From assembly GCA_035275345.1 (NCBI GenBank), contig DATEMY010000358.1, positions 8,314 through 72,313 on the forward strand: 64,000 nucleotides of DNA, written 5' to 3'. This document shows positions 1 through 64,000 of the stretch, one piece after another. This DNA is from Blastocatellia bacterium (GTDB lineage Bacteria; Acidobacteriota; Blastocatellia; RBC074). The translations under genes and the position numbers were made by a program. Each line of letters opens with the position of its first letter. The stretch's first letter is position 1. The notes beneath the pieces were generated by a model. That model searched no databases. It saw only the letters and a program-made list of their open reading frames with translations, and was not told the origin of the DNA.

Positions 1-549
1 CGGCGCGGGTAAGACTTCGGTGTTGGAACAAACCATCAATCGGATCAAGGGCGCCCACAGGCTTGGCGTGATCGAAGGCGATCTGATGACCACAATTGAC
101 GCCGATCGGATCAGCGCGCTGGGTGTGCCTTCGTACCAGATCACGACCGGTACGGTCTGCCATTTGGATGCGAAGATGGTTCACAGCGCCCTGCATAACT
201 TCAAAATTGATGATCTCGACCTGCTCTTTATCGAAAATGTGGGCAATCTGGTCTGCCCAGCTGAGTTTAACCTCGGTGAAGATTTGCGCGTGATGGTTTA
301 CAGCACAGTGGAAGGAGCGGAAAAGCCGAAGAAATACCCGATCATGTTTCACGAATCCGAAGCTGTGTTACTCAACAAGGTTGACCTGCTCCCCTATTCC
401 GGCGTCAGCCTGGACGAGTTGCGCCGCAACGTGCTCGAAGTCAACCCTGAAACGATGATCTTCCCCATCTCTTGCCGCACCGGAGAAGGCGTTGACGAAT
501 GGACCGCATGGCTCAAACAGAAAATAGAGTTCGGAAATGGCGCCCGAAG

Positions 550-562
<13 letters not shown>
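1..562 (+). CDS. hypB: Hydrogenase maturation nickel-incorporation GTPase HypB; 5' end lies outside the window
   Basis: Reading frame is open from base 2 and encodes the P-loop GAGKTSVLEQ, then ENVGNLVCPAEF and ESEAVLLNKVDL motifs typical of HypB/UreG G3E GTPases. Stop at 560-562 overlaps the hypF start. Confidence 0.85.
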
Positions 563-2901
<2,339 letters not shown>

Positions 2902-3086
2902 AGCTCCGCGATTATAGATGGAGCTTGTCTCTCGGCTTACGCGGCTTTCCGCCGCCGCGGAGACTTAGCGCGCGATGACCAGCGCGCCTGATCGAATGTT
3001 TTTCGCTCCTACGATGTCCGCGTGATCGAAATATCCGCATTCATCGCACAGGAACACATCTCTTCTTAAGGGAGAAGGTGAAGGAA

Positions 3087-3353
3087 ATGTGTCTGGCCGT
3101 TCCCGGAAAGATCGTCAGCATTGAGGGCGACGACCCGATATTGCGCGACGGAAAAGTGAATTTCGGCGGAGTAGTCAAGCGGGTCAATTTAAGCTACGTG
3201 CCAGAAGCGAAGATCGGCGATTACGTCGTCGTGCATGTCGGCTTCGCGCTCAGCATAGTTGACGAAGAAGAGGCCAAGCAGGTCTTCGAATACCTGAAAA
3301 CGATTGGCGAGTTGAGCGAGATCGAAGGCGAATCGAATTTGGAGCCTGTATGA
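3087..3353 (+). CDS. hypC: Hydrogenase assembly chaperone HypC
   Basis: Canonical N-terminus [10 protein letters not shown] with Cys2, about 88 aa, RBS-like GGAGAAGGTGAAGG upstream. ATGA overlap with hypD. Confidence 0.85.
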
Positions 3354-4483
3354 AATACATTGACGAATACCGCGACGCAAAAATGGCTGAAGAGTACGCG
3401 CATGCCATCGCCGCAGTCGCGACAAAGCCCTGGACGTTGATGGAGGTCTGTGGCGGCCAGACTCATACCATTGTCAAATTCGGCATTGACGAGCTGCTGC
3501 CTGACAAGATCACTTTGGTTCACGGCCCCGGCTGCCCGGTCTGCGTCACGCCGATCGAGCTGATTGACAAGGCCATCGAGATCGCGTCGCGACCCGATGT
3601 CATCTTCTGCTCGTTCGGCGATATGCTCCGCGTGCCGGGAACGCAGAAGGATTTATTTGTCGTGAAGGCCGGAGGCGGAGATGTGCGCATTGTTTATTCG
3701 CCGCTCGATTGCCTGAAGATTGCGCGCGAAAACTCAGGGAAACAGGTCGTCTTCTTCGCGGTCGGGTTTGAAACGACTGCGCCCGCCAACGCCATGGCCG
3801 TTTACCAGGCGCATCAGCATGGCCTCACGAATTTCTCCGTCCTGGTTTCCCACGTGCTCGTGCCTCCGGCGATGGAAGCGATCCTTTCGTCGCCGTCGAA
3901 CCGGGTGCGGGGATTCCTGGCGGCGGGCCACGTTTGCACAGTGATGGGTTACGCCGAATACGAGCCGATAGCGGCGAAGTACCGTGTCCCGATTGTCGTC
4001 ACCGGCTTTGAACCCCTGGACATATTGATGGGCGTGTTGATGTGTGTGAAGCAACTCGAAGAAGGCCGCGCAGAAGTGGAAAACCAGTACGCGCGATCAG
4101 TCCGACGCGAAGGCAATCGCTACGCTCAACAAATAATCAGTGAAGTCTTTCGCATCACGCCGCGCAACTGGCGCGGTATCGGCGCCATTCAGCAGAGCGG
4201 CCTGGGCTTGAGCGAGAAGTTCGCGAACTATGACGCCGAAACGCGATTCGGCGTCGCGGATTACGCCGCCGAGGAGCCGGCGGAATGCATCAGCGGATTG
4301 ATTCTGCAAGGCGTGAAGAAACCGAATGAATGTTCGGCGTTTGGCAAGCGATGCACGCCAGAATATCCGCTTGGCGCGCCGATGGTGTCGAACGAAGGCG
4401 CGTGCGCGGCTTATCACCGCTACCGCAAGATCCAGGCCGCTGTGAACATTGAGCGGAACGCGGCGCAGGCGAGGGAGGCTTGA
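3350..4483 (+). CDS. hypD: Hydrogenase maturation factor HypD
   Basis: HypD motifs CGG-x-TH, GPGCPVC, FxPxxVS; 377 aa. Confidence 0.9.
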
Positions 4484-4486
4484 CCC

Positions 4487-5542
4487 ATGAGCGTCCTGAA
4501 AGATTTCAACCAAATCTGCCCGATTCCGATTGGGCAATACCCTCAGGTGACGCTTGCCCACGGGGGAGGCGGCAGACTGATGCATCAGCTCGTCGAGCGG
4601 ATGTTCATGCCAGCGTTTTCGAACCCGTTGCTCAGCGCGCGGCACGACGGGGCGACGTTCAGCGTCAATGGGTCGAGGCTCGCCTTCACGACCGATTCTT
4701 ACGTGGTCAGCCCGCTCTTCTTTCCTGGCGGGAACATCGGCGCCCTGGCGGTCAACGGCACAGTCAACGACCTGGCGATGTGCGGCGCGCGGCCGCTCTA
4801 CCTGAGCGCTGGGTTCATCCTCGAAGAGGGATTGCCGATGGAGACGCTCTGGAGCGTCGTTCAGTCGATGCGTTGCGCAGCCGACGAGGCGCGCGTCCAG
4901 CTGGTCACCGGTGACACTAAGGTCGTGGACAAGGGCAAAGGCGACGGCATCTTCATCAACACCGCCGGAGTCGGCGTGGTCGAACACGATCTTTCCATTT
5001 CGCCTGCGAGCGTGCGGCCCGGCGACGCGGTTTTGCTGAGCGGCGACCTGGGCCGTCACGGCATAGCGATTATGGCAGAGCGCGAAGGGCTGGCGTTTGA
5101 GAGCGCGATTGAGAGCGATTGCGCGCCGCTCGGCGACCTGGTGATGAGGCTGATCGACGCGAAGATTGAGATTCTTTGCCTGCGCGATCTGACTCGCGGA
5201 GGGTTGGCGAGCGCGTTGGTGGAGATCGCCGAAGCGGCGAAGGTCCAGATCAGGATCGATGAAAACTCAATTCCGGTTCGCGAAGACGTGCGAGGCGCGT
5301 GTGAGATCCTGGGCTTCGACCCGCTCTACCTGGCGAACGAAGGAAGGTTCGTGGCGTTTATCGCCGCGCCAGACGCTGACCGCGCCCTGGACATTTTGAG
5401 ATCACATCCGTTGGGCGATGGCTCTTGCCTGATCGGAAAGGTTACGAATGACTCTCCGCCTGCAGTGGTAATGAAAAGCAGGATCGGCGCCACGCGCATT
5501 ATTGATATGTTCAGCGGCGAGCAACTGCCGCGCATCTGCTGA
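4487..5542 (+). CDS. hypE: Hydrogenase maturation factor HypE
   Basis: PurM-like fold, 351 aa, C-terminal PRIC motif ending the protein (thiocyanate-carrying Cys). Confidence 0.9.
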
Positions 5543-5563
5543 ATTGGTTAGCAAATCAGTCAT

Positions 5564-5634
5564 TCCGGAGCGGCGGCTCCGGATCACCCCTCGTCGCCCT
5601 GCGCGCAGGAACGCGGCGCGCGAAGAGGGCGACG
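5564..5634 (+). terminator. Two consecutive GC-rich hairpins downstream of hypE (5564-5583 stem tccggagc/gctccgga; 5592-5634 stem cgtcgccct/agggcgacg); possible intrinsic terminators without a clear U-tract
   Basis: Inverted repeats read directly from the sequence, 20-90 nt after the hypE stop. Confidence 0.3.
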
Positions 5635-6110
5635 CCGAGTAGCGACAGCGCATTGGCGGCCACGACCTCAATGTCCGGGTCGGTTCCAGCGCGTTAACCT
5701 GCAAGCGCCGGCTAGCGCCCGATACCGACAAAGTAGCTCAGCTTTGTTTCACCAGTAATTTTCGGCGACTCAGTACAGAATGGTACGGAAAAGTCATCTT
5801 CATATCTGATATCGTCTTAATTCTCCCTTCACTCTCCAGGCCATGGACTGCTTGAATCAAGCAACGTGACAGGCGCTGGCGCATGGCTCGCCTCGTCATT
5901 TTGTGCGCGGACCATGGAGTGAGCTCATGCAAATTCCGTAAGCCGCGGCGTCAAGCGAGGTCTCAAGACCAATCAATCCCGTAACTCCCGACATTTCATC
6001 GTAGATAGCTCACCGATAGCGAGATCCTGGCGGTTCATTTATGACTTCCTTATGGCTTAACTGACAAGGTTCGCGGCGAGACTTTAAGGCGGGATATGGC
6101 GTAATGGGAC

Positions 6111-6149
6111 GGGCGAGCGTCCGAAGATCCGGGCGAGCGTCCGAAGATC
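6111..6149 (+). promoter_or_regulatory. Two perfect tandem copies of the 19-bp motif GGGCGAGCGTCCGAAGATC (period 20 bp) about 43 bp upstream of the actA start; candidate transcription-factor binding site or promoter element of the ACIII-oxidase operon
   Basis: Direct repeat seen at 6111-6129 and 6131-6149. A 20-bp period places both copies on the same DNA face. Confidence 0.4.
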
Positions 6150-6191
6150 AATGACTCTGTCCACGCGGACGGGAGCAATCTGAGAGCGGTA

Positions 6192-6854
6192 GTGCCCCAA
6201 ATTTTTCATCGCAGCGCGAATACGATTTCCAAAGCGAGCATTTACGGCGCGATCTTCATTCTCGCCGGCGTCGCCTGGGCGCTCGCCGAAATCCAACGCT
6301 CGCCCTACAACACGCGGGCCTTCGTAGCGCGCCGGCAGCCCGTGCAGTTCTCTCACAAGCACCACGCCGGCGACGACGGCATTGATTGCCGGTATTGCCA
6401 CACGACGGTCGAGACTTCTTCGTTCGCCGGAATCCCGCCGACCGCGACCTGTATGAATTGCCACTCGCAGCTTTTCGCCAACAGCCAGGCGCTGGCGCTT
6501 GTGCGCGAAAGCTTCAGGACCGGCAGACCGATCGAATGGACTCGCGTCCACGACCTGCCCGAATTCGTTTATTTCAACCACAGCATCCACGTCAACAAAG
6601 GCGTCGGCTGTTCGACATGCCACGGGCGCGTAGATGAGATGCCGTTGATGTGGAATGTCGCGTCGCTGCACATGGAATGGTGTCTGGAATGTCACCGCAA
6701 CCCTGCCAAATACATCAGGCCGCGCGAGCAGGTTGTCAACATGGACTGGCCGCCGCCCGGTTACGACCAGATGACCGAGGGAAAAAGGCTGATGAAGCGA
6801 TACAACATCGATTCCGTCGAGGCGATCACCAACTGCTCGACCTGTCACCGTTGA
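6192..6854 (+). CDS. actA: Alternative complex III subunit ActA, pentaheme cytochrome c
   Basis: Five CxxCH motifs (CRYCH, CMNCH, CSTCH, CLECH, CSTCH), N-terminal membrane anchor, first gene of an actABCDEF block. Confidence 0.8.
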   Translation: MPQIFHRSANTISKASIYGAIFILAGVAWALAEIQRSPYNTRAFVARRQPVQFSHKHHAGDDGIDCRYCHTTVETSSFAGIPPTATCMNCHSQLFANSQALALVRESFRTGRPIEWTRVHDLPEFVYFNHSIHVNKGVGCSTCHGRVDEMPLMWNVASLHMEWCLECHRNPAKYIRPREQVVNMDWPPPGYDQMTEGKRLMKRYNIDSVEAITNCSTCHR

Positions 6855-6858
6855 GGGA

Positions 6859-9800
6859 TTGCCGATGACCGCGAAAGCCAGGGAAATGGATATTGCGGCG
6901 CTCCGCGCGCGGCTCGCGGAGTCGCATGGCAAGGAGTATTGGCGCAGCCTGGAAGAACTGGCCGAGTCCGAAGCCTTCCAGGAATCGCTGCGGCGTGAAT
7001 TTCCGAACGGCGCCGAGGAATGGAACGGCGTAATTGACCGCCGCCATTTTCTGCGACTGATGGGCGCGTCGTTGGCGCTCGCGGGATTGACGGCCTGCAC
7101 GCGCCAGCCGGCCGAGACCATCGTGCCATATGTGTATCCGGCCGTAGATATCACGCCGGGCCGGCCACTCTATTTCGCGACGGCGATGCCGATGGGCGGC
7201 GCGGCCGAGGGATTGTTAGTCGAAAGCCACGAAGGGCGTCCGACCAAGATCGAGGGCAACCCGAACCACCCGGCCAGCCTTGGCGCGACTAGCCTGTTCG
7301 CTCAGGCCTCTGTGCTGACGCTCTACAACCCCGATCGCGCGCGCACCATCACCAACCTCGGAGAGATCCTCTCCTGGGACGCGTTCACCACTGATCTCCA
7401 GCGATCGCTCGCTGAAAAGCGCGCCGGCCAGGGCGCCGGATTGCGCATCCTGACCGGGAGCGTCTCTTCGCCAACACTCATCAATCAGATCAAAACGCTG
7501 GGCGCCGGATTACCGGCGGCGAAGTGGCATCAATACGAACCAGTCAATCAAGACAACGCGCAGGCCGGCGCCCGGATGGCGTTCGGCGAATCGGTCAATA
7601 CGATCTACCGCTTCGAGAATGCCGACGTGATTCTCTCGCTCGACGCCGATTTCCTTGCCTGCGGGCAGGCGAGCCTTCGTTACGCGCGCGAATTCGCTGG
7701 CCGTCGCCGCCTTCTCGACGGCGATCGAGAGATGAACCGGCTCTACGTTGTCGAGGGTTCGATGACTAACACGGGCGCGGTCGCCGACCACCGCTTTCCG
7801 CTGCGGCCGAGCGAAATCGAAAGCTTCGCGCGAGAGGTCGCCGCCAACCTTGGCATCCAGGCCGGAGGGCAGGCCGGAGGACGAGCCGGAGGGCGGCCGG
7901 GCGACGCGCAGACGAAATGGCGGAATTGGGCCGAGCCGATCGCGCTTGACCTTCAAAAGCGCCACGGCAGGAGCCTGGTCATCGCGGGCGATTCGCAGCC
8001 GCCCGCCGTTCACGCGCTCGCGCACGTCATGAATCAATCGCTCGGTAATGCCGGCGTCACGGTCGTCTACGTCGCGCCGGTCGAAGCCAATCAGGTTAAT
8101 CAGACACAATCGCTCGGCGAACTGGCGCGCGATATGGACGCCGGTCAAGTCGATCTGCTGGTTATCGTCGGCTGCAACCCGGTCTACGACGCGCCTGTCG
8201 ACCTGAAATTCGCCGAGCGCATGTCGAAGGTCGGGACGCGTATCCACCTCAGCCTGTTCCACGACGAGACCTCGGAACTTTGTCACTGGCACGTCCCAGA
8301 ATCGCACTACCTGGAGACGTGGAGCGACGCGAGCGCTTACGACGGCACGGTGACGATCATCCAGCCGCTGATCGCGCCGCTCTACGAAAGCAAATCGGCG
8401 CACGAACTGCTGGCGGCCCTGTCAGGGCGGCCTCAACAATCGGGCTACGAGATCGTGCGCGACTTTTGGATGGAACAGCGCGGAGCAAAGGCGCAGCCTG
8501 CGCAGACGCCGCCGCCGATACCGGACCGGGCGCAAAATGAACAGGAGGCGGCTCAGGTCATAACGCAACTCCAGGCGAGACCTCAACCGACGGCCTTCGA
8601 CCAATGGTGGCAGGATGTGTTGAGAACAGGCGTAGCGCCGGACACGGCGTTCCATCCGAAACCGGTTTCAGCGAAAACCGGCTGGCTGAATCAGAGCGCC
8701 GCGCCGACGGCATCCAATCCATCCAGCCAGTCTAATCCGTCTGGCGGTCAGGACTCGCTCGAAATCATTTTCCGCGCAGATCCGTCGATTTACGACGGGC
8801 GCTTCGCGCATAACGGCTGGCTGCAGGAACTGCCCAAGCCTCTCACCAAAATCGCCTGGGGCAACGCGGTCGAGATCAGCCCCACGACGGCGGAACGATA
8901 CGGCCTGAGTTATGAGCTTGCGTGGCGCGGCGGCGAGCACGGCCAGGCGCTGGTCGACATCGTCGAGCTACAATACCTGGGGCGCAAACTGCTCGCGCCA
9001 GTCTGGATCACGCCCGGCCATGCCGACGGCTGCGCGACGGTCCATCTGGGCTACGGGCGTGCGCGAGGCGGCGGCGTAGGCTCCGGCGTCGGTTTCAACG
9101 CCTACGCGATCCGCACCTCCGACGCGCAGTGGTTCGGACAGGGTTTGACGATCCGCAAGACGGGCCAGCGCCAGCCCGTGGCCACGACACAGCTTCACTA
9201 CACAATGCAAGGGCGCGCTCTGGCGCGCTCCGCCACGCTCGACGAGTTCCGTCATCGTCCTAACTTCGCGCGCGAGGAAGACCCGCCGCCGGACAAATCG
9301 CTCTATCCAGAATGGCCGTACAACAGCTACTCGTGGGGCATGACGATCGATCTGAACGCCTGCGTCGGCTGCAACGCCTGCGTCGTCGCCTGCCAGGCCG
9401 AAAACAACATCCCGGTCGTCGGCGAGCAAGAGGTGATGCACGGGCGAGAGATGCATTGGCTGCGCATTGACCGCTATTACTCGGGCGCGCTCGACCGTCC
9501 CGAAACATACTTTCAACCTGTCCCCTGCATGCAATGCGAGAAGGCGCCGTGCGAACTGGTCTGCCCTGTAGGCGCGACATTGCACAGCTCCGAGGGCTTG
9601 AACGATCAGGTCTACAACCGCTGCGTCGGCACGCGCTACTGCTCGAACAACTGCCCGTACAAGGTCCGCCGCTTCAACTTTTTCCTCTACCCGGATTGGA
9701 ACACGCCGCAACTGAAGATGCAGCGCAACCCCGACGTGAGCGTGCGCTCGCGCGGCGTGATGGAGAAATGCACTTACTGCGTGCAGCGCATCCAGGAAGC

Positions 9801-10065
9801 GAAGATCACCGCCGAAAAGGAAGAGCGCAAGGTGCGAGACGGCGAGATCAAGACGGCCTGCCAGCAAGCCTGTCCAGCAGAGGCGATCGTCTTCGGAGAC
9901 ATCAACGACAAGTCTAGCCGCGTGGCGAGGCTCAAACAAGAGCCGCGCAATTACGCCATGCTCGCCGAACTCAATACGCGCCCGCGCACAACCTATCTGG
10001 CGGCTGTGCGCAACCCAAATCCGGAGATCGAATCAGAGGAGGCCGGACCCGATGGCCGTGGATGA
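6859..10065 (+). CDS. actB: Alternative complex III subunit ActB: molybdopterin-oxidoreductase-like domain fused to a 4Fe-4S ferredoxin-like domain, Tat signal
   Basis: Twin-arginine signal RRHFLRLMGASLALAGLTAC; C-terminal Cys clusters CVGCNACVVAC, CMQCEKAPC, CVGTRYC, CTYCVQR; 1068 aa. Confidence 0.85.
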   Translation: MPMTAKAREMDIAALRARLAESHGKEYWRSLEELAESEAFQESLRREFPNGAEEWNGVIDRRHFLRLMGASLALAGLTACTRQPAETIVPYVYPAVDITPGRPLYFATAMPMGGAAEGLLVESHEGRPTKIEGNPNHPASLGATSLFAQASVLTLYNPDRARTITNLGEILSWDAFTTDLQRSLAEKRAGQGAGLRILTGSVSSPTLINQIKTLGAGLPAAKWHQYEPVNQDNAQAGARMAFGESVNTIYRFENADVILSLDADFLACGQASLRYAREFAGRRRLLDGDREMNRLYVVEGSMTNTGAVADHRFPLRPSEIESFAREVAANLGIQAGGQAGGRAGGRPGDAQTKWRNWAEPIALDLQKRHGRSLVIAGDSQPPAVHALAHVMNQSLGNAGVTVVYVAPVEANQVNQTQSLGELARDMDAGQVDLLVIVGCNPVYDAPVDLKFAERMSKVGTRIHLSLFHDETSELCHWHVPESHYLETWSDASAYDGTVTIIQPLIAPLYESKSAHELLAALSGRPQQSGYEIVRDFWMEQRGAKAQPAQTPPPIPDRAQNEQEAAQVITQLQARPQPTAFDQWWQDVLRTGVAPDTAFHPKPVSAKTGWLNQSAAPTASNPSSQSNPSGGQDSLEIIFRADPSIYDGRFAHNGWLQELPKPLTKIAWGNAVEISPTTAERYGLSYELAWRGGEHGQALVDIVELQYLGRKLLAPVWITPGHADGCATVHLGYGRARGGGVGSGVGFNAYAIRTSDAQWFGQGLTIRKTGQRQPVATTQLHYTMQGRALARSATLDEFRHRPNFAREEDPPPDKSLYPEWPYNSYSWGMTIDLNACVGCNACVVACQAENNIPVVGEQEVMHGREMHWLRIDRYYSGALDRPETYFQPVPCMQCEKAPCELVCPVGATLHSSEGLNDQVYNRCVGTRYCSNNCPYKVRRFNFFLYPDWNTPQLKMQRNPDVSVRSRGVMEKCTYCVQRIQEAKITAEKEERKVRDGEIKTACQQACPAEAIVFGDINDKSSRVARLKQEPRNYAMLAELNTRPRTTYLAAVRNPNPEIESEEAGPDGRG

Positions 10066-11458
10066 GCTGCCGCCCAAAGTCGTCAACCGCGAGCCGGACA
10101 TTCCGCCGGTGATCGGCCCCGGCCACAGCTTCGCGTCGATCACCGACAAAATCAGCTCGATCGTCTTATCGCGCCGCACGCCGCCCGGATGGGTCGCGGG
10201 CTTCGCTCTCGCCTTCCTGCTGGTGATGATGCTCGGCTTCGCCGTAGGTTATCTGCTGATCAGAGGCGTGGGCATCTGGGGCATCGACATCCCCGTGGCG
10301 TGGGGATTCGCCATCGTCAACTTCGTCTGGTGGATCGGGATCGGGCACGCTGGCACGCTGATCTCGGCGATCCTGCTCCTGCTTAACCAGAAATGGCGCA
10401 CCTCGATCAACCGTTTCGCCGAGGCGATGACGCTTTTCGCCGTGGCCTGCGCGGGAATGTTCCCGCTGCTGCACTTGGGACGCCCGTGGCTGTTCTATTG
10501 GCTGTTTCCCTATCCGAACATAATGAACGTGCAGCCGCAATTCCGGAGCCCGCTGGTCTGGGACGTCTTCGCGGTCTCGACCTATTTCACCGTCTCACTG
10601 GTCTTCTGGTTCGTAGGGCTGGTCCCCGACCTGGCGACGCTGCGCGATCGTGCGCGATCTCACGCGGGGCGGATCGTATACGGGATGCTGGCAATGGGGT
10701 GGCGCGGTTCGGCGCGGCATTGGAAGCGTTACGAGGTCGCTTACCTGCTGCTGGCCGGACTGGCCACGCCGCTGGTGGTTTCTGTTCACACGGTGGTCAG
10801 CTTCGACTTCACGATCGCGATACTGCCCGGATGGCATTCGACCATCTTTCCGCCCTACTTCGTCGCGGGCGCGATCTTTTCGGGCTTCGCGATGGTGCTG
10901 ACGATCGCCGTCCCGCTGCGCAGGTTCTACGGCCTGGAAGATTTCATCACGCTGCGCCACCTGGACAACTGCGGCAAGGTGATGCTGGCCACGGGGCTGA
11001 TCGTCGCCTACGGCTACATGTGCGAGATTTTTCTCTCCTGGTACAGCAAGGACAAGTTCGAGTGGTTTATGACGCGGAACCGGATATTCGGGCCGTACTG
11101 GATGGTCTTCTGGAGCGTGATGGCGCTCAACGTCGCCGTTCCGCAACTGCTCTGGTCTCGGCGCGTCCGGCGCAGCGCGGCGGCGCTGTTTCTGGTCTCG
11201 TTGGCGATCAACATCGGGATGTGGCTAGAGCGATACATGATCGTGATCACCAGTTTGAGCCGCGATTTTATGCCCTCGGCGTGGGGGCAGTACGCCGCGA
11301 CGGTGTGGGATTACGCGGTTTTCGCGGGAACCATCGGCTTCTTCGTCGCGATGATGTTTCTGTTCTTGCGGTTCCTGCCGGCGATCTCCATCGCGGAGAT
11401 GCGCACGTTGTTGCCGCAGGCCGAAGTCAAAGAAGAAGAAGAGGAGGTACCGGCGTGA
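10052..11458 (+). CDS. actC: Alternative complex III subunit ActC (NrfD/PsrC-like polytopic quinol-interacting membrane subunit)
   Basis: About 10 predicted TM helices with an NrfD-like pattern; follows actB with a 14-nt overlap. Confidence 0.8.
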   Translation: MAVDELPPKVVNREPDIPPVIGPGHSFASITDKISSIVLSRRTPPGWVAGFALAFLLVMMLGFAVGYLLIRGVGIWGIDIPVAWGFAIVNFVWWIGIGHAGTLISAILLLLNQKWRTSINRFAEAMTLFAVACAGMFPLLHLGRPWLFYWLFPYPNIMNVQPQFRSPLVWDVFAVSTYFTVSLVFWFVGLVPDLATLRDRARSHAGRIVYGMLAMGWRGSARHWKRYEVAYLLLAGLATPLVVSVHTVVSFDFTIAILPGWHSTIFPPYFVAGAIFSGFAMVLTIAVPLRRFYGLEDFITLRHLDNCGKVMLATGLIVAYGYMCEIFLSWYSKDKFEWFMTRNRIFGPYWMVFWSVMALNVAVPQLLWSRRVRRSAAALFLVSLAINIGMWLERYMIVITSLSRDFMPSAWGQYAATVWDYAVFAGTIGFFVAMMFLFLRFLPAISIAEMRTLLPQAEVKEEEEEVPA

Positions 11459-11997
11459 GGAGGCGCAAGCCGCGTTATTACGGCCTGATGGCCGAATTCG
11501 ACAGCCCGACGGCGGTCGTCGACGCGACCCGGCGCGCTTACGCGGAAGGCTACCGCCGAATGGACGCTTACACGCCGTTCCCGGTCGAAGGCCTGGCCGA
11601 GGAGATGCGCTTCCACCACACGCGGGTGCCGTTGATCGTGCTGCTGGGAGGCCTGGCCGGATGCCTGGGCGGGTATTTTTTGCAGTACTGGATCGCGGCG
11701 ATCTACTGGCCGCTGAACATCGCCGGCCGGCCGCTCAACAGTTGGCCTATGTTCATTCCGGTGACCTTTGAATTGACGGTGCTGGCGGCGGCGCTCTCGG
11801 CGTTGTTAGGAATGTTGGCGCTGAACGGATTGCCGCACCCCTATCACCCGGTCTTCAACGTCCCGCGCTTCGCGCTGGCGTCGCAGGATCGCTTCTTCCT
11901 GTGCATCGAGGCGAGCGATCCGCGATTCGACCGCGCGGCGACGCGGGATTTTCTGGAGAGTCTGTCGCCACGGGAGGTGAGCGATGTCGAGAGTTAA
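11455..11997 (+). CDS. actD: Alternative complex III subunit ActD
   Basis: GTG at 11455 preceded by GAGGAGG; GTGA overlap with the actC stop. Sequence YGLMAEFDSPTAVVDATRRAYAEGYRRMDAYTPFPVEGL is typical of ActD (DUF3341) with two TM helices. Confidence 0.6.
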   Translation: MRRRKPRYYGLMAEFDSPTAVVDATRRAYAEGYRRMDAYTPFPVEGLAEEMRFHHTRVPLIVLLGGLAGCLGGYFLQYWIAAIYWPLNIAGRPLNSWPMFIPVTFELTVLAAALSALLGMLALNGLPHPYHPVFNVPRFALASQDRFFLCIEASDPRFDRAATRDFLESLSPREVSDVES

Positions 11998-12030
11998 TCA
12001 AAGACACAGAGGCGCAGCGACACAGAGACG

Positions 12031-12200
12031 AAAAGGGGGAGACAAGGGGACAAGGGGACAAGGGGACAAGGAGACAAGGGGACAAAGTGGAAAGGACAGA
12101 AGGAAAATGAAGGAAGGGGAACGGGAGGACATATGTTTTTCTCCTCGTCCCCTTTTCTCCCTGTCCCATTGTCTCCCTGTCCCCTTGTCCCCTTGTCTCC
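12031..12200. repeat. Inverted array of imperfect octamer repeats: (GGGGACAA)x6 on the left arm and (TTGTCCCC)x6 on the right arm, separated by about 45 nt. Predicted long RNA/DNA hairpin inside the ACIII operon between actD and actE
   Basis: Read directly: left arm 12036-12098 is GGGGAGACAAGGGGACAAGGGGACAAGGGGACAAGGAGACAAGGGGACAAAGTGG. Right arm 12150-12200 is CCCTTTTCTCCCTGTCCCATTGTCTCCCTGTCCCCTTGTCCCCTTGTCTCC. Confidence 0.6.
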
Positions 12201-12208
12201 GCGTCTCC

Positions 12209-12760
12209 GTGGCGATAACGCTGGTCTTGTTTGCTGTCGCGTGCCGCCAGGACATGCAGGACCAGCCGAAGTATAAGCCGCTGGCGCCGAGCCGATTCTT
12301 CAGCGACGGGAAATCGGCGCGACAGCTCGTTGAAGGCGTCGTGCCGTTCCAGCCCGGAGGCCAGGCGATTTCGCCGATGACCGACGAGTCGAAGGCCACG
12401 GCGCTACCGTTCCCGCTCACGCCGCAGGCGCTGGATCGCGGCCAGGAGCGGTTCAACATCTACTGCGCGCCGTGTCACGGGCGGTTGGGTTACGGCGACG
12501 GAATGGTCGTGCGGCGCGGATTTCTCGCGCCGCCGTCTTACCACACTGACCGCTTGCGCCGGGAGCCGGTCGGGCATTTTTACGACGTGATGACGAACGG
12601 CTTCGGCGCGATGCCAAGTTACGCCGACAAAGTCGCGCCGCGCGACCGTTGGGCCGTCGCCGCTTACATACGCGCGCTGCAACTGAGCCAGCGCGCGACG
12701 ATCAACGACGCGCCGCCGGAATATCGCGACAAGCTTCAATCGGGAGGGCAAAAGCAGTGA
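12209..12760 (+). CDS. actE: Alternative complex III subunit ActE, monoheme cytochrome c lipoprotein; start uncertain
   Basis: Single CAPCHG heme motif. Lipobox-like LFAVAC followed by RQDMQDQPKYKP. The track ORF begins at 11984, but its first 75 codons are encoded by the octamer repeat array (GDKGTRGQGDK low-complexity peptides). In-frame GTG at 12209 is proposed. Confidence 0.55.
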   Translation: MAITLVLFAVACRQDMQDQPKYKPLAPSRFFSDGKSARQLVEGVVPFQPGGQAISPMTDESKATALPFPLTPQALDRGQERFNIYCAPCHGRLGYGDGMVVRRGFLAPPSYHTDRLRREPVGHFYDVMTNGFGAMPSYADKVAPRDRWAVAAYIRALQLSQRATINDAPPEYRDKLQSGGQKQ

Positions 12761-13962
12761 TTGACGCGCAACAGCTTTACATCGCGCCGACTGCCGCAGG
12801 ACGCATACAACAACGCGCGCTGATCGTCGGCGCCATGGGGCTTATCCTGTGCGTCGTGGGGGCGATCTTTCGTCCCGCCCTGTTCCTGCAATCGTACCTG
12901 TTCGCCTATCTCTTCACACTCGGCCTGGCGCTCGGGAGCATGGCGATTTTGATGTTGCAGTACCTGACGGGCGGCGATTGGGGCGTGGTGGTCCGGCGCG
13001 TCCTCGAAGCGGCGATGCGGACTCTGCCCTGGCTTGCGGCGGGCTTTCTGCCCGTCGCGCTGGGCGTGCGCGAGCTCTACGTGTGGGCGCGCCCAGCGCA
13101 GGCGGCCGCTTTGGGGCTGGATTATCGAACCGAATATTTGAACGTCCCGTTCTTCATCGCCCGCGCCGTCCTCTATTTCGCCGTCTGGCTGGCGATGGCC
13201 CGTCTGCTCGACCGATGGTCGCGGGAGCAAGATCGCGGCGCGGCGCTGGGATGGTTGAAACGACTACGGCGATTGAGCGGACCGGGGCTGGTGATTTATG
13301 CCGTGACGATCACCTTCGCGGCCTACGACTGGCTGATGTCGCTCAACCCGGAATGGTACTCGACGATCTTCGGGCTGCTCATTATCGCCGGACAGGCGCT
13401 CTCTGCTGTGGCGTTCGCGATCCTCGTCGCGGCGCTGCTCTCGACGCGCGAGCCGATGGCGGTGGTTCTCCAGCCGAGACACTTCCACGACCTCGGAAAG
13501 TTGATGCTCGCGTTCGTTATGGTCTGGGCCTATCTGTCCTTCTCTCAGCTTCTGATCGTCTGGTCGGGGAATCTGCCGCAGGAGATCCCGTTCTACCTTC
13601 CGCGAATGCAGAGCAGTTGGCGATGGGTAGGCATCCTCTTGATCGTCTTGCATTTCGCGCTGCCGTTCGCGCTGTTGCTCTCGCGCGATCTGAAGCGGCG
13701 CGCCGGATCGCTGGCGGCGCTCGCGGGCTTGGTGATCGTGATGCGAGTGACGGACCTATTCTGGCTGGTCGCCCCGGAGTTCCGCCGCCAGGGACTGGCG
13801 ATTGACTGGTTTGATCCGGTCACGGTCGTCGGGCTTTGTGGCCTGTGGCTGGCGCTGTTCACCCGGGAATTGAGAACGAGGCCGATGCTGCCGCTGCGCG
13901 ACCCGCATCTGGTCGACGCGCTGAGCGCGGGAGAACAGTATTCGGTTAATCGCCGGGAGTGA
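12757..13962 (+). CDS. actF: Alternative complex III subunit ActF (second NrfD-like membrane subunit)
   Basis: Polytopic membrane protein paralogous in pattern to ActC. GTG at 12757 with GGGAGGG RBS; GTGA overlap with the actE stop. Confidence 0.7.
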   Translation: MIDAQQLYIAPTAAGRIQQRALIVGAMGLILCVVGAIFRPALFLQSYLFAYLFTLGLALGSMAILMLQYLTGGDWGVVVRRVLEAAMRTLPWLAAGFLPVALGVRELYVWARPAQAAALGLDYRTEYLNVPFFIARAVLYFAVWLAMARLLDRWSREQDRGAALGWLKRLRRLSGPGLVIYAVTITFAAYDWLMSLNPEWYSTIFGLLIIAGQALSAVAFAILVAALLSTREPMAVVLQPRHFHDLGKLMLAFVMVWAYLSFSQLLIVWSGNLPQEIPFYLPRMQSSWRWVGILLIVLHFALPFALLLSRDLKRRAGSLAALAGLVIVMRVTDLFWLVAPEFRRQGLAIDWFDPVTVVGLCGLWLALFTRELRTRPMLPLRDPHLVDALSAGEQYSVNRRE

Positions 13963-14007
13963 CCCAATCGCGGGATCCTTCGCCGCATGGCGGCCTGGTG
14001 AATTTAT

Positions 14008-14474
<467 letters not shown>

Positions 14475-14478
<4 letters not shown>

Positions 14479-16280
14479 GACCGCCGACTATAAAAACGAT
14501 CATCTATCTGGCGCTACTCGCCGCCTCGGCCTCGGCCCAGCCTTCGCGTCCCGTCAAGCCGAGCGACATCGGTTTCGATCAACGGCTGGACGAAGCAGTC
14601 CCGCTCGGCCTCACGTTCCGCGACGAGAGCGGAAAGTCGGTTGAACTCGGCGATTACTTCAATGGCAAACCCGTCATCCTCGCGCTCGTCTATTACCAGT
14701 GCCCGATGCTCTGCAACCAGGTGTTGAACGGGTTGGCCGGTGGCTTGAAGGCGCTCCCCTTCGATGCGGGCAGAGAGTTCGAGGTCGTCGTCGTCAGCAT
14801 CAACCCGCGCGAGACTTCGGCTTTGGCCGCCGCGAAGAAGGAGAGCTACGCGCGCGATTACTGGCGCGCGGGCGCGGCTTCGGGCTGGCATTTCCTGACC
14901 GGCGACCCGAAGCCGATTGACTCGTTGTCGAAGGCGGTCGGGTTCCGCTTTGCCTACGACCCGATGCTCAACCAGTACGCGCACGCCTCGGGCGTTATCG
15001 TTCTGACCCCCAAGGGCAGAGTCGCGCGTTACTTTTACGGCGTCGAGTACGCGCCGCGCGACCTGCGATTCGGATTGATCGAGGCGGCCGAGGAGAGGAT
15101 CGGTACGCCGGTGGATCAGGTCCTGCTGCTCTGTTACCAGTACGATCCGAAGACCGGAAAATACAGCGCGGCGGTCATGAAGTCGCTGCGGCTGGGCGGC
15201 GGCGTGACGGTGATCGGTGTTGCCGCACTATTGTTAGCATTGAGCCGCAAGGCGAAGAGAGAAAGGCGAAGCGCCAAGCCCAAGAATTACTGCTTACTCC
15301 CGTTCGGCGCGCTGTTCATTCCGTTCCTGCCCGAAAACGCGTCGAGCTTCGCCGGCGACGTCGACGCGCTCTTTTTCACGCTGGTCGGCCTCTCGGTCTT
15401 TTTCGCCGTGCTGATCGCCGGGCTGGAAATCTATTTCGCGATGAAATACCGCCGCCGCTCACCTGGAGAGATTCCGCCCAAGACCGCCACGTCGTTCGCG
15501 CTCGAAGCGGCCTGGATCGGCATCCCGTTCCTGATCTGCCTGGTGATTTTCGTCTGGGGCGCGAGCCTTTATTACAGGATCTACAGCGCGCCGAAAGAAA
15601 CAATGGAGATTTACGTCACGGCCAAGCAATGGATGTGGCGATTCCAGCACGCCGGCGGCCAGCGTGAGATCAACGAACTGCATGTGCCGCTCGGGAGCCG
15701 CGTCAAGCTGACGATGGCGAGCGAGGACGTCATCCACAGCTTCTTCGTGCCTGCGTTCCGCGTCAAGGCCGACGTGCTGCCAGGCCAGGGACGCTACCGG
15801 GTCGTCTGGTTCGAGCCGACCAAGCCCGGACGATGGCGCCTCTTCTGCGCCGAATATTGCGGGATGAACCATTCGGGGATGATCGGCTGGGTCGAGGTGA
15901 TGCGGCCCCAGGAGTTTCAGGCCTGGCTCGGCGCCGGCGGCGCCGAAGGCTCGATGGCTTCGTCGGGGCAGAAACTGTTTCAGCAACTGCCTTGCGCCAC
16001 GTGCCACAAAACCGACGGGGCGGGGCGCTGTCCAGTGCTCGAAGGGCTGTTTGGCAAACAGGTCCAATTGCAGGACGGGCGAACCGTGACCGTCGACGAG
16101 GACTACGTCCGCGAATCGATCCTCGATCCGAATGCGAAGGTCGCGGCGGGCTACGAGCCGATCATGCCAAACTTCACTGGACTGCTCAGCGAAGAGCAGT
16201 TGGCGCAAATTATCGCTTACATCAAATCGATCGGAGGGCCGCAACAGGGCGCGGCGACCAGGCCGGAAGGACAGAAATAA
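14475..16280 (+). CDS. coxB: Fusion ORF: SCO1/SenC copper chaperone domain + cytochrome c oxidase subunit II (CuA) + C-terminal cytochrome c domain (caa3-type)
   Basis: N-terminal signal peptide, SCO motif CPMLC with downstream His in a thioredoxin-like domain (residues about 40-230). Then TM helices and the CuA site [13 protein letters not shown]...[13 protein letters not shown]. Then CATCHK heme c site. No in-frame stop between domains; internal ATG at 15177 ([14 protein letters not shown]). Confidence 0.7.
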
Positions 16281-17998
16281 TGAGAGCGGAGCCGAGAGAG
16301 GTTGAAACTTACGAAGACTATTTGAACAACGATTACGGTTGGAAGTCGTGGCTGTTCACCACCGACCACAAGCGCATCGGGCTGCTCTATCTGGTCTCGA
16401 TCACGCTCTTCTTCTTCCTGGGCGGCTTTTTCGCGCTGCTCATCCGGCTGGACCTGATGACGCCCCCGGGCGACCTTATTTCGTCCGAAACGTACAACAA
16501 GATGTTCTCGATGCACGGCATCATCATGGTCTTCTTCTTTCTGATCCCCTCGATCCCGACCGTGCTCGGGAATTTTTTCGTGCCGATGATGGTCGGCGGG
16601 CGCGACGTGGCCTTCCCGCGATTGAACCTGTTGAGCTGGTACCTGTTCAACCTCGGCGGGCTGTGCATGCTCTACACCGTGGTCAATGGCGGCGTGGACA
16701 CGGGATGGACGTTCTATCCGCCTTACAGCGCCAGCTTCTCGAACACGAACGTCGCGATGGCCGTTACCGCGATCTTCATTGTCGGGTTTTCGTCGATCCT
16801 GACCGGGTTGAACTTCGTCATCACCATTCATGCGATGCGCGCCGCCGGGATGACCTGGTTCCGATTGCCGCTCTTCATCTGGTCGCTCTACGCGACGAGC
16901 CTGATCCAGGTGCTGGGCACACCCATACTGGCGATCACGCTGGCGCTGGTGGCTGGCGAGCGGCTGCTCCATCTGGGCGTCTTCGACCCGGCTTACGGCG
17001 GCGACCCGATCCTTTTTCAACACCTCTTCTGGTTCTACTCGCACCCGGCGGTCTACATCATGATCCTGCCGGCGATGGGCGTGGTCAGCGAGTTAGTGGC
17101 CACCTTTACGCGCAAAGAGATTTACGGATACAGGTTCGTGGCGGCGGCGAGCGTGGCCATCGCCGTCTTTGGCTTCCTGGTCTGGGGCCACCACATGTTC
17201 ACGAGCGGCCAGTCGATTTACGCCGGGTTGATCTTCTCGCTGCTGAGCTACGCGGTGGCGATCCCTTCGGCGGTCAAGGTCTTCAACTGGACGGCGACGC
17301 TCTACAAATCTTCGGTTTCTCTCCAGACGCCGATGCTCTATGCGTTCGGATTCATCGGGTTGTTCACGATCGGCGGGTTGACCGGGTTGTTCGTGGCGGC
17401 GCTCGGCATAGACATTCACCTGACCGACACCTACTTCGTGATCGCGCACTTCCACTACATTATGGTCGGTGGCGCGGTGATGGGCTATCTGGGCGGGATA
17501 CATTACTGGTGGCCGAAGATTTCGGGCCGGATGTACCCGGAGATCTGGGGCAAGCTGGCGGCGCTGATCGTCTTCGTCGGATTCAACCTGACCTTCTTCC
17601 CGCAATTCGTACTGGGTTATCTGGGAATGCCGCGGCGTTATCACGCCTACCCGGATGAGTTTCAAGTGTTGAACGTGATGTCGTCGGCGGGCGCGTCGAT
17701 ACTGGGAGTCGGCTACATCCTGCCGATGATCTACCTGGCGTGGTCGATGCGCTACGGCGAGAAGGCCAGCGCGAACCCGTGGCCCGCAACGGGTCTGGAA
17801 TGGCATACGCCTTCGCCGCCGCCGCCGGAGAATTTTTTGGCGCCGCCCGTCGTAACGTGGGGCGCATACGACATGTCCGCCCAGCCTGAGTTGGTCGCCA
17901 GATTGAATGATGAGGACCGCATGTACGATGCCGCGCTGCGAACAGGCGCGAGGAAGCGCGAGGAATTGGACGTCGCGCCGCCCGCGGCAGGCGCCTAG
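16280..17998 (+). CDS. coxA: Cytochrome c oxidase subunit I
   Basis: ATG at 16280 overlaps the coxB TAA. 12+ TM helices, heme and CuB His ligands ([21 protein letters not shown] motifs). Confidence 0.85.
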
Positions 17999-18160
17999 AT
18001 CTGATGTCAATTGCGTGTTCAGGGTCAACCACGGGGAACACGTGGCCAAGAAAATTAAGAATTATTGCTCCCCTTCTTCATCTCCGCGCTCCCCGTGTTC
18101 CCAGTGGTTAGTCAGTCTTTGCCGTACATAGATGCGAAATCTGACATAGGAGGTTGGGTA

Positions 18161-18835
18161 TTGGCTGAAACTTCGGTCGTGGATCGATACACACACGGCG
18201 CGGCGCGCGCGCATCAGTTCGACGACGCCGCGCAGCAGCGCGACGCGGCGACGATGGGGATGTGGGTCTTTCTGGTCACCGAGATCATGTTCTTCGGCGG
18301 CCTGTTCGCGTCCTACGTCGTCTATCGCGCGCTGTATCCGGCGGCGTTCGCGGTGGCCAGCCAGGCGCTGGACATCACGCTCGGCACGCTCAACACGGGG
18401 GTGCTACTGGTGAGCAGCTTCACGATGGTGGTCGCAGTCTTCGGATCGCAGACCGGGCGGCGGCGGCCGCTCGTCGGCGGGTTAGCGCTGACCATCGCGC
18501 TTGGGATCGTCTTTCTCGGCATCAAGTTTTACGAGTATTACCAGAAATACGTCGAGCATCACATCCCCGGACCGTCGTTCGCATTCCCCGCTCCTTACAC
18601 TGAGCCGGCGAAGATGTATTTCACGCTCTACTTCGCAATGACCGGATTACATGCGGCGCACATGATAATCGGCTGCGGGCTGCTGAGCATCCTGATCGTC
18701 ATGGCGTGGCGCGGACGCTTCACGCCGGAATATCACAGCCCGGTGGAGATCTCGGGCCTCTACTGGCACTTCGTGGACATCATCTGGATATTTCTTTACC
18801 CGCTGCTCTACCTGATCGGGCGGCACCTGGAGTGA
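18161..18835 (+). CDS. coxC: Cytochrome c oxidase subunit III
   Basis: TTG at 18161, 8 nt after TAGGAGG. N-terminus HQFDDAAQQRDAATMGMWVFLVTEIMFFGG is typical of CoxC. The track ORF starts upstream at 18065. Confidence 0.75.
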   Translation: MAETSVVDRYTHGAARAHQFDDAAQQRDAATMGMWVFLVTEIMFFGGLFASYVVYRALYPAAFAVASQALDITLGTLNTGVLLVSSFTMVVAVFGSQTGRRRPLVGGLALTIALGIVFLGIKFYEYYQKYVEHHIPGPSFAFPAPYTEPAKMYFTLYFAMTGLHAAHMIIGCGLLSILIVMAWRGRFTPEYHSPVEISGLYWHFVDIIWIFLYPLLYLIGRHLE

Positions 18836-18847
18836 GAGATTGAGGTC

Positions 18848-19132
18848 ATGCCGGAGCATATCGTCCCAATCAAAACCTACACGACCGTCCTGATCGCGCT
18901 GCTGGTATTAACCGCCACGACCTGCGCCGTCTCGTTCATCGATATGGGGAAGATGAACGCCGTGGTGGCGGTGGCGATCGCTTTCGTCAAGGCGTCGCTG
19001 GTCGCCTTGATCTTCATGCACCTGCGCTACAGCCGCCGATTGATGCTGGTCGTTGTGGCGGCCGGGCTGTTCTGGCTGGGCATATTGATTGCGTTGACGA
19101 TGAGTGATTACCTGACGCGCGGGTGGCAATGA
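18848..19132 (+). CDS. coxD: Cytochrome c oxidase subunit IV (small CtaF/CoxD-like 3-TM subunit)
   Basis: 94 aa, three hydrophobic helices, follows coxC by 12 nt. Confidence 0.55.
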   Translation: MPEHIVPIKTYTTVLIALLVLTATTCAVSFIDMGKMNAVVAVAIAFVKASLVALIFMHLRYSRRLMLVVVAAGLFWLGILIALTMSDYLTRGWQ

Positions 19133-19373
19133 ACCCGCGAGTGAATTTTGATTCTTGAAATAACGGTATGCGCAGGTCGCTCGGTGTCAGCCGAGTTTTT
19201 CTGCGCTATTCGCCGAGTTATTTGTTAATTGGGTCCGGTTATGTACCGACAGATTGAGAAGTTCGAATGTAAGATCGCTCGGAGGAAATCGTTGTGGCCT
19301 GTTACAGAAGGAGTTCCCCATACATTCCCGGCGAAAAAACAACAAAAATAATAAGCGGAGAGGAGAGGTGAAC

Positions 19374-20429
19374 ATGGCGACAACAGCATCGACATTGAGC
19401 GAGCGCCCGCCGGACGTCAAAGAGGCGCACATCATCTGGCTCACGGCCGGTCTGGGTTGCGACGGCGATACGATCTCGGTGACCAACGCCGAGCAGCCCA
19501 GCATCGAGGACGTGATTATGGGGGCGATTCCCGGGCTACCGAAAGCGCATCTGCACAACCCGGTGCTGGCCAAGGAAGTCGGCGACGAATTCATGGATTA
19601 CTTCTACCGCGCCGAAAGGGGAGAACTTGACCCTTTCATCTTCGTCGTCGAGGGGTCAATTCCGAACGAGACGATCAAGCGCGAGGGCTATTGGGCGGCG
19701 CAAGGAACCGACCCGGAGACGGGGCAGCCGATCACGACCTGCGAGTGGATAGACCGCCTGGCGCCGAAGGCCTGGGCGGTGGTGGCCGCTGGAACTTGCG
19801 CCACTTATGGCGGCATTCACGCGATGGAAGGCAATCCGACAGGCTGCATGGGCCTGGCCGATTATCTTGGTTGGGACTTTCGTTCAATCGCCGATATCCC
19901 GATCGTCAACGTGCCAGGATGCCCGGTGCAGCCGGACAACTTTATGGAGACCTTGCTTTACCTGCTCTATCAGGCGGCCGGACTGTCGCCGATGATCCCG
20001 CTGGACGACAAGCTGCGCCCGACATGGCTCTTCGGCAAAACGGTGCATGAAGGCTGCGACCGGGCGGGTTATTACGAGCAGAGCGATTTCGCCCATGAGT
20101 ACGGCTCGCCCAAGTGCCTGGTCAAGGTCGGCTGCTGGGGGCCGGTGGTCAACTGCAACGTGACCAAACGCGGCTGGATGCGCGGCGTCGGCGGCTGCCC
20201 CAACGTCGGCGGCATCTGCATCGCCTGCACCATGCCCGGTTTCCCGGATAAATTCATGCCGTTTATGGACGAACCGCCAGGCTCGGCTCTCTCGACGGGC
20301 TTGGTTGGCGTCTACGGGGGAATGATCCGCGCGCTACGTGGCATCACCAACAACACCGTCAACAAGGAACCGAGTTGGCGGCATCCGGGGCCGCGCCTCA
20401 CCACCGGCTATCGGCCGCGAACATATTAA
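19374..20429 (+). CDS. hhyS: [NiFe]-hydrogenase small subunit, group 1h (high-affinity, Tat-less)
   Basis: ATG at 19374 with AGGAGAGG RBS. N-terminus MATTASTLSERPPDVKEAHIIWLTAGLGCDGDT starts directly at the conserved Fe-S domain, with no RRxFxK Tat signal. 351 aa; Cys-rich C-terminal region. Confidence 0.85.
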   Translation: MATTASTLSERPPDVKEAHIIWLTAGLGCDGDTISVTNAEQPSIEDVIMGAIPGLPKAHLHNPVLAKEVGDEFMDYFYRAERGELDPFIFVVEGSIPNETIKREGYWAAQGTDPETGQPITTCEWIDRLAPKAWAVVAAGTCATYGGIHAMEGNPTGCMGLADYLGWDFRSIADIPIVNVPGCPVQPDNFMETLLYLLYQAAGLSPMIPLDDKLRPTWLFGKTVHEGCDRAGYYEQSDFAHEYGSPKCLVKVGCWGPVVNCNVTKRGWMRGVGGCPNVGGICIACTMPGFPDKFMPFMDEPPGSALSTGLVGVYGGMIRALRGITNNTVNKEPSWRHPGPRLTTGYRPRTY

Positions 20430-20434
20430 TCGAC

Positions 20435-20505
20435 GCCGCGGGCGGTAGCGAGAGTGGTTCCCTGAGCCGATCATCGAGGAAGTCACTCTCGCTACCGCCC
20501 GCGGC
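20435..20505 (+). repeat. Perfect 22-bp inverted repeat (GCCGCGGGCGGTAGCGAGAGTG ... CACTCTCGCTACCGCCCGCGGC) with a 27-nt loop in the hhyS-hhyL intergenic region
   Basis: Read directly from the sequence; sits between the hhyS stop (20429) and the hhyL start (20528). Confidence 0.5.
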
Positions 20506-20527
20506 GCCCACCTGGAAAAGAAGGATT

Positions 20528-22324
20528 ATGGCTACTGCGACTAAATCGATGAAATCGGTTCTGCCCAAAACCGAAGGGCTGGTGGAGATGAACTGGGACC
20601 CGATCACCCGCATCGTCGGCAGCCTCGGCGTCTTCACCAAGATTGATTTTAAGAACAGAGAGGTTAAGGAGTGTTACAGCACTTCTTCGATCTTTCGCGG
20701 CTACAGCGTCTTCATGAAGGGCAAAGACCCGCGCGACGCCCATTTCATCACCAGCCGAATTTGCGGCATCTGCGGCGACAACCATGCCACGTGCGCCGTC
20801 TACGCCCAGAACATGGCCTTCGGGGTGAGGCCGCCGAACCTGGGTGAGTGGATCATCAACCTCGGCGAGGCGGCGGAGTATATGTTCGACCACAACCTCT
20901 ATCAGGATAATCTGGTCGGCGTAGATTTCTGTGAACAGATGGTCAGGGAGACCAACCCGGGCGTGTGGGAGAAGGCGCAACGGAAAGAAGCGCCGAACGC
21001 CAAGCTGCACGGTTACCGAACCATCGCCGACATTATGACGGCGCTCAATCCGTTCAGCGGCGAGTTTTATCGCGAGACGCTGCAAATGAGCCGGCTGACG
21101 CGCGAGATGTTCTGTCTGATGGAAGGCCGCCACGTCCATCCTTCGACGCTCTATCCAGGCGGCGTGGGCACGGCGGGCACGTTGCAGGTCTTCACCGATT
21201 ACCTCGTGCGGCTGATGAAGTACGTCGAGTTTATGAAGAAGGTCGTGCCATTGCACGACGATCTCTTCGACTTCTTTTACGAAGCGCTGCCCGGTTACGA
21301 GAAGGTCGGCGAGCGGCGCGTGCTGTTGGGCTGCTGGGGATCGTTCAATGATCCTTACGTCTGCGATTACACCTACCGGAACATGCCCGAGTGGGGGCGC
21401 GCGATGTATGTCACGCCGAGCGTCATTGTTGACAACCAGGTCGTGACCAATGACCTGGTCAAGATCAACCTCGGCATCCGCATCCTGCTCGGAAGCTCCT
21501 ATTACGAGGATTGGGAGAATGGCGAGACCTTCGTCAGCCACGACCCGCTCGGCAATCCCGTGGACAAACGCCATCCCTGGAACCAGACCACGATTCCCAA
21601 CCCGCAGAAGCGGGATTTCGAGGGGAAGTACACGTGGGTGATGTCGCCGCGCTGGTACGACGAACGGACTGGCGATTACCTGGCGCTCGACACCGGCGGC
21701 GGGCCGTTGCCGCGGTTGTGGGCGACGGCGGCCAACGGACTCGTGGACATCGGCTACGTCAAGGCCACTGGTGGCGGCGTCGTCATAAATCTGCCGAAGA
21801 CCGCGACGCTGCCCGAAGTCTCGTTCGAGTGGAAAATTCCGAAATGGTCGAACGCCATTGAACGCAACCGCGCGCGAACCTACTTCCAGGCCTACGCGGC
21901 GGCCTGCGCGCTCTACTTCTGCGAACAGGCGCTGGGCGAGGTGCGGGCGGGCCACAATAAGACCTGGTCCGATTTCAAAGTTCCGGAGGAGGCCATCGGC
22001 TGCGGCTTCCACGAAGCTGTGCGCGGCGTGCTCTCGCACCACGTCGTGATCCGCGATGGCAAGATCGCCAATTATCACCCGTATCCGCCGACCCCGTGGA
22101 ACGCCAGCCCGCGCGACATCTACGGCACGCCGGGGCCGTATGAAGACGCGGTGCAGGGCACGCCGATCTTCGAAGAGAACGGGCCGGACAATTTCAAAGG
22201 GATAGACATCATGCGAACCGTGCGCAGCTTCGATCCGTGCCTGCCTTGCGGCGTGCATATGTACCTGGGCGCAGGCAAGACGCTGGAGACGCGCCATTCG
22301 CCAATGTTCGGGATGATTCAGTAA
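20528..22324 (+). CDS. hhyL: [NiFe]-hydrogenase large subunit, group 1h
   Basis: L1 motif TSRICGICGDNHA and L2 motif SFDPCLPCGVH match the group 1h/5 signatures. A 21-aa C-terminal extension follows His (cleaved by the maturation protease). 598 aa from the ATG at 20528. Confidence 0.9.
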   Translation: MATATKSMKSVLPKTEGLVEMNWDPITRIVGSLGVFTKIDFKNREVKECYSTSSIFRGYSVFMKGKDPRDAHFITSRICGICGDNHATCAVYAQNMAFGVRPPNLGEWIINLGEAAEYMFDHNLYQDNLVGVDFCEQMVRETNPGVWEKAQRKEAPNAKLHGYRTIADIMTALNPFSGEFYRETLQMSRLTREMFCLMEGRHVHPSTLYPGGVGTAGTLQVFTDYLVRLMKYVEFMKKVVPLHDDLFDFFYEALPGYEKVGERRVLLGCWGSFNDPYVCDYTYRNMPEWGRAMYVTPSVIVDNQVVTNDLVKINLGIRILLGSSYYEDWENGETFVSHDPLGNPVDKRHPWNQTTIPNPQKRDFEGKYTWVMSPRWYDERTGDYLALDTGGGPLPRLWATAANGLVDIGYVKATGGGVVINLPKTATLPEVSFEWKIPKWSNAIERNRARTYFQAYAAACALYFCEQALGEVRAGHNKTWSDFKVPEEAIGCGFHEAVRGVLSHHVVIRDGKIANYHPYPPTPWNASPRDIYGTPGPYEDAVQGTPIFEENGPDNFKGIDIMRTVRSFDPCLPCGVHMYLGAGKTLETRHSPMFGMIQ

Positions 22325-22342
22325 GCCTGTTTCGTGTAACCG

Positions 22343-22975
22343 ATGAGTGAAGAGAACGCTTTCCAACGACTGAGTCAGCGCATTGAGCGTTTGGTCGCCC
22401 GGATCGAGGCGGCGCCAGATCCGAACGTACGGGCCGATGCGCTGTATTTGGCGCAGTCATTGATGGAACTGCACGGAGCTGGGCTGGATCGACTGATGGA
22501 AATCGTGGCGCAGGCCGGCGACTCAGGCTATGCCCTGATGGACGATTTCGCGGGCGACGATCTGGTGGCCAGCCTGTTATTGCTTTACGGGCTGCACCCG
22601 CACGATTTGGAAACGCGGGTGATGAAGGCTCTGGACAGGACACGTCCGCTTCTGCATTCACATGGCGGCGATGTTGAACTACTGGGCGTGGCCGATGGAG
22701 TGGTCAGATTGCGGTTGGCAGGAAGTTGCCGTAGCTGTCCTTCGTCAACAACGACGCTCAAGCTGGCCGTCGAGAAGGCGATCTATGAAGCGGCGCCCGA
22801 TGTGACGGAGATCGTCACCGAAGGCCAGATGGAGTCGGCGGAGCCGGCGTCGGCAAATGGCCTTGCGCAATTGGAGGGGTTGTCGAACTACGGCGGCTAT
22901 GACCAATGTGTGAGCGCCGGGCCGTCGAAGCGGAACCTTCCGCTAGTAACACTGAAAGGAGAGACTCATGGCTAA
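22343..22975 (+). CDS. NifU/Nfu-like Fe-S scaffold domain protein, hydrogenase-associated
   Basis: C-terminal HGGDVELLGVADGVVRLRLAGSCRSCPSSTTTLKLAVEKAI matches the NifU C-terminal domain (CxxC). Immediately downstream of hhyL. Confidence 0.55.
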   Translation: MSEENAFQRLSQRIERLVARIEAAPDPNVRADALYLAQSLMELHGAGLDRLMEIVAQAGDSGYALMDDFAGDDLVASLLLLYGLHPHDLETRVMKALDRTRPLLHSHGGDVELLGVADGVVRLRLAGSCRSCPSSTTTLKLAVEKAIYEAAPDVTEIVTEGQMESAEPASANGLAQLEGLSNYGGYDQCVSAGPSKRNLPLVTLKGETHG

Positions 22976-23192
22976 ACCGCGACGGGCGCCAGAAACGGCG
23001 GAAGTGTCGGAAAGGCCCATGCCTCATTCGGAAGCCGAGCTAGAGAAAGAGAGCAGAATGCCGGCGGGGAGAGACATTCACCGGAAACATAGGCGCACGC
23101 GGGCTGAAACCACGCCTGAGGACGTCACCGGCATCAACCCGGAAAAGATGCATCCGATTGATCCGAGGATGGTCTATATCCCGCCCGCTTGA
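22968..23192 (+). CDS. Small hypothetical protein (74 aa), weak call
   Basis: ATG overlaps the upstream stop (CATGGCTAA); basic, low complexity; no recognised motif. Confidence 0.2.
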   Translation: MAKPRRAPETAEVSERPMPHSEAELEKESRMPAGRDIHRKHRRTRAETTPEDVTGINPEKMHPIDPRMVYIPPA

Positions 23193-23889
23193 AGACACCG
23201 CATTCGGGAAGTTGTTTTTCGAGCCGGAGGCGCTAATGGATGACACTGAAAGAGCATCGCCGAATAGCTCATTCGCCGCGCTCCAGCGGTTCGCTCATGC
23301 GCGAAGGCCGGTCGAGCGATGCGATTTCTGTAGCGACGAATTGTACGAAGACCACCAGCACTTGATTGAACCTGAACAGCGGAGGCTGGTCTGTGTCTGC
23401 GGAGCATGCGCGATCCTGTTCGGCGGGCGCGGCGAGACCTCGTACAGGCGCGTCCCGCGACGCATCCTTTATTTGAAGGACTTTCGGCTGACGGACGCGC
23501 AGTGGGAAGGGCTACTGATCCCGATCCAATTGGCCTTCTTTTTTCATAGCAGCCCGGCGGGCAGAGTCATAGCGTTATATCCCAGCCCCGCCGGGCCGAC
23601 TGAATCACTGCTCGACCTCGCGATGTGGGAGGAGATCGCGCAAGACAATCCGGCGTTGAAACGAATGTCTCCGGATGTGGAAGGGCTGCTGGTCAATCGG
23701 ACCAGGCGCGCTGGCGGCGCGCCTGATTATTTCATCGCGCCGATTGACGAATGCTTCAAGCTGGCGGGGCTGATTCGCACGAACTGGCGAGGACTGTCCG
23801 GCGGCGAGGAGGTTTGGAAAGAGATCGGGCGGTTCTTCGCCGATTTGAAAGCGCGGTCAAATGAAGTCATGGAGGCGCCGCGTGCCTGA
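23158..23889 (+). CDS. Conserved hypothetical protein of group 1h hydrogenase clusters; four-Cys motif CDFC...CVCGAC
   Basis: Cys motif CDFCSDELYEDHQHLIEPEQRRLVCVCGACAILF suggests metal binding. Start may be the internal ATG at 23236. Confidence 0.45.
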   Translation: MIRGWSISRPLEDTAFGKLFFEPEALMDDTERASPNSSFAALQRFAHARRPVERCDFCSDELYEDHQHLIEPEQRRLVCVCGACAILFGGRGETSYRRVPRRILYLKDFRLTDAQWEGLLIPIQLAFFFHSSPAGRVIALYPSPAGPTESLLDLAMWEEIAQDNPALKRMSPDVEGLLVNRTRRAGGAPDYFIAPIDECFKLAGLIRTNWRGLSGGEEVWKEIGRFFADLKARSNEVMEAPRA

Positions 23890-24568
23890 CCTGAACTTCG
23901 AGATTGAAAGCGTAGCGCCGCGGCCTTACTCGGCGGCGCCATTGCTGAACTTCAAACTGCGCGTCGTCAACGCGACGCGCGAGCCAGCGCACACGGTCAT
24001 TCTGCGCTGCCAGATCATGCTGGACGTAACGCGCCGCCGTTACAACGCCGAAGAGCAAGAGCGGTTGCTCGACCTGTTCGGCGATCCGGAGCAGTGGGAT
24101 CGCACGCTGCGCAACATGCTATGGACGAACACAACCCTCGTGGTTCCCGCCTTCACCGGAGCCACAGTCGTTGATTTACAGGTCCAGTGCACGTTCGATT
24201 TCAACGTGGCGGCCACGAAGTATTTCGCCGGTTTGGAAGAAGGCGAAGTCCCACTCCTGCTGCTCTTCAGCGGGACGATCTTTTACGAGGCGGAAAGCGG
24301 CGCGTTGCAGGTGACGCAGATTCCCTGGGAGAAGGAGGCGCGCTATCGGCTGCCCGTACGAATGTGGCGCGAGATGATGGACATGTACTATCCCAACAGC
24401 GCGTGGCTGTGTTTGCGGCGTGACGTCTTCGACCGGCTGTACAGGTACAAAGTGCGCCGGGGCATTCCGACCTTCGAGCAGGCGTTGGAGAGAGTGATCC
24501 CGGACGTAAGCGCGGAGATGATGGAACCCGGGCTCGAAGATCCGACCTCGAAGGAGACGATTCACTGA
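23861..24568 (+). CDS. Conserved hypothetical protein, hydrogenase cluster-associated
   Basis: 235-aa ORF; alternative GTG at 23882 overlaps the upstream stop. No known catalytic motif recognised. Confidence 0.45.
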   Translation: MKSWRRRVPDLNFEIESVAPRPYSAAPLLNFKLRVVNATREPAHTVILRCQIMLDVTRRRYNAEEQERLLDLFGDPEQWDRTLRNMLWTNTTLVVPAFTGATVVDLQVQCTFDFNVAATKYFAGLEEGEVPLLLLFSGTIFYEAESGALQVTQIPWEKEARYRLPVRMWREMMDMYYPNSAWLCLRRDVFDRLYRYKVRRGIPTFEQALERVIPDVSAEMMEPGLEDPTSKETIH

Positions 24569-25500
24569 TGAACCTCAATCTCGTGAAGAAAATCGCCGAC
24601 GCCGTGCTCTATGAAGGTTATCTGCTCTATCCGTACCGTCCCTCGGCGATCAAGAACCGGCGGCGTTTCAACTTCGGCGTAGTTCATCCGCGGGATTACG
24701 GCCTGGCGCACGACGAGCTTTTCTGTATGCAGACCGAGTGTCTGGCGACGGGTAATCGGCGTATGGCGCTGGACGCGCGCGTGCGGTTCCTGCATATGAC
24801 GGCGCGCGAAGGCTGGCAGGAAGCGGTCGAGCGTGAGGTCGATGCGCCTGACCTCAATGTGGCTGATCTTCTCGCTTCGCCGCGACAAGTGAATTTCGCT
24901 TTTCCATTGAAGCAGGAGGAGAAGGGTGCGGGTGAAAGACCCGAGCAGGAAACCATCAGCGGCAGTATTGATATCAACGCTCATCAGCTTGCGGAGCAGG
25001 TATTCAAAATCACGGTTCGCATCCTGAACCTGACACCGCTGGCGGAAGCGCCGAGCGTGAGCCGCGATGAAGCGTTAACGCGCTCGATGGTTTCAACCCA
25101 CGCCATTCTGGCCGCGCGCGGCGGCGAGTTTGTTTCCCTGCTCGATCCGGCTGAGCCGTGGCGTGAAATGGCCGGCTCGTGCAGCAACATCGGGACGTAC
25201 CCAGTGCTGGTCGGCGCCGAAGGAGAGCGCGACGCGATGCTCTCATCGCCCATCATCCTTTACGACTACCCGCAGATCGCGCCGGAAAGCGCAGGCGATC
25301 TCTTCGACGGGACGGAAATTGATGAAATGCTCACGCTGCGCATCCTGACGCTGACGGACGAGGAGAAACGCGAGATGCGCGCTCGAGACGAACGAGCGCG
25401 GCGGATTCTGGAGCGGACTGAATCGCTGCCCGCCGAGCAATTGATGAAGCTGCACGGCGCGGCGCGCTGTTTGCGACAGGTCGAGGACGGCGCCAGATGA
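24568..25500 (+). CDS. Conserved hypothetical protein, hydrogenase cluster-associated
   Basis: ATGA overlap with the preceding ORF; 310 aa; N-terminus MNLNLVKKIADAVLYEGYLLYPYRPS. Confidence 0.45.
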   Translation: MNLNLVKKIADAVLYEGYLLYPYRPSAIKNRRRFNFGVVHPRDYGLAHDELFCMQTECLATGNRRMALDARVRFLHMTAREGWQEAVEREVDAPDLNVADLLASPRQVNFAFPLKQEEKGAGERPEQETISGSIDINAHQLAEQVFKITVRILNLTPLAEAPSVSRDEALTRSMVSTHAILAARGGEFVSLLDPAEPWREMAGSCSNIGTYPVLVGAEGERDAMLSSPIILYDYPQIAPESAGDLFDGTEIDEMLTLRILTLTDEEKREMRARDERARRILERTESLPAEQLMKLHGAARCLRQVEDGAR

Positions 25501-25841
25501 ACAAATGGGAATGGCAATCGCTCGAAGAACGAACGCCGCTGGAATCGGCCAACGCCGGCGGAATCGAAATCAGGCCGGGCGACCACGTCCGGCTGAGACC
25601 GCGAGCGGGCGGCGACATCTTTGACCTTGCTCTGGCCGGGCGCGCCGCCACGATTGAAGCTATCGAGCAGGATTACGAAGGCCGGATTCATTTTGCGGTG
25701 CTTGTGGACGACGACCCGGGCAAAGACCTGGGAGTCTTGAGGCAGCCCGGCCATCGCTTCTTCTTTGCGCCGGAAGAGATCGAACCGGCGCCGCCAGATG
25801 GAATTGACAAGAAGCCTTTACGTCGCGCTGGACCGCTCTGA
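25497..25841 (+). CDS. Small hypothetical protein (114 aa), hydrogenase cluster-associated
   Basis: ATGA overlap with the preceding ORF; last ORF before the palindromic element. Confidence 0.4.
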   Translation: MNKWEWQSLEERTPLESANAGGIEIRPGDHVRLRPRAGGDIFDLALAGRAATIEAIEQDYEGRIHFAVLVDDDPGKDLGVLRQPGHRFFFAPEEIEPAPPDGIDKKPLRRAGPL

Positions 25842-25864
25842 AACAATGGAAAACGGGAGCGGGA

Positions 25865-25943
25865 GTAGCGCAACCTGCCTAGGTTGCGCTGCTTAACAAC
25901 CCGACTTTTGCCGGAGCAGCGCAACCTAGGCAGGTTGCGCTAC
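25865..25943. repeat. 79-bp twin-hairpin palindrome: two 28-bp arms (GTAGCGCAACCTGCCTAGGTTGCGCTGC and its exact reverse complement) separated by 23 nt; each arm is itself a 12-bp stem with a 4-nt loop
   Basis: Read directly. Located between the last hydrogenase-associated ORF (stop 25841) and hupD (start 25961). Possible bidirectional terminator, RNA processing site or protein-binding site. Confidence 0.5.
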
Positions 25944-25960
25944 TTCTTCTGAGGGGCGCG

Positions 25961-26488
25961 ATGACATCGCCGAAAATTCTGATCGCCGGAATCGGGAATA
26001 TATTCCTGGCCGATGACGGCTTTGGTTGCGCGGTGGCCGGGCGGTTGGCGCGGCGTCCATTGCCCGATGGCGTGCGAGTGGTTGATTTCGGCGTTCGCGG
26101 CTTTGATCTGGCTTACGCATTGATGGACGGTTACGACGTGACAATCCTGATTGACGCCGTTACGCGAGGCGCCGAGCCGGGCGCGCTTTACGTCATCGAG
26201 CCGGACTTGAACGAACTGAACGCGCCGGACGCGCAGGCGATAATGGTCGAAGCTCATGCGATGAATCCGATGCGAGCGCTCGCTCTGGTCAAGTCAATGA
26301 ACGGCGAATTGAAGCGGATTCTGCTGGTGGGTTGCGAGCCGGCGACGCTCGGCCCGGAGGAAGGCCGGATGGGCCTCAGTGAAACGGTGGAAGCGGCGGT
26401 GGATGGAGCGGTCGAGATGGTCGAATCGCTCGTCGCGGAAATACTCGGCGATCAGCGCAAGACGGGCGCTGGCGCGAACCATTATTGA
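25961..26488 (+). CDS. hupD: Hydrogenase maturation endopeptidase (HupD/HyaD/HybD family)
   Basis: N-terminal ILIAGIGNIFLADDGFG motif and overall size (175 aa) typical of [NiFe] large-subunit C-terminal processing proteases. Confidence 0.8.
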   Translation: MTSPKILIAGIGNIFLADDGFGCAVAGRLARRPLPDGVRVVDFGVRGFDLAYALMDGYDVTILIDAVTRGAEPGALYVIEPDLNELNAPDAQAIMVEAHAMNPMRALALVKSMNGELKRILLVGCEPATLGPEEGRMGLSETVEAAVDGAVEMVESLVAEILGDQRKTGAGANHY

Positions 26489-26503
26489 GGGAGGATGGTA
26501 AGG

Positions 26504-26668
26504 ATGAAATTCAATATTAATGTTTACCCCTTCGGCATTGGCCGTAGAAAGAAGACCGATCGTCTGTTGTGGAAGATTATCGGCGGCGCGGCGCTAGCCG
26601 CCGCGGGGGTCGGAGTGATCAGGATGCTCCCGGACATCAAGCGATACATCCGCATCAGCATGATGTGA
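26504..26668 (+). CDS. Possible small ORF (54 aa) not in the ORF track; weak
   Basis: ATG preceded by GGGAGGATGGTAAGG; encodes MKFNINVYPFGIGRRKKTDRLLWKIIGGAALAAAGVGVIRMLPDIKRYIRISMM with one hydrophobic segment. Confidence 0.2.
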   Translation: MKFNINVYPFGIGRRKKTDRLLWKIIGGAALAAAGVGVIRMLPDIKRYIRISMM

Positions 26669-26677
26669 GTGAGGCGT

Positions 26678-27079
26678 ATGCGAATTATCAAACGCAATGG
26701 CCACGATCCATGGAAGGGGCTGGCGGCCGGCGCCGCCGGAGGGCTAGTCGCCGCCTGGGTGATGAATCAGTTCCAGGCTCTGTGGAGCGGGAAGACTCAC
26801 GGGATTGAAAGGTCGCATGGCGCCCAATCTTTGCAGCCTGGCTCGCCGCGACACAGCGTTGCGCGCGCGCTACGGGAACGCGGCGGAGATCGGGAGAGTG
26901 ACAACGCGGCGGTGAGGGTGGCCCGTATTGTTTCCGAAAACGTCTTCTGCCATGGGCTGACCGAAAGCGAGAAGGAGAAGGCGGGCGCGGTCGCACATTA
27001 CGCGATGGGCGTGACGTCAGGCGCCATCTACGGCGCGGCGGCGGAGATGGCGCGGCGCGCGGTGCGGCGCGCGCTGTGA
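26678..27079 (+). CDS. Hypothetical Gly/Ala-rich membrane-associated protein
   Basis: ORF of about 133 aa (GTG 26669 or ATG 26678); no catalytic motif recognised. Confidence 0.35.
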   Translation: MRIIKRNGHDPWKGLAAGAAGGLVAAWVMNQFQALWSGKTHGIERSHGAQSLQPGSPRHSVARALRERGGDRESDNAAVRVARIVSENVFCHGLTESEKEKAGAVAHYAMGVTSGAIYGAAAEMARRAVRRAL

Positions 27080-27092
27080 TAAGGCGGACGCC

Positions 27093-27644
27093 ATGCGATA
27101 CCGCGTTGACTCGAGCCGGAGCCGGTTCATCGTCCAGGCTTTCGCCAAGGGGCTGCTATCGGCCTTCGGGCACAACCCGAGGCTCGCCGTCCGCGACTTT
27201 GAAGGCAAGGCCGAGTTCGACCCCGCCGCGCCCAACGCCGCGTCGCTGAGGATGGCGGCGCGGGTCGATTCGCTCGCCTTGATTGACGACGTGAGCGAGA
27301 AGGATCGGCGCGAGATCGAACGCGTGACGCGCGAAGAGTTGCTCGAAGCGGCCCGTTATCCCGAAATCGTTTTTCAGAGCGCGATCGTCACGGCGCGTCA
27401 AGCGGCTGAAGGCCGATACCAGGTGAGGATCGTCGGCGATCTGTCTCTACACGGAGTGACACTCGAACTCGTGATTGATGTGATGGCGACTTTTGATGGA
27501 GATGACCTGCGCGCGCAGGGTGGTTTCCCGCTGCGGCTGACCGATTTCAACATCCGCCCAATTTCCGTCGCCGGCGGCCTGCTCAAGCTCAAGGATGAAG
27601 TTCAACTCTCGTTCGACATCCTGGCTCGCGCGCCGCGCGAGTGA
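27093..27644 (+). CDS. YceI-family (polyisoprenoid-binding, lipocalin-like) protein
   Basis: 183 aa; pattern GHNPRLAVRDFEGKAEFDP ... RLTDFNIRP resembles YceI-like domains. Confidence 0.6.
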   Translation: MRYRVDSSRSRFIVQAFAKGLLSAFGHNPRLAVRDFEGKAEFDPAAPNAASLRMAARVDSLALIDDVSEKDRREIERVTREELLEAARYPEIVFQSAIVTARQAAEGRYQVRIVGDLSLHGVTLELVIDVMATFDGDDLRAQGGFPLRLTDFNIRPISVAGGLLKLKDEVQLSFDILARAPRE

Positions 27645-27683
27645 GAGTTCGGGCCGGTCGGCGTTATTCGCCGTGAACAAACG

Positions 27684-28031
27684 ATGCACGAGCTTTCCAT
27701 CGCAATCAGCATCATCGAAGGCGCCACGGAAGAGGCGCGGCGTTATGGCGACGTCAAGGTCAACGCCGTGCATCTCAAACTGGGCGCGCTTTCCGGGGTG
27801 GCCAAAGACGCGCTGCTCTTCTCTTACGAGCTGGCATGCGAGGGAACGGCGCTGGAAGGTTCACGACTGGTCATCCAGGAGGTTCCGGTCATGACCTTTT
27901 GTCCGCGCTGCGAAATCGAGCGGGCGCCCGCTTCGATTCAACGGCTGTCTTGTCCGGTCTGCGGCGCGCCGACGCCGCAAGTCGCGCAAGGCAGGGAAAT
28001 CGAGCTGGTCGCTTTGGAGGTCAACGAATGA
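27684..28031 (+). CDS. hypA: Hydrogenase nickel-insertion protein HypA
   Basis: Canonical MHELSIA N-terminus and CPRCE...CPVCG zinc site; 115 aa. Confidence 0.85.
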   Translation: MHELSIAISIIEGATEEARRYGDVKVNAVHLKLGALSGVAKDALLFSYELACEGTALEGSRLVIQEVPVMTFCPRCEIERAPASIQRLSCPVCGAPTPQVAQGREIELVALEVNE

Positions 28032-28675
28032 ACACTACGCCACGCCTGGTCGAAGTCAGACGGAACGCGCTTAAACAGAATGACATCCTGGCTCGCGGGT
28101 TGCGCGACCGTTTCCGCGAGGCCGGCGTCCGCGTCGTCAGCCTGGTTTCAAGCCCCGGCTCGGGCAAAACCACGTTGTTGGAAAAGACGCTGGCGGCGTT
28201 GCGGCGGCAATTGCGTGTGGCCGTTATGGTAGGCGATCTCGCGACCGAGAACGACGCCGCGCGGCTCGCCCGAACCGAGGCGCCGGTCAAACAGATCATC
28301 ACCGGCGCGGTTTGTCATCTCGACGCCGCGATGATCGAGCGGGCGCTCGAAGGCTGGGACCTCGACGCGCTCGACCTGTTGCTGATCGAAAACGTCGGCA
28401 ACCTGGTCTGCCCGGCGAGCTACGACCTCGGCGAGGGGTCGCGGGCGGTGTTGCTTTCGGCGCCCGAGGGCGAAGACAAGCCGCTCAAATACCCGACGAT
28501 CTTCAACACGGCGGACGTGGCCGTGATCACCAAGATTGATCTGGCCGGCGCGGTTGAATTAGATCTTGACGTCGCGCGCGAAAACATTCAACGGGTGCGG
28601 CCCGGCATGCCGACCATCGAGGTTTCAGCGAAGACCGGCGAAGGGATGGAGGCTTGGCTGCGGTTTCTTCAATGA
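28028..28675 (+). CDS. hypB: Hydrogenase nickel-incorporation GTPase HypB (second copy)
   Basis: SSPGSGKTTLL P-loop, CH metal motif, ENVGNLVCPASYDLGE, ITKIDL; 215 aa. Divergent from the copy at 1-562. Confidence 0.9.
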   Translation: MNTTPRLVEVRRNALKQNDILARGLRDRFREAGVRVVSLVSSPGSGKTTLLEKTLAALRRQLRVAVMVGDLATENDAARLARTEAPVKQIITGAVCHLDAAMIERALEGWDLDALDLLLIENVGNLVCPASYDLGEGSRAVLLSAPEGEDKPLKYPTIFNTADVAVITKIDLAGAVELDLDVARENIQRVRPGMPTIEVSAKTGEGMEAWLRFLQ

Positions 28676-30972
28676 CGACACGAGTGCAAATTTTGGTTCG
28701 GGGCGTCGTGCAAGGCGTGGGGTTTCGCCCATACATCTTTTCGTTGGCCCGGCGTCGCGCGCTGCGCGGGCAGGTGGTTAACAACGCCGCGGGCGTTTTG
28801 ATCGATGTCGAGGGCGAAACGACCGCCGTCGAGCAATTCATTAACGAGATCGAACTGGGGCCGCCGCCGCTCTCGCGGATAGAATCGGTCGAGCGCCGCG
28901 ACAACCTGGCTCCCGCCGACTATCCGGAATTCCGCATCGCCGAGAGCGAATCCGCCGGACGGAAGTCAGTTCACATCGCGGCCGACATCGGCGTCTGCGC
29001 CGATTGCCTGAGGGAACTCTTCGATTCGCGCGACCGGCGCTATCGCTATCCGTTCATCAACTGCGTCAACTGCGGCCCGCGCTTCACGATCATCGAGGAC
29101 GTTCCGTATGACCGCGCGAAGACGACGATGCGCGAATTCGTTATGTGCAATGAGTGCCGCGCCGAATACGAAAATCCTTTCGACCGCAGATTTCACGCCG
29201 AGCCGACGGCCTGCGCGGTTTGCGGCCCGTGGCTTTATCTGACGGACGGGAACGGGCGCGAGCTTGAAACCGGCGACGGCGCGATCACCCGCTCGCGCCG
29301 TCTGCTTTTGAACGGAAAGATTCTCGCCGTCAAAGGCGTCGGCGGATTCCATCTCGCCTGCGACGCGACAAACGCCGAGGCGGTCGGGCGATTGAGGCGG
29401 AAAAAATATCGTGAAGACAAGCCGTTCGCGCTGATGGCCGGTTCGATCGAGGCGATTGAGGAACATTGTTCCGTCTCGACATTCGAGCGTGATTTGTTGC
29501 TCTCCGAGCGCCGCCCCGTAGTGTTGCTCGCGCGCAGGCCCGGTTCGTCCCTGTCGAGCCGGTCGAGCGCGGTGGCGCCCGGTCTGAACTCGCTCGGCTT
29601 TATGCTGCCCTACGCGCCGCTGCATTATCTGTTGCTGGAAAACCTCGACCGCCCGCTGGTCATGACCAGCGGGAACGTCTCGGACGAACCGATCTGCCAC
29701 GAGGATCGAGACGCGCTGGAGCGATTGAGTAAAATCGCCGACCACTTTCTGCTTCACGACCGGCGCATTCACGTCCGCGCGGATGATTCGGTGGTTTGCG
29801 CGCGCGGGAACAAAGAGCTGATCCTGCGCCGCGCGCGCGGCTATGCGCCCCACGCCTTGAAAACCCCTTTCAAATTCGAGCGCGAAATTCTGGCCTGTGG
29901 CGCGGAACTCAAAAACACTTTTTGTCTGACGCGCAGAGATCACGCCTTCATCAGCCATCACATCGGCGACCTGGAAAACCTGGAGACGCTCCGTTCGTTC
30001 GAGCGCGGGATCGAGCATTTCAAACGGCTCTTCAACCTGCGTCCCGAAATCATCGCCCATGACCTGCATCCGGAATACATCTCGACTAAATACGCGATGG
30101 CGCTCGGCGATGAAATGGTCAAAGTCGGCGTGCAGCATCATCACGCGCATATTGCCGGTTGCATGGCCGACAACGGCGTCGATGGCCAGGTGATCGGCGT
30201 GGCAATGGACGGGCTGGGTTACGGGACGGACGGACGTTTGTGGGGATGCGAATTTTTCGTCGCCGAATACGCGCGGGCCGAGCGCGTCACGCATCTCGAA
30301 TACGCGCCGATGCCCGGCGGAGCGAAAGCTATCCGCGAGCCATGGCGGATGGCGGCGATCCACCTGCAGCGGGCGTTGGGCGACGAGGCCTTCGATCTGA
30401 ATCTCGATTTCGTGAAACGAATGGATCGGCGCGCTTACGCGACGTTGCGCCGGATGGCCGAACGGGGAGTCAACAGTCCCGAAACGTCGAGCATGGGGCG
30501 GCTCTTCGACGCCGTGGCGAGTCTCGCCGGCGTGCGCGACGTTGCGCGGTATGAAGGCCAGGCCGCGATCGAGTTTGAGATGGCGGCGGACCCAAGCCAG
30601 AAGAGCGGTTATGAGTTCGACTGTTCCGGCAAGATCATCAAGCCGTCGCCGGTAATTCGCGGCGTCGTCGCCGACCTGCTCCGCCACGTCCCAACGCCGG
30701 TGATCGCGGCGAAGTTTCACAACGCGGTCGCCAGCCTGATTTTCCAGACCGCGCGGCGGATCAGGGCCGAGCGGGGGCTTCATCGCGTGGCCCTTTCGGG
30801 CGGCGTCTTTCAGAATCGTCTGCTTTTGAATCGGGCGATGAGGTTGCTCAAAGCCGACGGCTTCGAGGTCCTCACACACGGCCGCGTGCCGCCCAACGAC
30901 GGCGGCGTCTCGTTCGGCCAGGCGGTCGTGGCGGGCGCGCTGACCAGAGCGGACCGGGCAGGAGGTGTTTGA
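28672..30972 (+). CDS. hypF: Carbamoyltransferase HypF (second copy)
   Basis: Same domain architecture as the first HypF (acylphosphatase, two Zn fingers, YrdC, Kae1-like). ATGA overlap with hypB. Confidence 0.9.
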   Translation: MTTRVQILVRGVVQGVGFRPYIFSLARRRALRGQVVNNAAGVLIDVEGETTAVEQFINEIELGPPPLSRIESVERRDNLAPADYPEFRIAESESAGRKSVHIAADIGVCADCLRELFDSRDRRYRYPFINCVNCGPRFTIIEDVPYDRAKTTMREFVMCNECRAEYENPFDRRFHAEPTACAVCGPWLYLTDGNGRELETGDGAITRSRRLLLNGKILAVKGVGGFHLACDATNAEAVGRLRRKKYREDKPFALMAGSIEAIEEHCSVSTFERDLLLSERRPVVLLARRPGSSLSSRSSAVAPGLNSLGFMLPYAPLHYLLLENLDRPLVMTSGNVSDEPICHEDRDALERLSKIADHFLLHDRRIHVRADDSVVCARGNKELILRRARGYAPHALKTPFKFEREILACGAELKNTFCLTRRDHAFISHHIGDLENLETLRSFERGIEHFKRLFNLRPEIIAHDLHPEYISTKYAMALGDEMVKVGVQHHHAHIAGCMADNGVDGQVIGVAMDGLGYGTDGRLWGCEFFVAEYARAERVTHLEYAPMPGGAKAIREPWRMAAIHLQRALGDEAFDLNLDFVKRMDRRAYATLRRMAERGVNSPETSSMGRLFDAVASLAGVRDVARYEGQAAIEFEMAADPSQKSGYEFDCSGKIIKPSPVIRGVVADLLRHVPTPVIAAKFHNAVASLIFQTARRIRAERGLHRVALSGGVFQNRLLLNRAMRLLKADGFEVLTHGRVPPNDGGVSFGQAVVAGALTRADRAGGV

Positions 30973-30975
30973 TTA

Positions 30976-31236
30976 ATGTGCCTTGCGATTCCGGGAAGGA
31001 TTGTCGAAATAGTTGACGAAGCCAACGGCGTCGCCAAAGTGGATGTGAGCGGCGTCCGTCGCAACGTCAACGTCGCATTGCTCGACGACGCGGGCGTGGG
31101 CGATTACGTGTTGATCCACGTCGGCTTCGCGTTGAGCAAGGTTGATGAAAAAGAAGCCGAAGAGACGCTGCGGGCGCTTCGGGAGTTGGGATCATACGAA
31201 CAGGAGTTCGAGCAGTTCAAAAGCTCCCTGACCTGA
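30976..31236 (+). CDS. hypC: HypC (second copy)
   Basis: [13 protein letters not shown]-terminus; 86 aa. Confidence 0.85.
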
Positions 31237-31312
31237 ATCTCTTGAATCGACGGCCTTGATGACAGCCCGTATGCGTCGAACTATGCGAAGGGCAGTTCAG
31301 GTAAGGAGGGTT

Positions 31313-32008
31313 ATGAAAATGAGCAACCTGTCAGAAGATTTCTCGAAGACCTTTTATCCGTTCCTCCACGAAGGCGCCAATCGTGGCGACGGCCACAATA
31401 GTTTGATGGATGAGTTGGGATACGCGCTCGTCGCGAAAGCCCGCGAGAGCGCCGAGGTCAAGACGCGTTTCTTTGAAGAGAACATGGAGACAATTTTGCG
31501 GGCCACGCTGGCGATGGCGCGCGCATTCAATGGCGGAGGCAAACTGCTGGTTTGCGGCAACGGGGGGAGCGCGACTGACGCCGGGCATGTCGCCACCGAA
31601 TTCATGCACCCGATTACCGTCGGTCGCCGCGCGCTGCCCGCGATCTCGCTCACGAACGACGCCTCGACGATGACCGCGGTGGCCAACGATGTCAGCTTCG
31701 CCGACGTCTTCTCGCGGCAGATCATCGCGCTCGGCAAGACTGGAGACATGCTGCTGGGCGTTTCGACCAGCGGCAATTCCGAAAACCTGTTGCGCGCGTT
31801 CGAGACCGCGAAGCGGATGGGATTAATCACGATCGGTTATGCGGGCGGCGATGGCGGCAGGATGGTCTCGAGCGACAGGGTGGATTACTGCCTGACGGTC
31901 CCGACCACCAGCGTCCATCGCGTGCAGGAAACGCAGGTCACGCTCTATCACGTGATGTGGGATCTGGTTCACGAACTGCTTGGGCGCGCTTCCCCGCTGG
32001 CTGGTTGA
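31313..32008 (+). CDS. gmhA: SIS-domain protein, GmhA (phosphoheptose isomerase)-like, embedded in the hyp operon
   Basis: LLVCGNGGSATDAGH and GVSTSGNS motifs of the GmhA/DiaA SIS family. ATG at 31313 after AAGGAGGG. Confidence 0.7.
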   Translation: MKMSNLSEDFSKTFYPFLHEGANRGDGHNSLMDELGYALVAKARESAEVKTRFFEENMETILRATLAMARAFNGGGKLLVCGNGGSATDAGHVATEFMHPITVGRRALPAISLTNDASTMTAVANDVSFADVFSRQIIALGKTGDMLLGVSTSGNSENLLRAFETAKRMGLITIGYAGGDGGRMVSSDRVDYCLTVPTTSVHRVQETQVTLYHVMWDLVHELLGRASPLAG

Positions 32009-32042
32009 AGGCGCAGAGCCATTGGCTCGAAGAGGATGAGTT

Positions 32043-33182
32043 ATGAAACACATCGACGAATATCGCGCGGGCGAGATCGCCGGACGGCTGGCCGAGGAAA
32101 TCGCCCGGCTCTCGGCCCGGATAAGCGATCCGCCGCTCAAGCTGATGGAGGTTTGTGGCGGCCACACTCACACGATCTTCAAATACGGCATTGAAGATCT
32201 GCTGCCGCCGAACATCCAGATGATTCACGGGCCGGGTTGTCCGGTGTGCGTCATTCCGCTGGGCCGCGTGGATGACGCGCTGGCCATCGCCAAACGCGAA
32301 GGCGTCATTTTCACCACCTTCGGCGATATGATGCGCGTGCCCGGATCAAAGACGAGCCTGCTGCAGGCGAAGGCCGAAGGCGCCGACGTACGGATTGTCT
32401 ATTCGCCGCTCGACGCATTGAAGCTGGCGAAGCGGAACCCTGATCGTGATGTGGTCTTTCTGGCGCTCGGTTTTGAAACCACCGCGCCTTCGACCGCGCT
32501 GACCGTGGTGGCGGCGGCGAAAGAGGGCGTCGGGAATTTCAGCGTCTTTTGCAACCACATCATGATTGTGCCGGCGTTGAAGGCGCTGCTCGATTCGCCC
32601 GACCTGAGGCTGGACGGCTTCGTCGGGCCTGGACATGTCAGTACGGTCATCGGCGCGCTCGTTTACGAGTTCGTGCCGCGCGAGTATGGCAAGCCGCTGG
32701 TCGTTTCGGGCTTCGAGCCGCTCGACGTTCTGCAATCGGTGGCGATGATTATCAAACAGATTGTCGAATCCCGAGCCGAGGTCGAAAACCAATACGCGCG
32801 CTGTGTCCCGCGCGACGGCAACGCGAACGCGCTGGCGGCGATCCGCGAGGTCTTCGAAGTCCGCGATTATTTCGAGTGGCGCGGCCTGGGATCGATCGCG
32901 CGCAGCGGGTTGAAGTTGAGAAAGGAATACAGCCGGTTCGACGCCGAGTCGCGCTTCGCCGCGCCGGGATTGCGGATCGCCGATCCGAAGGCTTGCCAGT
33001 GCGGCGAGATTTTGAAAGGCGTAAAGAAACCGTGGGAGTGTAAGGTCTTCGGCACGGCTTGCACGCCGGAAACACCGATCGGCTCCTGCATGGTCTCGTC
33101 CGAAGGCGCATGCGCGGCCTATTACAATTTCGGACGGTTGTCGAAGGCGGCCGAGCGGTCGGCGGCGGTAGCCAGGCCGTGA
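32043..33182 (+). CDS. hypD: HypD (second copy)
   Basis: CGGHTHT, GPGCPVC and other HypD motifs; 379 aa. Confidence 0.9.
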   Translation: MKHIDEYRAGEIAGRLAEEIARLSARISDPPLKLMEVCGGHTHTIFKYGIEDLLPPNIQMIHGPGCPVCVIPLGRVDDALAIAKREGVIFTTFGDMMRVPGSKTSLLQAKAEGADVRIVYSPLDALKLAKRNPDRDVVFLALGFETTAPSTALTVVAAAKEGVGNFSVFCNHIMIVPALKALLDSPDLRLDGFVGPGHVSTVIGALVYEFVPREYGKPLVVSGFEPLDVLQSVAMIIKQIVESRAEVENQYARCVPRDGNANALAAIREVFEVRDYFEWRGLGSIARSGLKLRKEYSRFDAESRFAAPGLRIADPKACQCGEILKGVKKPWECKVFGTACTPETPIGSCMVSSEGACAAYYNFGRLSKAAERSAAVARP

Positions 33183-33251
33183 AGGAGGGCGTAGGCGGCG
33201 CATACACGCTCTTCCTCGCGGTCGGGCTGCCGACACATCGAGCAAACAAAC

Positions 33252-34337
33252 ATGGAATTCACCACTTCACCACTCTTCGAACGCGTCGAACGCGCGCGGC
33301 GAAGAAAACCGAGAGTAATAGATGAATTCATCACGCTCGCGCACGGCAGCGGCGGCAAGGCTATGCATGAGCTGGTTGAAGGGCTCTTTCTCGAATACTT
33401 CCGCAACCCACTGCTCGAAAAGTTGGAAGATCAGGCTGTGTTTGAAATTGCGGGCGATTGCCGCGCGTCGCGCCTCGCTTTTACAACGGATTCATACGTC
33501 GTCACGCCGCTCTTCTTTCCTGGCGGGGATATCGGCCGCCTGGCCGTTTGCGGCGCGGTCAACGACCTGGCGATGAGCGGCGCGCGTCCGCTCTACCTCT
33601 CAGCAGGTTTCATCATCGAGGAAGGGTTTCCGATCGCCGACCTCAAACGCGTTCTGCAATCAATGCGCGACGCGGCGGAAGAAGCCGGCGCGCGGATCGT
33701 CACCGGCGACACCAAGGTTGTGCAACGAGGAGGCGCGGACAAGCTATTCATCAACACGGCGGGAATAGGCGTGATTGAACACGACGCTCGTATCTCGGCC
33801 GCGAACGTCCGCCCGGGCGACAAAATCATTCTGAGCGGCGCGATGGGCGATCACGGCGCGACGATTATGATCGCGCGCGGCGAGTTGGGACTGGAGACCA
33901 ACCTCTGCAGCGATGTCGCGCCGCTCTGGTCGCTGGTCGAAACGATGCTCGACGCGCCGACCGGGATTCACGCGATGCGCGACCCGACGCGCGGCGGCGT
34001 AGCGACGACGCTGAACGAGATCGCGCTCGCTTCCGAAGTCTGCCTGATAATTGACGAGCGGGCTTTGCCGGTGCGCGATGAAGTCAAAGGCGCATGCGAA
34101 ATCCTGGGACTCGACCCGCTTTACATCGGCAATGAAGGCAAGCTGGTGGCCATGGCAGCGGCTGAGGCCGCAGATCGGATCGTCGAGCGGATGCGCCAAC
34201 ACCCTCTGGGCCGCGAGGCGCGAGTCATCGGCGAGGCGCAGGCCGAACCGATGGGCATCGTCGTTCTGAAAACTGGCTTCGGCGGGACGCGGATCGTTGA
34301 TATGCTCGCCGGCGAGCAACTGCCGCGCATATGCTGA
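33252..34337 (+). CDS. hypE: HypE (second copy)
   Basis: PurM-like; ends in PRIC; 361 aa. Confidence 0.9.
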   Translation: MEFTTSPLFERVERARRRKPRVIDEFITLAHGSGGKAMHELVEGLFLEYFRNPLLEKLEDQAVFEIAGDCRASRLAFTTDSYVVTPLFFPGGDIGRLAVCGAVNDLAMSGARPLYLSAGFIIEEGFPIADLKRVLQSMRDAAEEAGARIVTGDTKVVQRGGADKLFINTAGIGVIEHDARISAANVRPGDKIILSGAMGDHGATIMIARGELGLETNLCSDVAPLWSLVETMLDAPTGIHAMRDPTRGGVATTLNEIALASEVCLIIDERALPVRDEVKGACEILGLDPLYIGNEGKLVAMAAAEAADRIVERMRQHPLGREARVIGEAQAEPMGIVVLKTGFGGTRIVDMLAGEQLPRIC

Positions 34338-34384
34338 AATTCGTTCAACCTGCCTGGCCGAATTTAACCATATGCGTTGACGGC

Positions 34385-35476
34385 TTAAGGCGCGCTCGCA
34401 AAGGGCAATTGTTGGTCGGCCCAAACCACTTGAAAACCGCCGTTATCGTCAACGATGACGAGCGCCTTTCTGCCGCCGATCGTGCCGCGCGTGACACCTT
34501 CGGGCTTCATCTTTTTAGCGAAGGCTATGTCAAACCGTCGAACCGCGCTCCCCGAATCCCCGCTCCACTCGTAGAGCGCGAACGGAGACTTCGAGTCGCT
34601 GATTGATTTACCGATAATGACGAGAAACGCGTCACGATCTGGCTCGTTAAAGAAGCCACGAATCCCTTGCTCACCGAGGGGGGCGCCAACCGAGAGCTGA
34701 ATTGGCGGCTGGGCTTCCAGATTGTCCGTCGTCCACGGCCCGGCCAGGTCTTTAACTCTGACGGGCAAGACTAGCGGCTTTCCGTCCGGCGTCGGGGTAC
34801 GCACGCCGAAGAGGAAGGCATGGCGGCGCTTATCCCAGGTGAAGCCCTCAATGTTAAGCCCCCCATCGTCGGGTTTAATCTGTGCGGCGACGGCGAGCTG
34901 AGGGTAGGCGCTGATGAGCCATGCGCGGAAGCCCGGCATATTTTCGGCGCTCAGCGTGTCATCCGGGTTGACGGTCACGCGCAAGACCCCGCTCGGGGGG
35001 ACATCCAACACCTCTTTCTTAGCCTTCTTGACGTATAGTGACGAGGTGACAAATACGTAGCGGCGCCCGTTCTCCTCGACGAGCGTCATGTCTTCCAGGT
35101 CATCAACCGCGCCGGGCGCGAGTCCTTGCAGCGGTCGCCGGATCAACGGCCCTTTCTTCTGCCCGTCGTTTGTCAGGTCTAGCTCGAACAGCGCGTCATT
35201 TGTATTGTTATCGCAGATGAGGAAGCGGGCGTCGGCGAGTTGGACAATGCCCGAAGCGTTGTATTCGTCTTTCACGTTTACCTCGCCGAAGGGGATGGAG
35301 TCCACTGTCAACGCCGCCGGCGCGACAGAACTCAGGCCGCCGGCGCCTGAACCGGCAGGCTTTGAACACCCTGCGGCCAACGAAACGCAGAGCATGGCGA
35401 GCAGCGCCCGTGTAATAAAACCGCAAGTCGCCTGACCTGAGATTGCCCGATTAAAGAGCTTCAAGCACATTCCCAT
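34385..35476 (-). CDS. Hypothetical lipoprotein (signal peptide + lipobox LAAGC)
   Basis: 363 aa; N-terminal hydrophobic segment followed by AAGCSKP. No catalytic motif recognised. Confidence 0.4.
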   Translation of the reverse strand: MGMCLKLFNRAISGQATCGFITRALLAMLCVSLAAGCSKPAGSGAGGLSSVAPAALTVDSIPFGEVNVKDEYNASGIVQLADARFLICDNNTNDALFELDLTNDGQKKGPLIRRPLQGLAPGAVDDLEDMTLVEENGRRYVFVTSSLYVKKAKKEVLDVPPSGVLRVTVNPDDTLSAENMPGFRAWLISAYPQLAVAAQIKPDDGGLNIEGFTWDKRRHAFLFGVRTPTPDGKPLVLPVRVKDLAGPWTTDNLEAQPPIQLSVGAPLGEQGIRGFFNEPDRDAFLVIIGKSISDSKSPFALYEWSGDSGSAVRRFDIAFAKKMKPEGVTRGTIGGRKALVIVDDNGGFQVVWADQQLPFASAP

Positions 35477-35589
35477 TTTTACTCCTCTTATGATGAACCA
35501 AGGGGCAGCAGTTTATGATGAACCAAGGGGCAGCAGTCTGAATCTGTAGTAACAATAATGCCAACGCCTGTGAAGCGCGAAAAGCAGCT

Positions 35590-38388
35590 TTAATTTCCGG
35601 GGGGCCTCTGGTTCGGGCGCTGGGCGCCGGGCTCTCGACCTGACGGGGACGCATCCTGAGGCGGGAATTCCGCCGGCAGGTGGTCGCCTACCATGCCGAG
35701 AGAGATGATTGTCGTGAGGCCATTCTGCGCCGCCCCGTTGGTCCCCGCCAGGCCAGACTCATCGACAGGTTTCAGTGATTCCGGCCCCTCCACCCTTTTG
35801 ATGGCTTCGTTTCGTCTGCCCCGGCCGCTGGCGAGCAGCGAATTCACGCCCACTTTCATAAATGCCGGGTTCTTCGTTTTCAGATAAACGAAGGAGGCCA
35901 GGCGGCCGTCGCGGAGATAGGAGGCGTCACCGCCCTCGGTTCCCGTAGTCATGTCCTTAACGACGACTTCCCTGGGCGCATTATAGAGCCTGCAGTATTG
36001 TAGCCAGAGCTTCCGCCATCGCTCGTCGTCAAACATCAGGTCGAGTTCGAAGACCACTTCGGCCCCGCCCATGTTCGTCACCAGATTATACTGCCCCACC
36101 TCGTCCGACAGTTGATAGAGTTTACCGGTCGCCGGGTCGTAGCCATACAGGAGATTCTTCCCGCTGCGCACGCCGAACGGCATGCGGGCGAGACTCCCGA
36201 CGCCCTCGAGGATCTTGTCACGCCACTTCGTATCGCCCGTGCGCTCCCATTCGGTCATCCAATTGCCGACGAAGGCCAGCCAGTCGGGGCCGAAGCGGAC
36301 GCGGGTCGGATATTTCTTCTCGGCTTCGGTGATCGGCTGGGCTATTCGCATTGGGTCATATTCCGTGACCTTGTAATCAACGTTAATGACCTCGCGCATA
36401 ATGTCGCCGGTACGTTCGTCTGTGGTCAGGTAATGATAGAAGCGGCGGTATGCGGCCTGGCTGATGCGGGCCTCCTTGGCGCCGCAACCCCAGTGCCGCA
36501 CGTTGTGGCGGGAACCCAGCCCCGCGAACTTGCCCAAATGATAGGTGTCCACTTCGCTGGTGTGCCGCGTCATCGCTTCGGCCATGCGGAAGACGTCGGC
36601 GCGACCCGTCCGTAGGAAGCTATACCAGAGCCACATGTCCGTGCCCAACTCGGCGTTGTCCCACGCCATCCCGCCCAGATCGTAGCGCCAGACGTGGCGT
36701 TCGTTGTCGTAGGAGTGCATCACGTCGCCGTAATCCCAGAACCCGTACCAGTTGTGCTGGTCAACCTGCTTTAAGTAAAAGTCGAGCGTGGCCGCGAGCC
36801 TCTCTTCAATCACGCGTTTCACCGAAGTTGACCGGTCCTCCAGTCCCCATACGCCGAAGGCCCGGGCCGAATGCAGGTATTGCGACGAGCAGACCAGCAG
36901 CGGCGGCTCGGCGCCGGCCCGCGCCATCTTCGCCGTCTCCTCTTTGGACGGGACGGCGGCGGTCGCAAACAGCGTCATCTCACTGGTGCGCGCAACGCCG
37001 TGCGATGTGCTGAAACCGGGCTGCACGTCCTCGTAAACGGCTTCGAGGCCGTGCGGGCGGGTGTCGTAGTGTCGCATATCCATGCCCGGCGCTTCAGGCG
37101 ACCACATCCAGACGATCAACTCCCCTGCGCCACCGGACGCCTTCTGCACTTCGAGCGACGCCGGGTATGACTGCCAGAAATTCTTCAGGCTCGCCGCCAG
37201 CCCGCCGCTCACGTCACCCGCGAAGACCAGCCCCGAAGCGCGCTTGCCTGCCCCGGCCGGTATCCAGGCGCTTTCAGGGCCGGTTCGTTTGAGAGTCGTA
37301 AACCCGTCGGCGTTTGGCTGGACCAGCTTGAAATCATCCCACATCGCCCAATCGGCCAGCAGGCTCTGGCCGCGCGCGTTGTAGGCCTCCTTGTTGGGGA
37401 CGCGCTTGCCGGCGACCTGATCCGGATAGACGTCGGCGCCAGTCTGCGGATCGGCCACGAAGCGCCCACCGCGCCCGATCATCGGCTGAATAGGCTCTGC
37501 CCACAGGCCAGAGCCCTCGCCCGAAAAGCGCACGTGGCGATTGTGAACCTGCTCGCGCATCGGGACCGAGAAGATAACGCCAAGCCCGCGGATGAAGTCT
37601 TTACTCTCATCGCCGTCGTAGACGACGGTGTGGACCAGGCGAACCGACTCTTGCCCGGCGTAGAAATACATACGGACTACGAACGGCAGCCACTCTCGAT
37701 TGCTCTTCGACCCCCGATGTTTGCCTTCGATCTTCGCTACTGCGCGCACCGGGCCGGATTGCTCCATCGTCACTTTCTCGACTTTGGTCGAATATTTCTC
37801 ACGCGGCGGGGCGTTCTCAGCGCCGCCGTCGGGGCCGTCCTGCAGGATACATACGAGTCGCCCGTGTCGCGCCACCTCTCTGCCGTCAATCGCCATAGAT
37901 TCGATGAGACTGGCGCCCCACATTGGAATGCGGATCTTCAATCGTCCTGTATCTATTTCAAATGTTGTGTCGCTCTGTCTGACTTGCACGACCGACCCTG
38001 ACGTGGACGCCGCAGTATTGCCCAGTGAGAGCCTGAGTGAACCTGCGGTCTCCGGACCGGCCACAGTGGCGAAGCCGGACCACTTGACCGAGCCGTCCGG
38101 CCACCAGGCGAGAGGCCACGACTGCAGTGGCAAACTCTTCCCGCCGGCTGTGGTCAGGGTGAATGCCTGGTCTTTCCGCACTTTGCCACGAGGCCACGGC
38201 GTCCCCCAACTGACGCCCATCGGCGCCAGTGGCGGCTTATCTCCCAGCCATTTCAATTCGATGAATGAATCGGATTGCGCTGCGGCGCCCAAGGCGCAAC
38301 ACACGACTAGAATGGACGGCAGAGTTATCGATGCAAGCCGCTTACGAAGCCGGTCTGCGACGGCATTTAAGGTCAATCCCGTTTTCAT
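35590..38388 (-). CDS. Large secreted hypothetical protein (about 930 aa), possibly carbohydrate-active (unassigned family)
   Basis: Start proposed at the internal Met giving MKTGLTLNAVADRLRKRLASITLPSILVVCCALGAAAQS signal peptide. The track ORF extends to 38451. Confidence 0.4.
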   Translation of the reverse strand: MKTGLTLNAVADRLRKRLASITLPSILVVCCALGAAAQSDSFIELKWLGDKPPLAPMGVSWGTPWPRGKVRKDQAFTLTTAGGKSLPLQSWPLAWWPDGSVKWSGFATVAGPETAGSLRLSLGNTAASTSGSVVQVRQSDTTFEIDTGRLKIRIPMWGASLIESMAIDGREVARHGRLVCILQDGPDGGAENAPPREKYSTKVEKVTMEQSGPVRAVAKIEGKHRGSKSNREWLPFVVRMYFYAGQESVRLVHTVVYDGDESKDFIRGLGVIFSVPMREQVHNRHVRFSGEGSGLWAEPIQPMIGRGGRFVADPQTGADVYPDQVAGKRVPNKEAYNARGQSLLADWAMWDDFKLVQPNADGFTTLKRTGPESAWIPAGAGKRASGLVFAGDVSGGLAASLKNFWQSYPASLEVQKASGGAGELIVWMWSPEAPGMDMRHYDTRPHGLEAVYEDVQPGFSTSHGVARTSEMTLFATAAVPSKEETAKMARAGAEPPLLVCSSQYLHSARAFGVWGLEDRSTSVKRVIEERLAATLDFYLKQVDQHNWYGFWDYGDVMHSYDNERHVWRYDLGGMAWDNAELGTDMWLWYSFLRTGRADVFRMAEAMTRHTSEVDTYHLGKFAGLGSRHNVRHWGCGAKEARISQAAYRRFYHYLTTDERTGDIMREVINVDYKVTEYDPMRIAQPITEAEKKYPTRVRFGPDWLAFVGNWMTEWERTGDTKWRDKILEGVGSLARMPFGVRSGKNLLYGYDPATGKLYQLSDEVGQYNLVTNMGGAEVVFELDLMFDDERWRKLWLQYCRLYNAPREVVVKDMTTGTEGGDASYLRDGRLASFVYLKTKNPAFMKVGVNSLLASGRGRRNEAIKRVEGPESLKPVDESGLAGTNGAAQNGLTTIISLGMVGDHLPAEFPPQDASPSGREPGAQRPNQRPPGN

Positions 38389-38404
38389 AGCATCCCTCAC
38401 CAGG

Positions 38405-39304
38405 TTATCGGGTTTGTTTGGCAGTAAGCTGCCACACTTTGAAGTTATCATAAGCCACCATCGCCACGCCTTCCATAGAGCGCAGTCCGATCCGCCCCGC
38501 CCCGTGCGAGCGTTCGGGATCGTCCCACCTGATGACGACCCTGCCGTTGATCTCTACTTCGATATGCGCGCCGATCTTCAGAATGCGAATGCGATGCGTG
38601 ACGTCTGTCGGGCCGGTGGTCAGGCTCGGGCCTTCGGCCACCTGTTTGAACCCCGGATTCTTGCGGAAGCGGTTCGAGAGGCTTTCCGCCTCGTTGTTCC
38701 GGCTCCAGTAGGAATCGGTGTAGTTTGCCACAGCGCCGCTGTGGTAGGCCTGGTATTCGGCTCTGCGCGGCGGCAGAGAAGGGTCGAATATGTCTTCGCC
38801 GTTTCGTCCGGCGGCGCAGAAGAGGACAATGGTCAGCCCGTTGGTAGATCCGCAGGGGTTCATCTCGAACTCGAGCAGGAAGTCAGCCGGAAATATGCGA
38901 CGGTTCCAGATCACCATATGTGAGCGACGGCCCGGCTCGACTGGACGTGGCCTGCCAGACGCGTCGAACGGCGACGGGGCCACAAGCAGCCTGCCATCGC
39001 GAACCACAGCGCCGCCCCAGCCCTCGGCAATCCACTCAGCGTCAGGCGCGGGCCTGGTTTTGCGCCGCCATACGGCGCCGGCCTGTTCAATCAGATCCTC
39101 TTCTTGAGCGATCTTCTGCGACCTGCCGAAGTCGTTTTCGTAAAATGGACGCAGGTCGTATCCCGAAAGATCAAGTTGCGCGGCTGCGCCAGCCGCAGTC
39201 TGCGTCGTGGCCGTCCGGGCGGCGCCGGTAACGCACAAGACCACGAAAAGAAAAACCGCGAGGGGACGCATTGCGCGCCGCCTGGCAGCGAAGTACAGGC
39301 TCAA
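38405..39304 (-). CDS. Secreted hypothetical protein, concanavalin-like/DUF1961-DUF1080-like fold suspected
   Basis: Signal peptide, then a domain ending FKVWQL reminiscent of DUF1080/DUF1961 glycosidase-like proteins. Adjacent to the large secreted protein. Confidence 0.35.
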   Translation of the reverse strand: MSLYFAARRRAMRPLAVFLFVVLCVTGAARTATTQTAAGAAAQLDLSGYDLRPFYENDFGRSQKIAQEEDLIEQAGAVWRRKTRPAPDAEWIAEGWGGAVVRDGRLLVAPSPFDASGRPRPVEPGRRSHMVIWNRRIFPADFLLEFEMNPCGSTNGLTIVLFCAAGRNGEDIFDPSLPPRRAEYQAYHSGAVANYTDSYWSRNNEAESLSNRFRKNPGFKQVAEGPSLTTGPTDVTHRIRILKIGAHIEVEINGRVVIRWDDPERSHGAGRIGLRSMEGVAMVAYDNFKVWQLTAKQTR

Positions 39305-39462
39305 GTCGACCTCCAGCGCATAAAAAAATTCCGCGACCGGTAATGATCCCGACTATCGCCTGGTTGTCAATGGCAATTCACTTTCGGCGTCAAAGTTCGG
39401 ATCGCCCAACGGGGGCTTCCGCGCCTGCCGCGCTTTTTCAATCTGTCATTCAATTTTGATCG

Positions 39463-40356
39463 TTAACGCGGGCCGCGCCCTTTCGCCTTCCCGGCGCCCT
39501 GTTGAAGTGAATGAAGGGACTTGAGAATCTCTTGCGCTATCTTAGCCGGCGTCTTGCCTGTGGTTTTGATCGTCAAATGCGATTCGGCGTAGAGCGGTTC
39601 GCGGCGCGCCAGCAGGCTTTTCAAATCGGTCATTACTGACGGACGGCTGAGCAGGCGCGGATTGCCTTTACGCTTCGTTCGTTTCATCAGCTCTTCGGGC
39701 GTTGCGCGCAGCCAGATGGTGAAGCATCGCTGTTTGACCAGGTTCCAGCTTTCAGGGTCGGTGACGACTGAGCCGCCCGGCGCAAACACGCCGCCATGTA
39801 AAGTGGCGAAGAGCCGCGCCAGCGCTTCGTGTTCAAGCGCGCGGTAGTAGTCCTCGCCGTGCGTGGCGAAGAGGTCTGCGAGCGGCATCCCGGCGGCCTC
39901 TTCGATCTCGTGGTCGAGTTCGACAAAGCCGGTCTTCAATCGCCTGGCCAGCAACGGCCCCACAGTGGATTTGCCCGCGCCGAGAATGCCGATCAACGCG
40001 ATGTAACGCGGCGGGGCGCCGCGGCCGTTTCTCTTAGCCAGCCATTGGCGCAACTCGCTCAGGTCTCCGTCGTCGCAGTCGGCGAGCGAACGCCAGACCT
40101 CGGCGCGCAGGCTGTGGTCGGTCTCGGGCGGCGGCAGCAGTTCCGGCAGCGCGCGTCCCAACGCCGACGCCGCCTGCGCCAGCCGGGCGACCGAGATGTT
40201 GCCCGTCCCAGCTTCGAGTTGATTGATAAAACGCGGCGAGAGCGACGCGCGTTCGGCAAATGCGCTGATGGTCAGGCCGGCCTCCAGCCGCAACGCGCGC
40301 ACGCGAGCGCCGAGGCTGACGAGCAAAGCTTCCTTCTCCTGCTGCTTTATTTTCAT
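39463..40356 (-). CDS. Fusion protein: XRE-family helix-turn-helix domain + shikimate kinase (AroK-like) domain
   Basis: N-terminal HTH (LGARVRALRLEAGLTISAFAERASLSPRFINQLEAG). C-terminal P-loop kinase IALIGILGAGKSTVG with AroK-like pattern. ATG (MKIKQQ) chosen; the track ORF continues to an upstream GTG at 40524. Confidence 0.6.
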   Translation of the reverse strand: MKIKQQEKEALLVSLGARVRALRLEAGLTISAFAERASLSPRFINQLEAGTGNISVARLAQAASALGRALPELLPPPETDHSLRAEVWRSLADCDDGDLSELRQWLAKRNGRGAPPRYIALIGILGAGKSTVGPLLARRLKTGFVELDHEIEEAAGMPLADLFATHGEDYYRALEHEALARLFATLHGGVFAPGGSVVTDPESWNLVKQRCFTIWLRATPEELMKRTKRKGNPRLLSRPSVMTDLKSLLARREPLYAESHLTIKTTGKTPAKIAQEILKSLHSLQQGAGKAKGRGPR

Positions 40357-40588
40357 ATAGCGCAGTATAGTGCGCGCAGCTTTTCTGTCAAACAGCAATA
40401 CATCGACAATACCGCCGCAGCGCCGAGGCGCAGTATAATGCGCTTGCAGGCTGGAAGAAGGAGGAGTATAGTGCGCAAGCCCTCCCTGGCTCGTTCGAGC
40501 GCCAAGATTTACAGAGAATTTCACCGGCGTGAGCTATAACCGGTAGATCGCGAAAATAGAATGAGGCGGACACTGTCCATAGCTGCTT

Positions 40589-41596
40589 ATGTCCTCCGTC
40601 ACAGTCGCCAATATTACGCCAAGAGCCATCCTCAATTTTTGCGCAACAAGAGGGGTGGCGCCAGAGAGGCTGCTCTCTGCGGTAGGGATCCCCAAGAATC
40701 TCATCGCGGCCCCGGACGGCAGAGTCCCTGTTCAACAAGTCTTTTCCCTGTGGGAAGAGGCCCAGAAACATAGCAATGACAGGTTGATTACGAGCCATAC
40801 CGTCGAGTTCTTGCCGTTCGGCGCCTATAAAATTATGGACTATTTGATAGCCGCCGGATCGACCCCGCGCGAAGGATTGAAAAAGTTCATCCGGAATTTC
40901 CGGCTCGTCAATGGAGCTTTTGAGTTGCAGTTCACCACTCAAAACGGGCAGCCCAGCCTTGAGCTGCAAAATCCGTTCGATTCCGAAGAATCTTCGCGGC
41001 TCTACCTGGAGTTTATTTTTCTGGCAATTCAGTCGCGCCTCCGTTTTACGACCGGAGTGGATTGGCGGCCAGAGGAGGTCCATTTCATCCATCCTCCTCC
41101 TCACAATCGTCCCGACTATCATCAGGCGTTTCATTGCCCCGTTCGCTTCAATAAGGCGATGAATAGAATGCTGCTCAACGACCGCTCGCTTGACATCCCA
41201 CAGCTTCAGGCGGATCCGCTGCTCTGCGAGATGCTCGATCATCATGCGCAACGCCTGCTCAAGCAATTGCCGGTCGAGGACGATTTTCTGAGCGACCTGC
41301 GCAGCGCGTTATGCGAGGGGCTTTATCGCGGCGATGTTCGATTGAAAACAACGGCCAGGAAATTGGCGCTCAGTTACCGCGCTCTTCAGCGAAAACTCAA
41401 AGAGCAAGGAACTTCGTATCAAGAGGCGCTGGATCACCTGCGCCACGAACTCGCCGTTGATCTGTTAACGGAACGGCAGATAGAAATTGAGGAGATCTCC
41501 CACTTTCTCGGGTTCTCAGAGCCAAGTTCGTTTTACCGGGCTTTCCGAAGATGGACTGGTGAGACCCCTCAGGAATACCTCCGGCTGCCATCCTAA
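40589..41596 (+). CDS. AraC-family transcriptional regulator
   Basis: C-terminal AraC HTH (ISHFLGFSEPSSFYRAFRRWTGETPQEY). Divergent from the HTH-kinase gene. Confidence 0.75.
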   Translation: MSSVTVANITPRAILNFCATRGVAPERLLSAVGIPKNLIAAPDGRVPVQQVFSLWEEAQKHSNDRLITSHTVEFLPFGAYKIMDYLIAAGSTPREGLKKFIRNFRLVNGAFELQFTTQNGQPSLELQNPFDSEESSRLYLEFIFLAIQSRLRFTTGVDWRPEEVHFIHPPPHNRPDYHQAFHCPVRFNKAMNRMLLNDRSLDIPQLQADPLLCEMLDHHAQRLLKQLPVEDDFLSDLRSALCEGLYRGDVRLKTTARKLALSYRALQRKLKEQGTSYQEALDHLRHELAVDLLTERQIEIEEISHFLGFSEPSSFYRAFRRWTGETPQEYLRLPS

Positions 41597-41786
41597 TTCA
41601 TCCATCATTAACACCGCCGGCATCGAATCTTATTCTTTGGCGCGATCGGTCACTCGACTTGGCGCGTTCGGTCATTGTGCGGAATATCTTTTTGGGAGTA
41701 TCTGATAAAGGTAATCCGCCCTGGGCCATATATTGCGCTTTGTTTGAGCGATATCTTACAACGAAACTTTTGTGGGAGGTTACAAG

Positions 41787-44700
41787 ATGAAGAGTTTAAG
41801 ACCGCGCAAGGCTTCTGCGGTTTTATTGAGCCGCTTGAATAGGCTTCTGTCGGCCATGTCACTGATGGCGCTGCTGGCGGGTGTAACCGCATTAGGGCAG
41901 ACCACCACGGCGACCCTGTCAGGCGTAATCCAGGATCCATCCGGCGGCGTCCTTCCCAGTGTGAGGATCAGCGCGAGGAACACGGGCACGGGCGCTACGC
42001 GTGAGACCGCGACTGACAGCGCGGGTCGTTACAGCCTCACTAATTTGGAGCCCGGGCAATACGAGCTCCGCGCTGAGCGCGCTGGTTTCAAGACGGCGGC
42101 GCAAAGCGGCGTGGTCCTGAGCGTTGGCGGCGCCACGGTGGTGGACCTGACTCTGCGCGTCGGAGAGGTGAGCGAAGTGGTTGATGTAAAACAGGAAGAA
42201 CCGCTCATCGAGCCTACCAGAGCGGAAATGAGCCGCGTTATTGAGGGGCGGCAGATCGAATCTTTGCCCAACATCGGACGTAACTTCGTCGACTTCGTCA
42301 AGCTGTCAGCTTTTGTGGCTCCTGGCCGGGAGAACATCGGCGGCGGAGCCTTCAAGGAACCCGATACAGGTGTGGGACAAGCGGCTGCGCCTCGCTTAGC
42401 GTTCGGCGGCCAGAAAGAGATGCATACGATGATCCTCGTTGACGGCGCGGATAATGTCCAGACCTTTACGGGACTGCCGCGCGCCACTCCCTCGCAGGAA
42501 GCGGCCAGAGAGTTCCGCGTGCTCAACAGCGCCTACCAGGCCGAATATGGCCGAGCGCTCGGCGGCTTCGTCAACATCATCACCAAATCCGGTACGAACC
42601 AACCTCACGGCTCGGTCTACTACTTCGGGATGAACGATGCGCTCAACGCGCGGCCACTGCTGACCACGCCGAGCTACGCTCTCCGGCAAAACCAGTACGG
42701 GGCGACCTTCGGCGGCCCCGTCAGGAAGGATAAGATGTTCTTCTTCGGCAACTACGAGGGGCAGCGGCGCGCCGAGTCGAATAAATTCTCGAAGGTCATC
42801 CTCGATAACCTCGGGCCTGCCGATGGCAGTCAGCCGAATACAATTAACGAAGTGAAAAGATTCTACGGGTTGACGCCTGAAACGTCGGACCTCCTTCGAA
42901 GCAACGATTATGACGGGTTTCTGGCGAAGCTGGATTTCAAACTCACAGACGGCAACAGCCTCTTCGCCCGTTACAACCTCCTGGATTCAACCACGCGGGG
43001 GTTTCTTGGCGGAGGCGGGCGGGCGTCACCGGCCTCGTCAACCGCGAGGAATAACTTTTTGCTCGATCAGTCGCTCGTGGTGAGCGATATTGCGCTGTTC
43101 GGGGCAAACAAGGTCAACGAAGCGCGGGTCCAGTGGGCGCGACGTAGTTTCGATTTTCCGTCGGCGCTCAGGGAGCCTGACCTGGAAATCTCGAACCTGC
43201 TCCTGACCGGGAAGAGCACATCGGATTCCGACTTCTACCGCGAATCAAGATTACAGATCTCCGACAGCTTCAGCTACACCCGTGCGAGCCATGCCTTGAA
43301 GTTTGGGGCTGACTTTAACAACATCCGCGACACGACCGAGTGGGATCTGTTCTTCCCCGCTCGAGTGATCTTTACGAACCTGGGTGGAGCTGGACCGACT
43401 TTTTTCAACCATACTCCGGTGGTCTTTTGGTGGCCGATCCCCACCGGGACCACGCAGGGGACGCCTACGCCCGTCCCCTTTACGCAAGCCGTTCCCGCGC
43501 CATACCAGCCCCTCACCATCATCAAGTTCGATCACAATAGTCTTGGTTTTTTTGTCCAGGATGAGTGGAAAGCGACGTCCAAACTGACGCTCACCTACGG
43601 GCTCCGTTACGACTTTGAAAGCTACCCCAATGAGATCGTGCTGCGCGAGGACCTCAACAATTTTCAGCCGCGACTGGGACTGGCTTATGCCTTAAGTCAG
43701 CGCACCGTCGTTCGCGCCGGATTCGGGATTTTCAGTGACCGCGTCGCTTCGAGCGGCATCGGTCAGATGATCGGTCCCAACATTTTCAACGGCGTCGGGT
43801 ATTTGCCGAACTCTCAGGTCCTGTATCCGGGCATCCCGCCCGTGCGAGGCCGGTTTATCAATCCCACGGTGCGCGGCCCAGTCCTGGCGCCCCCTGCCGC
43901 GCTCACCTTCACCACAACCGGGCAGGTCCCAGCGACGCCGACGGTCGGCGGCGTCATCAATCCGGGACTCAACGGAAACCTCTCCGGAAACCTCCGCACG
44001 CCTTACGCCGAGCAAGCGAGCGTAGAGATTTCTCGTGAGATCGGCGGCGGCGTGATCGTGTCTGCGCGCTACTTATATGTGCACGCTCTCAAGCTGCTGG
44101 CGCCTACAGGCATGCTCAACGGCGCGCAGACCGGGACACAACCCAACGGCAAGCCCATCTTCGGGGCAAGAAGATTTCCGGAGCTGGGCGACTTCTTTGT
44201 TTTCGACAATGGCGGATACTCCATTTTTAACGGCGGGAGTTTCGAACTCCAGAAGCGGTTCGCGCAGGGTTTCAGTTTTCACAGCAGCTATACTTACTCT
44301 CAGTCCATCAGCAACACCGAGTCCGTGGCTGCAGTCAACGACTTTCCCGAGAACCCCGAGCGGAATTTGGAGCGCGCGCTATCACGCCAGCACGCTCGCC
44401 ACCGTTACACCCTGGCCTTCGTCAGTCAAATTCCGCATGGCGTGCCCGTCCTGAGCGATGTCAGGTTCAGTTCGATCCTTACCGCCCAAAGCGGCCGGTT
44501 CTTCACCGTCTTTGCCGGCTCGGACGCCAATGGCGACGGCAACCCGACCAGCGACCGCCCCGGCGCGCTCGGCCGCAACACGCTGGAAGGTCCCGGATTT
44601 GTCAGCTTCGACCTGCGCGTCGCGCGCGAAGTCCGGATGGGCGAGCGCCTGCGCGCCGAATTCACTTTCGATTTCTTCAACCTGCCCAATCGTGTCAATA

Positions 44701-44831
44701 TCACGGATCTCAACACGCTTTATGGAGGGACCGATCTCAGCTTGCCTCCGAATCCCATTCTGGGATTTGGCACGCCGCGCGATGTCGCGAATCCGCGGCA
44801 GATCCAATACGGAATCAAGCTGAAATTTTAG
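41787..44831 (+). CDS. TonB-dependent outer-membrane receptor with N-terminal carboxypeptidase-regulatory-like domain
   Basis: Signal peptide. CarbopepD_reg-like segment (SGVIQDPSGGVLPSVRISARNTGTGATRETATDSAGRYSLTNLEPGQYELRAERAGFK), plug region, long beta-barrel. C-terminal ...YGIKLKF ending in Phe. Confidence 0.75.
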   Translation: MKSLRPRKASAVLLSRLNRLLSAMSLMALLAGVTALGQTTTATLSGVIQDPSGGVLPSVRISARNTGTGATRETATDSAGRYSLTNLEPGQYELRAERAGFKTAAQSGVVLSVGGATVVDLTLRVGEVSEVVDVKQEEPLIEPTRAEMSRVIEGRQIESLPNIGRNFVDFVKLSAFVAPGRENIGGGAFKEPDTGVGQAAAPRLAFGGQKEMHTMILVDGADNVQTFTGLPRATPSQEAAREFRVLNSAYQAEYGRALGGFVNIITKSGTNQPHGSVYYFGMNDALNARPLLTTPSYALRQNQYGATFGGPVRKDKMFFFGNYEGQRRAESNKFSKVILDNLGPADGSQPNTINEVKRFYGLTPETSDLLRSNDYDGFLAKLDFKLTDGNSLFARYNLLDSTTRGFLGGGGRASPASSTARNNFLLDQSLVVSDIALFGANKVNEARVQWARRSFDFPSALREPDLEISNLLLTGKSTSDSDFYRESRLQISDSFSYTRASHALKFGADFNNIRDTTEWDLFFPARVIFTNLGGAGPTFFNHTPVVFWWPIPTGTTQGTPTPVPFTQAVPAPYQPLTIIKFDHNSLGFFVQDEWKATSKLTLTYGLRYDFESYPNEIVLREDLNNFQPRLGLAYALSQRTVVRAGFGIFSDRVASSGIGQMIGPNIFNGVGYLPNSQVLYPGIPPVRGRFINPTVRGPVLAPPAALTFTTTGQVPATPTVGGVINPGLNGNLSGNLRTPYAEQASVEISREIGGGVIVSARYLYVHALKLLAPTGMLNGAQTGTQPNGKPIFGARRFPELGDFFVFDNGGYSIFNGGSFELQKRFAQGFSFHSSYTYSQSISNTESVAAVNDFPENPERNLERALSRQHARHRYTLAFVSQIPHGVPVLSDVRFSSILTAQSGRFFTVFAGSDANGDGNPTSDRPGALGRNTLEGPGFVSFDLRVAREVRMGERLRAEFTFDFFNLPNRVNITDLNTLYGGTDLSLPPNPILGFGTPRDVANPRQIQYGIKLKF

Positions 44832-44869
44832 CGTCGCGACACGCCGCTCATCCGAAAGGAAAAGTCTCT

Positions 44870-46735
44870 GTGCCCCATCTTCCGCCATTGGCTGCATTCG
44901 TCCCGGTCAACTTCCTTCCGGCGAAAGTTGACTGCGAGCGGCGCGCCGACGGCGCGATTGCGCTGCGCTCGCCCGAACCGCTCCGCGATTACCCTCGCTG
45001 CATCGGCGAGCATCTGGAACACTGGGCGAAAGAGCGGCCAGAGACAGTCTTTCTGGCGCAGCGTAATGGCGACGGCTGGCGCAAGCTGAACTTTGCGGAG
45101 GCGCGAACTCTTGTCCGCGCGATTGCGACGAACCTGCTTGAACGTAATCTCTCCGCTGAGCGCCCGGTCGCCATCCTCTCGGAAAATTCCATCGAGCATG
45201 CGCTACTGGCTTTAGCGGCAATGCACGCAGGGATTCCGGTCGCGCCGGTTTCAGCGGCTTACTCGCTCCTTTCGCGAGATTTCAAAAAACTCGGCGCGGT
45301 CTTTTCGCTGCTCACTCCGGGACTGGTGTTTGCCGATGATGGAGAGCGGTTCGCCCCGGCGCTTGCGGCGCTCGGCAATCACGATTTTGAGCTCGTGGTC
45401 ACCCGCAACAGCGCCCCCCTGGCGCGACCGGCGCAAGCCTTCGCCGAACTCTTGGATCGCGAAGATGCGACGGCGGTGGAGCGCGCTTTCGCTTCCCTCG
45501 GGCCTGACACGATTGCCAAATTCCTACTGACTTCAGGTTCGACCGGAGAGCCGAAAGCCGTCATCAACACTCAGCGGATGCTCTGCTCCAACCAACAGGC
45601 GCACGCGCAATGTTGGCCCTTCCTCAAAGAAGAGCCGCCCGTCATCGTGGACTGGCTGCCGTGGAATCACACGATGGCGGGCAACAACATTTTCGGCGCG
45701 GCGCTCACCCACGGCGGCTCTTATTACATTGACGAAGGCCGCCCGCTCCCCGGTCTGGTCGAAAAGACCGCGCGCAATTTGCGCGAAATCGCTCCGACCA
45801 TCTATTACAACGTGCCGCGCGGCTACGACGCGCTGCTGCCTTTCCTCGAAAGCGAGGCCGAATTACGGCGCAATTTTTTCTCGCGTTTGAAGGTCATGTG
45901 TTACGGCGGAGCGGCGCTCCCAGCCATAGTGTGGGATCGGCTCAACCGATTGGCCGAAGCCGAATTGGGCAAGCGCGTTCACATTTGCGCCGGCTACGGT
46001 TCGACCGAGACGGCGCCGGGCGCGACGATTGCGCATTACGAGGTCACTGGCGCCGGCGTCATCGGGCTTCCTATTCCCGGCGTGACGCTGAAGCTGACGT
46101 CCCTGGCGAATTCCGACAAATACGAATTGCGCGTGAAAGGCCCCAACGTCACGCCAGGTTACTGGCGGCGCGAGGATTTGACCGCCGCGGCCTTTGACGA
46201 AGAAGGCTTTTACAAAATCGGCGACGCCGCGCGCCTGGTTGACGCAGGCGATCCCGCCAAAGGTCTGGAATTCGCCGGGCGAGTTTCGGAAGAATTTAAA
46301 CTGACCAGCGGCACGTGGGTTCGCACAAGCGCGTTGCGCATTAAAGCCATCGCCGCGCTAGCGCCTGTCGCGCAGGACGTCGTTGTCGCCGGACAGGATC
46401 GCAATGACATACGCTTTTTGATCTTCCCGAATCTGGCCGGTTGCCGCAGCCTGTGCGCTGAATCGAGCGAAGGGACGCCGCCTGATGAATTGCTGGCTGA
46501 TGCGCGCGTGCGCGAGCGGGTACGCGCTGGTCTGGCAAAGCTGAAAGCGGAAGGCGCCGGCAGTTCGACATACGCCACGCACGCGATGTTTCTGACCGAG
46601 CCGCCTTCAATTGACGCAGGTGAGATCACTGATAAAGGCTATATCAATCAGCGCGCAGTGTTGGAACGACGGGCGGAGTTGGTTGAGGAGTTATATGCCG
46701 CGACAACGTCGTCGGATTTGAATTTAGGATATTGA
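44870..46735 (+). CDS. AMP-dependent synthetase/ligase, feruloyl-CoA-synthetase-like acyl-CoA ligase
   Basis: AMP-binding motif LLTSGSTGEPKAV, 621 aa; overall pattern of Fcs-type CoA ligases. Exact substrate not inferable. Confidence 0.65.
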   Translation: MPHLPPLAAFVPVNFLPAKVDCERRADGAIALRSPEPLRDYPRCIGEHLEHWAKERPETVFLAQRNGDGWRKLNFAEARTLVRAIATNLLERNLSAERPVAILSENSIEHALLALAAMHAGIPVAPVSAAYSLLSRDFKKLGAVFSLLTPGLVFADDGERFAPALAALGNHDFELVVTRNSAPLARPAQAFAELLDREDATAVERAFASLGPDTIAKFLLTSGSTGEPKAVINTQRMLCSNQQAHAQCWPFLKEEPPVIVDWLPWNHTMAGNNIFGAALTHGGSYYIDEGRPLPGLVEKTARNLREIAPTIYYNVPRGYDALLPFLESEAELRRNFFSRLKVMCYGGAALPAIVWDRLNRLAEAELGKRVHICAGYGSTETAPGATIAHYEVTGAGVIGLPIPGVTLKLTSLANSDKYELRVKGPNVTPGYWRREDLTAAAFDEEGFYKIGDAARLVDAGDPAKGLEFAGRVSEEFKLTSGTWVRTSALRIKAIAALAPVAQDVVVAGQDRNDIRFLIFPNLAGCRSLCAESSEGTPPDELLADARVRERVRAGLAKLKAEGAGSSTYATHAMFLTEPPSIDAGEITDKGYINQRAVLERRAELVEELYAATTSSDLNLGY

Positions 46736-46949
46736 TATTGTTTACCTGAACGGTTATGGCTTTCCGGCGTGGCGTGGCGGGCCGATGTTGTACGCCGATA
46801 CCGTTGGCGTAAAGGAAGTCTATGGCCGAGAATGCGAATTCCATGCGCGGCGCGGCGCCTGGTGGGAGCCTGCGCCACTACTCAAACGGCTTGCTGAGAC
46901 GGGCGGGACCTTCGCCGCTTGGGACAAAGACAAGGAGGCAAAGAAATGA
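46728..46949 (+). pseudogene. Relic of the C-terminus of a 3-hydroxyacyl-CoA dehydrogenase (no start codon, about 73 codons)
   Basis: Frame opened right after a TAG encodes DIDIVYLNGYGFPAWRGGPMLYADTVGVKEVYGRECEFHARRGAWWEPAPLLKRLAETGGTFAAWD, matching the conserved C-terminal tail of multidomain 3-hydroxyacyl-CoA dehydrogenases. Its TGA overlaps the next gene's ATG. Confidence 0.4.
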
Positions 46950-47791
46950 ACACCGACGACTTGATCGCCATTGACGTACACGTTCACCTCGAAACTGAAA
47001 TCGAAGACAACGCGGCCAATGAAGCCGCAAAGAAATACTTCGGCGATTCCGGCCTGGGCCGCAACCGTCACGAACTGGCCGAGTATTACCGCTCGCGCAA
47101 GATCGGCTGCGTGATCTTCACCGTAGACGAGCGGCTCACGGGCCGTCCGCCGATTCCGAACGATGAGATCGCCGCTTTCGCCGCCGAGAACGCCGACATC
47201 ATGTTCGCCTTTGCGAGCGTTGACCCGACGCGCGGCCAGGAGGCCGTGGATGAAGCGAAGCGACTGATCGCGGCGGGCGGCATTCGCGGCTTCAAACTGC
47301 ATCCACCGCTGCAACAGTTCCACCCGAACGACCAACGTATTTATCCGTTTTACGAAGTCATCAACGAAGCCAGACTGCCGGTGATCTTTCACACCGGCCA
47401 CAGCGGCATCGGCACGGGGCAGCGCGGCGGAGGCGGCGTCCGGCTCAAATACGGCGCCCCGATGGATATTGACGACGTGGCCGTAGACTTTCCCGATATG
47501 CCGATCATCATGGCGCACCCGTCATTCCCCTGGCAGGACGAAGCCATTTCGATTTGCCTGCACAAGCCACAGGTTTACATTGATCTGTCGGGCTGGTCGC
47601 CGAAGTATTTCTCACCGACTCTGGTGCAGTATGCGAACACGCTGCTTAAACACAAGGTGCTGTTCGGCTCCGATTATCCGTTGATCTCGCCGGATCGTTG
47701 GATGGCCGACTTCGAGAAGATCGCCGTCCGTGAGGAGGTGCGACCGCTGATTTTGAAGGAAAATGCGCTGCGGCTGTTTGGGTTGAGCTGA
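46946..47791 (+). CDS. Amidohydrolase-2 family metal-dependent hydrolase (ACMSD/LigJ-like TIM barrel)
   Basis: ATG at 46946 after AAGGAGG; N-terminal AIDVHVHLE metal-binding motif; 281 aa. Confidence 0.6.
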   Translation: MNTDDLIAIDVHVHLETEIEDNAANEAAKKYFGDSGLGRNRHELAEYYRSRKIGCVIFTVDERLTGRPPIPNDEIAAFAAENADIMFAFASVDPTRGQEAVDEAKRLIAAGGIRGFKLHPPLQQFHPNDQRIYPFYEVINEARLPVIFHTGHSGIGTGQRGGGGVRLKYGAPMDIDDVAVDFPDMPIIMAHPSFPWQDEAISICLHKPQVYIDLSGWSPKYFSPTLVQYANTLLKHKVLFGSDYPLISPDRWMADFEKIAVREEVRPLILKENALRLFGLS

Positions 47792-47879
47792 ATGCGGCGT
47801 GCCCTGCGCGCCGACGATGGCGCGTTGATTTCCGCGCGCGCTAGGGGGTTTCGTCTGTTAGCCATAATCGCATCATGGC

Positions 47880-48911
47880 TCATACCGAATGGGTTTCGTT
47901 AGCGGAGGGCAGGAACGACTCGATCAAATTTCCCAGATTCTGTGCGGTAGCCAGATCATAGATGAACTTGCTGACAGCCAGGTCGAGAATGCCCAGTCCG
48001 AAGGGGCTGAAGATGACCGGACGATTTCCGTCGCTCCGCGCTTCGGCGGCGCCTCTGATGATGTCTCCGATCGTGCAACGTATGAAGTCACGGTTGCCAG
48101 AAAGCCGTTCGGCCAGATGGACAGAGGTTTCGGCCCGGCACACATGATCAACATCATCAACGACGTTGTCAGACGACAGAATGATTTCCGGAGAGAGGTC
48201 TCGCAATGAGACGTGCAGGATCGTGCTGGCGGGTTGGATGAGAGCCGGATCGAAAATATGCGGCGTGCCCGCAGTGGTCGCCATGCTCACGAGCGTCGCG
48301 CTTCCGAAAACCTCATTGAGATCGCTGGCGACTTCGACGTCGATGTGGCCGAAAACTTCCTGACCTCTGACCTTGAATTCAGCGGCCCGCGACGGATCCA
48401 GGTCGAAGACCTTGAACCGTCGCAGATCGGGGAAAGTGGCGCGCAGAAACCGGGCGATTTCAAAGTTAATCGGGCCACAGCCGACCAATCCTGCCGAGCC
48501 GATCTGTTCTCTGCTACAGAGGAGTTTCGCGGCCAGCGCGGCGCTCGCCGCCGTCCGTTTAGCGCTGATCATCGAACCTTCCAGAATGGCTTCCACCCTT
48601 CCCGTCAATAAGTTATTCAGGATCACGACCGCCGAAGCTCGATCCAGATTTTGGGAGACGTTATCCGGAAAGGAGGAGATCCATTTGATGCCGGCGACAT
48701 TGAACCGGTTTCCGAGGTAGGCCGGGAGCGCGATGATTCGGTTTTGTGGCTGGCCGGGGAATCGCAGGAAACTGGAATGCGGTAGCGAACTTTCTCCCAG
48801 CGCATGGATTTCATAGGCCGCCCCCACGATGTCCATGAGATCGGCTTCACGGTCGCTAATGAGCGAGAGGACTTCCTTCGCGGTTAAGATGCGCACACTG
48901 TTGGAATACAT
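47880..48911 (-). CDS. Ornithine cyclodeaminase/mu-crystallin family NAD-dependent enzyme, SbnB-like
   Basis: OCD-family pattern with Rossmann segment GLVGCGPINFEIARFL; 343 aa. Co-clustered with an SbnA-like gene. Confidence 0.7.
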   Translation of the reverse strand: MYSNSVRILTAKEVLSLISDREADLMDIVGAAYEIHALGESSLPHSSFLRFPGQPQNRIIALPAYLGNRFNVAGIKWISSFPDNVSQNLDRASAVVILNNLLTGRVEAILEGSMISAKRTAASAALAAKLLCSREQIGSAGLVGCGPINFEIARFLRATFPDLRRFKVFDLDPSRAAEFKVRGQEVFGHIDVEVASDLNEVFGSATLVSMATTAGTPHIFDPALIQPASTILHVSLRDLSPEIILSSDNVVDDVDHVCRAETSVHLAERLSGNRDFIRCTIGDIIRGAAEARSDGNRPVIFSPFGLGILDLAVSKFIYDLATAQNLGNLIESFLPSANETHSV

Positions 48912-49020
48912 GAAAAACCTTCAGATTCGTTTCTCGGAGATGGTTTACATCCCGGATATTGTTGCGGAACCACTCGTCAGAGTAGATACATTGGTACTGC
49001 AAAGAGCCGTTTCTTAAAGA

Positions 49021-49626
49021 TCAATTCCCGGCGCTTGTCTCTATTTTTTCCAGCCGGCCATTACCATCGAGTGTTTTGAGGTTTATGTCGGCTATGCATC
49101 TGACATTCACATAATCCAACATCAGGGCGCCTTCGACATGAACCACCCCACTTCCGTTTTCAAAATCGGCTTTGCTGAAATCACAAGCATCACGATCCAA
49201 TCTGATGCCCAATTCCGTGCCCCCCTTCGTCTCGGTGAACTTAACATGAACATAATTGCGATCGACCGCCTCCTTGAAGAGCTTAACAGTCTTTTCCGGA
49301 CGCAGCCCTGCTTCAATGACATGGTCGCCTTCGCAAAGTCTATCCACAAGACTCTTCTCACGCGGCCTGTTCGTGTCGGGAGGCGGAGGCGGAGGCGGAG
49401 GGTTCTTAGCCATCTCCTCCATCTTTTTCTTGAGACTGAGGGGCCTCATATCCGTCCAAACTTCCTTGATGAAAGCGAGGCATTCGGCTTTCGGCCCCAC
49501 TTTCCCGCCGTCATTCCAACCGATTGGGTTCTCTTTGTATTCAGGCCAAATCGAATACTGTTCCTCGTGGTTTACGACAACTTTGTAAGTGGTAGTGTCT
49601 TCTTTGTCAGGGTCGGCCCAACTCAT
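49021..49626 (-). CDS. MbtH-like domain fused via a poly-Pro linker to a C-terminal domain of unknown function
   Basis: N-terminal [49 protein letters not shown] matches the MbtH signature. PPPPPPPP linker, then about 110 aa of unassigned domain. Confidence 0.7.
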
Positions 49627-49628
49627 AA

Positions 49629-50192
49629 TTATGTAATCTCCTTTTTATGTGAAGCCATGGCTGCGCGCGCAGCCGGTTGCTCGAACCGGAGCATTCGTTC
49701 GTCTCTTGTGAGAAGACGGCACAGGCCGTATTCCGTCAAGAAAGTTTTCTCTCCGGCCGAAAAGCCCAGTTGAGTACACAGAAACGATGACTGCGCTACC
49801 GCGGCGCCGAGCACAAGCCAGGTGTACTCAAAATTCCTTGGCGCCACGAACAGCCGGTGCGCTTCCAGCATCATTTTCATTGGGATGTTCAGACCGCGAT
49901 ATGATCGGATTACCGCTAATTGCGTGTAACGAGCCGACCTCGCCGACGGGGTAAATTCCAAGCAACATTTTTGGTGTAGCGCAAGATCTCCAGTGGTTTC
50001 GACCACGCTCAGCGTCGCAACGGGCTTACACTGCAGATCATCGATCGCCAAGATATGAAGCGCGTCTGAATTGTCGCTTACTCTTAGCGGCGCGAGCGCA
50101 ATCTTCAGTTCCTGCTCAAAGACGGATCGTCTGATATCCAACATCGCCGCTTCCTGGAAGCGGGTCGTAACCGGCTCTATTATTATCGCCAT
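49629..50192 (-). CDS. Hypothetical protein, possibly GNAT-fold N-acyltransferase
   Basis: 187 aa; weak resemblance to acyl-CoA N-acyltransferase folds; 2-nt spacing to the MbtH-fusion gene. Confidence 0.3.
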
Positions 50193-50376
50193 TTGAATTT
50201 CTCCTTTCCATAACTTGGAGTTTCCGATCCGGCGATCGATCCGATTCGATTTTCCCGCAATCCAATTTGATTACTCGATCCGCCAGATGAAAATATTTAT
50301 CGTCATGATTGATGGCCAATATGCACTTACCTCGACTTTGCGGGCGCCGTCCGCCACAGGCGAGTTGATCTGTTCT

Positions 50377-51429
50377 CTACGAGTAGAGGGTCCTCAAGGG
50401 GAAAGACTTCATTTCCTGGTCGGTTGGCTGCAAGTTCCAAGATCTCCCTCCCTCCTCAAATGGTATCTCCCAGAGGTGTGAGACATCCCCGAAATGTTCC
50501 AAGACCCATTGGTCCGAATAAATCGTGTCCATATATCGATCGCCTCGGTCCGGCAAGATAACTACGCAATTGGAACCGTCCGGAATTCTACCTTGTGACT
50601 TATTTACCGCGCTGATAACGGCTCCCGAAGATCCGCCCGCCAAAATCAACTCTTCCCTGACAAGTCGGCGGCAACCGACAACGCAATCCAGATCGGACAC
50701 CAGGACACACTCATCCGCCAGGTGAGGCTCGTAAAGCGATGGTCTGACCGACGCGCCATGACCTGGGATCAAGCGACGACTTGTCTTCCCGCCGAAGATC
50801 ACACTGCCTAGCGCGTCTACCGCAATTATTCTGGTTCTCAGATCTTGAACGTAGGCGTACTCAGAGCAACCGCGAAGCGTCCCGCATGTGCTTGTCGCAC
50901 AAAACAAGTAATCGACTCGCCCATCCAGGGCCTCGGCGATTTCACGCATGGTTTGATGATGGGCCTGGGCATTCCACAAGTTCGCATATTGATTCGGCCA
51001 AAAGCTGTGTGGAATCTGCGCCGTCAATTGCTTAACCCGATCGATTCGCGCCTGGAGATACTCGCCCGTAAGAGGGTCAGGTACCGTCACACACTCAATC
51101 TCGGCCCCGTACAGTCTCAAAATGTCGAGATTTTGCTTGGTAGTCTTGGGATCCACCACACACACAAACCGCAGGCCGAAGTACCGGCACATTTGAGCCA
51201 GCCCGATTCCCATATTCCCCGAGCTGGACTCGACTACGGTCGCGCCTGGACTAAGCTCCCCCGATATAACGGCATTTTTGATGATAGTCAGCGCAGTTCG
51301 ATCTTTTATGCTCCCGCCGGGATTAACCCCTTCAAGTTTGGCGAATAATCGAAAGCGCGCGTCAGGAAAAATCCGACTGAGCCGCGCCATCGGGGTATTG
51401 CCGATTTTCGAGATTATATCTCCAATCAT
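50377..51429 (-). CDS. PLP-dependent cysteine-synthase-fold enzyme, SbnA-like (N-(2-amino-2-carboxyethyl)-L-glutamate synthase family)
   Basis: NPGGSIKDR PLP-Lys motif, WPNQYAN, ILPDRGDRY, YSDQWV. Pattern closely parallels staphyloferrin SbnA. ATG at 51429 after GGGGAGAG. Confidence 0.75.
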   Translation of the reverse strand: MIGDIISKIGNTPMARLSRIFPDARFRLFAKLEGVNPGGSIKDRTALTIIKNAVISGELSPGATVVESSSGNMGIGLAQMCRYFGLRFVCVVDPKTTKQNLDILRLYGAEIECVTVPDPLTGEYLQARIDRVKQLTAQIPHSFWPNQYANLWNAQAHHQTMREIAEALDGRVDYLFCATSTCGTLRGCSEYAYVQDLRTRIIAVDALGSVIFGGKTSRRLIPGHGASVRPSLYEPHLADECVLVSDLDCVVGCRRLVREELILAGGSSGAVISAVNKSQGRIPDGSNCVVILPDRGDRYMDTIYSDQWVLEHFGDVSHLWEIPFEEGGRSWNLQPTDQEMKSFPLRTLYS

Positions 51430-51478
51430 CGCTTTCTCTCCCCTATTGTCTGAGTCTGTTGTTCCGGACAACCGAAAG

Positions 51479-51888
51479 TTAAACGGGGACGGCTGCTGTT
51501 GATGCAATGGACGTCTTCAACGCATTGGCTAGGCCCCGGACATTTGGCTCTCGTAGGATGGTGGTGTGGTTTCCGGGAACCCGGCGCCGAGTTATTTGCG
51601 CCGATGCATATTTGCCCCAACCCAGAGTCGAATCTGCGGGTTTGTTCTCGTGTCCATCATCGGCGGTGAAGATTGCGATCTCCCCGTGAAAAATTGCGGG
51701 ATTGTATTTTCGCAGAGCCGCCATGTTTTTCTTGGCGACTTCCAGGAAGCGCCGGGCATAGGTGATTTCGATATCAGGTGGTCGAACGGTAAATCAAGAA
51801 CGCCAGGGCTGCCCTTTAACCGGTTGGTCCAATAGTCGAGCTGCGATGTCAGCCCCCCACTTTGCAGCCATTTCTGAAATATCCTCAT
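51479..51888 (-). pseudogene. Frame-scrambled remnants of NRPS condensation and thioesterase domains downstream of the adenylation domain
   Basis: ORF 51592-51888 encodes LDYWTNRLKGSPGVLDLPFDH (condensation-domain N-terminal region). ORF 51479-51724 in another frame encodes AIFTADDGHE...VPGNHTTILREPNVRGLANAL (thioesterase C-terminal region). Neither is a full domain. Confidence 0.45.
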
Positions 51889-53236
51889 GATCGCGTAACA
51901 GCTTTTCTATTTCGCCCAATTCAACTCTTACACCCCTGATCTTGACCTGGTTATCCAGCCGACCGATCAACTCGAAATCCCCATTGAGCGTGACTCGACC
52001 GATGTCTCCTGTTCGGTAGATGAGGTCCTGAGGATCGTTTACGTTAAAGGGGTTCCGAATGAACGACTCCCGAGTCAGTTCAGGTTGTCGATAATATCCA
52101 TGGGAGCGATAGGGAGTGCGGATGAAGATTTCACCGACGACCCCTGGTGGACAGACCTCCATCTTTTCATCGAGCACCAACGCCTTGGCCCCTCTGATCG
52201 GCTTTCCCACCGGGATCAGACGGCGTTCCTGATCTGCAGGTTGGATAAAATAACAGAACTTGGCAAGCGTAGTTTCTGTAGGCCCATAAAGATTGACCAG
52301 TTGGATACGGTCGCCAAAAACGCTATACCATTTCTTCAGATCTGCAGGAAAAATCGGTTCTCCCGCCAGGAGGATGTACTTTAACGATTGGAAAGAATCA
52401 GGGCTCAGGGGCTCATTCAATATTGACCTGAACAGGCTGGGGGTGCAATGCATCAGGTTGATCTGGGCCGAATCAATCCATCTGACCAATTTCTCCGAGT
52501 CGAGCGCCGTCTCCCGATCCGGCGGGAGAGATAGTGTGGCTCCCGCGCATAAAGGTAGAAAGATATCTCTGAGAAACGGGTCAAAGGAGGGCGGAGTGAG
52601 CTGACTTACCCGGAAGTTTTCGTTTACTCCACATGTCTCGATCTCCCAATCTATGAAATGTAATAGACCGCGGCGGCTCCCGGCGATTCCCTTTGGTTTA
52701 CCGGTAGAGCCGGAAGTAAAGTAGATATAGCCGAGGTCCTTCGGGTTGTCGTTTGATACCTTCAACTCTTCCCCGGAAAAACTGGCGCAATGAGGAATCT
52801 TTCTCACGTGAACCGCCTGACCGGCCTTAATCACAATGATGGAGCAATCCGAACGGTTGTTTGCCGCGATCTGCTCGGCCGCTTCCTCGAATCCTTTTTC
52901 CACTATGAATCCTTGCGGCTCCGCTGTCGAGACCATTGCTTTGAGTCGGTTGACCGGGTATTTAGTATCCAGGGGCGCGAAAACGCAATTTGCCTTCAGT
53001 ACTCCGATGATGGATGCCACCAATTCAGCCGTATCCTCTATCAGTAAAGCCACGACGGAGCCATTAGCGACCCCGGCCGACGTCAACAGATCTCGCACCT
53101 TATTCGACCGCTGTTCCAACTCGTCATAAGAAAGTATGTGATCTTGCCATACTATTGCGTCTTTAGATCCGCGCTTTTTACCGCGCTCAATCAGTAAGTC
53201 AACGATTTCGCTGTTAATCGTTTGAGTAAGCTCCAT
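51794..53236 (-). CDS. NRPS adenylation domain, stand-alone and truncated after core A8 (lacks A9/A10 and any carrier domain)
   Basis: Cores A1 LSYDEL, A3 YFTSGSTGKPKGI, A4 FDPF, A5 NLYGPTETT, A7 YRTGDIGR, A8 GRLDNQVKIRGVRVELGEIE. Only about 35 aa follow A8. ATG at 53236 after AAGGAG. Confidence 0.7.
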   Translation of the reverse strand: MELTQTINSEIVDLLIERGKKRGSKDAIVWQDHILSYDELEQRSNKVRDLLTSAGVANGSVVALLIEDTAELVASIIGVLKANCVFAPLDTKYPVNRLKAMVSTAEPQGFIVEKGFEEAAEQIAANNRSDCSIIVIKAGQAVHVRKIPHCASFSGEELKVSNDNPKDLGYIYFTSGSTGKPKGIAGSRRGLLHFIDWEIETCGVNENFRVSQLTPPSFDPFLRDIFLPLCAGATLSLPPDRETALDSEKLVRWIDSAQINLMHCTPSLFRSILNEPLSPDSFQSLKYILLAGEPIFPADLKKWYSVFGDRIQLVNLYGPTETTLAKFCYFIQPADQERRLIPVGKPIRGAKALVLDEKMEVCPPGVVGEIFIRTPYRSHGYYRQPELTRESFIRNPFNVNDPQDLIYRTGDIGRVTLNGDFELIGRLDNQVKIRGVRVELGEIEKLLRDHEDISEMAAKWGADIAARLLDQPVKGQPWRS

Positions 53237-53746
53237 TGGCGCGCTCCTTTTTGAATGGGTATAGGATGAAGAAGTAATGTGGAAGAGATGACAAGCTTCG
53301 CTGGAGTGATTGCTGCTGATGCCCTTGAACATGGTCCGGGGGCTGACCAAACCCGGAAACGTCAAAACCTGATTAAGCCCGGTGAGATCGACTTCGCGCG
53401 TCGCCCCAGGATAACAGAGCGCCTATGAGATAATTGATTAGCAGCTCTCATTGCCATTATCCATGCGGCTCAGTTATTCCCAAACACAGACAGGCTACCG
53501 CTATTGCGTTTGGAATCTTCCTCCGCCCTCGGCTTCCGAGTAGGCTACCGCCATCGCAATTCTGCCCACCCTCCCAGACTTTTCCGACGGTGATACCTAA
53601 CGAGCGCCGATTACCAAGGGAATGAGCGCGCAGGGCGCAGAACATTTTTCTCTCTGATCGACTTCCTTAACTGACAAAACTATGAACGCGCTTACGCCAA
53701 GTCTTTTTATCTTTCCGGCTCCTGCTTCTGAAACAACACTCAAGGG

Positions 53747-56368
53747 TTATGCGGCTTTTGCTAGGCATGCGCCTTGCGTTGCCTTACGACCGGGATGAAC
53801 CAACGCCGGTCTGAACCCATGGCGATCAGCCAGCCAACCCATCTCCCTGACCTTATCAATGTCTAGATCAATTCCGAGGCTGGTATCTTCAAACCTATGC
53901 TCCAAAGCCAGGATCATAGTTTCGGCCATGCAGGCATAGGCAAGCCCGGTGTCTATATCCAGGGTGAAACTGATCTTAGAGTCGCCCGGCAAACTCACCA
54001 CGCCGCCATCGATCACAAAGATATCAGGACGGCTCATTCTGACGGCTCGACTTACATTCGGCGGGCGTGAGATATCACATACAACCGCCCCCTCTTTGAT
54101 GTATTCAGGCGCCGCCAAATCACCTGCTACATTTGTCGAAGTAATCACTACGTCAGCTTCTAGGAGCGACTGACGCATGTCGCGAGTGTCGGTAATAACA
54201 CACAAGCGGCGCCCCATTTCTGTGGCGAGTCCAATCCAATCTATCCTGCCTCTGTCCTGACGTCCGGCAAGCAGGAGGTCGCAGATCTCACCGGCGAGTG
54301 TTCCTTTAAGAAAGCTTTTGCCTTGCAAACCCAGTTCCTGGATCGAGCGTAAAATTTCCACGCTTACTTGTACCAGGCGGCGCTTACTCTCCGCCGGACG
54401 AGCCGGATTTCCGATTAAAAACAGTCTCTCTACATGCTGCGAGAGCAGAATGGAGATGGCGCGCCCTATCGAACCTGTGGCGCCCACAACTGCCGTACAG
54501 CTTGTAGACAAACGGCGCCCAGTCATCTCAAGCGCCGCTTCGATGGATTGCTTGGCGGCGACGGCAGTATAGGAGTTGCCAGTGGTCAGCGGCGGCAATC
54601 CATTGTCTCCGAGGTAAAGACCACCACGCGTTACTATCGACGTATACGCGCCCAATCCGATTATTTTCGCTCCCCTTTCCTGAGCTATCCGCACCGCCGT
54701 CCTTATTTCTGATACGGCCTCGTAATAGGGCATCTGCGTCAGCTCTTCCGCGGTGCGCGGCACGATAATGAACTCGCCGTAAGCAGTCTGACCAGTCTTT
54801 GAGACGACGTGCGCATCGCCGATTACGAATGGGTCAAAATTCTCGGCGACACATGAGGCCAGTCGCGCAACCTGCCGATCTGAAAGTATGCTAAGGCTTG
54901 TGTCGATGTTCGCATAGTCACGCACTGTCAATGGATGCAGAAGAAAGGCAAAGCGATTGACTCTATCGGTCACGGGGAATTGGTAGACGTTCGAACGCCC
55001 CTGGGGCTTCAACTCCTTGACGTCAACATCTATTCCCGTAAGATGGGTGGTGAAATACGCCGTGTTGCGTAACTCCAATGCATCCAGGGTATCTTCAAAA
55101 GCTTCCAGGAAAAGCTCACACTCCTTCCAGGTAGCGATCAGCGGAGGTTCGATGCGGAGCACCCCGCCATCGTTCAGGGTATATCCTAGGCGTACGCCGC
55201 TTACCGCCAGCATACGACTCACAACGAGCGAAGCTAAGGCTTCATTTTCTCCAAGGCAGCCCAGCAGACCGGAACCCCAGTTGAAGCGGTTGATGCCTAA
55301 ACGAATTCCCAGCATGTAGCCGCGTCCGCTAATTACGTTGACAATGTTCGGATGTTTCTCCTTAAGATACTGCAATTCCTGTTTCAAGCGAGCGCCGTTA
55401 TCCGCAACCTGCCTGATTAACTGGCGGTCGTTTTCCTCCAGGAGATCCAGCGTGGCCAATCCGATTCTGCACGCGAGAGTATTTCCGGCGAAAGTAGAAG
55501 TGTGCTTCAGCGCGAAATCATCATTGTAAACATCTTCCTTACATAAGCAGGCGCCGATCGGCGCCAGCCCGCCGCCGAGGGCTTTAGCAATGGTAATAAC
55601 ATCCGGAATAACCCCCTCAGTATCGCAGGCAAACATCGCACCGGTGCGCCCCAAACCTGTTTGGATTTCATCGACGATCATCTTGGTCCCGCTTTTCCTA
55701 CAGATTTCTCCGGATTGCGCGAGATACCCTGGAGGCGCCTCGATGATCCCCCCTTCTCCTTGAATCGGTTCGACGATGAAGGCCGAATAAAACCGGCTGG
55801 CTAACGCGCGTTCAAGCGCCCCAAGATCGCCGAAAGGAACATAATCAAACCCATTGACCGGCGCCCCGAAACCTTCCTGATACTTTCTCTTATCGGTTGC
55901 GGACAGGGCGCCCAGGGTTTTCCCATGGAAACCGTTATTGGTGGCCAGAACACCGATCCTGCCTGTGCTGGACCGGCACAGCTTAAGAGCGGCTTCGACC
56001 GTTTCAGCCCCACTGTTGGCAAAGGTCACGTACTTCATACCCGGTGGCGCCACATTGACCAGCCGCTTTGCTAATTCACCGGCGGCTTCAAGGCAGGAGG
56101 GTTGAACTAAGCTCGGCTCAAGACGTGTTCGCACCTGCTCAACGGCTTGCCATATATATGGATTGTTGAACCCGAATGGGAGGGCGCCATATTGAGCCAG
56201 AAAGTCCAGATAACGCCTTCCCGACTGATCGTAAAGGTAACAACCTTCCCCCCGAACGAACACCTTATCCATCTCAAATTGCGACATCAACCGCCCAAGG
56301 CGCGGATTCATATGGTTGAAGAACGGATGATCCCGTCTTAAAGACTTTTCTTGTTCGTCTTTCATCAT
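53747..56368 (-). CDS. Bifunctional fusion: class-III (omega) aminotransferase domain + acyl-ACP reductase (AAR)-like NAD(P)H-dependent reductase domain
   Basis: N-terminus has PLP motifs DEIQTGLGRTG and ITIAKALGGG. C-terminal 340 aa (GAYTSIVTRGG...TTGNSYTAVAAK...AVVGATGSIGRAISILL...DKVREMGWLADRHGFRPALV) parallels cyanobacterial acyl-ACP reductase. Start ATGATG at 56368 after AAAGGAG. Confidence 0.75.
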   Translation of the reverse strand: MMKDEQEKSLRRDHPFFNHMNPRLGRLMSQFEMDKVFVRGEGCYLYDQSGRRYLDFLAQYGALPFGFNNPYIWQAVEQVRTRLEPSLVQPSCLEAAGELAKRLVNVAPPGMKYVTFANSGAETVEAALKLCRSSTGRIGVLATNNGFHGKTLGALSATDKRKYQEGFGAPVNGFDYVPFGDLGALERALASRFYSAFIVEPIQGEGGIIEAPPGYLAQSGEICRKSGTKMIVDEIQTGLGRTGAMFACDTEGVIPDVITIAKALGGGLAPIGACLCKEDVYNDDFALKHTSTFAGNTLACRIGLATLDLLEENDRQLIRQVADNGARLKQELQYLKEKHPNIVNVISGRGYMLGIRLGINRFNWGSGLLGCLGENEALASLVVSRMLAVSGVRLGYTLNDGGVLRIEPPLIATWKECELFLEAFEDTLDALELRNTAYFTTHLTGIDVDVKELKPQGRSNVYQFPVTDRVNRFAFLLHPLTVRDYANIDTSLSILSDRQVARLASCVAENFDPFVIGDAHVVSKTGQTAYGEFIIVPRTAEELTQMPYYEAVSEIRTAVRIAQERGAKIIGLGAYTSIVTRGGLYLGDNGLPPLTTGNSYTAVAAKQSIEAALEMTGRRLSTSCTAVVGATGSIGRAISILLSQHVERLFLIGNPARPAESKRRLVQVSVEILRSIQELGLQGKSFLKGTLAGEICDLLLAGRQDRGRIDWIGLATEMGRRLCVITDTRDMRQSLLEADVVITSTNVAGDLAAPEYIKEGAVVCDISRPPNVSRAVRMSRPDIFVIDGGVVSLPGDSKISFTLDIDTGLAYACMAETMILALEHRFEDTSLGIDLDIDKVREMGWLADRHGFRPALVHPGRKATQGACLAKAA

Positions 56369-58424
56369 TGTCGCTCCTTTCATTTTTCGTGGGGTAAACA
56401 AGAAGGAATGACGCTAATTGGGATATGCTTGGATCGCCTCTGAAAAGGTTGTCAATGGGAACCTCTATCCCAAGCGATTCTTCAATACTGCTTACAAGCT
56501 CGGTTGCGGCAAGAGAGTCCAGACCATAGCGGGCAATAGGCTGATCCGTGTCTATTTTATGGGGGCTGATATTAAACATTGAGGAACACTTAAGCGACAG
56601 CCAAGCTTTCAATGACTCCAAGGTCCGCGGCGCGTCTTCGGGCTGGAGAGTTTGCCCGCTCGCCGACTGGCTGGCTGTGAACTGGCGTCGATAAACCGAC
56701 TCCAGGCTTTCGTTCAGAAACGCGGAGCGGACTGCGCTGCGCTGAATCTTACCGCTGGATGTTTTCAGTAAGCTTCCAGGTCTAATCAATACGATGGTGG
56801 AAATATCTATTTCGTGTTCTACCAGGATCGCCTGGCGGACGCTATCCACCACTTCATTCATATCGACACTGTTTCGACGCTCACGATTCAATTCGGCGAC
56901 TAAGATCAATCGCTCCGTCTCATCACCAGCTACGGCGAAAGCCGCCGAACATCCCGGACGCAACGCCGGGTGACTCGCTTCCGCCGTAATCTCTATATCC
57001 TGCGGGTAATGGTTGCGTCCGCGAATGACGATCAGGTCCTTAATGCGCCCGGTCACATATAAGTCGCCATGAAAGAGGACTCCAAGGTCTCCCGTGCGTA
57101 GGTATGGACCTTCATTGGTATCGGTGAGCCGCGCGCGGAAAGTCGCATCGGTCAACTCCGGTCTTCCCCAATATCCTTGAGCCACGGCGGCGCTCGATAC
57201 CCAGATTTCTCCCACTTGACATTCATCACATTTAGTGAGGGTCTGTGGATTAACGGTAATAATTCGTTCTCCGAGCCATGTCCGTCCGCTGCTTACAAGC
57301 GTTACTCCGTCCTGAAGACGACTGGACACAATCGCTCTGTGATCTTCCAGCCCGGCTTTATCGAAAGTAGTGACGGCCGGAGCTTTTGAACCTACGCCTC
57401 CACTCACAAATAAGGTAGCTTCGGCGAGTCCATAGCATGGATATAACGCCTCCGGGCGAAACCCGTATGGTGAAAAGGCCTCGGCAAATCGTCTCAGCGT
57501 CTCATCTCGAACAGGTTCCGAACCGTTGAATGCGGTTCTCCAGCAACTCAGGTCCAACCCCTCGAGGTCTTCCTGACGCGCTTTACGCACACAGAGATCG
57601 TATGCGAAGTTTGGCCCCCCGCTGAAAGTGGCCCTGTATTTCGATATGGCCTTCAACCAACATGCCGGTTTCTGTAGGAACTCCGTAGGCGCCATCAGGT
57701 AACACGGAGCGCCATTGTACATTCCCGCAAGAATGTTCCCGATTAGGCCCATGTCGTGATACATCGGTAACCATGACACGATGACAGTGTCGCCATCATG
57801 TCGGAGGCCTTCTCTCATCATCGCCTGGTTATATAGGAGGTTACCGTGACTCACCAGCACGCCTTTCGGCGTCGAAGTGGAACCGGATGTGTATTGCAGA
57901 AATGCGATGGTCTCCTCATTAACTCTGGTTTCCTTCCAGAGTTCCGCCTGCCCCAGGTCGACGTCGTCTGTTATAACCCACCGTATGGATCTTAACTTGG
58001 GGATCTGATCCAACTGGTTTTGAAGGCGTGAGAATATAGCCGAGGTAGTCAATGCGACTACCGGGTTTGAATCATCAATAATAGCTAGTAAACGTCCCAG
58101 ATTTTGGTTCAATCGTGGCGGATTAGCGGGAACGGCCACAGCCCTTCCATAAAGACAGGCGTAAAAAGCGACGATATAATCCAACCCTGGCGGGTAGAGA
58201 AGCAGGACCCGTTCATCCTGCGCCTTCAGCTCCTGAAGATGGGCGGCGACGGCGCGGGCTTTATGCTGTAATTGAGCGAAGGTCAACCGGTCCGCCTCTT
58301 CACAATCAGATAGAAAAACATAGCTTGGCTGGTCCGGTTGTATTTTGGCCATTGCGTTCATTACATCAATGAACGAAGAGGCGCGACTCAAATCAAATCC
58401 ATATTGTGATATTTGACTATTCAT
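56274..58424 (-). CDS. Fatty acyl-AMP ligase (FAAL) fused to a C-terminal acyl carrier protein domain
   Basis: AMP-binding cores (YTSGSTSTPKGV, YRTGDLG, GRIKDLIVIRGRNHYPQDIE). C-terminal PP-binding segment LDSLAATELVSSIEESLGIEVPIDNLF with Ser in DSL. 8-nt overlap (ATGAATAG) with the upstream receiver gene. Confidence 0.8.
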   Translation of the reverse strand: MNSQISQYGFDLSRASSFIDVMNAMAKIQPDQPSYVFLSDCEEADRLTFAQLQHKARAVAAHLQELKAQDERVLLLYPPGLDYIVAFYACLYGRAVAVPANPPRLNQNLGRLLAIIDDSNPVVALTTSAIFSRLQNQLDQIPKLRSIRWVITDDVDLGQAELWKETRVNEETIAFLQYTSGSTSTPKGVLVSHGNLLYNQAMMREGLRHDGDTVIVSWLPMYHDMGLIGNILAGMYNGAPCYLMAPTEFLQKPACWLKAISKYRATFSGGPNFAYDLCVRKARQEDLEGLDLSCWRTAFNGSEPVRDETLRRFAEAFSPYGFRPEALYPCYGLAEATLFVSGGVGSKAPAVTTFDKAGLEDHRAIVSSRLQDGVTLVSSGRTWLGERIITVNPQTLTKCDECQVGEIWVSSAAVAQGYWGRPELTDATFRARLTDTNEGPYLRTGDLGVLFHGDLYVTGRIKDLIVIRGRNHYPQDIEITAEASHPALRPGCSAAFAVAGDETERLILVAELNRERRNSVDMNEVVDSVRQAILVEHEIDISTIVLIRPGSLLKTSSGKIQRSAVRSAFLNESLESVYRRQFTASQSASGQTLQPEDAPRTLESLKAWLSLKCSSMFNISPHKIDTDQPIARYGLDSLAATELVSSIEESLGIEVPIDNLFRGDPSISQLASFLLVYPTKNERSDNDERRTRKVFKTGSSVLQPYESAPWAVDVAI

Positions 58425-58806
58425 GGCTCACCTTTCCGACAAGCTCAAATACAATTCGAGCGACTTCCGACAGAGGCTTCGGCTTGTGCAGGAACGCGTG
58501 CGCGCCGCAATCTCGGGCGGCCGACTCTACATCGCTGGAACCGTAAGCCGTTAAGACAATAACTCGCATTTCAGGGAATCGTTCCCGAGCCATACTTATT
58601 ACCTCGAACCCGTCCAGGCTATGAGTTCCACTTAAGTCCAAATCTACAATCACAGCTGAATAGCAAGATGTGTTAAGGAGACTCGCAGCTTCGTCTACGG
58701 CATGGGCGCAATCAACTTGATAGTCATACAGCTTGAAGTACTCGCGCATTGCGAAGCAGAGCGTCGCTTTATCGTCAACCATCAGTATTTTTCTCTCGCC
58801 GTACAT
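58417..58806 (-). CDS. Stand-alone response-regulator receiver domain (CheY-like)
   Basis: 129 aa; conserved DD...D...K receiver pattern (MVDDK, VIVDLDL, LTAYG, HAFLHKP). Confidence 0.75.
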   Translation of the reverse strand: MYGERKILMVDDKATLCFAMREYFKLYDYQVDCAHAVDEAASLLNTSCYSAVIVDLDLSGTHSLDGFEVISMARERFPEMRVIVLTAYGSSDVESAARDCGAHAFLHKPKPLSEVARIVFELVGKVSHE

Positions 58807-58817
58807 GCGCTCCTTTT

Positions 58818-58833
58818 AGCAAATCGCGCTCCA
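58818..58833 (-). promoter_or_regulatory. Candidate sigma-54 promoter (-24/-12): TGGAGCGCGATTTGCT, GG-N10-GC spacing correct
   Basis: Minus-strand sequence CGCCTCGTGGAGCGCGATTTGCTAAAAGGAGCGCATG. Matches 10 of 12 defined positions of TGGCACG-N4-TTGCW. Sits only about 11 nt upstream of the receiver ATG, so a leaderless transcript would be implied. Confidence 0.25.
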
Positions 58834-58939
58834 CGAGGCGTATGATCTCGTCCCTCTACTAAACCTCGAAAATTGACGATATTGATTTTAGAGTGAGAGT
58901 GGATCAGGAGGCGGGTTGTCTGAGATTCAGAATAGGATT

Positions 58940-60295
58940 CTAGACTTTGGACGTGGTTATCTGGAACTTCTTGATTTTCTGGTAAAGCGAACTTCGGGGG
59001 ATACCAAGGCGCTTCGCCGCGCGTTCGACCTGGCCATTCTCCTCCGCAAGCACCAGTTCGATGTGTCGACGTTCGAGTTCCAGCAGGGAAAGTTGTGAAT
59101 CATAGACCGGCGTTTCCCTCTTCGCCGCGTCATCGAAGCGCAGGTCTGTGGCCAGCAGAATGCGCCGCTCGCTGAGCAGCGCTGCGCGTTCGAGCACATT
59201 GCGCAACTCACGTATATTCCCCGGCCAAGCATACGCCAGAAGCGCGCGTTCCGCATCCGGCGATAGTTCCAAGTCGTTACGACCGAGGTCGGCGGCGCAT
59301 TTTGCAAGCAGATGCCGCGCGAGCGCCGGTATGTCCTCGACTCTTTCCCGGAGGGCCGGCGTCATCAGTGGAATTGTGCTGATTCGATAGTAAAGGTCAC
59401 TGCGGAATCTATTTTCCCTCATTAATCGGCTGAGGTCCTGACAGGTAGCGGCGACCAGGCGGACATCGACTTGCCGGTCGCGAACACTTCCCAGCCGACG
59501 GAACTTTTGTTCCTCCAGAACCTTGAGTAGTTTTGGTTGCACTTGCAAATCGACGTCTCCGATCTCGTCAAGGAATACCGTGCCGCGATGGGCCACTTCG
59601 AATAGGCCGAGTTTGCTTGTCGTCGCCCCGGTGAATGCCCCCTTCTCGTGGCCGAACAACTCAGTTTCAAGAAACCCTTGTGACAACCCCGCACAGTTAA
59701 GATCAACAAAAGGTTCTTCGCATCGGGCGCTGTTGTTATGTATCCACTGCGAGAGCACGCCCTTGCCAACGCCCGTTTCGCCGAGAAGCAGGATTGGGCT
59801 CTCCGTCGACAACACCCTTTTTGACTGTTCGGCCAATTGTCTGATGGCGGCGCTAGAGCCGATGAACGGATCGACGGCTTGGCGGGCTTGTTGCGACTTC
59901 CGGGCAATTTGCTTCCGAAGGTTGCGCTGGTTTTCAAGCAAACGCTCGAGAATGACCAGAAGTGTTGAAAGGTCAAGCGGCTTGGTAAGAAATTGCTCGG
60001 CGCCTTCCTTAATCGCCCGCACCGCCAGGTCGATTGACCCGTGGCCGGTCAGAATAATTAGAGGGGCGCCCGGATCTATCGCTTTCAGTCGAGGTAAGAG
60101 ATCGAGCGCAGTGCCGTCCGGCAATAAATAGTCGATGACGGCTGCATCGGGGCGCATAGCCCTAAACATATCTTCCGCTCCCCGACAACAGTTCGTGTCA
60201 TAAGCCTCATACCCGTGCGCCTCAAGAAATTCGCGCATTCCGAATCGGACGCCGGATTCGTCATCTACTATCAAAATCTTACTCTTCGACATCAA
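58940..60295 (-). CDS. Sigma-54-dependent response regulator (NtrC family): receiver + AAA+ sigma-54 activator + Fis-type HTH
   Basis: Receiver (ILIVDDE...D...K). Walker A LLGETGVGKGV. GAFTGA loop (HEKGAFTGATT). Arginine finger region. C-terminal HTH RAAKRLGIPRSSLYQKIKKF. Confidence 0.8.
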   Translation of the reverse strand: MMSKSKILIVDDESGVRFGMREFLEAHGYEAYDTNCCRGAEDMFRAMRPDAAVIDYLLPDGTALDLLPRLKAIDPGAPLIILTGHGSIDLAVRAIKEGAEQFLTKPLDLSTLLVILERLLENQRNLRKQIARKSQQARQAVDPFIGSSAAIRQLAEQSKRVLSTESPILLLGETGVGKGVLSQWIHNNSARCEEPFVDLNCAGLSQGFLETELFGHEKGAFTGATTSKLGLFEVAHRGTVFLDEIGDVDLQVQPKLLKVLEEQKFRRLGSVRDRQVDVRLVAATCQDLSRLMRENRFRSDLYYRISTIPLMTPALRERVEDIPALARHLLAKCAADLGRNDLELSPDAERALLAYAWPGNIRELRNVLERAALLSERRILLATDLRFDDAAKRETPVYDSQLSLLELERRHIELVLAEENGQVERAAKRLGIPRSSLYQKIKKFQITTSKV

Positions 60296-60768
60296 AGCAC
60301 ATCCCCTAAAATTTTATTAGCCGCGCTCGGCCGGGATACTCACGACAATTTCGGCCCCGTCCCCTGAAGGATTTGCCTGCCATGATCTTTCCGCTATGGT
60401 CCTGCGCAATCCGCTGCGCAATAGCGTTATCCACCCTCCTGTAAAAAGGCAGTTTAATTAGAAAGCCGCGGCTTCATGCGCTGATTCTTCCCGACTAGCC
60501 CTTGAGCCTGATTGTAATTTTGCAACCGCAGTTTTGCCAAACCCTTCTGAAAGTTTTAGAAAGGGCGATTGCGCGAGGACAGACTTCACCTGCGAGCGTC
60601 GTCAAGATGGCTTCTGCTTTAGTGATGCGGATTCCGCCGAACAGTCCGGCTACGACGGTAATGAAACAAGGACCGATGTGGTTTTCATAGGAATCGAGCT
60701 AAGGAATTTTCCGCTATTACGTCTGGACGCCAACAATAACCCCGTCCCATAGGTCGCCGAACTCGACT

Positions 60769-61513
60769 TCAACGCCGCCCCTGCAAATTAGCCCACTCGC
60801 CTGACTGAATGAAACCGGCCCAATAAAACGGATGGCGGCGATCCTGGCTCTTCAGCATCCGCAACTGCACCTGGCGCAACGCCGCGCTGCGTCCTCGCCC
60901 CTGTTGTAAGGCCTTGTAATAATCGACCATCAGGCCCAATGTCTGGTGGCGCAAGGTCCGGCAGAAAAAAGCCATGCGTAGCAATGTGAAGCAGGTGGGG
61001 GCCGCGCATCTGCTTGACCGCCACTTCGGTCGCTTGATCGCTCAACAGAACCACGGCTTCAGGCAACACCTTTTTGAGCGCCAGCGCCTCGTCCGCTGTC
61101 GCCGATAATGGAAGGAAGAAAAGGCCGTCGAGGTTAGCGCTGGAGGTTTTGGCGTCTTGAGTCCCCTGGCGTACATTTGCCACCTCGCCATAATTCGGAT
61201 TGGCCACGATCAAGGCCGGCTGCCTGCTCGACTGCTTCACCTGCAAGCGCAGCAGATCGCGCCCGCTTGTCAGATAACTGAACTCGTAGCGTTCAACCAG
61301 AAATCGAGATCGCTCATCCACGAGCGCGGCAAAAGGGATGAGATTGAGCATCCCATCCGGCGAGAGCAACACCCTGAGCGTCGCGCCCAACCGCGTACGC
61401 ACTGGCTGCATCACCAGCCGGTCCAACGCGCGCGCCCATCGCGACACATCGCGCCGCTTGGGATCGCGAAGCGCCTGGCGCCAGGCTTCGATCTCGCGAT
61501 CTATCGCCTTCAC
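60769..61513 (-). pseudogene. CHAT (caspase-like) domain gene, apparently frameshifted
   Basis: ORF 60788-61513 carries the HIATHG catalytic-His region and then turns into non-CHAT sequence. A separate frame (60769-60984) encodes the CHAT C-terminal HPFYWAGFIQSGEW. Confidence 0.45.
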
Positions 61514-61917
61514 TTCGCCGCCAATTCTTCGAGAAGCGATCCGCCGATTACCGCCGTGATATCCACGACGGTCTTTTCTTGCTGGTCGACCTGCGCGTTA
61601 ACTTCGAGCGTCCGCAATCCGGCCGCGACCTCCTGCCCGCGCAGCATTTTGACAGCATAGAGCAGTTGGGAATCGAGTTTTTGCTGCGCGGGCGAGCGCG
61701 ACGCCTTCTCATCCAGCAGTGATCGAATCTGGCGCAGCGCGCTATCGGAAATTCTCGGGGCGCGGCCTTGAGTTGCGCCAATCACAACCGAACTGGACGC
61801 AGGTCGGCTGAAGAGGTAAGGCCAACCGCCGATGCCGGCCGTAACCAGCAATCCCATGATCATAAGCAGAATCATCGAACCGAACAGAAACTTGAAGTAA
61901 TTGGCTGGAACTTTCAT
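61510..61917 (-). CDS. Hypothetical N-terminally membrane-anchored protein; ATGA-coupled to (or N-terminal part of) the CHAT gene
   Basis: TM helix FKFLFGSMILLMIMGLLVTAGIGGW, then soluble region; stop overlaps the CHAT ORF start. Confidence 0.35.
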   Translation of the reverse strand: MKVPANYFKFLFGSMILLMIMGLLVTAGIGGWPYLFSRPASSSVVIGATQGRAPRISDSALRQIRSLLDEKASRSPAQQKLDSQLLYAVKMLRGQEVAAGLRTLEVNAQVDQQEKTVVDITAVIGGSLLEELAAK

Positions 61918-62050
61918 CGAGTGGCCTCCTCATTAACGTTGAAGTTTAGGCGCGGCGCGTCCATTTGCGAGCCGCGCCTGATTTGGTTGTTTAGGGTTGC
62001 GAATCACGCTCTAAGTTATTGGCGCCATGCGAAAGCGTTTCTCCTCCGGC

Positions 62051-62728
62051 TCAACTAGCCAGCCAGTCGCGCCGCCGTCTCCGCGCGAAATTGATCTCCG
62101 CCTCCCAAGGCGCCATGGCGTCCTGCGGAAGTTCATCGCGTTCAGGGCGCGACAGACAAAACCAGATGAATGGCTGGAAGCTGAGCGTGTTGCTCGAATT
62201 GCCGGCGGCGTCAACCAGATTGAAGGATACCGAGAACGTTCCGATGCTGAGCGATCCCGGCTGATAGACGATGGCGAAATCAATCGTCCCGGCGATTTGT
62301 CCGGGCAGGTTGAGAGACGGCCCTGTGCCCGAGACGACGCAGGAGTTGATTCCGGTTGAGAGCGTGAAGCGTACCCTCGCGCTGTTGCTCTGGCTGCCGG
62401 TGAAGACGATATTGCCGTCGGCGTCGGCGAAATCCACCCGGCCCGTTACGATGACATTCGAGCCGTCAGCGCCAGGTGAGTTGACCGTCAGGTTCGAGAT
62501 CGTGGGAGTGTTCGACGTCGGCCGAGAGACGATTTCAAAAGGGCGCGTGTTGGATCGGCCCGAAGGCGAGACCACCGTCACCGTTCGCGCGCCGAGCGAG
62601 GCGTTGGAGTCGATCGAGAGTCGGACTGTCACTGAATTTCCCGTCGAGACCAGATTGCTGATCGTGACGCCGTTTCCCGGAGTTACCTCCACCGAGTTGA
62701 CAGTGGCCATATCTGTCCCGTTGATCAC
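62051..62728 (-). CDS. Ser/Thr/Asn-rich repetitive protein fragment (possible Ig-like or cell-surface protein); start undefined
   Basis: Low-complexity beta-rich repeats (VTVSPSGRSN..., TISNLTVNSPGADGSNVIVTG). The open frame continues upstream of the annotated Met. Confidence 0.25.
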   Translation of the reverse strand: MINGTDMATVNSVEVTPGNGVTISNLVSTGNSVTVRLSIDSNASLGARTVTVVSPSGRSNTRPFEIVSRPTSNTPTISNLTVNSPGADGSNVIVTGRVDFADADGNIVFTGSQSNSARVRFTLSTGINSCVVSGTGPSLNLPGQIAGTIDFAIVYQPGSLSIGTFSVSFNLVDAAGNSSNTLSFQPFIWFCLSRPERDELPQDAMAPWEAEINFARRRRRDWLAS

Positions 62729-63077
62729 GAAACTACCGAACGTCTGTCCGGGTACGCCGATGCGCTGACTGATTGTGTTGATTTTCAGCGCGCAGAGCTT
62801 GGTACTCCCGCAAAGCTTCCTCGGGAAATATTGGCGTTGATCTCGCAGTAGACAGACTGCTCCTCACCAAGGCTTAGGGCCTCGCTTAAGAAACTCGCAG
62901 CTTGAAACAGTTCGGCTGATTACAAGGCGACGCGCTCAAGTTAGCGGTCCATGTTTACTCCTGATCGTGAAGTATCAGCGCGCGTATCCACATCTCTCCT
63001 CGGCCCCCCTGCGTCAGACAGGCAGCCGAAGCTAATGAGATTGGCTTTCCTGTCTGTTCATTAATGGCGGTTGAGCG

Positions 63078-63105
63078 AAAAATTCTTCAGTCTGAAGATT
63101 TTTTT
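63078..63105. terminator. Bidirectional terminator-like hairpin (AAAAATTCTTCAG-T-CTGAAGATTTTTTT) in an intergenic region
   Basis: A-tract/stem/T-tract read directly. No convergent gene pair explains it. Confidence 0.25.
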
Positions 63106-63336
63106 GCGACGGTGATTTTGTATTCGAGGGAGAGGTCAATGCCGCTCGGAGTGATACTACTGTCCGTCAAAACTGGGACATCTCAATCCGGGCTGACCGA
63201 GTAAGAACACGCGCGGGGATTGTCTTCCCAAATCGACCCCAAGCCCGCGAGGGCGGAAATTTTTTCAAACCCGGCATCTCAGCTGACCATCTTAATGACT
63301 AATTTTCTAAATTCGCTGAACCGAGGTACTGTAGGG

Positions 63337-64000
63337 ATGAATAGATGTATAAGGACAGCCGTCGCAATATTTAGCGCCCTGATTTGCTGCGCGATATGCG
63401 TCATCACAGGCGCCGCGCAAACTCAAAAGCAGAATTCAGAACAGACCATCAAGATTGACACGACATTGGTCAGTGTGCCGGTCATCGTCAGCGACCGGCA
63501 GGGCCGCTATATCGCTGGTTTAAAGGCGTCGGATTTCGCGCTCTACGAAGATCGCGTCAAGCAACCGATTGTTTTTTTCGCCGATACCGAGGACCCGATC
63601 AATGTCGCATTGGTTCTGGATACCAGCAGGAGCGCGGCGGGGGTTCTGGACGACATCAAGAAAACGGCGACGGACTTTGTCACGCAATTGCGCTCGCAAG
63701 ATCGCGCGATGATCGTCACTTTTGATCGCGACATGTTGGCGCTGTGCGAGTTGACCTCGAATCGCAAAACGCTGGAACGCGCCATCGGTAATGCTCAAAT
63801 CGGCGAACGCCTGGGAACGAAGTTGCGCGACGCGGTCAATGCCGTAATGAAGGAAGAATTCAGAACGGTTAAAGGCCGCAAGGCCATCGTGTTGTTGACC
63901 GACGGCAAGGACCATGGCAGCGAGATCGCCGAAGAAGCGTTGCTCGAAAACGCGGCGGAAGCCGATACCCTGATCTACTCGGTTTTTTATCTGTCCTTGC
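63337..64000 (+). CDS. von Willebrand factor A (VWA) domain protein with signal peptide; 3' end lies outside the window
   Basis: N-terminus MNRCIRTAVAIFSALICCAICVITGAAQ. VWA pattern with MIDAS-like VALVLDTSRS and later LLTDGKD. No stop before the window end. Confidence 0.55.
   Translation, partial: MNRCIRTAVAIFSALICCAICVITGAAQTQKQNSEQTIKIDTTLVSVPVIVSDRQGRYIAGLKASDFALYEDRVKQPIVFFADTEDPINVALVLDTSRSAAGVLDDIKKTATDFVTQLRSQDRAMIVTFDRDMLALCELTSNRKTLERAIGNAQIGERLGTKLRDAVNAVMKEEFRTVKGRKAIVLLTDGKDHGSEIAEEALLENAAEADTLIYSVFYLSL

Follow-up and report, generated by a model that had tools for sequence, protein, structure and literature searches.

An octamer-repeat hairpin in the alternative complex III (ACIII) operon of a Blastocatellia bacterium most likely lies in frame within the cleaved-off export leader of ActE and is not intergenic, judging from the sequences of this gene and its relatives. 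The stretch analyzed, termed the window, is 64 kb in length, and within it the hairpin is a single-copy element and the largest inverted repeat. In the explanation that we favor, to which a rough probability of 0.68 is assigned as a whole, the element would be a fast-evolving palindromic tandem repeat, purine arm 5' and pyrimidine arm 3', located in the part of the actE frame that encodes the n-region of the signal peptide of the ActE lipoprotein. It would be a generic repeat that is tolerated in a cleavable n-region rather than a demonstrated locus-specific regulator. The first-pass annotation of this DNA was correct in recognizing an octamer array and a hairpin; it placed them between actD and actE, masking a real actE start at the GTG at position 12209, and neither the placement nor the start is supported by the comparisons presented below.

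The genes are arranged in the order actABCDEF and are followed by oxidase genes, as in an ACIII operon. ActB (Fe-S), ActC (NrfD-like), ActD, ActE (monoheme c), and ActF were recognized from Pfam and PDB matches, and COX2 is found at 14475–16280 (Pfam). All of the operon junctions in the window are overlapping start and stop codons. The actD gene starts with a GTG that overlaps the actC stop (GTGA) and ends with a TAA at 11995–11997. In relatives, ActD is 180 aa long and the position of actF is occupied by a gene of 399–404 aa. The phmmer search of the PDB with ActE returned 8k9e_E (2e-48), 6f0k_E (1e-34), and 6btm_E, "Alternative Complex III subunit E", and the lipobox Cys of ActE aligns with Cys26 of 8k9e_E. 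The features of the region are collected in Table 1.

Table 1. Features of the actD–actE–actF region, in window coordinates
Feature	Position	Strand	Basis
actD (ACIII subunit D)	11455–11997	+	Pfam PF11821 ActD, E = 2e-67
Shine-Dalgarno-like GGGAGG, inside the actD coding sequence, 6 nt 5' of ATG 11984	11972–11977	+	sequence reading
Proposed full actE ORF, 258-aa precursor; stop codon 12758–12760	11984–12760	+	ORF list; frame/stop statistics over 79 loci
Outer degenerate octamers of the purine arm (GACACAGA GGCGCAGC GACACAGA GACGAAAA GGGGG)	12003–12037	+	direct repeat D5, 8-nt register
Core purine-rich arm, six GGRGACAA units	12038–12085	+	sequence reading, TRF, repeat search
Degenerate inner units and apical region with a small apical stem-loop; in-frame ATG at 12107	12086–12136	+	MFE structures, sequence
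Pyrimidine-rich arm, nine YYGTCYCC units pairing with the purine arm; encodes FSPRPLFSLSHCLPVPLSPCLRVS	12137–12208	+	repeat search, fold, translation
Predicted ActE signal peptide h-region and lipobox (VSVAITLVLFAVA-C); Cys codon TGC 12242–12244	12203–12244	+	translation
GTG, probably an internal Val codon; start according to the first-pass annotation and NCBI	12209–12211	+	sequence, fold, frame conservation
Mature ActE, monoheme cytochrome c of ACIII	12242–12757	+	phmmer vs PDB; Pfam PF13442
actF, starting with a GTG that overlaps the actE stop (GTGA)	12757–13962	+	sequence reading

The octamer element spans approximately 200 bases. The six units of the purine arm are, in register, GGAGACAA, three copies of GGGGACAA, GGAGACAA, and GGGGACAA. 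Opposite these are the nine pyrimidine units TTTTCTCC, TCGTCCCC, TTTTCTCC, CTGTCCCA, TTGTCTCC, CTGTCCCC, TTGTCCCC, TTGTCTCC, and GCGTCTCC, and a spacer of 51 nt separates the two well-formed arrays. The existence of two arrays had been noted before, as about six units each and roughly 45 nt apart; the pair stands, with these corrections to the counts and the distance. Degenerate octamers flank the purine arm on both sides (12003–12037 and 12086–12107). The first of these is the semiconserved 5' flank of the insert, and a CACAGAG-type flank is also present at loci L203, L205, L122, L206, and L210. TRF reported a period of 8 with 5.6 copies and 94% matches for the purine array (12041–12085) and a period of 8/16 for the pyrimidine array (12140–12208). 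The best inverted repeat has 70-nt arms of 80% complementarity that are 31 nt apart, or alternatively 87-nt arms of 72% complementarity, and is longer than the stem of about 50 bp proposed originally. The minimum free energy (MFE) of the RNA was calculated to be −120.8 kcal/mol for the + strand (z = −9.1), with none of 200 dinucleotide shuffles as stable, and −122.1 kcal/mol for the − strand (z = −10.3). The two-unit pattern, with two mismatches or fewer, matched 8 times in the window, always within the element (0.01 expected). Scans of the whole window with Rfam and for tRNA/tmRNA gave no matches. The 8-nt units are contiguous and without spacers, unlike the repeats of ~24–48 nt and the unique spacers of comparable length of a CRISPR, which agrees with the earlier assessment.

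The reading frame was compared at 79 acidobacterial actD–actE junctions, where an insert was scored when 90 nt or more separate the actD stop from the Cys codon. Inserts precede the lipobox Cys at 40 of these junctions (51%). The gap between the actD stop and the Cys codon was found to be 1 mod 3 at 38 of the 40 inserted and 37 of the 39 uninserted loci, or 75 of 79 together. Since the loci are phylogenetically related and the 40 inserts do not represent as many independent events, distinct insert lengths were counted, and 28 of the 30 are in frame (binomial p = 8.7e-12). All four of the out-of-frame junctions use a differently overlapping start; in the two that carry inserts (L142 and L177) the register of the overlap between the start and the actD stop is different (ATGA, TGATG), and the frame is open throughout. 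The 40 inserts contain no stop codon in the actE frame versus 33 and 70 in the remaining sense frames, and the numbers of stop-free inserts in the three frames are 40, 19, and 8, respectively. Part of this open-frame signal is automatic because the arms are stop-free by composition, the 5' arm having no T and the 3' arm no A, and the weight is carried by the gap lengths modulo 3 and by the loop regions.

The ATG at 11984 is, on this evidence, most likely the start of actE, and the long open reading frame most likely the real gene. It overlaps the actD stop by 14 nt, and at the position equivalent to its GGGAGG, loci L210 and L211 have GAGGTG or GGAGGTG. The starts called at these two loci (proteins of 168 and 163 aa, respectively) are located 3' of the Cys codon, yet the overlapping ATG is open and in frame in both. 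Among homologues that are at least 80% identical and include the Cys, at least 36 residues precede it in 42 of 48; nearly all of these leaders begin with MS[RGS], and their lengths vary from 37 to 154 aa. In the uninserted relative L201 the same overlapping ATG yields MSSIDKSGVSVAIILISFAVGC, a normal lipoprotein leader.

Translation of actE would begin at ATG 11984 through an overlap that resembles translational coupling, like the other operon junctions, and the ribosome would pass through both stop-free arms. The product would carry an 86-residue presequence that is first rich in K/R/G/D/E/Q and then in S/P/L/C, ahead of the native h-region and the lipobox Cys. The translation contains the low-complexity peptides of the GDKGTRGQGDK type and, after the array, the LFAVAC lipobox that had been pointed out in the first-pass annotation. 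The leader exhibits the charged n-region, h-region, lipobox, and Cys+1 of an SPII signal peptide (...CLRVSVAITLVLFAVAC), and the net charge of the leader is positive at 37 of the 40 inserted loci. Lipoprotein maturation would remove all residues N-terminal to Cys87, and because the leader would be cleaved off upstream of this residue, mature ActE would be unchanged. We infer this cleavage of a long leader by analogy with ActE from Rhodothermus marinus, whose lipobox extends from Leu21 to Cys24 and which has been proposed to be lipid-anchored (PMC5928083). The SPII leader of that protein has the same succession of a positive n-region, a hydrophobic h-region, a lipobox, and Cys+1. In contrast with a standard SPII leader, the one proposed here has 86 residues, and those in relatives have 37–154, a length that is due to the repeat insert. 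The leader would be the sole place in this tightly overlapped operon where extra in-frame DNA can persist. Against a translated leader, 86 aa is far above the usual length (approximately 23 aa in R. marinus ActE), the ribosome would have to open a stem of about −120 kcal/mol, and the NCBI pipeline picked GTG 12209.

The insert is specific to this site. At the neighboring junctions of the same loci, extra sequence is found at 1 of 72 for actE/actF and 1 of 59 for actC/actD. When relatives are compared with the window, the flanking DNA is 86–94% identical in actD and 81–92% in actE, and the inserts are only 44–68% identical. The repeat units vary by lineage (GGGGACAA, GGAGACAA, GGGGCGAC, GAGACGGA, AAAGGCA, AGAAGAC), such that close relatives have hairpins at the same site that are built from other 7–8 nt units with arms that remain complementary. 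In 9 of ten insert-bearing relatives the insert folds with z = −5 to −12, the exception being a short remnant (L206, z = −2.3). In each of the ten, the 5' side is rich in purines and the 3' side in pyrimidines. Classic REP-like palindromes occupy the same actE site at L132, L133, L128, L140, L143, and L189. At L208 and L211 the sole hydrophobic h-region is encoded by the pyrimidine arm and a K/R-rich n-region by the purine arm; in these two lineages the hydrophobic core of the signal peptide appears to derive from a repeat arm. Slippage of 8-nt units with correction templated by the hairpin, selection acting on the RNA stem, or a combination of the two probably keeps the arms complementary. 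We infer this mutational mechanism, as we do the presence or absence of a regulatory role.

The frequency of the insert (51% of loci and 42 of 48 close relatives), despite the expected instability of long palindromes, may mean that the hairpin is selected for function. If so, the hairpin would be translated and would also be a cis-regulatory RNA, the structure being selected while the sequence drifts. A stem of ~70 bp would form when actD-coupled translation is inefficient and would then be cleaved as double-stranded RNA (RNase III-type), slow the ribosomes, or tune ActE output and membrane targeting. The retention of hairpin inserts through complete turnover of the units, the complementary arms kept in every lineage, and the near absence of inserts from the other operon junctions are all consistent with such a role, as are the Shine-Dalgarno-like AAGGAG in the purine units and the anti-SD-like CUCCUU in the pyrimidine units. 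However, slippage with template switching explains the complementarity of tandem arrays equally well. The insert is also missing from or lost in some relatives (L201 and the remnant L206), and the unrelated REP-like families at the same site fit tolerance as well as they fit function. We consider a selected regulatory RNA to be unlikely.

Octamer palindromes of the same kind were found at unrelated loci in other genomes of Blastocatellia, Acidobacteria, Planctomycetota, and Chloroflexota. At L038 one is located between convergent genes, a cyclase gene and kdsB. A scan of genome contigs for (GGRGACAA)x3 yielded at least 120 loci. Among the matches listed, 76 are cyanobacterial, and these arrays are solo, with an inverted partner in 1 of the 76. 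The non-cyanobacterial elements with a partner, 13 of 13 in addition to the window, are purine-5'/pyrimidine-3', and none of those listed is reversed. Other MAGs in the same set of matches have related palindromes at two to three or more loci each (L029/L081, L040/L097, and L074/L104). No close relative of the window was found among these matches, and the only resemblance is gene-level similarity to a Gemmataceae MAG (L074). In full-text literature searches, strings of two octamer units gave no matches, and single-unit matches come from unrelated eukaryotic or viral papers. These occurrences elsewhere, together with a G-quadruplex that is not conserved and the absence of a terminator-like site at the element, favor a generic repeat over the locus-specific regulator envisaged initially. 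Judged by the condition that the first-pass annotation had set for itself, the element behaves as such a generic repeat.

Two origins have been considered for the palindrome. It could have arisen in situ, with an inverted copy of the native GCGTCTCCGTGGCG as the seed, and the empty site in L201 already holds this 3' end of the palindrome. It could instead be an inserted dispersed element, as suggested by irregular, nonunit stretches that the 3' arm of the window has in common with the 3' arm at the unrelated locus L038. By reading of the filled sites against the empty site in L201, no target-site duplication is evident at the boundaries, and the arms are inverted repeats. A broader reading joins these observations with those on regulation. 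Purine-5'/pyrimidine-3' tandem-octamer palindromes would form an undescribed multiphylum class of strict polarity, generated by a directional process, for instance by extension of the G strand or by 3' ends that fold back and act as primers, and captured at the acidobacterial actD–actE junction as a translated, structure-selected RNA element that in some lineages would have become the signal peptide itself. We regard this as distinctly doubtful; if it were true, new export signals would derive from repeat DNA, which would also act as a control point, coupled to translation, for the assembly of ACIII.

The original proposal was a noncoding intergenic hairpin, with actE translated from GTG 12209 and the expression of actABCD uncoupled from that of actEF-cox. 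NCBI entry P0001 (MAITLVLFAVAC..., 183 aa, with 99% identity across 96% of the query) begins at this GTG, three other database entries start at the same Val/Met, the h-region and lipobox follow directly, and the hairpin is very stable. However, one-third of the insert lengths would then be expected in frame, versus the 28 of 30 observed, and the actE frame of the inserts contains no stops, versus 33 and 70 in the others. The GTG is base-paired at the base of the stem, in the outer stem, and has neither a purine-rich stretch nor a Shine-Dalgarno sequence 5' of it. The resulting MAITLVLFAVAC contains no charged residue in its n-region, whereas translation of the uninserted relative from its overlapping ATG gives MSSIDKSG.... 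A promoter scan of 11000–13200 gave no promoter-like site, no terminator-like site was found at the element, and every operon junction overlaps; the proposed separation of expression is not supported. We think that the GTG 12209 call by NCBI is wrong, as is the same call in the first-pass annotation, and an intergenic hairpin is judged to be quite improbable.

It is very improbable that the G-rich arm works through a G-quadruplex in the DNA or mRNA. A canonical motif is indeed present on the sense strand (12035–12065), further motifs occur antisense to the pyrimidine arm, and a quadruplex of −24.3 kcal/mol is predicted for the isolated G-rich arm. In context, however, the hairpin wins at −120.8 kcal/mol, permitting quadruplexes does not alter the MFE, and the motif is missing from most of the orthologous inserts (for example, L202 with GGAGACAA, L203, L207, L208, and L211) in which the hairpin is kept; the quadruplex was rejected as a conserved feature. 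An intrinsic terminator or attenuator within the operon is no more credible: the hairpin is large and contains GC, its purine-5'/pyrimidine-3' layout recalls bidirectional terminators, and the related copy L038 sits between convergent genes, but no T-run follows the stem (past 12223) as a U-tract would, the region is under reading-frame selection, essential downstream genes follow in overlapping register, and a terminator scan of 11000–13200 gave 3 small sites versus 2.1 expected, none of them the large stem, a silence that carries little weight because the scan detects loops of 3–8 nt and at most 20 pairs and the arms here are 31 nt apart.

A translated, tolerated repeat in the ActE leader has partial counterparts among known systems. 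Like REP/REPIN sequences and prokaryotic MITEs, to which a resemblance had been suggested and is supported here, the element belongs with short, hairpin-forming, dispersed repeats. REPs are extragenic by definition and have fixed sequences of 20–40 nt, and MITEs are characterized by defined inverted repeats at their termini and by duplication of the target site. The window element differs from REP/REPIN sequences in its location inside an open reading frame under frame selection, and from both REPs and MITEs in that the entire arm is a tandem array and no duplication was recognized at the insert boundaries on reading.

The cyanobacterial STRR or heptamer repeats are likewise genome-dispersed tandem arrays of a 7–8 nt unit, and the STRR1 unit CCCCAGT has a GGGGAC core in common with the element. 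STRRs, however, are single-orientation heptamers of heterocystous cyanobacteria, and the window element is an in-frame, inverted pair of octamer arrays in a Blastocatellia-type acidobacterium. STRRs serve in Nostoc fingerprinting (PMC5088731), and Nostoc heptamer arrays have been found near start codons (bioRxiv 10.1101/2022.06.06.494920).

The Rickettsia palindromic elements (RPEs) are palindromes of ~100–150 bp that are inserted in frame into protein-coding genes and become part of the translated protein at sites that its function allows (MITE review PMC10969869). The window palindrome, too, occupies the frame of a protein-coding gene and introduces no stops. RPEs fall into defined sequence families whose encoded peptide is conserved, whereas the arms in the window are tandem 7–8 nt units that differ among close relatives, and the peptides encoded by the actE inserts differ completely between these relatives. 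Moreover, the RPE peptide is retained in the mature protein, and the window insert is located in the probably cleaved leader of an acidobacterial lipoprotein.

The start of actE has probably been miscalled in public databases, where a 99%-identical homologue begins at an internal GTG and other callers begin past the lipobox Cys, thereby deleting the lipid-anchor signal from the predicted protein. Conservation of the frame among relatives provides a simple rule for fixing these calls. The n-region of a cleavable signal peptide can be a "safe harbour" for hairpin repeats in an operon without intergenic space. Inserts are found in approximately half of the sampled acidobacterial actE genes, and their turnover is much faster than that of the flanking genes, with the frame and the stem kept. 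This constitutes a natural system for the evolution of long palindromes under a reading-frame constraint, and it will allow for testing whether a translated hairpin tunes the expression or processing of a respiratory complex.

The genes around the octamer array are those of an alternative complex III (ACIII) operon. The cytochrome c encoded downstream of ActD is ActE. The mature protein was found to match the ACIII subunit E chains 8k9e_E (2e-48), 6f0k_E, 6lod_E, and 6btm_E, with its first residue aligned to Cys26 of 8k9e_E; the nearest homologues carry the annotation Blastocatellia (Acidobacteriota). The ActE of Rhodothermus marinus contains a lipobox (Leu21-Cys24), and lipid anchoring has been proposed for it (PMC5928083). 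GTGA overlaps are found at the actC/actD and actE/actF junctions.

The array proposed by the first-pass annotation between actD and actE was borne out. The unit register was determined by direct reading of nucleotides 11700-12600, and TRF reported a period of 8 on either arm. A repeat search gave inverted-repeat arms of 70 nt, 80% complementary and 31 nt apart (alternatively, 87 nt at 72%), the largest inverted repeat of the 64-kb window. A strong RNA hairpin was predicted for the plus strand (MFE -120.8 kcal/mol, z = -9.1) and the minus strand (-122.1 kcal/mol, z = -10.3), and no shuffled sequence folded as well. A two-unit pattern had 8 matches in the window, all within the array, versus 0.01 expected. 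Rfam and tRNA scans gave no match.

Features of the operon, repeats of the window, and palindromes at other loci
Locus	Feature	Coordinates	Units or remarks
Window	ActB-like Fe-S protein	6859-10065	
Window	12/23-nt tandem repeat in actB	7858-7906	CAGGCCGGAGGG, encoding low-complexity GIQAGGQAGGRAGGRPGD
Window	ActC, NrfD family	10052-11458	
Window	ActD	11455-11997	PF11821
Window	Purine-rich arm, six units in 8-nt register	12038-12085	GGAGACAA, GGGGACAA x3, GGAGACAA, GGGGACAA
Window	Degenerate octamers on both sides of purine-rich units	12003-12037, 12086-12107	
Window	Pyrimidine-rich arm, nine units	12137-12208	TTTTCTCC, TCGTCCCC, TTTTCTCC, CTGTCCCA, TTGTCTCC, CTGTCCCC, TTGTCCCC, TTGTCTCC, GCGTCTCC
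Window	401-aa gene in ActF position, after cytochrome c gene		
Window	Oxidase subunit II downstream of act genes	14475-16280	Fusion: N-terminal SCO1/SenC, then COX2, then C-terminal cytochrome c domain
Window	Hairpin	20434-20506	30-nt arms, 90% complementary, 13-nt loop; directly 3' of stop of ORF ending 20429, upstream of next gene's likely start
Window	Perfect hairpin of a different kind	25864-25944	AGTAGCGCAACCTGCCTAGGTTGCGCTGCT...; 30-nt arms, 100% complementary, 21-nt loop; between ORFs 25497-25841 and 25961-26488; minus-strand ORF 25940-26257 overlaps its last bases
Window	Perfect 25-nt x 2 tandem duplication	35488-35537	TTATGATGAACCAAGGGGCAGCAGT; TRF score 100
L202	actE insert, 5' / 3' arm unit		GGAGACAA / TTGTCTCC
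L205, L122, L210	actE insert, 5' / 3' arm unit		GGGGCGAC / GTCGCCCC
L203, L207	actE insert		GAGACGGA-type units
L209	actE insert		GGAACACGCG
L208	actE insert, heptamer, 5' / 3' arm		AAAGGCA / TGCCTTT
L211	actE insert, heptamer, 5' / 3' arm		AGAAGAC / GTCTTCT
L029	Partnered palindrome	5559-5677	
L049	Partnered palindrome	2502-2588	
L097	Partnered palindrome	5769-5949	
L038	Partnered palindrome	5045-5180	

Frame and stop statistics, the ORFs of relatives, and a comparison of leaders indicate ATG 11984 as the most likely start of actE, with the array most likely translated within the signal-peptide n-region of ActE. The ATG of the long ORF 11984-12760 forms a 14-nt overlap with the end of actD, and GGGAGG is found 6 nt upstream by direct reading. 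The spacing between the actD stop and the lipobox Cys codon was measured at 79 junctions (68 in metagenome loci containing both genes, 10 in close relatives, and that of the window), and those of at least 90 nt were counted as inserted. It spanned 31-448 nt, and 40 of the 79 loci were inserted. It equaled 1 mod 3 in 37 of 39 uninserted loci and in 38 of 40 inserted ones, and 28 of 30 distinct insert lengths were in frame (p = 8.7e-12 versus one third). In the out-of-frame exceptions a start in a different register overlaps the actD stop, and these frames are open too. The 40 inserts contain no stop codon in the actE frame and 33 and 70 in the other sense frames, in which only 19 and 8 inserts, respectively, are stop-free.

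Most close homologues are ORFs of 220-249 aa with the N-terminus MSR(V/I)(N/D)QSH, which places their starts at this overlapping ATG; differing repeats encode their extensions. The insert-free relative L201, read from this ATG, has an ordinary lipoprotein leader, MSSIDKSGVSVAIILISFAVGC. The earlier proposal of a GTG start at 12209 would give the leader MAITLVLFAVAC, without a charged residue; no purine-rich stretch precedes this GTG, which is base-paired in the outer stem of the predicted fold. Given this leader, the insert lengths in frame, and the lack of in-frame stops, a start at this GTG is unlikely. Public actE calls disagree. The closest NCBI homologue, P0001 (99% identity, 96% query coverage), has its annotated start at GTG 12209 (183 aa), and other callers start at a Met after the lipobox Cys in the close-relative loci L210 (1501; 168 aa) and L211 (1501; 163 aa), in both of which the overlapping ATG nevertheless opens an uninterrupted frame in phase with actE.

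In the close relatives, the flanks are 86-94% (actD) and 81-92% (actE) identical to the window DNA, and the inserts, hairpins of other units at this same site, show only 44-68% global identity to it. Fold z was -5 to -12 in 9 of 10 insert-bearing relatives and -2.3 in the short remnant L206; in all 10 the purine fraction was 0.61-0.85 in the 5' half and 0.23-0.35 in the 3' half. Sequence turnover at the site is therefore fast, yet stem, polarity, and frame are kept. In less closely related acidobacterial loci the site is occupied by other palindromes, namely REP-like GTGGCACAGGCATTCCTGCC... and CCGCTCCCT..CGGTCGCGG types and CACAGAGN octamer arrays, and one heptamer palindrome (L124) has the opposite polarity. 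Locus L121 has a 465-nt composite insert in the ActE leader (1262-1726; -271 kcal/mol), in frame throughout, with nested copies of a second, unrelated repeat of about 60 nt (GGGGGATGGTTAAAG...) within an outer GGAACAC-type palindrome. Since extra sequence is found at the neighboring junctions in only 1/72 (actE/actF) and 1/59 (actC/actD) of the same loci, the ActE leader is a specific sink for hairpin repeats.

The genetic code offers a simple explanation of why hairpin repeats collect in this leader: purine-rich arms code for K/R/G/D/E/Q and pyrimidine-rich arms for L/F/S/P/C/V, an order that mimics an n-region followed by an h-region. The net charge of the leader is positive in 37/40 inserted loci. 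In L211 (1334-1489) and L208 (1514-1669), the pyrimidine arm encodes the sole hydrophobic segment ahead of the lipobox Cys (FCLLSSVFCLLLFCLLLSGC and LPFAFCLLPFAFLVSAC, respectively) and the purine arm a K/R-rich n-region; here the repeat itself seems to have taken over as signal peptide.

The array had been put forward as a possible locus-specific regulator. A search for further copies found none in the window outside the array, and at least 120 loci matching (GGRGACAA)x3 in species-representative genomes. Judged by the criterion that the first-pass annotation set, the element is a repeat of a generic type and not a unique regulator. Among the matches listed, 76 are cyanobacterial, of which 1 has a partner array; the others are from Planctomycetota, Chloroflexota, Acidobacteriota, Bacteroidota, and other phyla, often with several loci per MAG. 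Window segments 1474-4980 and 32145-33773 show 65-73% nucleotide similarity to one Gemmataceae (Planctomycetota) MAG contig, L074, which also has a GGAGACAA palindrome (4413-4557), although the homologues of the window ActE are from Blastocatellia. At least 13 non-cyanobacterial elements are partnered by a complementary array no more than 300 nt away, and in the 13 GGRGACAA/TTGTCYCC palindromes listed the purine arm is always 5', never the pyrimidine arm. This bias is a true polarity because such a palindrome is identical on either strand, and signal-peptide logic fails to explain it because intergenic copies show it too.

The empty site of L201 already has the outermost 3' unit, GCGTCTCCGTGGCG, of which all actE units are variants; this would fit an array that grew in place through slippage and copying templated by the hairpin. 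That same unit counts against membership of a dispersed family, for which L038 would argue: this locus of another Blastocatellia MAG, between convergent cyclase and kdsB genes, shares irregular, non-unit stretches of its 3' arm with the 3' arm of the window element.

In behavior, the element comes nearest to the Rickettsia palindromic element, an in-frame insertion found in genes (PMC10969869); in structure, REP/REPIN/MITE hairpins and cyanobacterial STRR/heptamer arrays are nearest. The window element lacks defining features of each, and is distinguished by being intragenic, without fixed sequence, and built of an octamer unit with paired arms. No target duplication was recognized, and a full-text literature search returned no description of the octamer arrays.

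A selected RNA structure, such as a double-stranded-RNA processing site or a means of slowing ribosomes, is possible, and a hint of such a role lies in how often inserts are retained. The G-rich arm does have the suspected G-quadruplex motif (12035-12065; -24.3 kcal/mol predicted for the arm alone), but the hairpin is predicted to outcompete it in context, and most orthologous inserts are without G runs. A terminator or promoter is disfavored, with no T-run after the stem and nothing flagged at the element by a consensus scan that is blind to a hairpin this large.

There is a modest chance that the element hides a regulatory mechanism; it is otherwise a neat evolutionary curiosity. The outcome is a sound annotation correction for actE, where starting after the Cys strips the lipid-anchor signal from the predicted ActE.

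Follow-up and report, generated by a model that had tools for sequence, protein, structure and literature searches.

In a soil acidobacterium (Blastocatellia), one gene encodes a SCO1/SenC domain joined to a complete subunit II of a caa3-type cytochrome c oxidase, and this SCO-CoxB fusion is genuine and conserved, not an artefact. Within the window (the whole stretch of DNA analysed, 64,000 nucleotides), the open reading frame runs on the plus strand from an ATG at 14475 to a TAA at 16278-16280 and specifies 601 aa with no internal stop codon. Its product is composed, in this order, of a signal peptide, a SCO1/SenC domain, a transmembrane (TM) anchor, a basic loop, a short hydrophobic Pro-rich segment and a caa3-type subunit II with all its parts (two helices, CuA cupredoxin and cytochrome c); the SCO, COX2/CoxB and cytochrome c domains all score over the curated Pfam and NCBIfam cutoffs. 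Our reading, which we regard as probable, is that of a single polypeptide derived from a sco-coxB pair, in which a C-anchored periplasmic SCO domain is tethered via a membrane hairpin to its client, CoxB-cytochrome c, and acts in cis. The features of the gene and its surroundings are as follows, in positions of the window.

6192-13962, plus strand: alternative complex III (ACIII) genes, encoding multihaem ActA, FeS ActB, NrfD-type ActC, the ActD region, cytochrome c ActE and ActF (Pfam).
14008-14478, plus strand: conserved 156-aa single-helix ORF directly upstream of the fusion gene (synteny).
14475-16280, plus strand: whole fused gene, with SCO, membrane hairpin, CoxB and cytochrome c (ORF and Pfam/NCBIfam).
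14475-14540, plus strand: N-terminal Sec-type signal peptide, residues 1-22, ending LLAASASA/Q (sequence, alignment, AF2 helix 5-20).
14580-15053, plus strand: SCO1/SenC thioredoxin-like domain, residues 36-193 (Pfam PF02630, alignment, Foldseek).
15054-15173, plus strand: subfamily-specific C-terminal SCO extension, residues 194-233 (alignment).
15177-15179, plus strand: internal in-frame ATG, Met235 (sequence).
15186-15242, plus strand: TM0, anchor helix of the SCO domain itself, with its hydrophobic core at residues 238-256 and helix 233-262 in AF2 (hydropathy, homology, AF2).
15243-15284, plus strand: predicted basic cytoplasmic loop, residues 257-270, 14 aa with 8 K/R (comparison with stand-alone SCOs).
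15285-15332, plus strand: short hydrophobic Pro-rich segment, residues 271-286, 16 aa (linker alignment, AF2).
15351-15584, plus strand: CoxB helices TM1 (residues 293-324) and TM2 (341-370), joined by the basic cytoplasmic loop KYRRRS (hydropathy, AF2, TIGR02866).
15600-15929, plus strand: CoxB cupredoxin domain (Pfam COX2, invariant columns, Foldseek 2YEV_B and 1AR1_B).
15957-16232, plus strand: C-terminal class I cytochrome c domain, residues 495-586 (Pfam PF00034/PF13442, Foldseek).
16280-19132, plus strand: rest of the oxidase operon, with CoxA (16280-17998), CoxC (18065-18835) and a small Cox4-like membrane ORF (18848-19132) (Pfam COX1, COX3).

The earlier note, made from the sequence alone, had proposed a real in-frame SCO-CoxB-cytochrome c fusion of the caa3 type, and this is borne out, the frame being uninterrupted and all the motifs it quoted (CPMLC, HSFF, CuA and CATCH) being present. 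Its remark that no such fusion was known also holds for the open-access papers searched, none of which describes one. The same Pfam architecture is found in nearly all of the best 120 matches, at 53-100% identity, in NCBI, JGI, ENA and Logan assemblies; over 100 clusters of proteins, drawn from independent assemblies and reaching down to 53% identity, share the fused architecture, and the tree set contains 108 sequences classed as fused. At the DNA level the frame is also continuous in loci L001, L002 and L006 and in L082. A sole apparent exception to fusion among the matches, P0105 (371 aa, 'Chloracidobacterium sp.'), was considered as an unfused close relative and rejected as a start-codon miscall: in L001 the frame runs on without a break and begins with TTG at the corresponding place, and the gene caller had picked an internal ATG, leaving a 690-bp unannotated gap. 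The dN/dS relative to L001 is 0.176 for both SCO and CoxB and 0.257 for the linker, and column conservation amounts to 0.75 in the SCO core, 0.81 in the cupredoxin, 0.74 in the cytochrome c and 0.38 in the linker, the lowest value of the protein and one that would also suit a segment that is cut out. The fused clade is large and under purifying selection.

The signal peptide places the SCO domain in the periplasm, and its cleavage is suggested by the n/h/c pattern and a conserved A-x-A/F-A-Q ending. Pfam SCO1-SenC (PF02630) matches residues 49-183 (31.9 bits, cutoff 22.8), AF2 pLDDT is 85-96 across most of the domain and Foldseek aligns it with 3ME7_A (target TM-score 0.83, E 2e-14). The copper ligands C76-P-M-L-C80 (nt 14700-14714) and H170 (nt 14982-14984), which align with C45xxxC49 and H135 of B. 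subtilis Sco (1XZO) and with Aquifex 3ME7, are conserved in 102/103 (C76) and 103/103 (C80 and H170) fused relatives; copper binding by the fused domain and its role in CuA formation are putative. Just before the membrane, in a region of low AF2 pLDDT (residues 218-231), lies a motif, C220-x2-Y-D-P-x2-G-x-Y230 (nt 15132-15164), that is present in all 103 fused relatives and in 78/78 unfused SCO ORFs. The N-terminal membrane or lipid anchor typical of characterised Scos is absent, the anchor helix being C-terminal to the SCO domain, which is a trait of the subfamily and no ground for excluding it from the SCO fold family. Neither a PCuAC motif or PCuAC-type partner nor a second sco or coxB was found elsewhere in the 64-kb window.

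The remainder of the protein is matched by NCBIfam TIGR02866 CoxB (residues 291-485, 163.3 bits, cutoff 147.7) and Pfam COX2 (residues 400-470, 51.3 bits). Its CuA ligands (H421, C458, E460 through its backbone, C462, H466 and M469) are invariant or nearly so, H421 being carried by HSFF and the others by the CuA motif at residues 458-469 (nt 15846-15881). The fused C-terminal cytochrome c that follows (Pfam match at residues 497-586) is a caa3 feature; in its haem motif, C507-A-T-C-H511 (nt 15993-16007), C507xxCH511 is invariant, as is M564, the likely sixth haem ligand.

It is at the junction that our interpretation departs from that of the earlier note, which had seen there a signal-peptide-like segment starting at the ATG at 15177, and had suggested that CoxB might also be made separately or that the fusion might be processed. 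Both the ATG and the hydrophobic segment after it are present, but the segment is rather a homologue of the SCO C-terminal anchor, with 8 K/R after it and no small-x-small cleavage motif. Separate translation of CoxB from 15177 is unlikely, judging from the occurrence of Met235 in only 71/103 fused relatives, the lack of a Shine-Dalgarno sequence and the fact that this Met is common in unfused SCOs with no in-frame coxB; post-translational processing of the fusion is possible. TM0 is homologous to the C-terminal TM helix that ends every stand-alone SCO of the subfamily, and its heavily basic C-terminal flank (8 K/R) indicates a periplasm-to-cytoplasm orientation (N-out/C-in), the basic loop 257-270 being the counterpart of the cytoplasmic tail of stand-alone SCOs. 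The Pro-rich segment that comes next leads into the conserved CoxB N-tail P-F-x-P-E-x-A-S. Such a second hydrophobic segment, of about 9-20 aa, exists in all fused linkers and is specific to them, being missing in unfused CoxB, which begins 4-15 aa before PFxPE. Every fused linker, divergent and probably independent ones included, displays a basic patch and then this second hydrophobic run, as is needed for an even number of membrane crossings. The charge distribution fits the proposed topology, with 8 K/R after TM0, 5 K/R between TM1 and TM2, and one 12-aa stretch with no K/R but three D/E. The linker also has conserved features of its own (N-Y/F-C-L-L-P...); a lipobox at N-Y-C was considered and, on our own reading of the sequence, does not fit L-x-[AG]-C. 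In the AF2 model, residues 271-286 form a low-confidence coil, and the whole-model pTM is only 0.46, so that inter-domain geometry cannot be read from it.

The fusion gene sits in an ACIII-caa3 operon, with actABCDEF immediately upstream and on the same strand as the oxidase genes; SCO genes are known inside ACIII/A2-oxidase clusters (PMC6431628; PMC5492636). Its start ATG, which has a GGAG 12 nt to its 5' side, shares bases with the stop codon of the 156-aa ORF (ATGA), and its own TAA overlaps the coxA start (TAATG). The 156-aa ORF, for which no Pfam match was found, has a homologue directly 5' of sco in 78/81 loci; it is translationally coupled to the fusion gene, belongs to the same conserved module and is possibly ActG-like. 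In the syntenic locus L001, ActD (PF11821) and, at a position matching the ORF at 18848-19132, COX4_pro are called.

How the fusion arose is shown by the species-representative loci, which span about ten phyla: in 78/80 of them, a separate sco of the same SCO subfamily lies directly upstream of coxB. Stand-alone sco ends just after the helix homologous to TM0, and the CoxB N-tail motif is found 11-165 nt beyond the sco stop in 77/78 unfused loci. When fused L082 is aligned with unfused L065 at the nucleotide level, indels of about 58 nt hold the stop codon and the coxB ATG stays in frame. The fusion, which is found mainly in Blastocatellia, is thus derived: in a widespread neighbouring sco-coxB pair, the stop codon of sco was lost and the spacer became shorter. 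The earlier note had held that relatives with a stop codon between the two domains would speak against the fusion. Such a stop is indeed present in most other lineages (78/80 loci), but it does not make the fusion an error, since the fused clade is large and under purifying selection; the stop in relatives shows origin. In an NJ tree of concatenated SCO and CoxB, used to count changes between the fused and unfused states, there are five state changes (bootstrap 4-8; shuffled at least 49), and the fusion has been gained or lost at least four times. A single origin was considered and rejected in view of these changes, of the CPQLC variant present in both states and of unfused L065 nesting beside the fused P0110 group. 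None of the labelled loci is clearly close to the divergent fused representatives P0122-P0195.

Most likely, then, the protein serves to assemble CuA in cis, with chaperone and client held together 1:1. In this scheme, the signal peptide would export the SCO domain, TM0 would halt transfer and leave the basic loop in the cytoplasm, the short hydrophobic Pro-rich segment would bring the chain back to the periplasm and CoxB would insert in its usual N-out/C-out topology. The SCO site (C76, C80 and H170) and the apo-CuA site would then lie on the same side of the membrane, at 1:1 stoichiometry and very high local concentration, and the SCO domain could do in cis what a free Sco does in trans, i.e. 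form a Sco-Cu(II)-CoxB intermediate and/or keep the CuA cysteines reduced, thereby promoting CuA metallation. While the fusion itself, its conservation, the intactness of the ligands, the descent from separate genes and the nature of the junction helix are demonstrated, we infer that the domain acts in cis, that it persists in the mature enzyme and how the chain re-crosses the membrane. Counting against this explanation is the shortness of the re-crossing segment, 16 aa here and modelled as a low-confidence coil; it is shorter still in P0106, P0080 and P0034 (9-12 aa, or with an internal Arg). Moreover, catalytic amounts of Sco have been suggested to suffice in the published mechanism, so that a 1:1 fusion is not obviously needed, and the selective advantage may be small since the fusion is evolutionarily labile, with at least four changes. 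The lack of a PCuAC-type partner in the window points the same way.

A bolder version, which we consider unlikely, is that the SCO domain is retained as a permanent, stoichiometric domain of the mature caa3 oxidase or of an ACIII-caa3 supercomplex, tethered by the hairpin beside CuA, in which case the return strand of the hairpin would be a short, Pro-rich and probably non-helical membrane crossing. If true, CuA could undergo re-metallation or redox repair in place, which would be of benefit in soil when copper is scarce or oxidative stress prevails, and the protein would be a natural single-chain chaperone-client complex, ready-made for trapping the Sco-Cu-CoxB intermediate structurally.

Also unlikely, in our view, is the idea that the fused ORF only gives a precursor or is left over from a bicistronic state, so that SCO and CoxB become separate proteins through proteolysis of the linker (e.g. 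by signal peptidase, behind the second hydrophobic run) or through internal initiation. Elsewhere in bacteria, many CoxB proteins are synthesised with an N-terminal signal peptide that is then removed, which lends this idea some plausibility, as do the poor conservation and low AF2 confidence of the linker, the second hydrophobic run of the divergent fused P0195, which resembles a classical signal peptide ending A-F-A/E, and the Met that some subgroups retain exactly where CoxB ancestrally began (..GYTHMSILP..), in register with the ATG of unfused L065. In the clade of the window, however, the segment ends ..IPFLP/ENAS, a poor signal-peptidase I site because of the Pro at -1 and the lack of small residues at -1/-3, and there is no in-frame ATG, GTG or TTG over residues 257-290. 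As for initiation at Met235, in addition to the patchy occurrence of this residue and the missing Shine-Dalgarno sequence, a CoxB begun there would have TM0 in the wrong orientation. Finally, the frame has been kept open by selection over more than 100 diverged clusters, which would be needless if the parts were expressed separately.

We find it more doubtful still that the SCO domain has been co-opted as a permanent accessory of the oxidase or of the ACIII-caa3 supercomplex and is no longer a CuA chaperone, whether as a thiol-disulfide oxidoreductase, in peroxide protection, as an electron-transfer copper site or as a structural bridge. The SCO fold is thioredoxin/peroxiredoxin-like, and the domain has a weak Redoxin match, albeit below cutoff (E 0.0011); the nearest relative with a solved structure, 3ME7, carries the deposition title 'putative electron transport protein'; throughout the subfamily, an additional invariant Cys motif lies next to the membrane; and the ACIII of R. 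marinus shows unassigned periplasmic density (PMC5928083). Nevertheless, all three canonical copper ligands are kept almost without exception, in alignment with characterised chaperones, the gene adjoins the known client in about ten phyla, a classical assembly-factor signature, and nothing specific indicates another activity. An artefact of sequencing or assembly, i.e. a missed stop or frameshift merging two genes, is effectively refuted: most lineages do have sco and coxB as separate genes, with a spacer so short that a single error could mimic a fusion, but the identical open frame is seen in over 100 clusters, which stem from different projects and assemblers, as well as in the DNA of the four loci named above, and the linker has its own conserved features and a dN/dS well below 1.

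Sco-assisted CuA assembly is well studied and incompletely understood, and defects in human SCO1/SCO2 lead to mitochondrial disease (PMC9861957). A natural and conserved chaperone-client fusion lends independent evolutionary 'Rosetta stone' support to a direct 1:1 interaction of Sco with CoxB, and does so from a bacterial lineage that is very different; it challenges the idea that Sco need only be catalytic, and it offers a single-chain system for trapping the normally transient Sco-Cu(II)-CoxB intermediate and studying it by spectroscopy or cryo-EM. It would also illustrate neatly how neighbouring genes for membrane proteins whose termini are incompatible (C-in, N-out) can fuse via a short extra membrane crossing. 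Pipelines annotate such proteins just as 'cytochrome c oxidase subunit II' or cut them at the internal ATG, and MAG-based metabolic reconstructions of abundant soil Acidobacteria therefore miss the SCO function.

Among known systems, the closest are the ACIII-caa3 (A2-type) clusters with a stand-alone sco upstream of coxB, e.g. Melioribacter roseus MROS_0039 and loci L003-L081. They share with the fusion the signal peptide, CP[MQ]LC, the His, C-x2-Y-D-P-x2-G-x-Y and the C-terminal TM anchor, as well as the gene order (ActF, small single-helix ORF, sco, coxB, coxA, coxC); in these loci a stop and a spacer split sco and coxB, whereas here a single frame runs through both, connected by a new hydrophobic segment. 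Canonical Scos (B. subtilis Sco/YpmQ 1XZO, Bradyrhizobium ScoI 4WBR and yeast/human SCO1) have the same thioredoxin-like fold, CxxxC and distal His, and their client is the CuA of subunit II, as proposed here. However, an N-terminal helix or a lipid anchors them, and they work in trans, perhaps catalytically, whereas the fused SCO combines what looks like a cleavable signal peptide with a C-terminal anchor and an additional conserved Cys motif, is covalently bound to its client and has low similarity to them (E ~1e-3). The best structural match is subunit IIc of Thermus thermophilus caa3 (2YEV chain B; E 1.4e-21, 33% identity, 309 columns), which shares the two TM helices, the CuA cupredoxin and the fused C-terminal cytochrome c but is devoid of the SCO domain and of the extra N-terminal membrane hairpin. 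Fusions of assembly factors have been described, namely Sco-CtaM(DUF420) in planctomycetes, CtaG-CopD (CtiP) in Corynebacterium and fused CtaA-CtaB (PMC13344008; PMC9145763), and these likewise join cooperating components of oxidase biogenesis. They pair two assembly factors, whereas here a putative chaperone is joined to the structural subunit that it would mature.

The fusion gene is an unbroken reading frame of 601 aa on the + strand, running from an ATG at 14475 to a TAA at 16278-16280. That it joins SCO1/SenC, CoxB and cytochrome c in a single ORF, as the earlier note had claimed, is borne out by this frame and by Pfam and NCBIfam matches above cutoff:

Residues 49-183: SCO1/SenC (Pfam, 31.9 bits against a cutoff of 22.8)
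Residues 291-485: CoxB equivalog TIGR02866 (NCBIfam, 163.3 bits against a cutoff of 147.7)
Residues 400-470: COX2 periplasmic domain (Pfam)
Residues 497-586: cytochrome c (Pfam)

Every motif quoted in that note is found in the protein, namely CPMLC (76-80), H421, the CuA-loop motif (458-469) and CATCH (507-511). When Bacillus subtilis Sco is aligned with the SCO part, its C45xxxC49 and H135 lie opposite C76xxxC80 and H170. Among solved structures, the SCO part comes closest, in both sequence and fold, to 3ME7, a Sco-like protein of Aquifex (E 2e-10; target TM-score 0.83). The remainder is best matched by 2YEV_B, subunit IIc of Thermus caa3 (E 1.4e-21), and no PDB chain among the structure matches spans both halves. 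Unlike textbook Sco, which has an N-terminal anchor, this SCO subfamily displays a cleavable-looking signal peptide (conserved ..A-x-A/F-A-Q), an anchor at its C-terminus and an extension of 40 residues that carries the invariant motif C-x2-Y-D-P-x2-G-x-Y. This last motif (residues 220-230, 15132-15164 in the window), present in 103/103 aligned fused sequences and 78/78 unfused SCO members, directly precedes the SCO anchor helix in a region where AlphaFold pLDDT is below 50; the additional cysteine conserved there, at the surface of the membrane, may serve for docking or bind a further metal.

The helix at the junction (hydrophobic core 238-256; AlphaFold helix 233-262) had been read as a signal peptide for CoxB. 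It is instead the last element of every stand-alone SCO homologue, which shows it to be, on comparative grounds, the C-terminal membrane anchor of SCO itself. The accompanying idea that CoxB might start at the internal ATG at 15177 (Met235) fares no better, since only 71/103 fused sequences have this Met (the others have L, T, I or V) and no Shine-Dalgarno sequence precedes it, whereas the true start and coxA have one. No canonical in-frame start codon occurs between residues 257 and 290. Eight Lys/Arg immediately after the helix would place its C-terminal end in the cytoplasm according to the positive-inside rule, while unfused CoxB begins 4-15 residues before a conserved P-F/L-x-P-E-x-A-S motif, implying a short, periplasmic N-tail. 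With the SCO tail in the cytoplasm and the CoxB N-tail in the periplasm, joining the two would thus need one extra membrane crossing. Every fused linker, divergent fusions included, has a basic patch followed by a short hydrophobic proline-rich run (residues 271-286 in the window protein). This second run is 9-20 residues long and, in a few sequences (P0034, P0106 and P0080-type), lacks the length or the hydrophobicity of a standard helix. In an AlphaFold2 model built from the 103-sequence alignment (mean pLDDT 79.8; pTM 0.46), the domains, the SCO anchor (TM0) and the two CoxB helices (TM1 and TM2) are well modelled and residues 263-290 form a low-confidence coil. Among fused relatives, it is in P0056-P0064 (57-59% identity) that the fourth hydrophobic segment is most clearly helical; in this subgroup, C-S-Q-Y-C-G-L-N-H-S-L-M replaces C-A-E-Y-C-G-x-N-H-S-G-M, the CuA-loop Glu thus becoming Gln.

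Cleavage of the fusion protein into two proteins would fit a linker that is variable and that has a signal-peptidase-like A-F-A↓E site in P0195, but the clade of the window has a ..FLP↓ENAS junction, and we consider this alternative improbable. P0195 itself (588 aa, NCBI-derived) is a very divergent, low-GC-type fusion with 31% identity, whose second hydrophobic segment (linker, ~residues 262-290) resembles a classical signal peptide; signal peptidase may split the fusion of that lineage, which would then be a precursor.

A covalently tethered chaperone is the best-supported reading of these sequences. The SCO and apo-CuA domains would both be periplasmic, in 1:1 stoichiometry, the tether would guarantee their encounter, and the Sco-Cu(II)-CoxB intermediate would be formed in cis. 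In Bradyrhizobium, assembly passes obligatorily through this intermediate, in which Sco and CoxB bind 1:1 with high affinity (Kd below 1e-7 M), and apo-CoxB by itself has only marginal stability (PMC6669012). The tether could stabilise apo-CoxB, and it would plausibly be useful under copper scarcity. However, Sco is formally not consumed and catalytic amounts might suffice (PMC6669012), so that the benefit of a 1:1 fusion is not self-evident. That the SCO domain has been recruited to a different task in the periplasm is still less probable than cleavage.

The fusion is conserved well beyond the window. A search of 5.8 billion proteins (E <= 1e-10) returned 5427 matches, and the best 120, in which architecture was examined, are nearly all SCO + COX2 + cytochrome c proteins of 594-705 aa with 53-100% identity, from NCBI, JGI, ENA and Logan assemblies. 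Named sources among them are Blastocatellia, Blastocatellales, Pyrinomonadaceae and Acidobacteria, and the named proteins are without exception labelled only as "cytochrome c oxidase subunit II". Shorter matches are few and on short contigs, except for P0105 (371 aa, 15-kb contig), whose locus is as follows:

L001 3311-5113 (GCA_017354435.1, JAFMQX010000146.1): orthologous fused gene, with a TTG start where the window has ATG

P0105 is no genuine short CoxB, because tblastn finds query residues 1-600 in one continuous frame (85% identity); the deposited annotation starts CoxB at the internal ATG (371 aa), leaving ~690 bp, i.e. the whole SCO domain, uncalled. Annotations of other MAGs may miss SCO domains through truncations of this kind. 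Across the 103 fused sequences, column conservation is 0.75 for the SCO core, 0.81 for the cupredoxin and 0.74 for the cytochrome c; C76 is found in 102/103, and C80, H170 and C220 in 103/103 each. The one without C76, P0036 (629 aa, 72% identity), has a Phe there and no precomputed SCO Pfam match, which may reflect decay of the SCO site or a sequencing error. Between the window and L001, dN/dS (Nei-Gojobori) is 0.176 for both the SCO part and CoxB. This recurrence, the conserved SCO ligands and columns and the equal dN/dS rule out an assembly artefact or a decaying pseudo-fusion, leaving such a reading next to no chance.

The stop between sco and coxB that, according to the earlier note, would refute the fusion is present in most other lineages. 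When one genome per GTDB species was scanned with an alignment of the SCO part alone and 80 loci among the matches listed were classified mechanically, sco was a separate ORF, closed by a stop, in 78. This bears on the origin of the fusion and does not make it an error, because the fused clade is itself large and under purifying selection. Unfused sco ends in a basic tail, 10-25 residues past its C-terminal hydrophobic helix, and the CoxB N-tail motif follows 11-165 nt after the stop, on the same strand, in 77/78 (in L021, coxB is ~1.5 kb away). Labels of unfused loci include Pyrinomonadaceae, Blastocatellaceae, Terriglobia, Bryobacteraceae, Solibacter, Vicinamibacterales and Thermoanaerobaculia, as well as Latescibacterota, Gemmatimonadetes, Bacteroidota, Ignavibacteria/Kapaibacterium, Verrucomicrobiota, Planctomycetes, "Deltaproteobacteria" and Binatia. 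Among the 80 listed, the only two fusions are L002 and L006 (Acidobacteriota/Blastocatellia). The widespread separate pair is therefore the ancestral state and the fusion derived, in line with SCO genes being located in clusters of alternative complex III (ACIII) and A2-type oxidases (PMC6431628; PMC5492636). The same picture emerges when 1.84 billion representatives of clusters at 50% identity are searched exhaustively with HMMER, with ~8-10 full-length fusions (31-54% identity) versus hundreds of stand-alone SCOs and CoxBs.

On a neighbour-joining tree of concatenated SCO and CoxB (186 taxa, 539 columns), the fused/unfused state changes at least five times (bootstrap 4-8), versus at least 49 when states are shuffled; it is thus strongly heritable, yet not of a single origin. 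A CPQLC variant occurs in fused and unfused proteins alike, and the fused P0110 group has the unfused L065 as its closest neighbour. L065 aligns well at the nucleotide level with L082, the fused locus encoding P0110, along the SCO tail and once more starting at the coxB ATG; between these, indels totalling ~58 nt hold the stop codon in L065. The ancestral coxB ATG is kept in frame inside L082 (..GYTH-M-SILP..). Six divergent fused representatives (P0122-P0125, P0137 and P0195), of quite different composition and with no clear Blastocatellia affinity, are probably independent fusions. Such repeated gain and loss suggests that the advantage of fusion is modest or condition-dependent.

The fusion gene sits in a typical ACIII-caa3 oxidase operon:

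Gene order: ActA (multihaem), ActB (FeS), ActC (NrfD-type), ActD region, ActE (cytochrome c), ActF, 156-aa ORF, fusion gene, CoxA, CoxC, small Cox4-like ORF
14008-14478, + strand: the 156-aa ORF, with one predicted TM helix
19254-22324, + strand: [NiFe]-hydrogenase small and large subunits (Pfam Oxidored_q6 and NiFe_hyd_SSU_C; NiFeSe_Hases)

Its start overlaps the upstream stop (ATGA, 14475-14478; GGAG 12 nt upstream) and its stop overlaps the coxA start (TAATG, 16278-16282), which indicates that the 156-aa ORF, SCO-CoxB and CoxA would be translationally coupled. The 156-aa ORF has no Pfam match, and in 78/81 loci from many phyla a homologue immediately precedes sco, making it a fixed member of an ActF-ORF-sco-coxB module; where it lies and its having one helix suggest a putative ActG subunit of ACIII. 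The hydrogenase pair directly downstream, on the same strand, suggests by its placement that H2 oxidation is linked to the aerobic chain. No second sco, second coxB or PCuAC-type motif was found within the 64-kb window.

Both domains, their functional partnership and the adjacency of their genes are already well known, and the fusion proteins are publicly deposited, though only with a generic name; no published description of a SCO-CoxB fusion was found in the open-access papers that could be searched. The novelty is that a chaperone is translationally fused to the structural subunit which it matures, and that such a fusion requires an additional crossing of the membrane. It is a neat case of membrane-protein gene fusion rather than a new kind of biology, and a useful natural single-chain system for studying CuA assembly. 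While the fusions mentioned in the literature (Sco-CtaM, CtaG-CopD and CtaA-CtaB) join one assembly factor to another, SCO-CoxB joins a chaperone to a structural subunit.

Follow-up and report, generated by a model that had tools for sequence, protein, structure and literature searches.

Much of the soil sink for atmospheric H2, which is present at 0.53 ppmv, is attributed to group 1h [NiFe]-hydrogenases (the former group 5, also called 'actinobacterial-type' or Hhy), which also help dormant soil bacteria to persist. Affinity varies inside the group: the enzyme of C. necator (Ralstonia eutropha) H16, HofK/HofG (PDB 5AA5), has a Km of 3.6 uM and its host is unable to oxidise atmospheric H2 (PMC7174314; this low-affinity comparison is also found in PMC11023054), whereas three acidobacteria in culture that carry a 1h enzyme take up atmospheric H2, with Km(app) values of 35, 95 and 172 nM (PMC8027828). 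Cultured acidobacteria with Hhy include Pyrinomonas methylaliphatogenes K22, Edaphobacter aggregans and Acidobacteriaceae bacterium KBS 83, and the 1h class of P. methylaliphatogenes has been confirmed experimentally (PMC5037454). In M. smegmatis a NifU-like gene lies directly after hhyL, and Hhy activity requires HhyE; the usual HhyE has two additional CxxC motifs at its C-terminus, and truncated forms are also known (PMC6883350). M. smegmatis also has Huc (group 2a, PDB 7UTD), an aerobic, O2-insensitive, high-affinity uptake hydrogenase with three [3Fe-4S] clusters and a HucM scaffold (PMC11023054). Group 1l (Hyl, Hymenobacter roseosalivarius) resembles Hhy in that it is cytosolic and aerobic, belongs to the trace-gas type of uptake hydrogenase and has been modelled on 5AA5; it differs in having five short transmembrane ORFs between the subunit genes and a Rieske HylE protein.

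The window analysed here, 64,000 nucleotides of contig DATEMY010000358.1, comes from a soil bacterium of the Blastocatellia, probably of the order Blastocatellales, of the same phylum as the three cultured acidobacteria named above and the same class as Pyrinomonas; unlike them, the organism is uncultured and known from metagenome contigs. We are confident that the window contains a complete, apparently functional operon for a group 1h [NiFe] uptake hydrogenase of an Acidobacteriota bacterium. The locus belongs to the family, has intact metal ligands and no export or anchor signals, includes a full maturation set and keeps the synteny of group 1h loci. An earlier note had placed Hhy at 19374-22324, and all the elements it described were found there. 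The structural genes and their metal ligands are as follows.

19374..20429, + strand: hhyS, group 1h [NiFe]-hydrogenase small subunit, 351 aa (614 bits to 5AA5 chain A)
HhyS Cys29, Asp32, Cys142, Cys183: predicted ligands of the proximal cluster, from alignment with E. coli and C. necator small subunits
HhyS Cys261, Cys275, Cys282, Cys285: predicted ligands of the medial cluster
HhyS His225, Cys228, Cys248, Cys254: predicted ligands of the distal cluster, conserved
20528..22324, + strand: hhyL, group 1h large subunit, 598 aa (1133 bits to 5AA5 chain C)
HhyL Cys79, Cys82 (motif L1) and Cys571, Cys574 (motif L2): NiFe ligands

The large subunit carries the class assignment. Its gene begins with an ATG at 20528, 98 bp after hhyS, and both boundaries recur in the gene called independently on a public contig of 99.9% identity. 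The match to 5AA5 chain C (E 0) is followed by a runner-up structure at 157 bits. Both motifs that the earlier note had regarded as diagnostic are exact matches: L1, TSRICGICGDNHA, at residues 75-87 and L2, SFDPCLPCGVH, at residues 567-577, followed by a 21-residue tail that a predicted endopeptidase cleavage after His577 would release. Both motifs are unchanged in the 27 core-1h sequences examined, except for one L1 substitution each in a Blastocatellia MAG and a cluster representative, and they differ in every non-1h sequence examined. Over its full length HhyL is 79% identical to C. necator HofG, 77% to the Streptomyces protein and 76% to that of Mycobacterium (the M. intracellulare plasmid HhyL). 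Its identity is about 85% to a Pyrinomonas MAG and 81-84% to Acidobacteriaceae, as against at most 28% to group 1c, 1d and 2b references; the 50%-identity cluster representatives that come next reach no more than 52% and 41%. The HydDB classifier works by k-nearest-neighbour (PMC5037454), and when that principle was applied, the nearest neighbours of HhyL were all group 1h. A neighbour-joining tree, for which the reference set was small, puts HhyL among MAGs of Blastocatellales and Blastocatellia within a tight core-1h clade. The group 1h assignment of the earlier note is thus borne out by identity and, within the reach of that reference set, by phylogeny.

The small subunit agrees with this. 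Its ORF begins with an ATG at 19374, with GGAGAGGAGAGG just before it, and aligns gap-free with 5AA5 chain A across residues 9-347 (E 1e-183), the runner-up structure scoring 160 bits. Cys29 and Asp32 fall in the segment GCDGD, which 5AA5 chain A shares unchanged and which lines up with the C-x-x-C found in group 1d enzymes from E. coli and C. necator. From this alignment we predict three Cys and one Asp as ligands of the proximal [4Fe-4S] cluster, in the 1h-specific C-x-x-D arrangement; such coordination has been described for group 1h (PMC11023054). The fourth medial Cys, Cys275, lies in GGCPN, at a position where group 1d enzymes have Pro in the alignment. With four medial Cys, an all-[4Fe-4S] relay is predicted for HhyS, in contrast to the [3Fe-4S] clusters of Huc. 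HofK/HofG is alike in its L1 and L2 motifs, its proximal ligands and its all-[4Fe-4S] relay, and it too has neither Tat signal nor anchor.

The absence of a twin-arginine signal from the small subunit, another claim of the earlier note, was supported by both an extension scan and an alignment, and it extends to alternative starts. No Tat-like motif or hydrophobic region is present in the called HhyS or in its longest in-frame extension. The sole possible upstream extension, from a TTG at 19254, would add 40 polar residues, among which neither an S/T-R-R-x-F-L motif nor a hydrophobic stretch was found. Leaders of about 45 aa with RRxFLK are seen on E. coli HyaA and HybO and on C. necator HoxK but are absent from all the aligned 1h small subunits, with whose N-termini that of HhyS lines up. 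Because the small subunit has no twin-arginine signal peptide, we take the enzyme to be cytoplasmic. Hydropathy revealed no C-terminal membrane anchor or hydrophobic C-terminus on HhyS (the 19-residue maxima are 1.16 for HhyS and 1.07 for HhyL), and Pfam searches of the ORFs from 19 to 34 kb found no Ni-hydrogenase cytochrome b domain.

Downstream of hhyL lies a series of accessory genes.

22343..22975, + strand: HhyE equivalent, NifU-like putative Fe-S protein, 210 aa (Pfam NifU, 76.9 bits)
22968..23192, + strand: small conserved ORF, 74 aa, with the conserved C-terminus TGINPEKMxPIDPRMVYIPPA
23236..23889, + strand: DUF5947 protein with two CxxC motifs (Pfam DUF5947, 227 bits)
23882..24568, + strand: DUF6084 protein, companion of group 1h loci (Pfam DUF6084, 300 bits)
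24568..25500, + strand: conserved ORF, 310 aa (tblastn, 41-54% identity in nearly all related loci, including L081)
25497..25841, + strand: conserved ORF, 114 aa
26495..26668, + strand: DUF6893 small protein with one predicted transmembrane helix
26669..27079, + strand: DUF1440-like membrane protein, shortened, 133-136 aa (DUF1440 assigned in relatives)
27093..27644, + strand: YceI-like (polyisoprenoid-binding family) protein without signal peptide (Pfam YceI, 63.6 bits)

The hhyE-like gene starts 19 bp past the hhyL stop codon; in M. smegmatis, too, it lies directly after hhyL. Its product is of the short type, with the single NifU CxxC (Cys129-Cys132) and without the two C-terminal CxxC motifs of full-length HhyE, matching the truncated subset; mycobacterial HhyE is longer (301 aa in M. 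intracellulare). Homologues of the 74-aa ORF occupy the equivalent position in L082, L083, L084 and about 12 more related loci. DUF5947 accompanies 77 of the 81 related loci and DUF6084 is likewise kept; a structure search returned no relative with a solved structure for the former, and the latter has no relative in the PDB. The 310-aa ORF, without a match in Pfam, NCBIfam or the PDB, corresponds to the N-terminal part, and the 114-aa ORF to the C-terminal part, of a single 448-476-aa ORF in C. necator and Mycobacterium loci. The split recurs consistently in acidobacterial relatives, the second piece measuring 111, 101 and 117 aa in L082, L083 and L084. DUF6893 was assigned on the matching gene of the 99.9%-identical contig and on relatives; the protein has a Kyte-Doolittle 19-residue maximum of 1.89. 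Compared with translations of the 191-193-aa relatives in L083 and L084, the DUF1440-like gene has lost about 57 residues in-frame. The YceI domain begins at residue 3, PDB matches to YceI are weak, and of 84 related hhy loci 48 have a homologue. The core set of accessory genes is kept across 80 GTDB loci.

Maturation genes follow on the same strand, one of them within the accessory series.

25961..26488, + strand: HupD/HycI-type maturation endopeptidase, 175 aa (TIGR00072, 121.9 bits, above cut-off; Pfam HycI)
27684..28031, + strand: hypA, nickel metallochaperone, 115 aa, two CxxC (translation; Pfam HypA on the same gene in L090)
28028..28675, + strand: hypB, nickel-inserting GTPase, 215 aa (Pfam cobW/HypB; gene call in L090)
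28672..30972, + strand: hypF, carbamoyltransferase (five HypF Pfam domains)
30976..31236, + strand: hypC, chaperone (Pfam HupF_HypC, 100.9 bits)
31319..32008, + strand: SIS-domain, GmhA-like gene, between hypC and hypD (Pfam SIS_2)
32043..33182, + strand: hypD (Pfam HypD, 528 bits)
33252..34337, + strand: hypE (Pfam AIRS and AIRS_C)

The downstream genes that had been described from the sequence are all present, namely the conserved ORFs, the HupD protease and the hyp set with a gmhA-like gene, and the arrangement is indeed typical of group 1h, being the same in C. necator pHG1, M. intracellulare and S. fungicidicus. The SIS gene scores 163.6 bits against TIGR00441 (gmhA), under the cut-off of 209; its place between hypC and hypD is that seen in other group 1h loci, including the equivalent position in pHG1. 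The C. necator locus shares the order NifU, DUF5947, DUF6084, unknown ORF, protease, hypF, hypC, SIS, hypD, hypE. It differs in lying on a megaplasmid, in having hypA and hypB at its end, in being without YceI, DUF6893, DUF1440 and the small ORF, and in having one 476-aa gene where the window has the two split ORFs.

Taken together, these genes suggest how the enzyme might be made and might work. The adjacent HypABCDEF set would build the NiFe(CN)2CO centre, to be held by the four HhyL cysteines, and the HupD endopeptidase, predicted to cleave the HhyL C-terminal tail, would remove the 21 residues past His577 to yield the finished large subunit. With no Tat export, cytochrome b subunit or membrane anchor, H2 would be split in the cytoplasm. 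Electrons would exit via the three [4Fe-4S] clusters of HhyS, of which the proximal would have the unusual coordination by three Cys and Asp32; in the C. necator enzyme this coordination is reportedly needed for O2-insensitivity. Aided by the NifU-like HhyE, they would then most likely reach the menaquinone pool and, from there, a terminal oxidase. We infer both that the enzyme would be insensitive to O2 and that it would be coupled to the respiratory chain.

The surroundings of the operon are less typical, beginning with the region in front of hhyS.

19118..19300, + strand: intergenic control region (terminator scan; alignment of upstream regions)

Two terminator-like hairpins, at 19118-19139 and 19179-19196, lie 3' of cox subunit IV. 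They are followed by a conserved block of about 95 nt, seen when loci with differing upstream neighbours are aligned, which includes the palindrome CGGTTATGTACCG at 19236-19248. The palindrome occurs once in the window, and otherwise once upstream of hhyS in L082, L083 and L084 only; its region is a candidate for the hhy promoter or an hhy operator. Directly upstream of the operon, and on the same strand, are the genes for Alternative Complex III (ACIII) and a caa3 oxidase, together with a second hyp set. The adjacency of hhy to ACIII and caa3 oxidase genes was not seen among 80 GTDB loci and is confined to a narrow lineage. On the 99.9%-identical contig the second hyp set comes after a Huc-like hydrogenase; the Huc-like large subunit encoded upstream there is an observation separate from the Hhy finding. 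Because the hhy cassette lies in different genomic contexts among relatives that are 94-97% identical, cassette mobility is suggested.

A more far-reaching picture can be drawn, one that we regard as improbable. A mobile hhy cassette would have inserted beside the ACIII/caa3 genes in a narrow Blastocatellales lineage, with the Huc-like hydrogenase (on the near-identical contig) on the other side, giving a single-strand 'H2-to-O2' respiratory supercluster; in addition, the Acidobacteria-typical signal-peptide-less YceI-like protein, the one-helix DUF6893 protein and the DUF1440 membrane protein would dock the anchorless Hhy to the membrane and pass its electrons to menaquinone. HucM for Huc and the quinone-extracting CoxG for CO dehydrogenase could be the precedents for such docking.

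The earlier note had gone on to call the enzyme high-affinity and to predict trace-gas scavenging. As a prediction this is well founded, given the acidobacterial isolates; the label does not follow from '1h' alone. Affinity cannot be read from the sequence, because the C. necator enzyme, at 79% identity, has low affinity, and with its micromolar Km in view trace-gas scavenging is a prediction rather than a demonstrated property. We consider it reasonably likely, given 1h membership, that the affinity of the enzyme suffices for atmospheric H2. The alternative is an authentic member of group 1h with low affinity, which would use locally elevated H2, for instance that given off by fermenters or nitrogen fixers in soil microsites, in place of atmospheric H2. 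In its favour, motifs and Fe-S ligands are the same in the C. necator enzyme, whose host does not take up atmospheric H2 (PMC7174314), the NifU-like partner is short in both, and a Huc-like hydrogenase such as that on the near-identical contig could do the scavenging. However, all three tested acidobacterial 1h isolates, same-class Pyrinomonas included, take up atmospheric H2 at Km values of 35-172 nM (PMC8027828), and in the neighbour-joining tree HhyL groups with acidobacterial sequences and not with the Burkholderiales branch. A short NifU-like protein is found in Streptomyces too, and streptomycetes are high-affinity H2 oxidisers according to reports among the references of PMC8027828. Moreover, it was the soluble form of the C. 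necator enzyme that gave the low affinity, and membrane association raises apparent affinity (PMC7174314). On this evidence we regard the low-affinity alternative as unlikely, if the most serious of the rivals.

Far less probable is that the locus gives no active enzyme, being the remnant of a horizontally acquired cassette that is decaying or has fallen silent. The suggested mobility and the in-frame deletion in the DUF1440 gene would fit such a remnant, but all 19 genes are unbroken ORFs with gene-like codon bias (GC3 0.67-0.80) and the metal ligands are all conserved. HhyL also keeps 97% identity to its counterpart in a relative, although the DNA of the two differs by about 6.5% in hhyL and by 7-18% elsewhere in the locus, which points to strong purifying selection. 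A large subunit from some other oxygen-tolerant uptake group (1l, 1f, 1d or 2a), like 1h in its motifs alone, has next to no probability and is rejected on the identity and tree results: no evidence favouring any of these groups was found, Huc scores 124 bits with HhyL against 1133 for 5AA5, and 1l, which shares less than 40% identity with 1h and is excluded on that account, would bring five interposed transmembrane ORFs and a Rieske HylE that are not found at the locus.

The locus is a further representative of a documented enzyme family. Acidobacteria, among them subdivision 4 (Pyrinomonas), were already on record as carriers, so the locus adds one more uncultured lineage, of the Blastocatellales, to the likely H2 scavengers and is conceptually nothing new. 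Its setting may be of modest use: with hhy, ACIII, the caa3 oxidase and the maturation genes of a second hydrogenase on one strand, it offers a natural example for the link between Hhy and the respiratory chain, and the cytoplasmic YceI-like gene that recurs in acidobacterial hhy loci is a lead on that same link.

The two hydrogenase genes described in the earlier note, hhyS and hhyL, were confirmed. Genes predicted independently on a public contig, which is 99.9% identical to the window, have the same boundaries. That contig (k141_2494077 of ENA assembly ERZ27257057) is close to the window but not fully identical, at ~99.9%, or 99.97% in our L091 record of the contig. The hydrogenase genes and those that follow them are as follows.

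Hydrogenase, accessory and maturation genes
19374-20429, plus strand: hhyS, small subunit, 351 aa; ATG start with a strong ribosome-binding site, GGAGAGGAGAGG, before it
20528-22324, plus strand: hhyL, large subunit, 598 aa; ATG start
22343-22975, plus strand: NifU-like gene, the hhyE equivalent
22968-23192, plus strand: small conserved ORF, 74 aa, between the NifU-like gene and DUF5947
downstream of the small ORF, plus strand: DUF5947, then DUF6084
24568-25841, plus strand: conserved unknown ORFs of 310 and 114 aa that overlap by ATGA
after these two ORFs, plus strand: HupD/HycI endopeptidase
after the endopeptidase, plus strand: DUF6893 gene
26669-27079, plus strand: DUF1440-like membrane-protein gene, shortened, 133-136 aa
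27093-27644, plus strand: YceI-like gene, without a signal peptide
up to 34337, plus strand: hypA, hypB, hypF, hypC, SIS/GmhA-like gene, hypD and hypE

On sequence grounds, this is a textbook group 1h hydrogenase locus. When all solved structures were searched, 5AA5, the actinobacterial-type (group 1h) enzyme of Cupriavidus necator (Ralstonia eutropha), was the top match of both subunits (1133 bits for HhyL and 614 bits for HhyS), and the next-best structure scored only ~157-160 bits; a literature search found no solved Hhy complex other than 5AA5. Matches to HhyL in plasmid records fell into two identity classes, 72-78% for the 1h enzymes of Cupriavidus, Streptomyces, Embleya, Kitasatospora, Methylocystis and Mycobacterium, and less than 28% for everything that was not 1h. 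Our alignment gives HhyL identities of 79%, 76% and 77% with the 1h large subunits of C. necator, M. intracellulare and S. fungicidicus, respectively, versus 27-28% with E. coli Hyd-1 (1d) and Hyd-2 (1c) and with the C. necator MBH (1d) and RH (2b). A search of 1.84 billion cluster representatives returned one full-length representative of the core family, with 70% identity to HhyL; the next full-length clusters had identities of 55% and no more than 42% in the search output (52% and at most 41% in our own alignment). The phylogeny with 1h references that had been proposed as a check was built by neighbour joining, and it places HhyL in a tight clade with Blastocatellales and Blastocatellia MAGs that includes the three reference 1h enzymes and is parted from all other clusters by a long branch. 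The earlier note's group 1h assignment therefore holds, and HydDB, a nearest-neighbour classifier (PMC5037454), would be expected to return 1h given these identities and the tree. In the sister family, group 1l, identity to 1h is below 40% and transmembrane ORFs separate the subunit genes (bioRxiv 10.1101/2020.08.06.239558); neither feature was seen at the window locus. The best protein matches to HhyL come from soil metagenomes (95-97%), followed by those from a Blastocatellales MAG (94%), from Blastocatellia MAGs (86-88%) and from a Pyrinomonas MAG (85%), so that the DNA most probably derives from an uncultured acidobacterium of the class Blastocatellia.

The cysteine signatures on which the assignment had first been based are both present, L1 as TSRICGICGDNHA at residues 75-87 of HhyL and L2 as SFDPCLPCGVH at residues 567-577, followed by a 21-residue tail. 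Both are invariant in 25 of the 27 clade sequences, the other two carrying a single L1 substitution, and both differ outside the clade. The ligands of the small subunit are likewise intact by alignment. The proximal cluster has Cys29-x-x-Asp32 in place of the C-x-x-C of other groups, the same coordination by three Cys and an Asp as in 5AA5, where the Asp is needed for O2-insensitivity (PMC11023054); in the medial cluster the fourth ligand comes from Cys275, and the His and three Cys of the distal cluster are complete.

HhyS was also said to have no Tat signal, and we found none. Whereas E. coli HyaA and HybO and C. necator HoxK have both a Tat leader and a hydrophobic C-terminal anchor, HhyS has neither, and in alignment with these proteins it lacks the 45-residue RRxFLK leader, as do other 1h small subunits. 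The longest in-frame extension of hhyS (40 aa, from TTG 19254) is polar. It contains 'SRRK' and 'KRRG', but we rejected it as a signal-bearing start since it has no Tat consensus or hydrophobic region and overlaps the AT-rich leader and ribosome-binding site. No hydrogenase cytochrome b domain was found in any ORF of the 19-34 kb region. The RefSeq/PLSDB records label three 1h small subunits 'hydrogenase expression protein HypE': those of C. necator pHG1 (L081, 13914-14969), M. intracellulare (L087, 10908-11963) and S. fungicidicus (L089, 1796-2884). The first of these is HofK of strain H16, chain A of 5AA5. The label is a propagated misannotation.

Downstream of hhyL, all of the predicted components were located (the unknown conserved ORFs, the hupD protease and a complete hyp set with its gmhA-like gene). 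The core gene order is the same as in the three reference 1h loci, and of 80 GTDB hhy loci nearly all have the core accessory genes. M. smegmatis needs HhyE for Hhy activity (PMC6883350); the window protein, with only one CxxC, corresponds to the truncated forms noted in that study. A guess that mycobacterial HhyE is a NifU-DUF5947 fusion, which might have accounted for the missing CxxC pairs, was ruled out by the M. intracellulare locus, with its 301-aa NifU protein and separate DUF5947. C. necator and Mycobacterium have the conserved unknown ORF as one gene, 448-476 aa long, whereas in the window and its acidobacterial relatives it is split in two. PDB sequence searches with the 310-aa ORF, DUF6084 and DUF5947 gave nothing usable. 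The 74-aa ORF, seen in ~15 related loci, is Cys-free and ends in a strongly conserved TGINPEKMxPIDPRMVYIPPA; we found no match between it and a known family.

The DUF1440 gene encodes 133-136 aa, versus 191-193 aa in two relatives' loci (L083 and L084), through an in-frame loss of ~57 residues that takes out C-terminal hydrophobic segments; this may reflect a real deletion or variation between strains. Of 84 related hhy loci, most of them acidobacterial, 48 have a YceI-like homologue, which is absent from those of C. necator, Mycobacterium and Streptomyces. YceI is a polyisoprenoid/quinone-binding family, and the window member sits within the hhy operon; a literature search for a link between YceI and hydrogenases found none.

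The hydrogenase genes form the downstream part of one respiratory block on the plus strand (20-34337), whose upstream part is as follows.

Respiratory genes upstream of hhyS
20-5542, plus strand: second hyp set, with hypB (truncated by the window start), hypF (550-2901), hypC (3087-3353), hypD (3350-4483) and hypE (4487-5542)
6192-14478, plus strand: Alternative Complex III (ACIII)-like cluster, from the ActA/QrcA-like gene to the 156-aa ORF
first of the ACIII cluster, plus strand: ActA/QrcA-like multihaem cytochrome c
within the cluster, plus strand: ActB, 1066 aa, a fused molybdopterin-like and 4Fe-4S protein with a TAT-variant N-terminus
within the cluster, plus strand: ActC, NrfD-type
11455-11997, plus strand: ActD
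within the cluster, plus strand: ActE, cytochrome c
within the cluster, plus strand: ActF-like ORF, 401 aa, without a Pfam match
last of the cluster, plus strand: 156-aa ORF
14475-19132, plus strand: caa3-type haem-copper oxidase, directly upstream of hhyS
within the oxidase, plus strand: CoxII fusion, 599-601 aa, with an N-terminal SCO1/SenC-like domain and a C-terminal cytochrome c
16280-17998, plus strand: CoxI
18161-18835, plus strand: CoxIII
18848-19132, plus strand: CoxIV

The second hyp set, which has no SIS gene, implies a second [NiFe]-hydrogenase just upstream of the window. L091 extends there, and its positions 1-2276 hold the gene of a partial [NiFe] large subunit (469 aa, cut by the contig end) and, between it and the second hyp set, a HycI protease gene and hypA. 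The best solved relative of this subunit is the group 2a hydrogenase Huc of M. smegmatis (308 bits, versus ~170 for others); its L1 is PRICGICSTSQ, its L2 is SHDACLVCTVH, and its C-terminal tail is 12 residues long.

The linkage of ACIII to the oxidase is kept in every related oxidase locus long enough to show it. The cox-hhy adjacency might be taken for a conserved functional unit, a reading that we rejected. None of the 80 GTDB loci has an ACIII/oxidase cluster within 10 kb of hhy, the one match being a weak COX3 hit (33% identity, in L054), and the adjacency is absent from relatives with 94% and 96% HhyL identity. Among 80 metagenome loci with the same oxidase it was seen only in L095, plus in L084, and the other oxidase loci extending far enough to show adjacency have no hydrogenase there. 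L084 and L095, the only relatives sharing it, are ~85-93% identical to the window in DNA. Two terminator-like hairpins lie 3' of coxIV, and a conserved block of ~95 nt (19207-19300) contains a perfect palindrome, CGGTTATGTACCG, at 19236-19248, 126-138 nt 5' of the hhyS ATG. The block also lies 5' of hhyS in L082, L083 and L084, whose upstream neighbours differ, but 87 other loci lack it; we regard it as a candidate operator or promoter. The hairpins and this operon-specific block argue for separate transcription of oxidase and hhy and, together with its rarity, for the adjacency as a recent, lineage-specific juxtaposition. Since the block moves with hhy whatever the neighbour, the hhy cluster is in our reading a movable operon, complete in itself, that probably landed beside the oxidase genes recently.

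Beyond hypE, the window switches to carbohydrate and uptake functions (34385-47791), including the following.

Genes after hypE
35590-38451, minus strand: PcRGLX-like rhamnogalacturonan-lyase-type protein
41772-44831: CarboxypepD_reg TonB-dependent receptor

Further genes of this stretch encode DUF1961, an HTH-shikimate kinase fusion, an AraC regulator, an AMP-binding enzyme and an amidohydrolase. From 47880 to 64000, G+C falls from ~0.61 to 0.52-0.55. An ornithine cyclodeaminase gene stands here with genes for an MbtH-like protein, for a PLP-dependent and an adenylating enzyme, and for a class-III aminotransferase fusion of 884 aa, a set that points to a small cluster for a siderophore or a metabolite derived from amino acids. 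Next come an ORF of 716 aa, two response regulators, of which one is a sigma-54 activator, and a CHAT-domain protein. Rfam and tRNA scans of the 64-kb window found no RNA genes.

In the mechanism that we propose, the Hyp proteins would build the NiFe(CN)2CO centre on HhyL and HupD would cut off the tail after His577. Cytoplasmic HhyLS would then split H2, its electrons running through three [4Fe-4S] clusters and, probably with the help of HhyE, reaching menaquinone and the aerobic chain. HhyL is 97% identical to that of a relative despite 7-18% DNA divergence across the locus, which indicates purifying selection. The sequence itself thus shows group membership, intact ligands, missing export and anchor signals, a full set of maturation genes and purifying selection; O2-insensitivity, coupling to respiration and, most of all, affinity are inferred. 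For the C. necator enzyme the Km is 3.6 uM, and C. necator is unable to use H2 at atmospheric levels (PMC7174314); three acidobacterial isolates have a Km(app) of 35-172 nM (PMC8027828). Given 1h membership, we consider scavenging of atmospheric H2 by the window enzyme fairly probable. It is quite unlikely, in our view, that the YceI-like, DUF6893 and DUF1440 genes supply the missing membrane or quinone link of Hhy.

Because hhyL is already on record in Pyrinomonas, of acidobacterial subdivision 4, and in further subdivisions of the Acidobacteriota (PMC8027828), the enzyme is known in this phylum and the window locus adds a further example. Only two leads hold some novelty, namely the lineage-specific H2-to-O2 supercluster and the presence of cytoplasmic YceI-like, DUF6893 and DUF1440 genes in acidobacterial hhy loci.

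Follow-up and report, generated by a model that had tools for sequence, protein, structure and literature searches.

Do the eleven co-oriented genes on the minus strand of this DNA from a soil member of the Blastocatellia (Acidobacteriota) encode a single biosynthetic pathway? A preliminary description, made from the sequence of the 64-kb stretch analysed here (the window), had grouped the ORFs at 47880-60295 into one cryptic cluster with an unusual enzyme repertoire. All eleven ORFs are found at these positions. Nearly every domain call in that gene list stands by profile and structure matches, and domain searches uphold the AAR-like, SbnA-like and FAAL assignments on which the interpretation turned. 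Eight genes, those that are not relics, are all intact (Table 1). Three elements can be added: a relic of an asparagine synthetase gene (AsnS, 36 codons), the tail of an ABC exporter (72 codons) and a conserved sigma-54 promoter. At a GC content of 0.52-0.54 vs approximately 0.60, the block is compositionally distinct.

The proposed interpretation is retained in part. A fatty-amine pair (FAAL-ACP and transaminase/reductase, TA/TR) and an L-2,3-diaminopropionate (L-Dap) pair (SbnA and SbnB) under a sigma-54 activator were recognized correctly; the single coherent pathway and its novelty are not borne out. Since the NRPS that would be needed to link both halves is dead and fragmentary, the exporter is deleted down to its tail and the two halves occur apart in relatives, we consider the locus an eroded mosaic of natural-product modules rather than a designed pathway. 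It is likely that a live fatty-amine module here adjoins the remnant of a Dap cluster, and the unusual repertoire would then be largely a matter of deletion and juxtaposition.

Table 1. Features of the locus in window coordinates, in order of transcription
Feature	Position	Strand	Details
Kinase-gene junction	60423..60461	.	L004/L005 and L006 carry a PAS histidine-kinase gene of ~2.2 kb at the equivalent point
NtrC-type sigma-54 enhancer-binding protein, 450 aa	58940..60292	-	REC, AAA+ with GAFTGA, HTH_8
Short palindrome TCTGA-ATC-TCAGA	58918..58932	-	Just past activator stop codon, ~85 nt upstream of -24 element
Sigma-54 promoter-like element TGGAGCGCGATTTGC (GG-N10-GC)	58819..58833	-	Immediately upstream of receiver gene
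Stand-alone receiver domain, 129 aa	58417..58806	-	Pfam Response_reg 8.9e-18
FAAL-ACP didomain	56274..58424	-	AMP-binding 3.8e-63, AMP-dom_DIP2-like, PP-binding 1.3e-12
TA/TR: class-III PLP transaminase (N-terminal), AAR/PigE-type thioester reductase (C-terminal), 854 aa	53747..56311	-	Aminotran_3 3.5e-85
Asparagine-synthetase gene relic, 36 codons	53312..53419	-	tblastn 80.6% identity to L008 AsnS aa 167-202
Truncated NRPS adenylation-domain ORF, 480 aa	51794..53236	-	TIGR01733 364 bits
Condensation-domain scrap LDYWTNRLKGSPGVLDLPFDH, ~25 codons, mid-region-like	51777..51852	-	Frame differs from both neighbours
NRPS thioesterase-domain tail (relic), last ~95-100 codons	51479..51784	-	87.6% nt identity to L019 TE tail
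Hybrid single copy of 58-bp sequence	51468..51525	-	Sequence comparison with L019
SbnA-type PLP enzyme, 350 aa	50377..51429	-	TIGR03945 430 bits vs cutoff 350, full-length
ABC exporter 3' tail, ~72 codons	50119..50337	-	Translation SRGKCILAINHDDKYFHLADRVIKLDCGKIESDRSPDR matches C-terminus of L019 581-aa ABC transporter
GNAT-fold acyltransferase, 187 aa	49629..50192	-	AF2 pLDDT 92.9; Foldseek match to GNAT enzymes
MbtH-like protein, poly-proline linker, C-terminal CBF-beta-fold domain, 201 aa	49021..49626	-	MbtH 72 bits
SbnB-type NAD-dependent enzyme, 343 aa	47880..48911	-	TIGR03944 413 bits vs cutoff 327, full-length

Remains of the peptide synthetase

Approximately 2.2 kb of relics lie between the FAAL cassette and the SbnA/SbnB half. 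The adenylation (A) domain stump is still an open frame and shares 67% identity with residues 1-469 of the L008 A-PCP protein, full A-PCP proteins having about 642 residues. It ends just past motif A8, with A9/A10 and the PCP missing, and its nucleotide homology stops near 51873 (blastn). Its close homologues are all A-PCP proteins of 620-660 residues, the closest ones residing in clusters that comprise a methyltransferase, AsnS, A-PCP, TE and PPTase. In L008 the AsnS gene precedes the A-PCP gene, and the AsnS relic of the window matches it at 82.8% (blastn). Past the stump the frame switches, and the scrap of a condensation (C) domain and then the thioesterase (TE) tail follow. The preliminary description had listed both as relics. 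Each is weak when taken alone (the C scrap, Pfam Condensation E 0.27 and NCBIfam NRPS E 0.0066; the TE relic, Pfam Thioesterase positions 144-221 of 226, E 0.11), and the TE call is backed by the longer L019 tail, which extends further upstream where the window sequence stops. Frame and domain analysis detected no A10 catalytic lysine, PCP, or catalytic C or TE core in these fragments, and no further NRPS, PKS or PPTase gene was found anywhere in the 64-kb window. As the synthetase consists of an A-domain stump with C and TE scraps, no NRPS product is expected from the locus.

The compact, co-oriented arrangement under one activator, with an MbtH partner in place, would suit an intact cryptic cluster in which the short A-domain protein and the MbtH fusion activate Dap for condensation with a fatty acyl or amine unit. 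However, the A domain has lost its whole C-terminal subdomain, the A10 lysine included, and a carrier domain is missing. What is left of C and TE stands in different frames and lacks the catalytic motifs, and the nearest A-domain homologues come from another cluster type, whose AsnS has left its scrap upstream. The sequence already contradicts such a cluster, and we regard it as extremely improbable.

NRPS genes are notoriously prone to mis-assembly. The relic junctions could accordingly be chimeras, produced by the assembler from related strains or repeated NRPS sequence, while the real genes are complete; the contig is a short-read, MEGAHIT-style one (k141_...), and a truncated FAAL occurs in L006, another contig from this sample. 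Nevertheless, NCBI, ENA and Logan sources all contain the 480-aa truncated ORF in identical form, and this ORF runs across the first junction. The junctions show a 58-bp repeat, microhomology or no homology at all, too little for an assembler working at k=141 to collapse, and the ABC tail is kept in frame and position exactly as a deletion predicts. An assembly artefact is thus very unlikely.

The cassette under the sigma-54 activator

The activator matches Pfam Sigma54_activat (2.8e-62) as well as Response_reg and HTH_8, is 89% identical to its L004 counterpart and has a dN/dS of 0.12. No kinase gene was detected at the junction upstream of it by blastn against L004 and L006: window 60562-60462 corresponds to L004 2811-2910 and window 60422 onward to L004 5152 onward, and L006 gives the same pattern. 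The palindrome behind the activator gene is kept as GTCTGAATCTCAGAC in L004, L002 and L006 and is a candidate binding site of the activator. As a lone site the promoter-like element is not above chance within the window. The sigma-54 promoter is called because the -24/-12 element is conserved across loci, not on the single-site score: neither its TGG nor its GATTTGCT varies among the five aligned loci, where mean column identity is 61%. The receiver gene is translationally coupled to the FAAL gene, the two frames sharing 8 nt, and also precedes it in L001, L002, L004 and L006 (69-75% identity).

All top NCBIfam matches of the FAAL-ACP protein are fatty-acid--AMP ligases. Its PP-binding domain has the DSL serine and its dN/dS is 0.17-0.20; it is predicted to charge its own ACP with a fatty acid. 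The TA/TR frame overlaps the FAAL frame by 38 nt. Its C-terminal domain matches the N-terminal domain of PigE (PDB 4PPM, 6e-28) and a cyanobacterial acyl-ACP reductase (6JZQ, 1e-18), and contains a GxxGxxG motif (GATGSIG) and a cysteine in CMAET. The protein scores 545 bits against the PigE model NF053554, under the cutoff of 850. By analogy, it is predicted to convert acyl-ACP to an aldehyde and this to a primary amine.

Across the cassette genes dN/dS is 0.12-0.26, and pairs that include the window are no higher. With its conserved promoter and a dN/dS of about 0.17, the operon of receiver, FAAL-ACP and TA/TR looks functional, and the module at 53.7-60.3 kb is probably alive. The NtrC-type activator would drive the sigma-54 promoter of the coupled operon. 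The FAAL would adenylate a free fatty acid and load it onto its own ACP, as in TamA/TamH. The acyl chain would then pass to the cysteine of the reductase domain and be reduced to the aldehyde at the expense of NAD(P)H, and from the aldehyde the PLP domain would form a long-chain primary amine by transamination, the amino donor probably being glutamate. We infer substrate, product and cofactor, whereas the sequences themselves show the architecture, the catalytic motifs, the conservation and the purifying selection.

The SbnA/SbnB half

To judge from its genes, the segment at 47.9-53.4 kb is the leftover of a cluster for a Dap-containing non-ribosomal peptide, with SbnA, SbnB, the GNAT and the MbtH-type partner intact. 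By family assignment SbnA is the enzyme of step one of L-Dap synthesis and SbnB that of step two, and together they would make L-Dap from O-phosphoserine and glutamate. Relatives have retained such genes in full: the sister contig L019 has TE, radical-SAM, SbnA, ABC, GNAT and MbtH genes, and its SbnA is 93.5% identical to that of the window (dN/dS 0.19). A related 22-kb contig has SbnB, SbnA, MbtH and other genes, then a radical-SAM/C fusion and a 4560-aa NRPS. In L019 direct repeats of the 58-bp sequence lie on either side of a gene for a 517-aa B12/radical-SAM protein (Radical_SAM match), and this gene is absent between the repeat positions in the window. From the exporter 1.53 kb are gone compared with L019, with an exact junction at window 50337/50339.

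The GNAT gene lies 2 nt from the MbtH gene. Its own product has no Pfam match; among 42 family members, 18 match GNAT models of Pfam (best 3.4e-6) and five match FeeM, at a permissive E<=1. The family is small, with 112 representatives among 1.8 billion proteins. An NRPS-independent minimal pathway can be envisaged, in which acyl-ACP from the FAAL-ACP and L-Dap from SbnA/SbnB are joined to N-acyl-Dap by a FeeM-like GNAT, or else the fatty amine is acylated. The GNAT model does resemble the N-acyl amino acid synthase FeeM over its full length (Foldseek, TM 0.66), and also acyl-homoserine-lactone synthases; every ORF needed is intact and co-oriented, with dN/dS <0.4. Its best structural matches, however, are ordinary small-molecule GNAT acetyltransferases, and in L019 the gene adjoins the exporter, which fits a self-resistance acetyltransferase. 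In addition, the family is mostly solitary, with NRPS-type neighbours in about 3 of about 19 long-flank loci and SbnA/B in L019 alone among these, and the FAAL cassette and the SbnAB set, here separated by relics, never occur together in relatives. We consider this route unlikely. Its N-acyl-Dap would be the lipo-amino compound of the preliminary description, made without a synthetase.

Under the mosaic reading, the output of the locus would at most be a fatty amine and free L-Dap, the latter possibly N-acylated by the GNAT. SbnA, GNAT and MbtH have dN/dS values of 0.11-0.36 against L019, a ratio averaged over both lineages. Such purifying selection suggests that this half may still have some use; given the averaging and the open frame of the A-domain stump, the erosion may also simply be recent.

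Relatives and known systems

The cassette of receiver, FAAL-ACP and TA/TR was found in five other metagenome loci (70-82% identity), where it is likewise of low GC. A NusG paralogue and a second activator always come next there, and the rest of the downstream region varies. The synteny of the window with these loci stops exactly at the TA/TR stop codon (blastn). The cassette and the SbnA/SbnB/MbtH set reside in different loci in all relatives examined. Compared with relatives, the window lacks the radical-SAM gene, the NusG paralogue, the second activator and the sensor kinase; for the radical-SAM indel, and likewise for the other three genes, the change may have been a gain or a loss.

Several of the relatives' loci adjoin large intact NRPS/PKS genes, and downstream of the L004/L005 cassette lies a PKS with an initial KS domain but without a loading module. 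In intact relatives the pair could serve initiation and release, the FAAL-ACP priming a neighbouring PKS/NRPS (first module KS or C) and the TA/TR reductively releasing and aminating the final carrier-bound product. Release by reduction and subsequent transamination is known from polyketide alkaloids (cited in PMC9594044). Such a role would leave the window pair, which has no assembly line, idle or short-circuiting to a fatty amine. It is rather doubtful, as TamH, the sole characterised enzyme of such architecture, takes its substrate straight from the acylated ACP of its ANL-ACP partner (PMC9594044), the two overlapping cassette genes form a conserved unit in front of variable downstream genes, and no assembly line was found in the ~10 kb fetched downstream of the L002 cassette. 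In intact relatives the TA/TR might nonetheless off-load the end product of a neighbouring assembly line. A Symbiobacterium homologue has no FAAL neighbour at all.

The domain combination had been described as unlike that of any characterised cluster, which is wrong for the key pair. FAAL-ACP and TA/TR have the architecture of TamA and TamH of tambjamine YP1 biosynthesis, a likeness of layout and motifs and not of direct sequence alignment, and the fatty-amine logic is therefore already known. TamA is an ANL-ACP protein, and in TamH a transaminase is joined to an AAR-like reductase that has GxxGxxG and a catalytic cysteine; the two enzymes together convert a fatty acid to an amine in one pot in vitro (PMC9594044). 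PigE, which performs thioester reduction and transamination, has the same two domains as the TA/TR in the opposite order (PMC8341465).

Gene content of the locus and its surroundings

Eleven ORFs, all on the minus strand and either overlapping or separated by short gaps, occupy positions 47880-60295. The gene list drawn up in the preliminary description is real, and profile searches uphold almost all of its domain calls. The same description read these genes as one coherent and novel pathway to a lipo-amine or an N-acylated 2,3-diaminopropionate (Dap). The enzymes are indeed present, but their reading as a single coherent novel pathway is only partly supported, and for the key pair of enzymes a characterised precedent exists. 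The known kinds represented here are a TamA/TamH-like module, an SbnAB pair and a decayed NRPS cluster. On the sequence evidence the odd domain combination is explained by erosion and by the coming together of modules that are found apart in other loci. Here we refer to the sigma-54 activator, the receiver (REC), the FAAL-ACP protein and the transaminase/thioester reductase fusion (TA/TR) as module 1 or the cassette, and to SbnA, the GNAT protein, the MbtH fusion, SbnB and the NRPS relics as module 2.

Assigned genes of the minus-strand locus, in transcription order
Gene	Position	Strand	Evidence
Sigma-54 activator	58940-60292	-	REC, Sigma54_activat 2.8e-62, HTH_8; GAFTGA present
Lone receiver	58417-58806	-	Profile search
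FAAL-ACP	56274-58424	-	AMP-binding, DIP2-like C-domain, PP-binding; top NCBIfam matches all fatty-acid--AMP ligases
TA/TR fusion	53747-56311	-	Aminotran_3 3.5e-85; C-terminal 400 residues match the PigE N-terminal domain and acyl-ACP reductase
SbnA	50377-51429	-	NCBIfam equivalog cutoff passed
GNAT	49629-50192	-	AF2 fold; GNAT matches of family members
MbtH fusion	49021-49626	-	MbtH-like plus additional C-terminal domain
SbnB	47880-48911	-	NCBIfam equivalog cutoff passed

The source contig is from a soil metagenome (ENA ERZ27257057 k141_2494077), its proteins are assigned at NCBI to a Blastocatellia bacterium, and the remaining genes of the window are housekeeping genes: two HypF genes, alternative complex III, cytochrome oxidase, NiFe hydrogenase and a TonB-dependent receptor. 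Both HypF carbamoyltransferases are full-length (499-2901 and 28654-30972, plus strand; 800 and 772 aa) and lie 26 kb apart, with the NiFe hydrogenase large subunit (20375-22324) between them. Outside the locus, the 64-kb window was found to contain neither NRPS nor PKS nor PPTase genes. Bipyrrole (MBC) biosynthesis genes are absent from the ORFs of both the locus and the window, and the locus is therefore not a tambjamine cluster. Beside it, at 60788-61917 (minus strand), a 241-aa ORF that may be another broken gene matches the CHAT domain over the first half of the profile alone (positions 3-155 of 289), and a 135-aa ORF without matches lies ahead of it and overlaps it. An Rfam scan gave no match at E <= 0.1, and a repeat search gave only few short matches of low identity.

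Decay of the NRPS genes and state of the accessory genes

The remains of the NRPS genes were delineated by three-frame translation of 51400-53800. The A domain is normal through A3, A5, A7 and A8 (GRLDNQVKIRGVRVELGEIE), after which similarity is lost and an unrelated sequence runs to a stop. Approximately 25 codons in another frame read LDYWTNRLKGSPGVLDLPFDH and resemble a mid-C-domain motif, the match being weak (Pfam E 0.27, profile positions 184-214 of 456; NCBIfam E 0.0066). After this C scrap the original frame resumes with the last ~95-100 codons of a thioesterase (TE) domain (Pfam E 0.11, positions 144-221 of 226). The nearest homologues of the A domain are all A-PCP proteins of 620-660 aa, the best of which (in L008, 67% identity) can be aligned only over its residues 1-469 of ~642. 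All of these homologues have a PP-binding domain, whereas no such match came from the A-domain ORF or from any of the reading frames across 51.4-53.8 kb. Without A9/A10, a carrier domain and a catalytic C or TE core, the locus holds no functional NRPS module. The identical 480-aa truncated A-domain ORF is recorded from NCBI, ENA and Logan sources, which speaks against a one-off assembly error.

Upstream of the stump lies a 36-codon match (~80% identity) to residues 167-202 of the asparagine synthetase encoded ahead of A-PCP in the L008-type cluster. This type of locus (L007-L009, e.g. L008:2758-13502) is a conserved Acidobacterial mini-cluster encoding a KS-like protein (716 aa), an aminotransferase, a methyltransferase, asparagine synthetase, A-PCP, a type II thioesterase and a PPTase. 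The A-domain and asparagine synthetase relics in the window apparently derive from a cluster of this type. Derivation of the A-domain stump and the TE tail from one synthetase was considered and rejected, since the homologues of the stump reside in a different cluster type and the stand-alone TE of that cluster is unlike the TE tail.

Further lesions became evident from a nucleotide alignment with L019, a sister contig from a different soil sample, which carries a TE tail, a 517-aa B12/radical-SAM protein, SbnA (93.5% identical), a 581-aa ABC exporter, the GNAT protein (81%) and the MbtH fusion (89%). In the window 1.53 kb of the ABC exporter gene is missing and its last 72 codons are still readable at 50119-50337; judging from the alignment, this loss is a deletion in the window lineage. 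The radical-SAM segment (1.77 kb), also absent from the window, is flanked in L019 by a 58-bp direct repeat, of which the window has one hybrid copy (51468-51525), and either direction, gain or loss, fits the sequence data. The TE of L019 continues upstream of 51781-51784, where the window turns to the C scrap, and the TE/C-scrap junction is therefore fixed at that point. Five separate lesions, hidden in the domain list alone, were exposed by such comparison. In addition, the gene table of a 22-kb JGI contig (3300071325) lists SbnB, SbnA, the MbtH fusion, a 181-aa ORF, an M28 peptidase, a radical-SAM/condensation fusion and a 4560-aa NRPS, and the SbnA/SbnB/MbtH set would therefore normally serve a large Dap-using synthetase.

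The accessory genes themselves are better preserved than the synthetase. SbnA matches TIGR03945 with 430.1 bits (cutoff 349.95; profile positions 3-304 of 304) and SbnB, 1.5 kb away, matches TIGR03944 with 413.1 bits (cutoff 326.9; positions 2-327 of 327). It is an established function of these families to produce L-Dap from O-phosphoserine and glutamate. In the window they would supply L-Dap, and nothing in the locus can activate or condense it.

The GNAT protein has no Pfam match itself. Its family is small (112 representatives), and 18 of the 42 aligned members match GNAT models at a permissive threshold (E<=1). The AF2 model (pLDDT 92.9) gave a Foldseek probability of 1.0 to many GNAT structures, and FeeM N-acyl amino acid synthase (2G0B) was a full-length match at rank 6 (TM 0.63-0.66, 10% identity); PF21926 (FeeM) is matched by five of the 42 members, with a best E of 0.005. 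The protein could be a FeeM-like N-acylating enzyme. It could also acetylate and have a role in self-resistance, because the gene adjoins the exporter in L019. A search of GTDB genomes with this family gave three loci with uninformative neighbours, e.g. cytochrome c biogenesis genes and a transposase.

The MbtH domain of the fusion protein (201 aa) scores 71.9 bits against PF03621 (cutoff 27) and has the SIWP...GW motif with its conserved Trp residues. Homologues of the fusion number more than 3700, with 77-90% identity among the best 120, and soil metagenomes hold nearly identical copies in the thousands. At the loci examined the fusion belongs to Blastocatellia NRPS/PKS clusters. Its C-terminal domain scores 26-28 bits against Pfam CBF_beta (PF02312), just over the cutoff of 25. 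In hhalign it matched human CBF-beta at E 2e-4, with 14 residues aligned to IDLQRLDGMGCLEF of the human sequence used, which may be inexact. A reverse profile search of PDB sequences with this domain was not significant (E 0.9). Literature searches yielded no paper linking MbtH with CBF-beta and, for bacterial CBF-beta homologues, only an unrelated paper on HIV Vif-CBF-beta. Apparently, the MbtH/CBF-beta-fold fusion is an undescribed feature of Acidobacterial NRPS systems, a real curiosity that is peripheral to the cluster finding.

The predicted fatty-acid-to-amine cassette, its conservation and regulation

In the FAAL-ACP protein an AMP-binding domain (3.8e-63) is fused to a PP-binding domain (1.3e-12) that has a DSL motif with the phosphopantetheinyl serine. 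Its gene overlaps that of TA/TR by 38 nt. The N-terminal part of TA/TR covers positions 12-403 of 403 in the Aminotran_3 profile, and by inspection the Schiff-base lysine lies within ITIAKALGGG. The C-terminal domain matches the PigE N-terminal domain (PDB 4PPM, 6e-28) and the cyanobacterial acyl-ACP reductase SeAAR (6JZQ, 1e-18), retains GxxGxxG as GATGSIG, and has a CMAET cysteine motif that aligns with CMAET of PigE. Against TIGR04058 the fusion scores 92 bits, under the cutoff of 450.

Relatives of TA/TR at 77-82% identity are found in many soil contigs, and the order receiver, FAAL-ACP, TA/TR is kept in the five loci examined (L001, L002, L004/L005, L006). In each of these loci the gene after TA/TR encodes a NusG paralogue of 174 aa (e.g. 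L004:12139-12663, Pfam NusG 4.8e-17), and the next one a second sigma-54 activator. The paralogue bears a resemblance to LoaP-type BGC antiterminators. Both genes are absent from the window, where the synteny with the relatives ends exactly at the TA/TR stop codon. Also missing is the PAS histidine kinase that lies ahead of the first activator in L004 and L006, the flanks being contiguous at 60422-60462. Further downstream, L004 has a KS-first PKS plus NRPS, and L001 has the MbtH fusion, an ankyrin protein, a radical SAM protein and a FAAL-NRPS; no synthetase occurs within the ~10 kb fetched downstream in L002. As an alternative to stand-alone amine formation, in intact relatives FAAL-ACP might initiate the assembly and TA/TR might carry out a reductive-transaminative release.

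The whole architecture, whose recurrence in related genomes had been raised earlier, was not found intact: close TA/TR relatives are without SbnA/B, close MbtH/SbnA relatives have no cassette within the DNA available, and the two halves occur separately. In L006, a second contig from the metagenome sample of the window, FAAL-ACP is down to three short fragments (9591-9958) with REC and TA/TR intact. This looks like an independent erosion of the same cassette, and with most of the FAAL lost in L006 too, the cassette-bearing loci evidently tend to erode. The GC content of the cassette is low (0.52-0.53) in all relatives as well, and the low value is therefore not specific evidence of recent horizontal transfer.

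At a wider distance, the ~875-aa TA/TR fusion is spread widely (~50% identity) among Bacillota, Myxococcota, Actinomycetota and other groups, including Symbiobacterium, Thermaerobacter, Stigmatella, Archangium, Streptomyces and Rokubacteria. The locus of Symbiobacterium thermophilum (AP006840.1 855273-873900), a cultured Firmicute, encodes an 875-aa fusion (51% identical) that has no FAAL or ACP neighbour and adjoins an HTH protein and a 307-aa protein without a Pfam match. FAAL adjacency is thus not universal in the fusion family. These fusions represent a pool of candidate fatty-amine biocatalysts.

When the region upstream of the receiver gene was aligned across the five loci, TGG...GATTTGCT (GG-N10-GC) at 58819-58833 proved invariant against a background identity of 61%, and a small palindrome ~85 nt further upstream is also conserved. 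This invariant element, together with the adjacent activator with GAFTGA, supports the view that receiver, FAAL-ACP and TA/TR form a sigma-54-dependent operon. In the window (58806-58833, minus strand) the -12 element is only ~12 nt upstream of the receiver ATG, and the transcript would therefore be near-leaderless, or the start is different. The apparent Shine-Dalgarno sequence AAGGAG would fall upstream of the transcription start. Counts of the sigma-54 consensus and scans for sigma-70 promoters and terminators were at or below chance.

Pairwise dN/dS is 0.16-0.18 for TA/TR, 0.17-0.20 for FAAL-ACP, 0.17-0.26 for the receiver and 0.12 for the activator, and is no higher in pairs including the window than in pairs without it. 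Constraint is also indicated in the comparison with L019 (SbnA 0.19, GNAT 0.36, MbtH 0.11). Since such values average over both lineages, and since the A-domain stump is still an open frame, which suggests recent erosion, module 1 is probably functional and the use of module 2 is uncertain.

It seems rather improbable to us that two linked readings hold, namely that a portable fatty-amine cassette is active with SbnA/SbnB and GNAT, and that the C-terminal domain of the MbtH fusion is a true bacterial homologue of the metazoan CBF-beta. If the former were true, Blastocatellia would place REC-FAAL-ACP-TA/TR, the NusG paralogue and sigma-54 activators before different assembly lines, and the synthetase-less window would make a small NRPS-independent lipo-diamino compound with SbnA/SbnB and a FeeM-like GNAT. 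The latter would imply a protein-protein interaction layer not yet known in non-ribosomal peptide synthesis. Apart from the cluster as such, the sigma-54 cassette kept across relatives and the MbtH fusion with its CBF-beta fold add some interest.

Comparison with known systems

Canonical MbtH-like proteins (MLPs) are single-domain proteins of 60-80 aa. The N-terminal 70 residues of the window protein match PA2412 of the pyoverdine pathway at 108 bits, with conserved tryptophans. Unlike canonical MLPs, however, it has in addition a poly-proline linker and a C-terminal domain of ~110 residues that has a metazoan CBF-beta fold. SbnA and SbnB are known from staphyloferrin B and are also used in Dap-containing NRPs, and both have full-length equivalog matches in the window. 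Unlike in the staphyloferrin B locus, NIS siderophore synthetases are lacking here; the pair is surrounded by what is left of an NRPS cluster, and the genes for GNAT and MbtH lie between SbnA and SbnB.

The best precedent for the mechanism of the window pair is TamA/TamH of tambjamine YP1 biosynthesis in Pseudoalteromonas tunicata. In TamA, which loads a C12 acid, an adenylation domain is joined to an ACP; in TamH an N-terminal transaminase is fused to an AAR-like, NADH-dependent thioester reductase that forms the C-terminal part and has both GxxGxxG and a catalytic cysteine. The pair converts fatty acids to amines in a one-pot reaction, and TamH does not accept acyl-CoA (PMC9594044, PMC5939613). 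The two-protein logic and the domain order are the same in the window pair, the genes are adjacent in both systems, and it is by architecture and these motifs that the two are likened. By this analogy FAAL-ACP would load a fatty acid to give acyl-ACP, which TA/TR would take through the aldehyde to the primary amine, and we infer that the window pair converts fatty acid to fatty amine. The differences are that TA/TR is shorter than TamH (854 vs 941 aa), that a FAAL-type adenylation domain is used, and that the operon starts with a receiver domain, is probably sigma-54 controlled and is from Acidobacteriota. So far a marine gammaproteobacterium is the only source in which the TamA/TamH logic has been characterised; the window pair appears to place it in a conserved, probably sigma-54-regulated operon of BGC-rich soil Blastocatellia.

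The two reactions are also catalysed by PigE of the prodigiosin MAP branch in Serratia, in which the domain order is the opposite (PMC8341465). Both catalytic domains are shared with TA/TR, for which the PigE reductase domain gives the best match in PDB and NCBIfam. Membership of TA/TR in the PigE family was nevertheless rejected, as it scores 545 bits against NF053554 (cutoff 850) and has the reductase at the C-terminus, not the N-terminus. The substrates differ as well, a 3-acetyloctanoyl thioester for PigE and presumably a plain fatty acyl-ACP for TA/TR.

For genome mining, the locus illustrates that a striking "never-seen" domain combination can arise by deletion and juxtaposition and not by design. 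As in other decayed or partial bacterial BGCs, truncated synthetase genes, scraps of tailoring and export genes and retained accessory genes are found here, with full-length versions in relatives. Unlike in those, however, the fatty-amine operon and its regulator appear fully preserved and under purifying selection.
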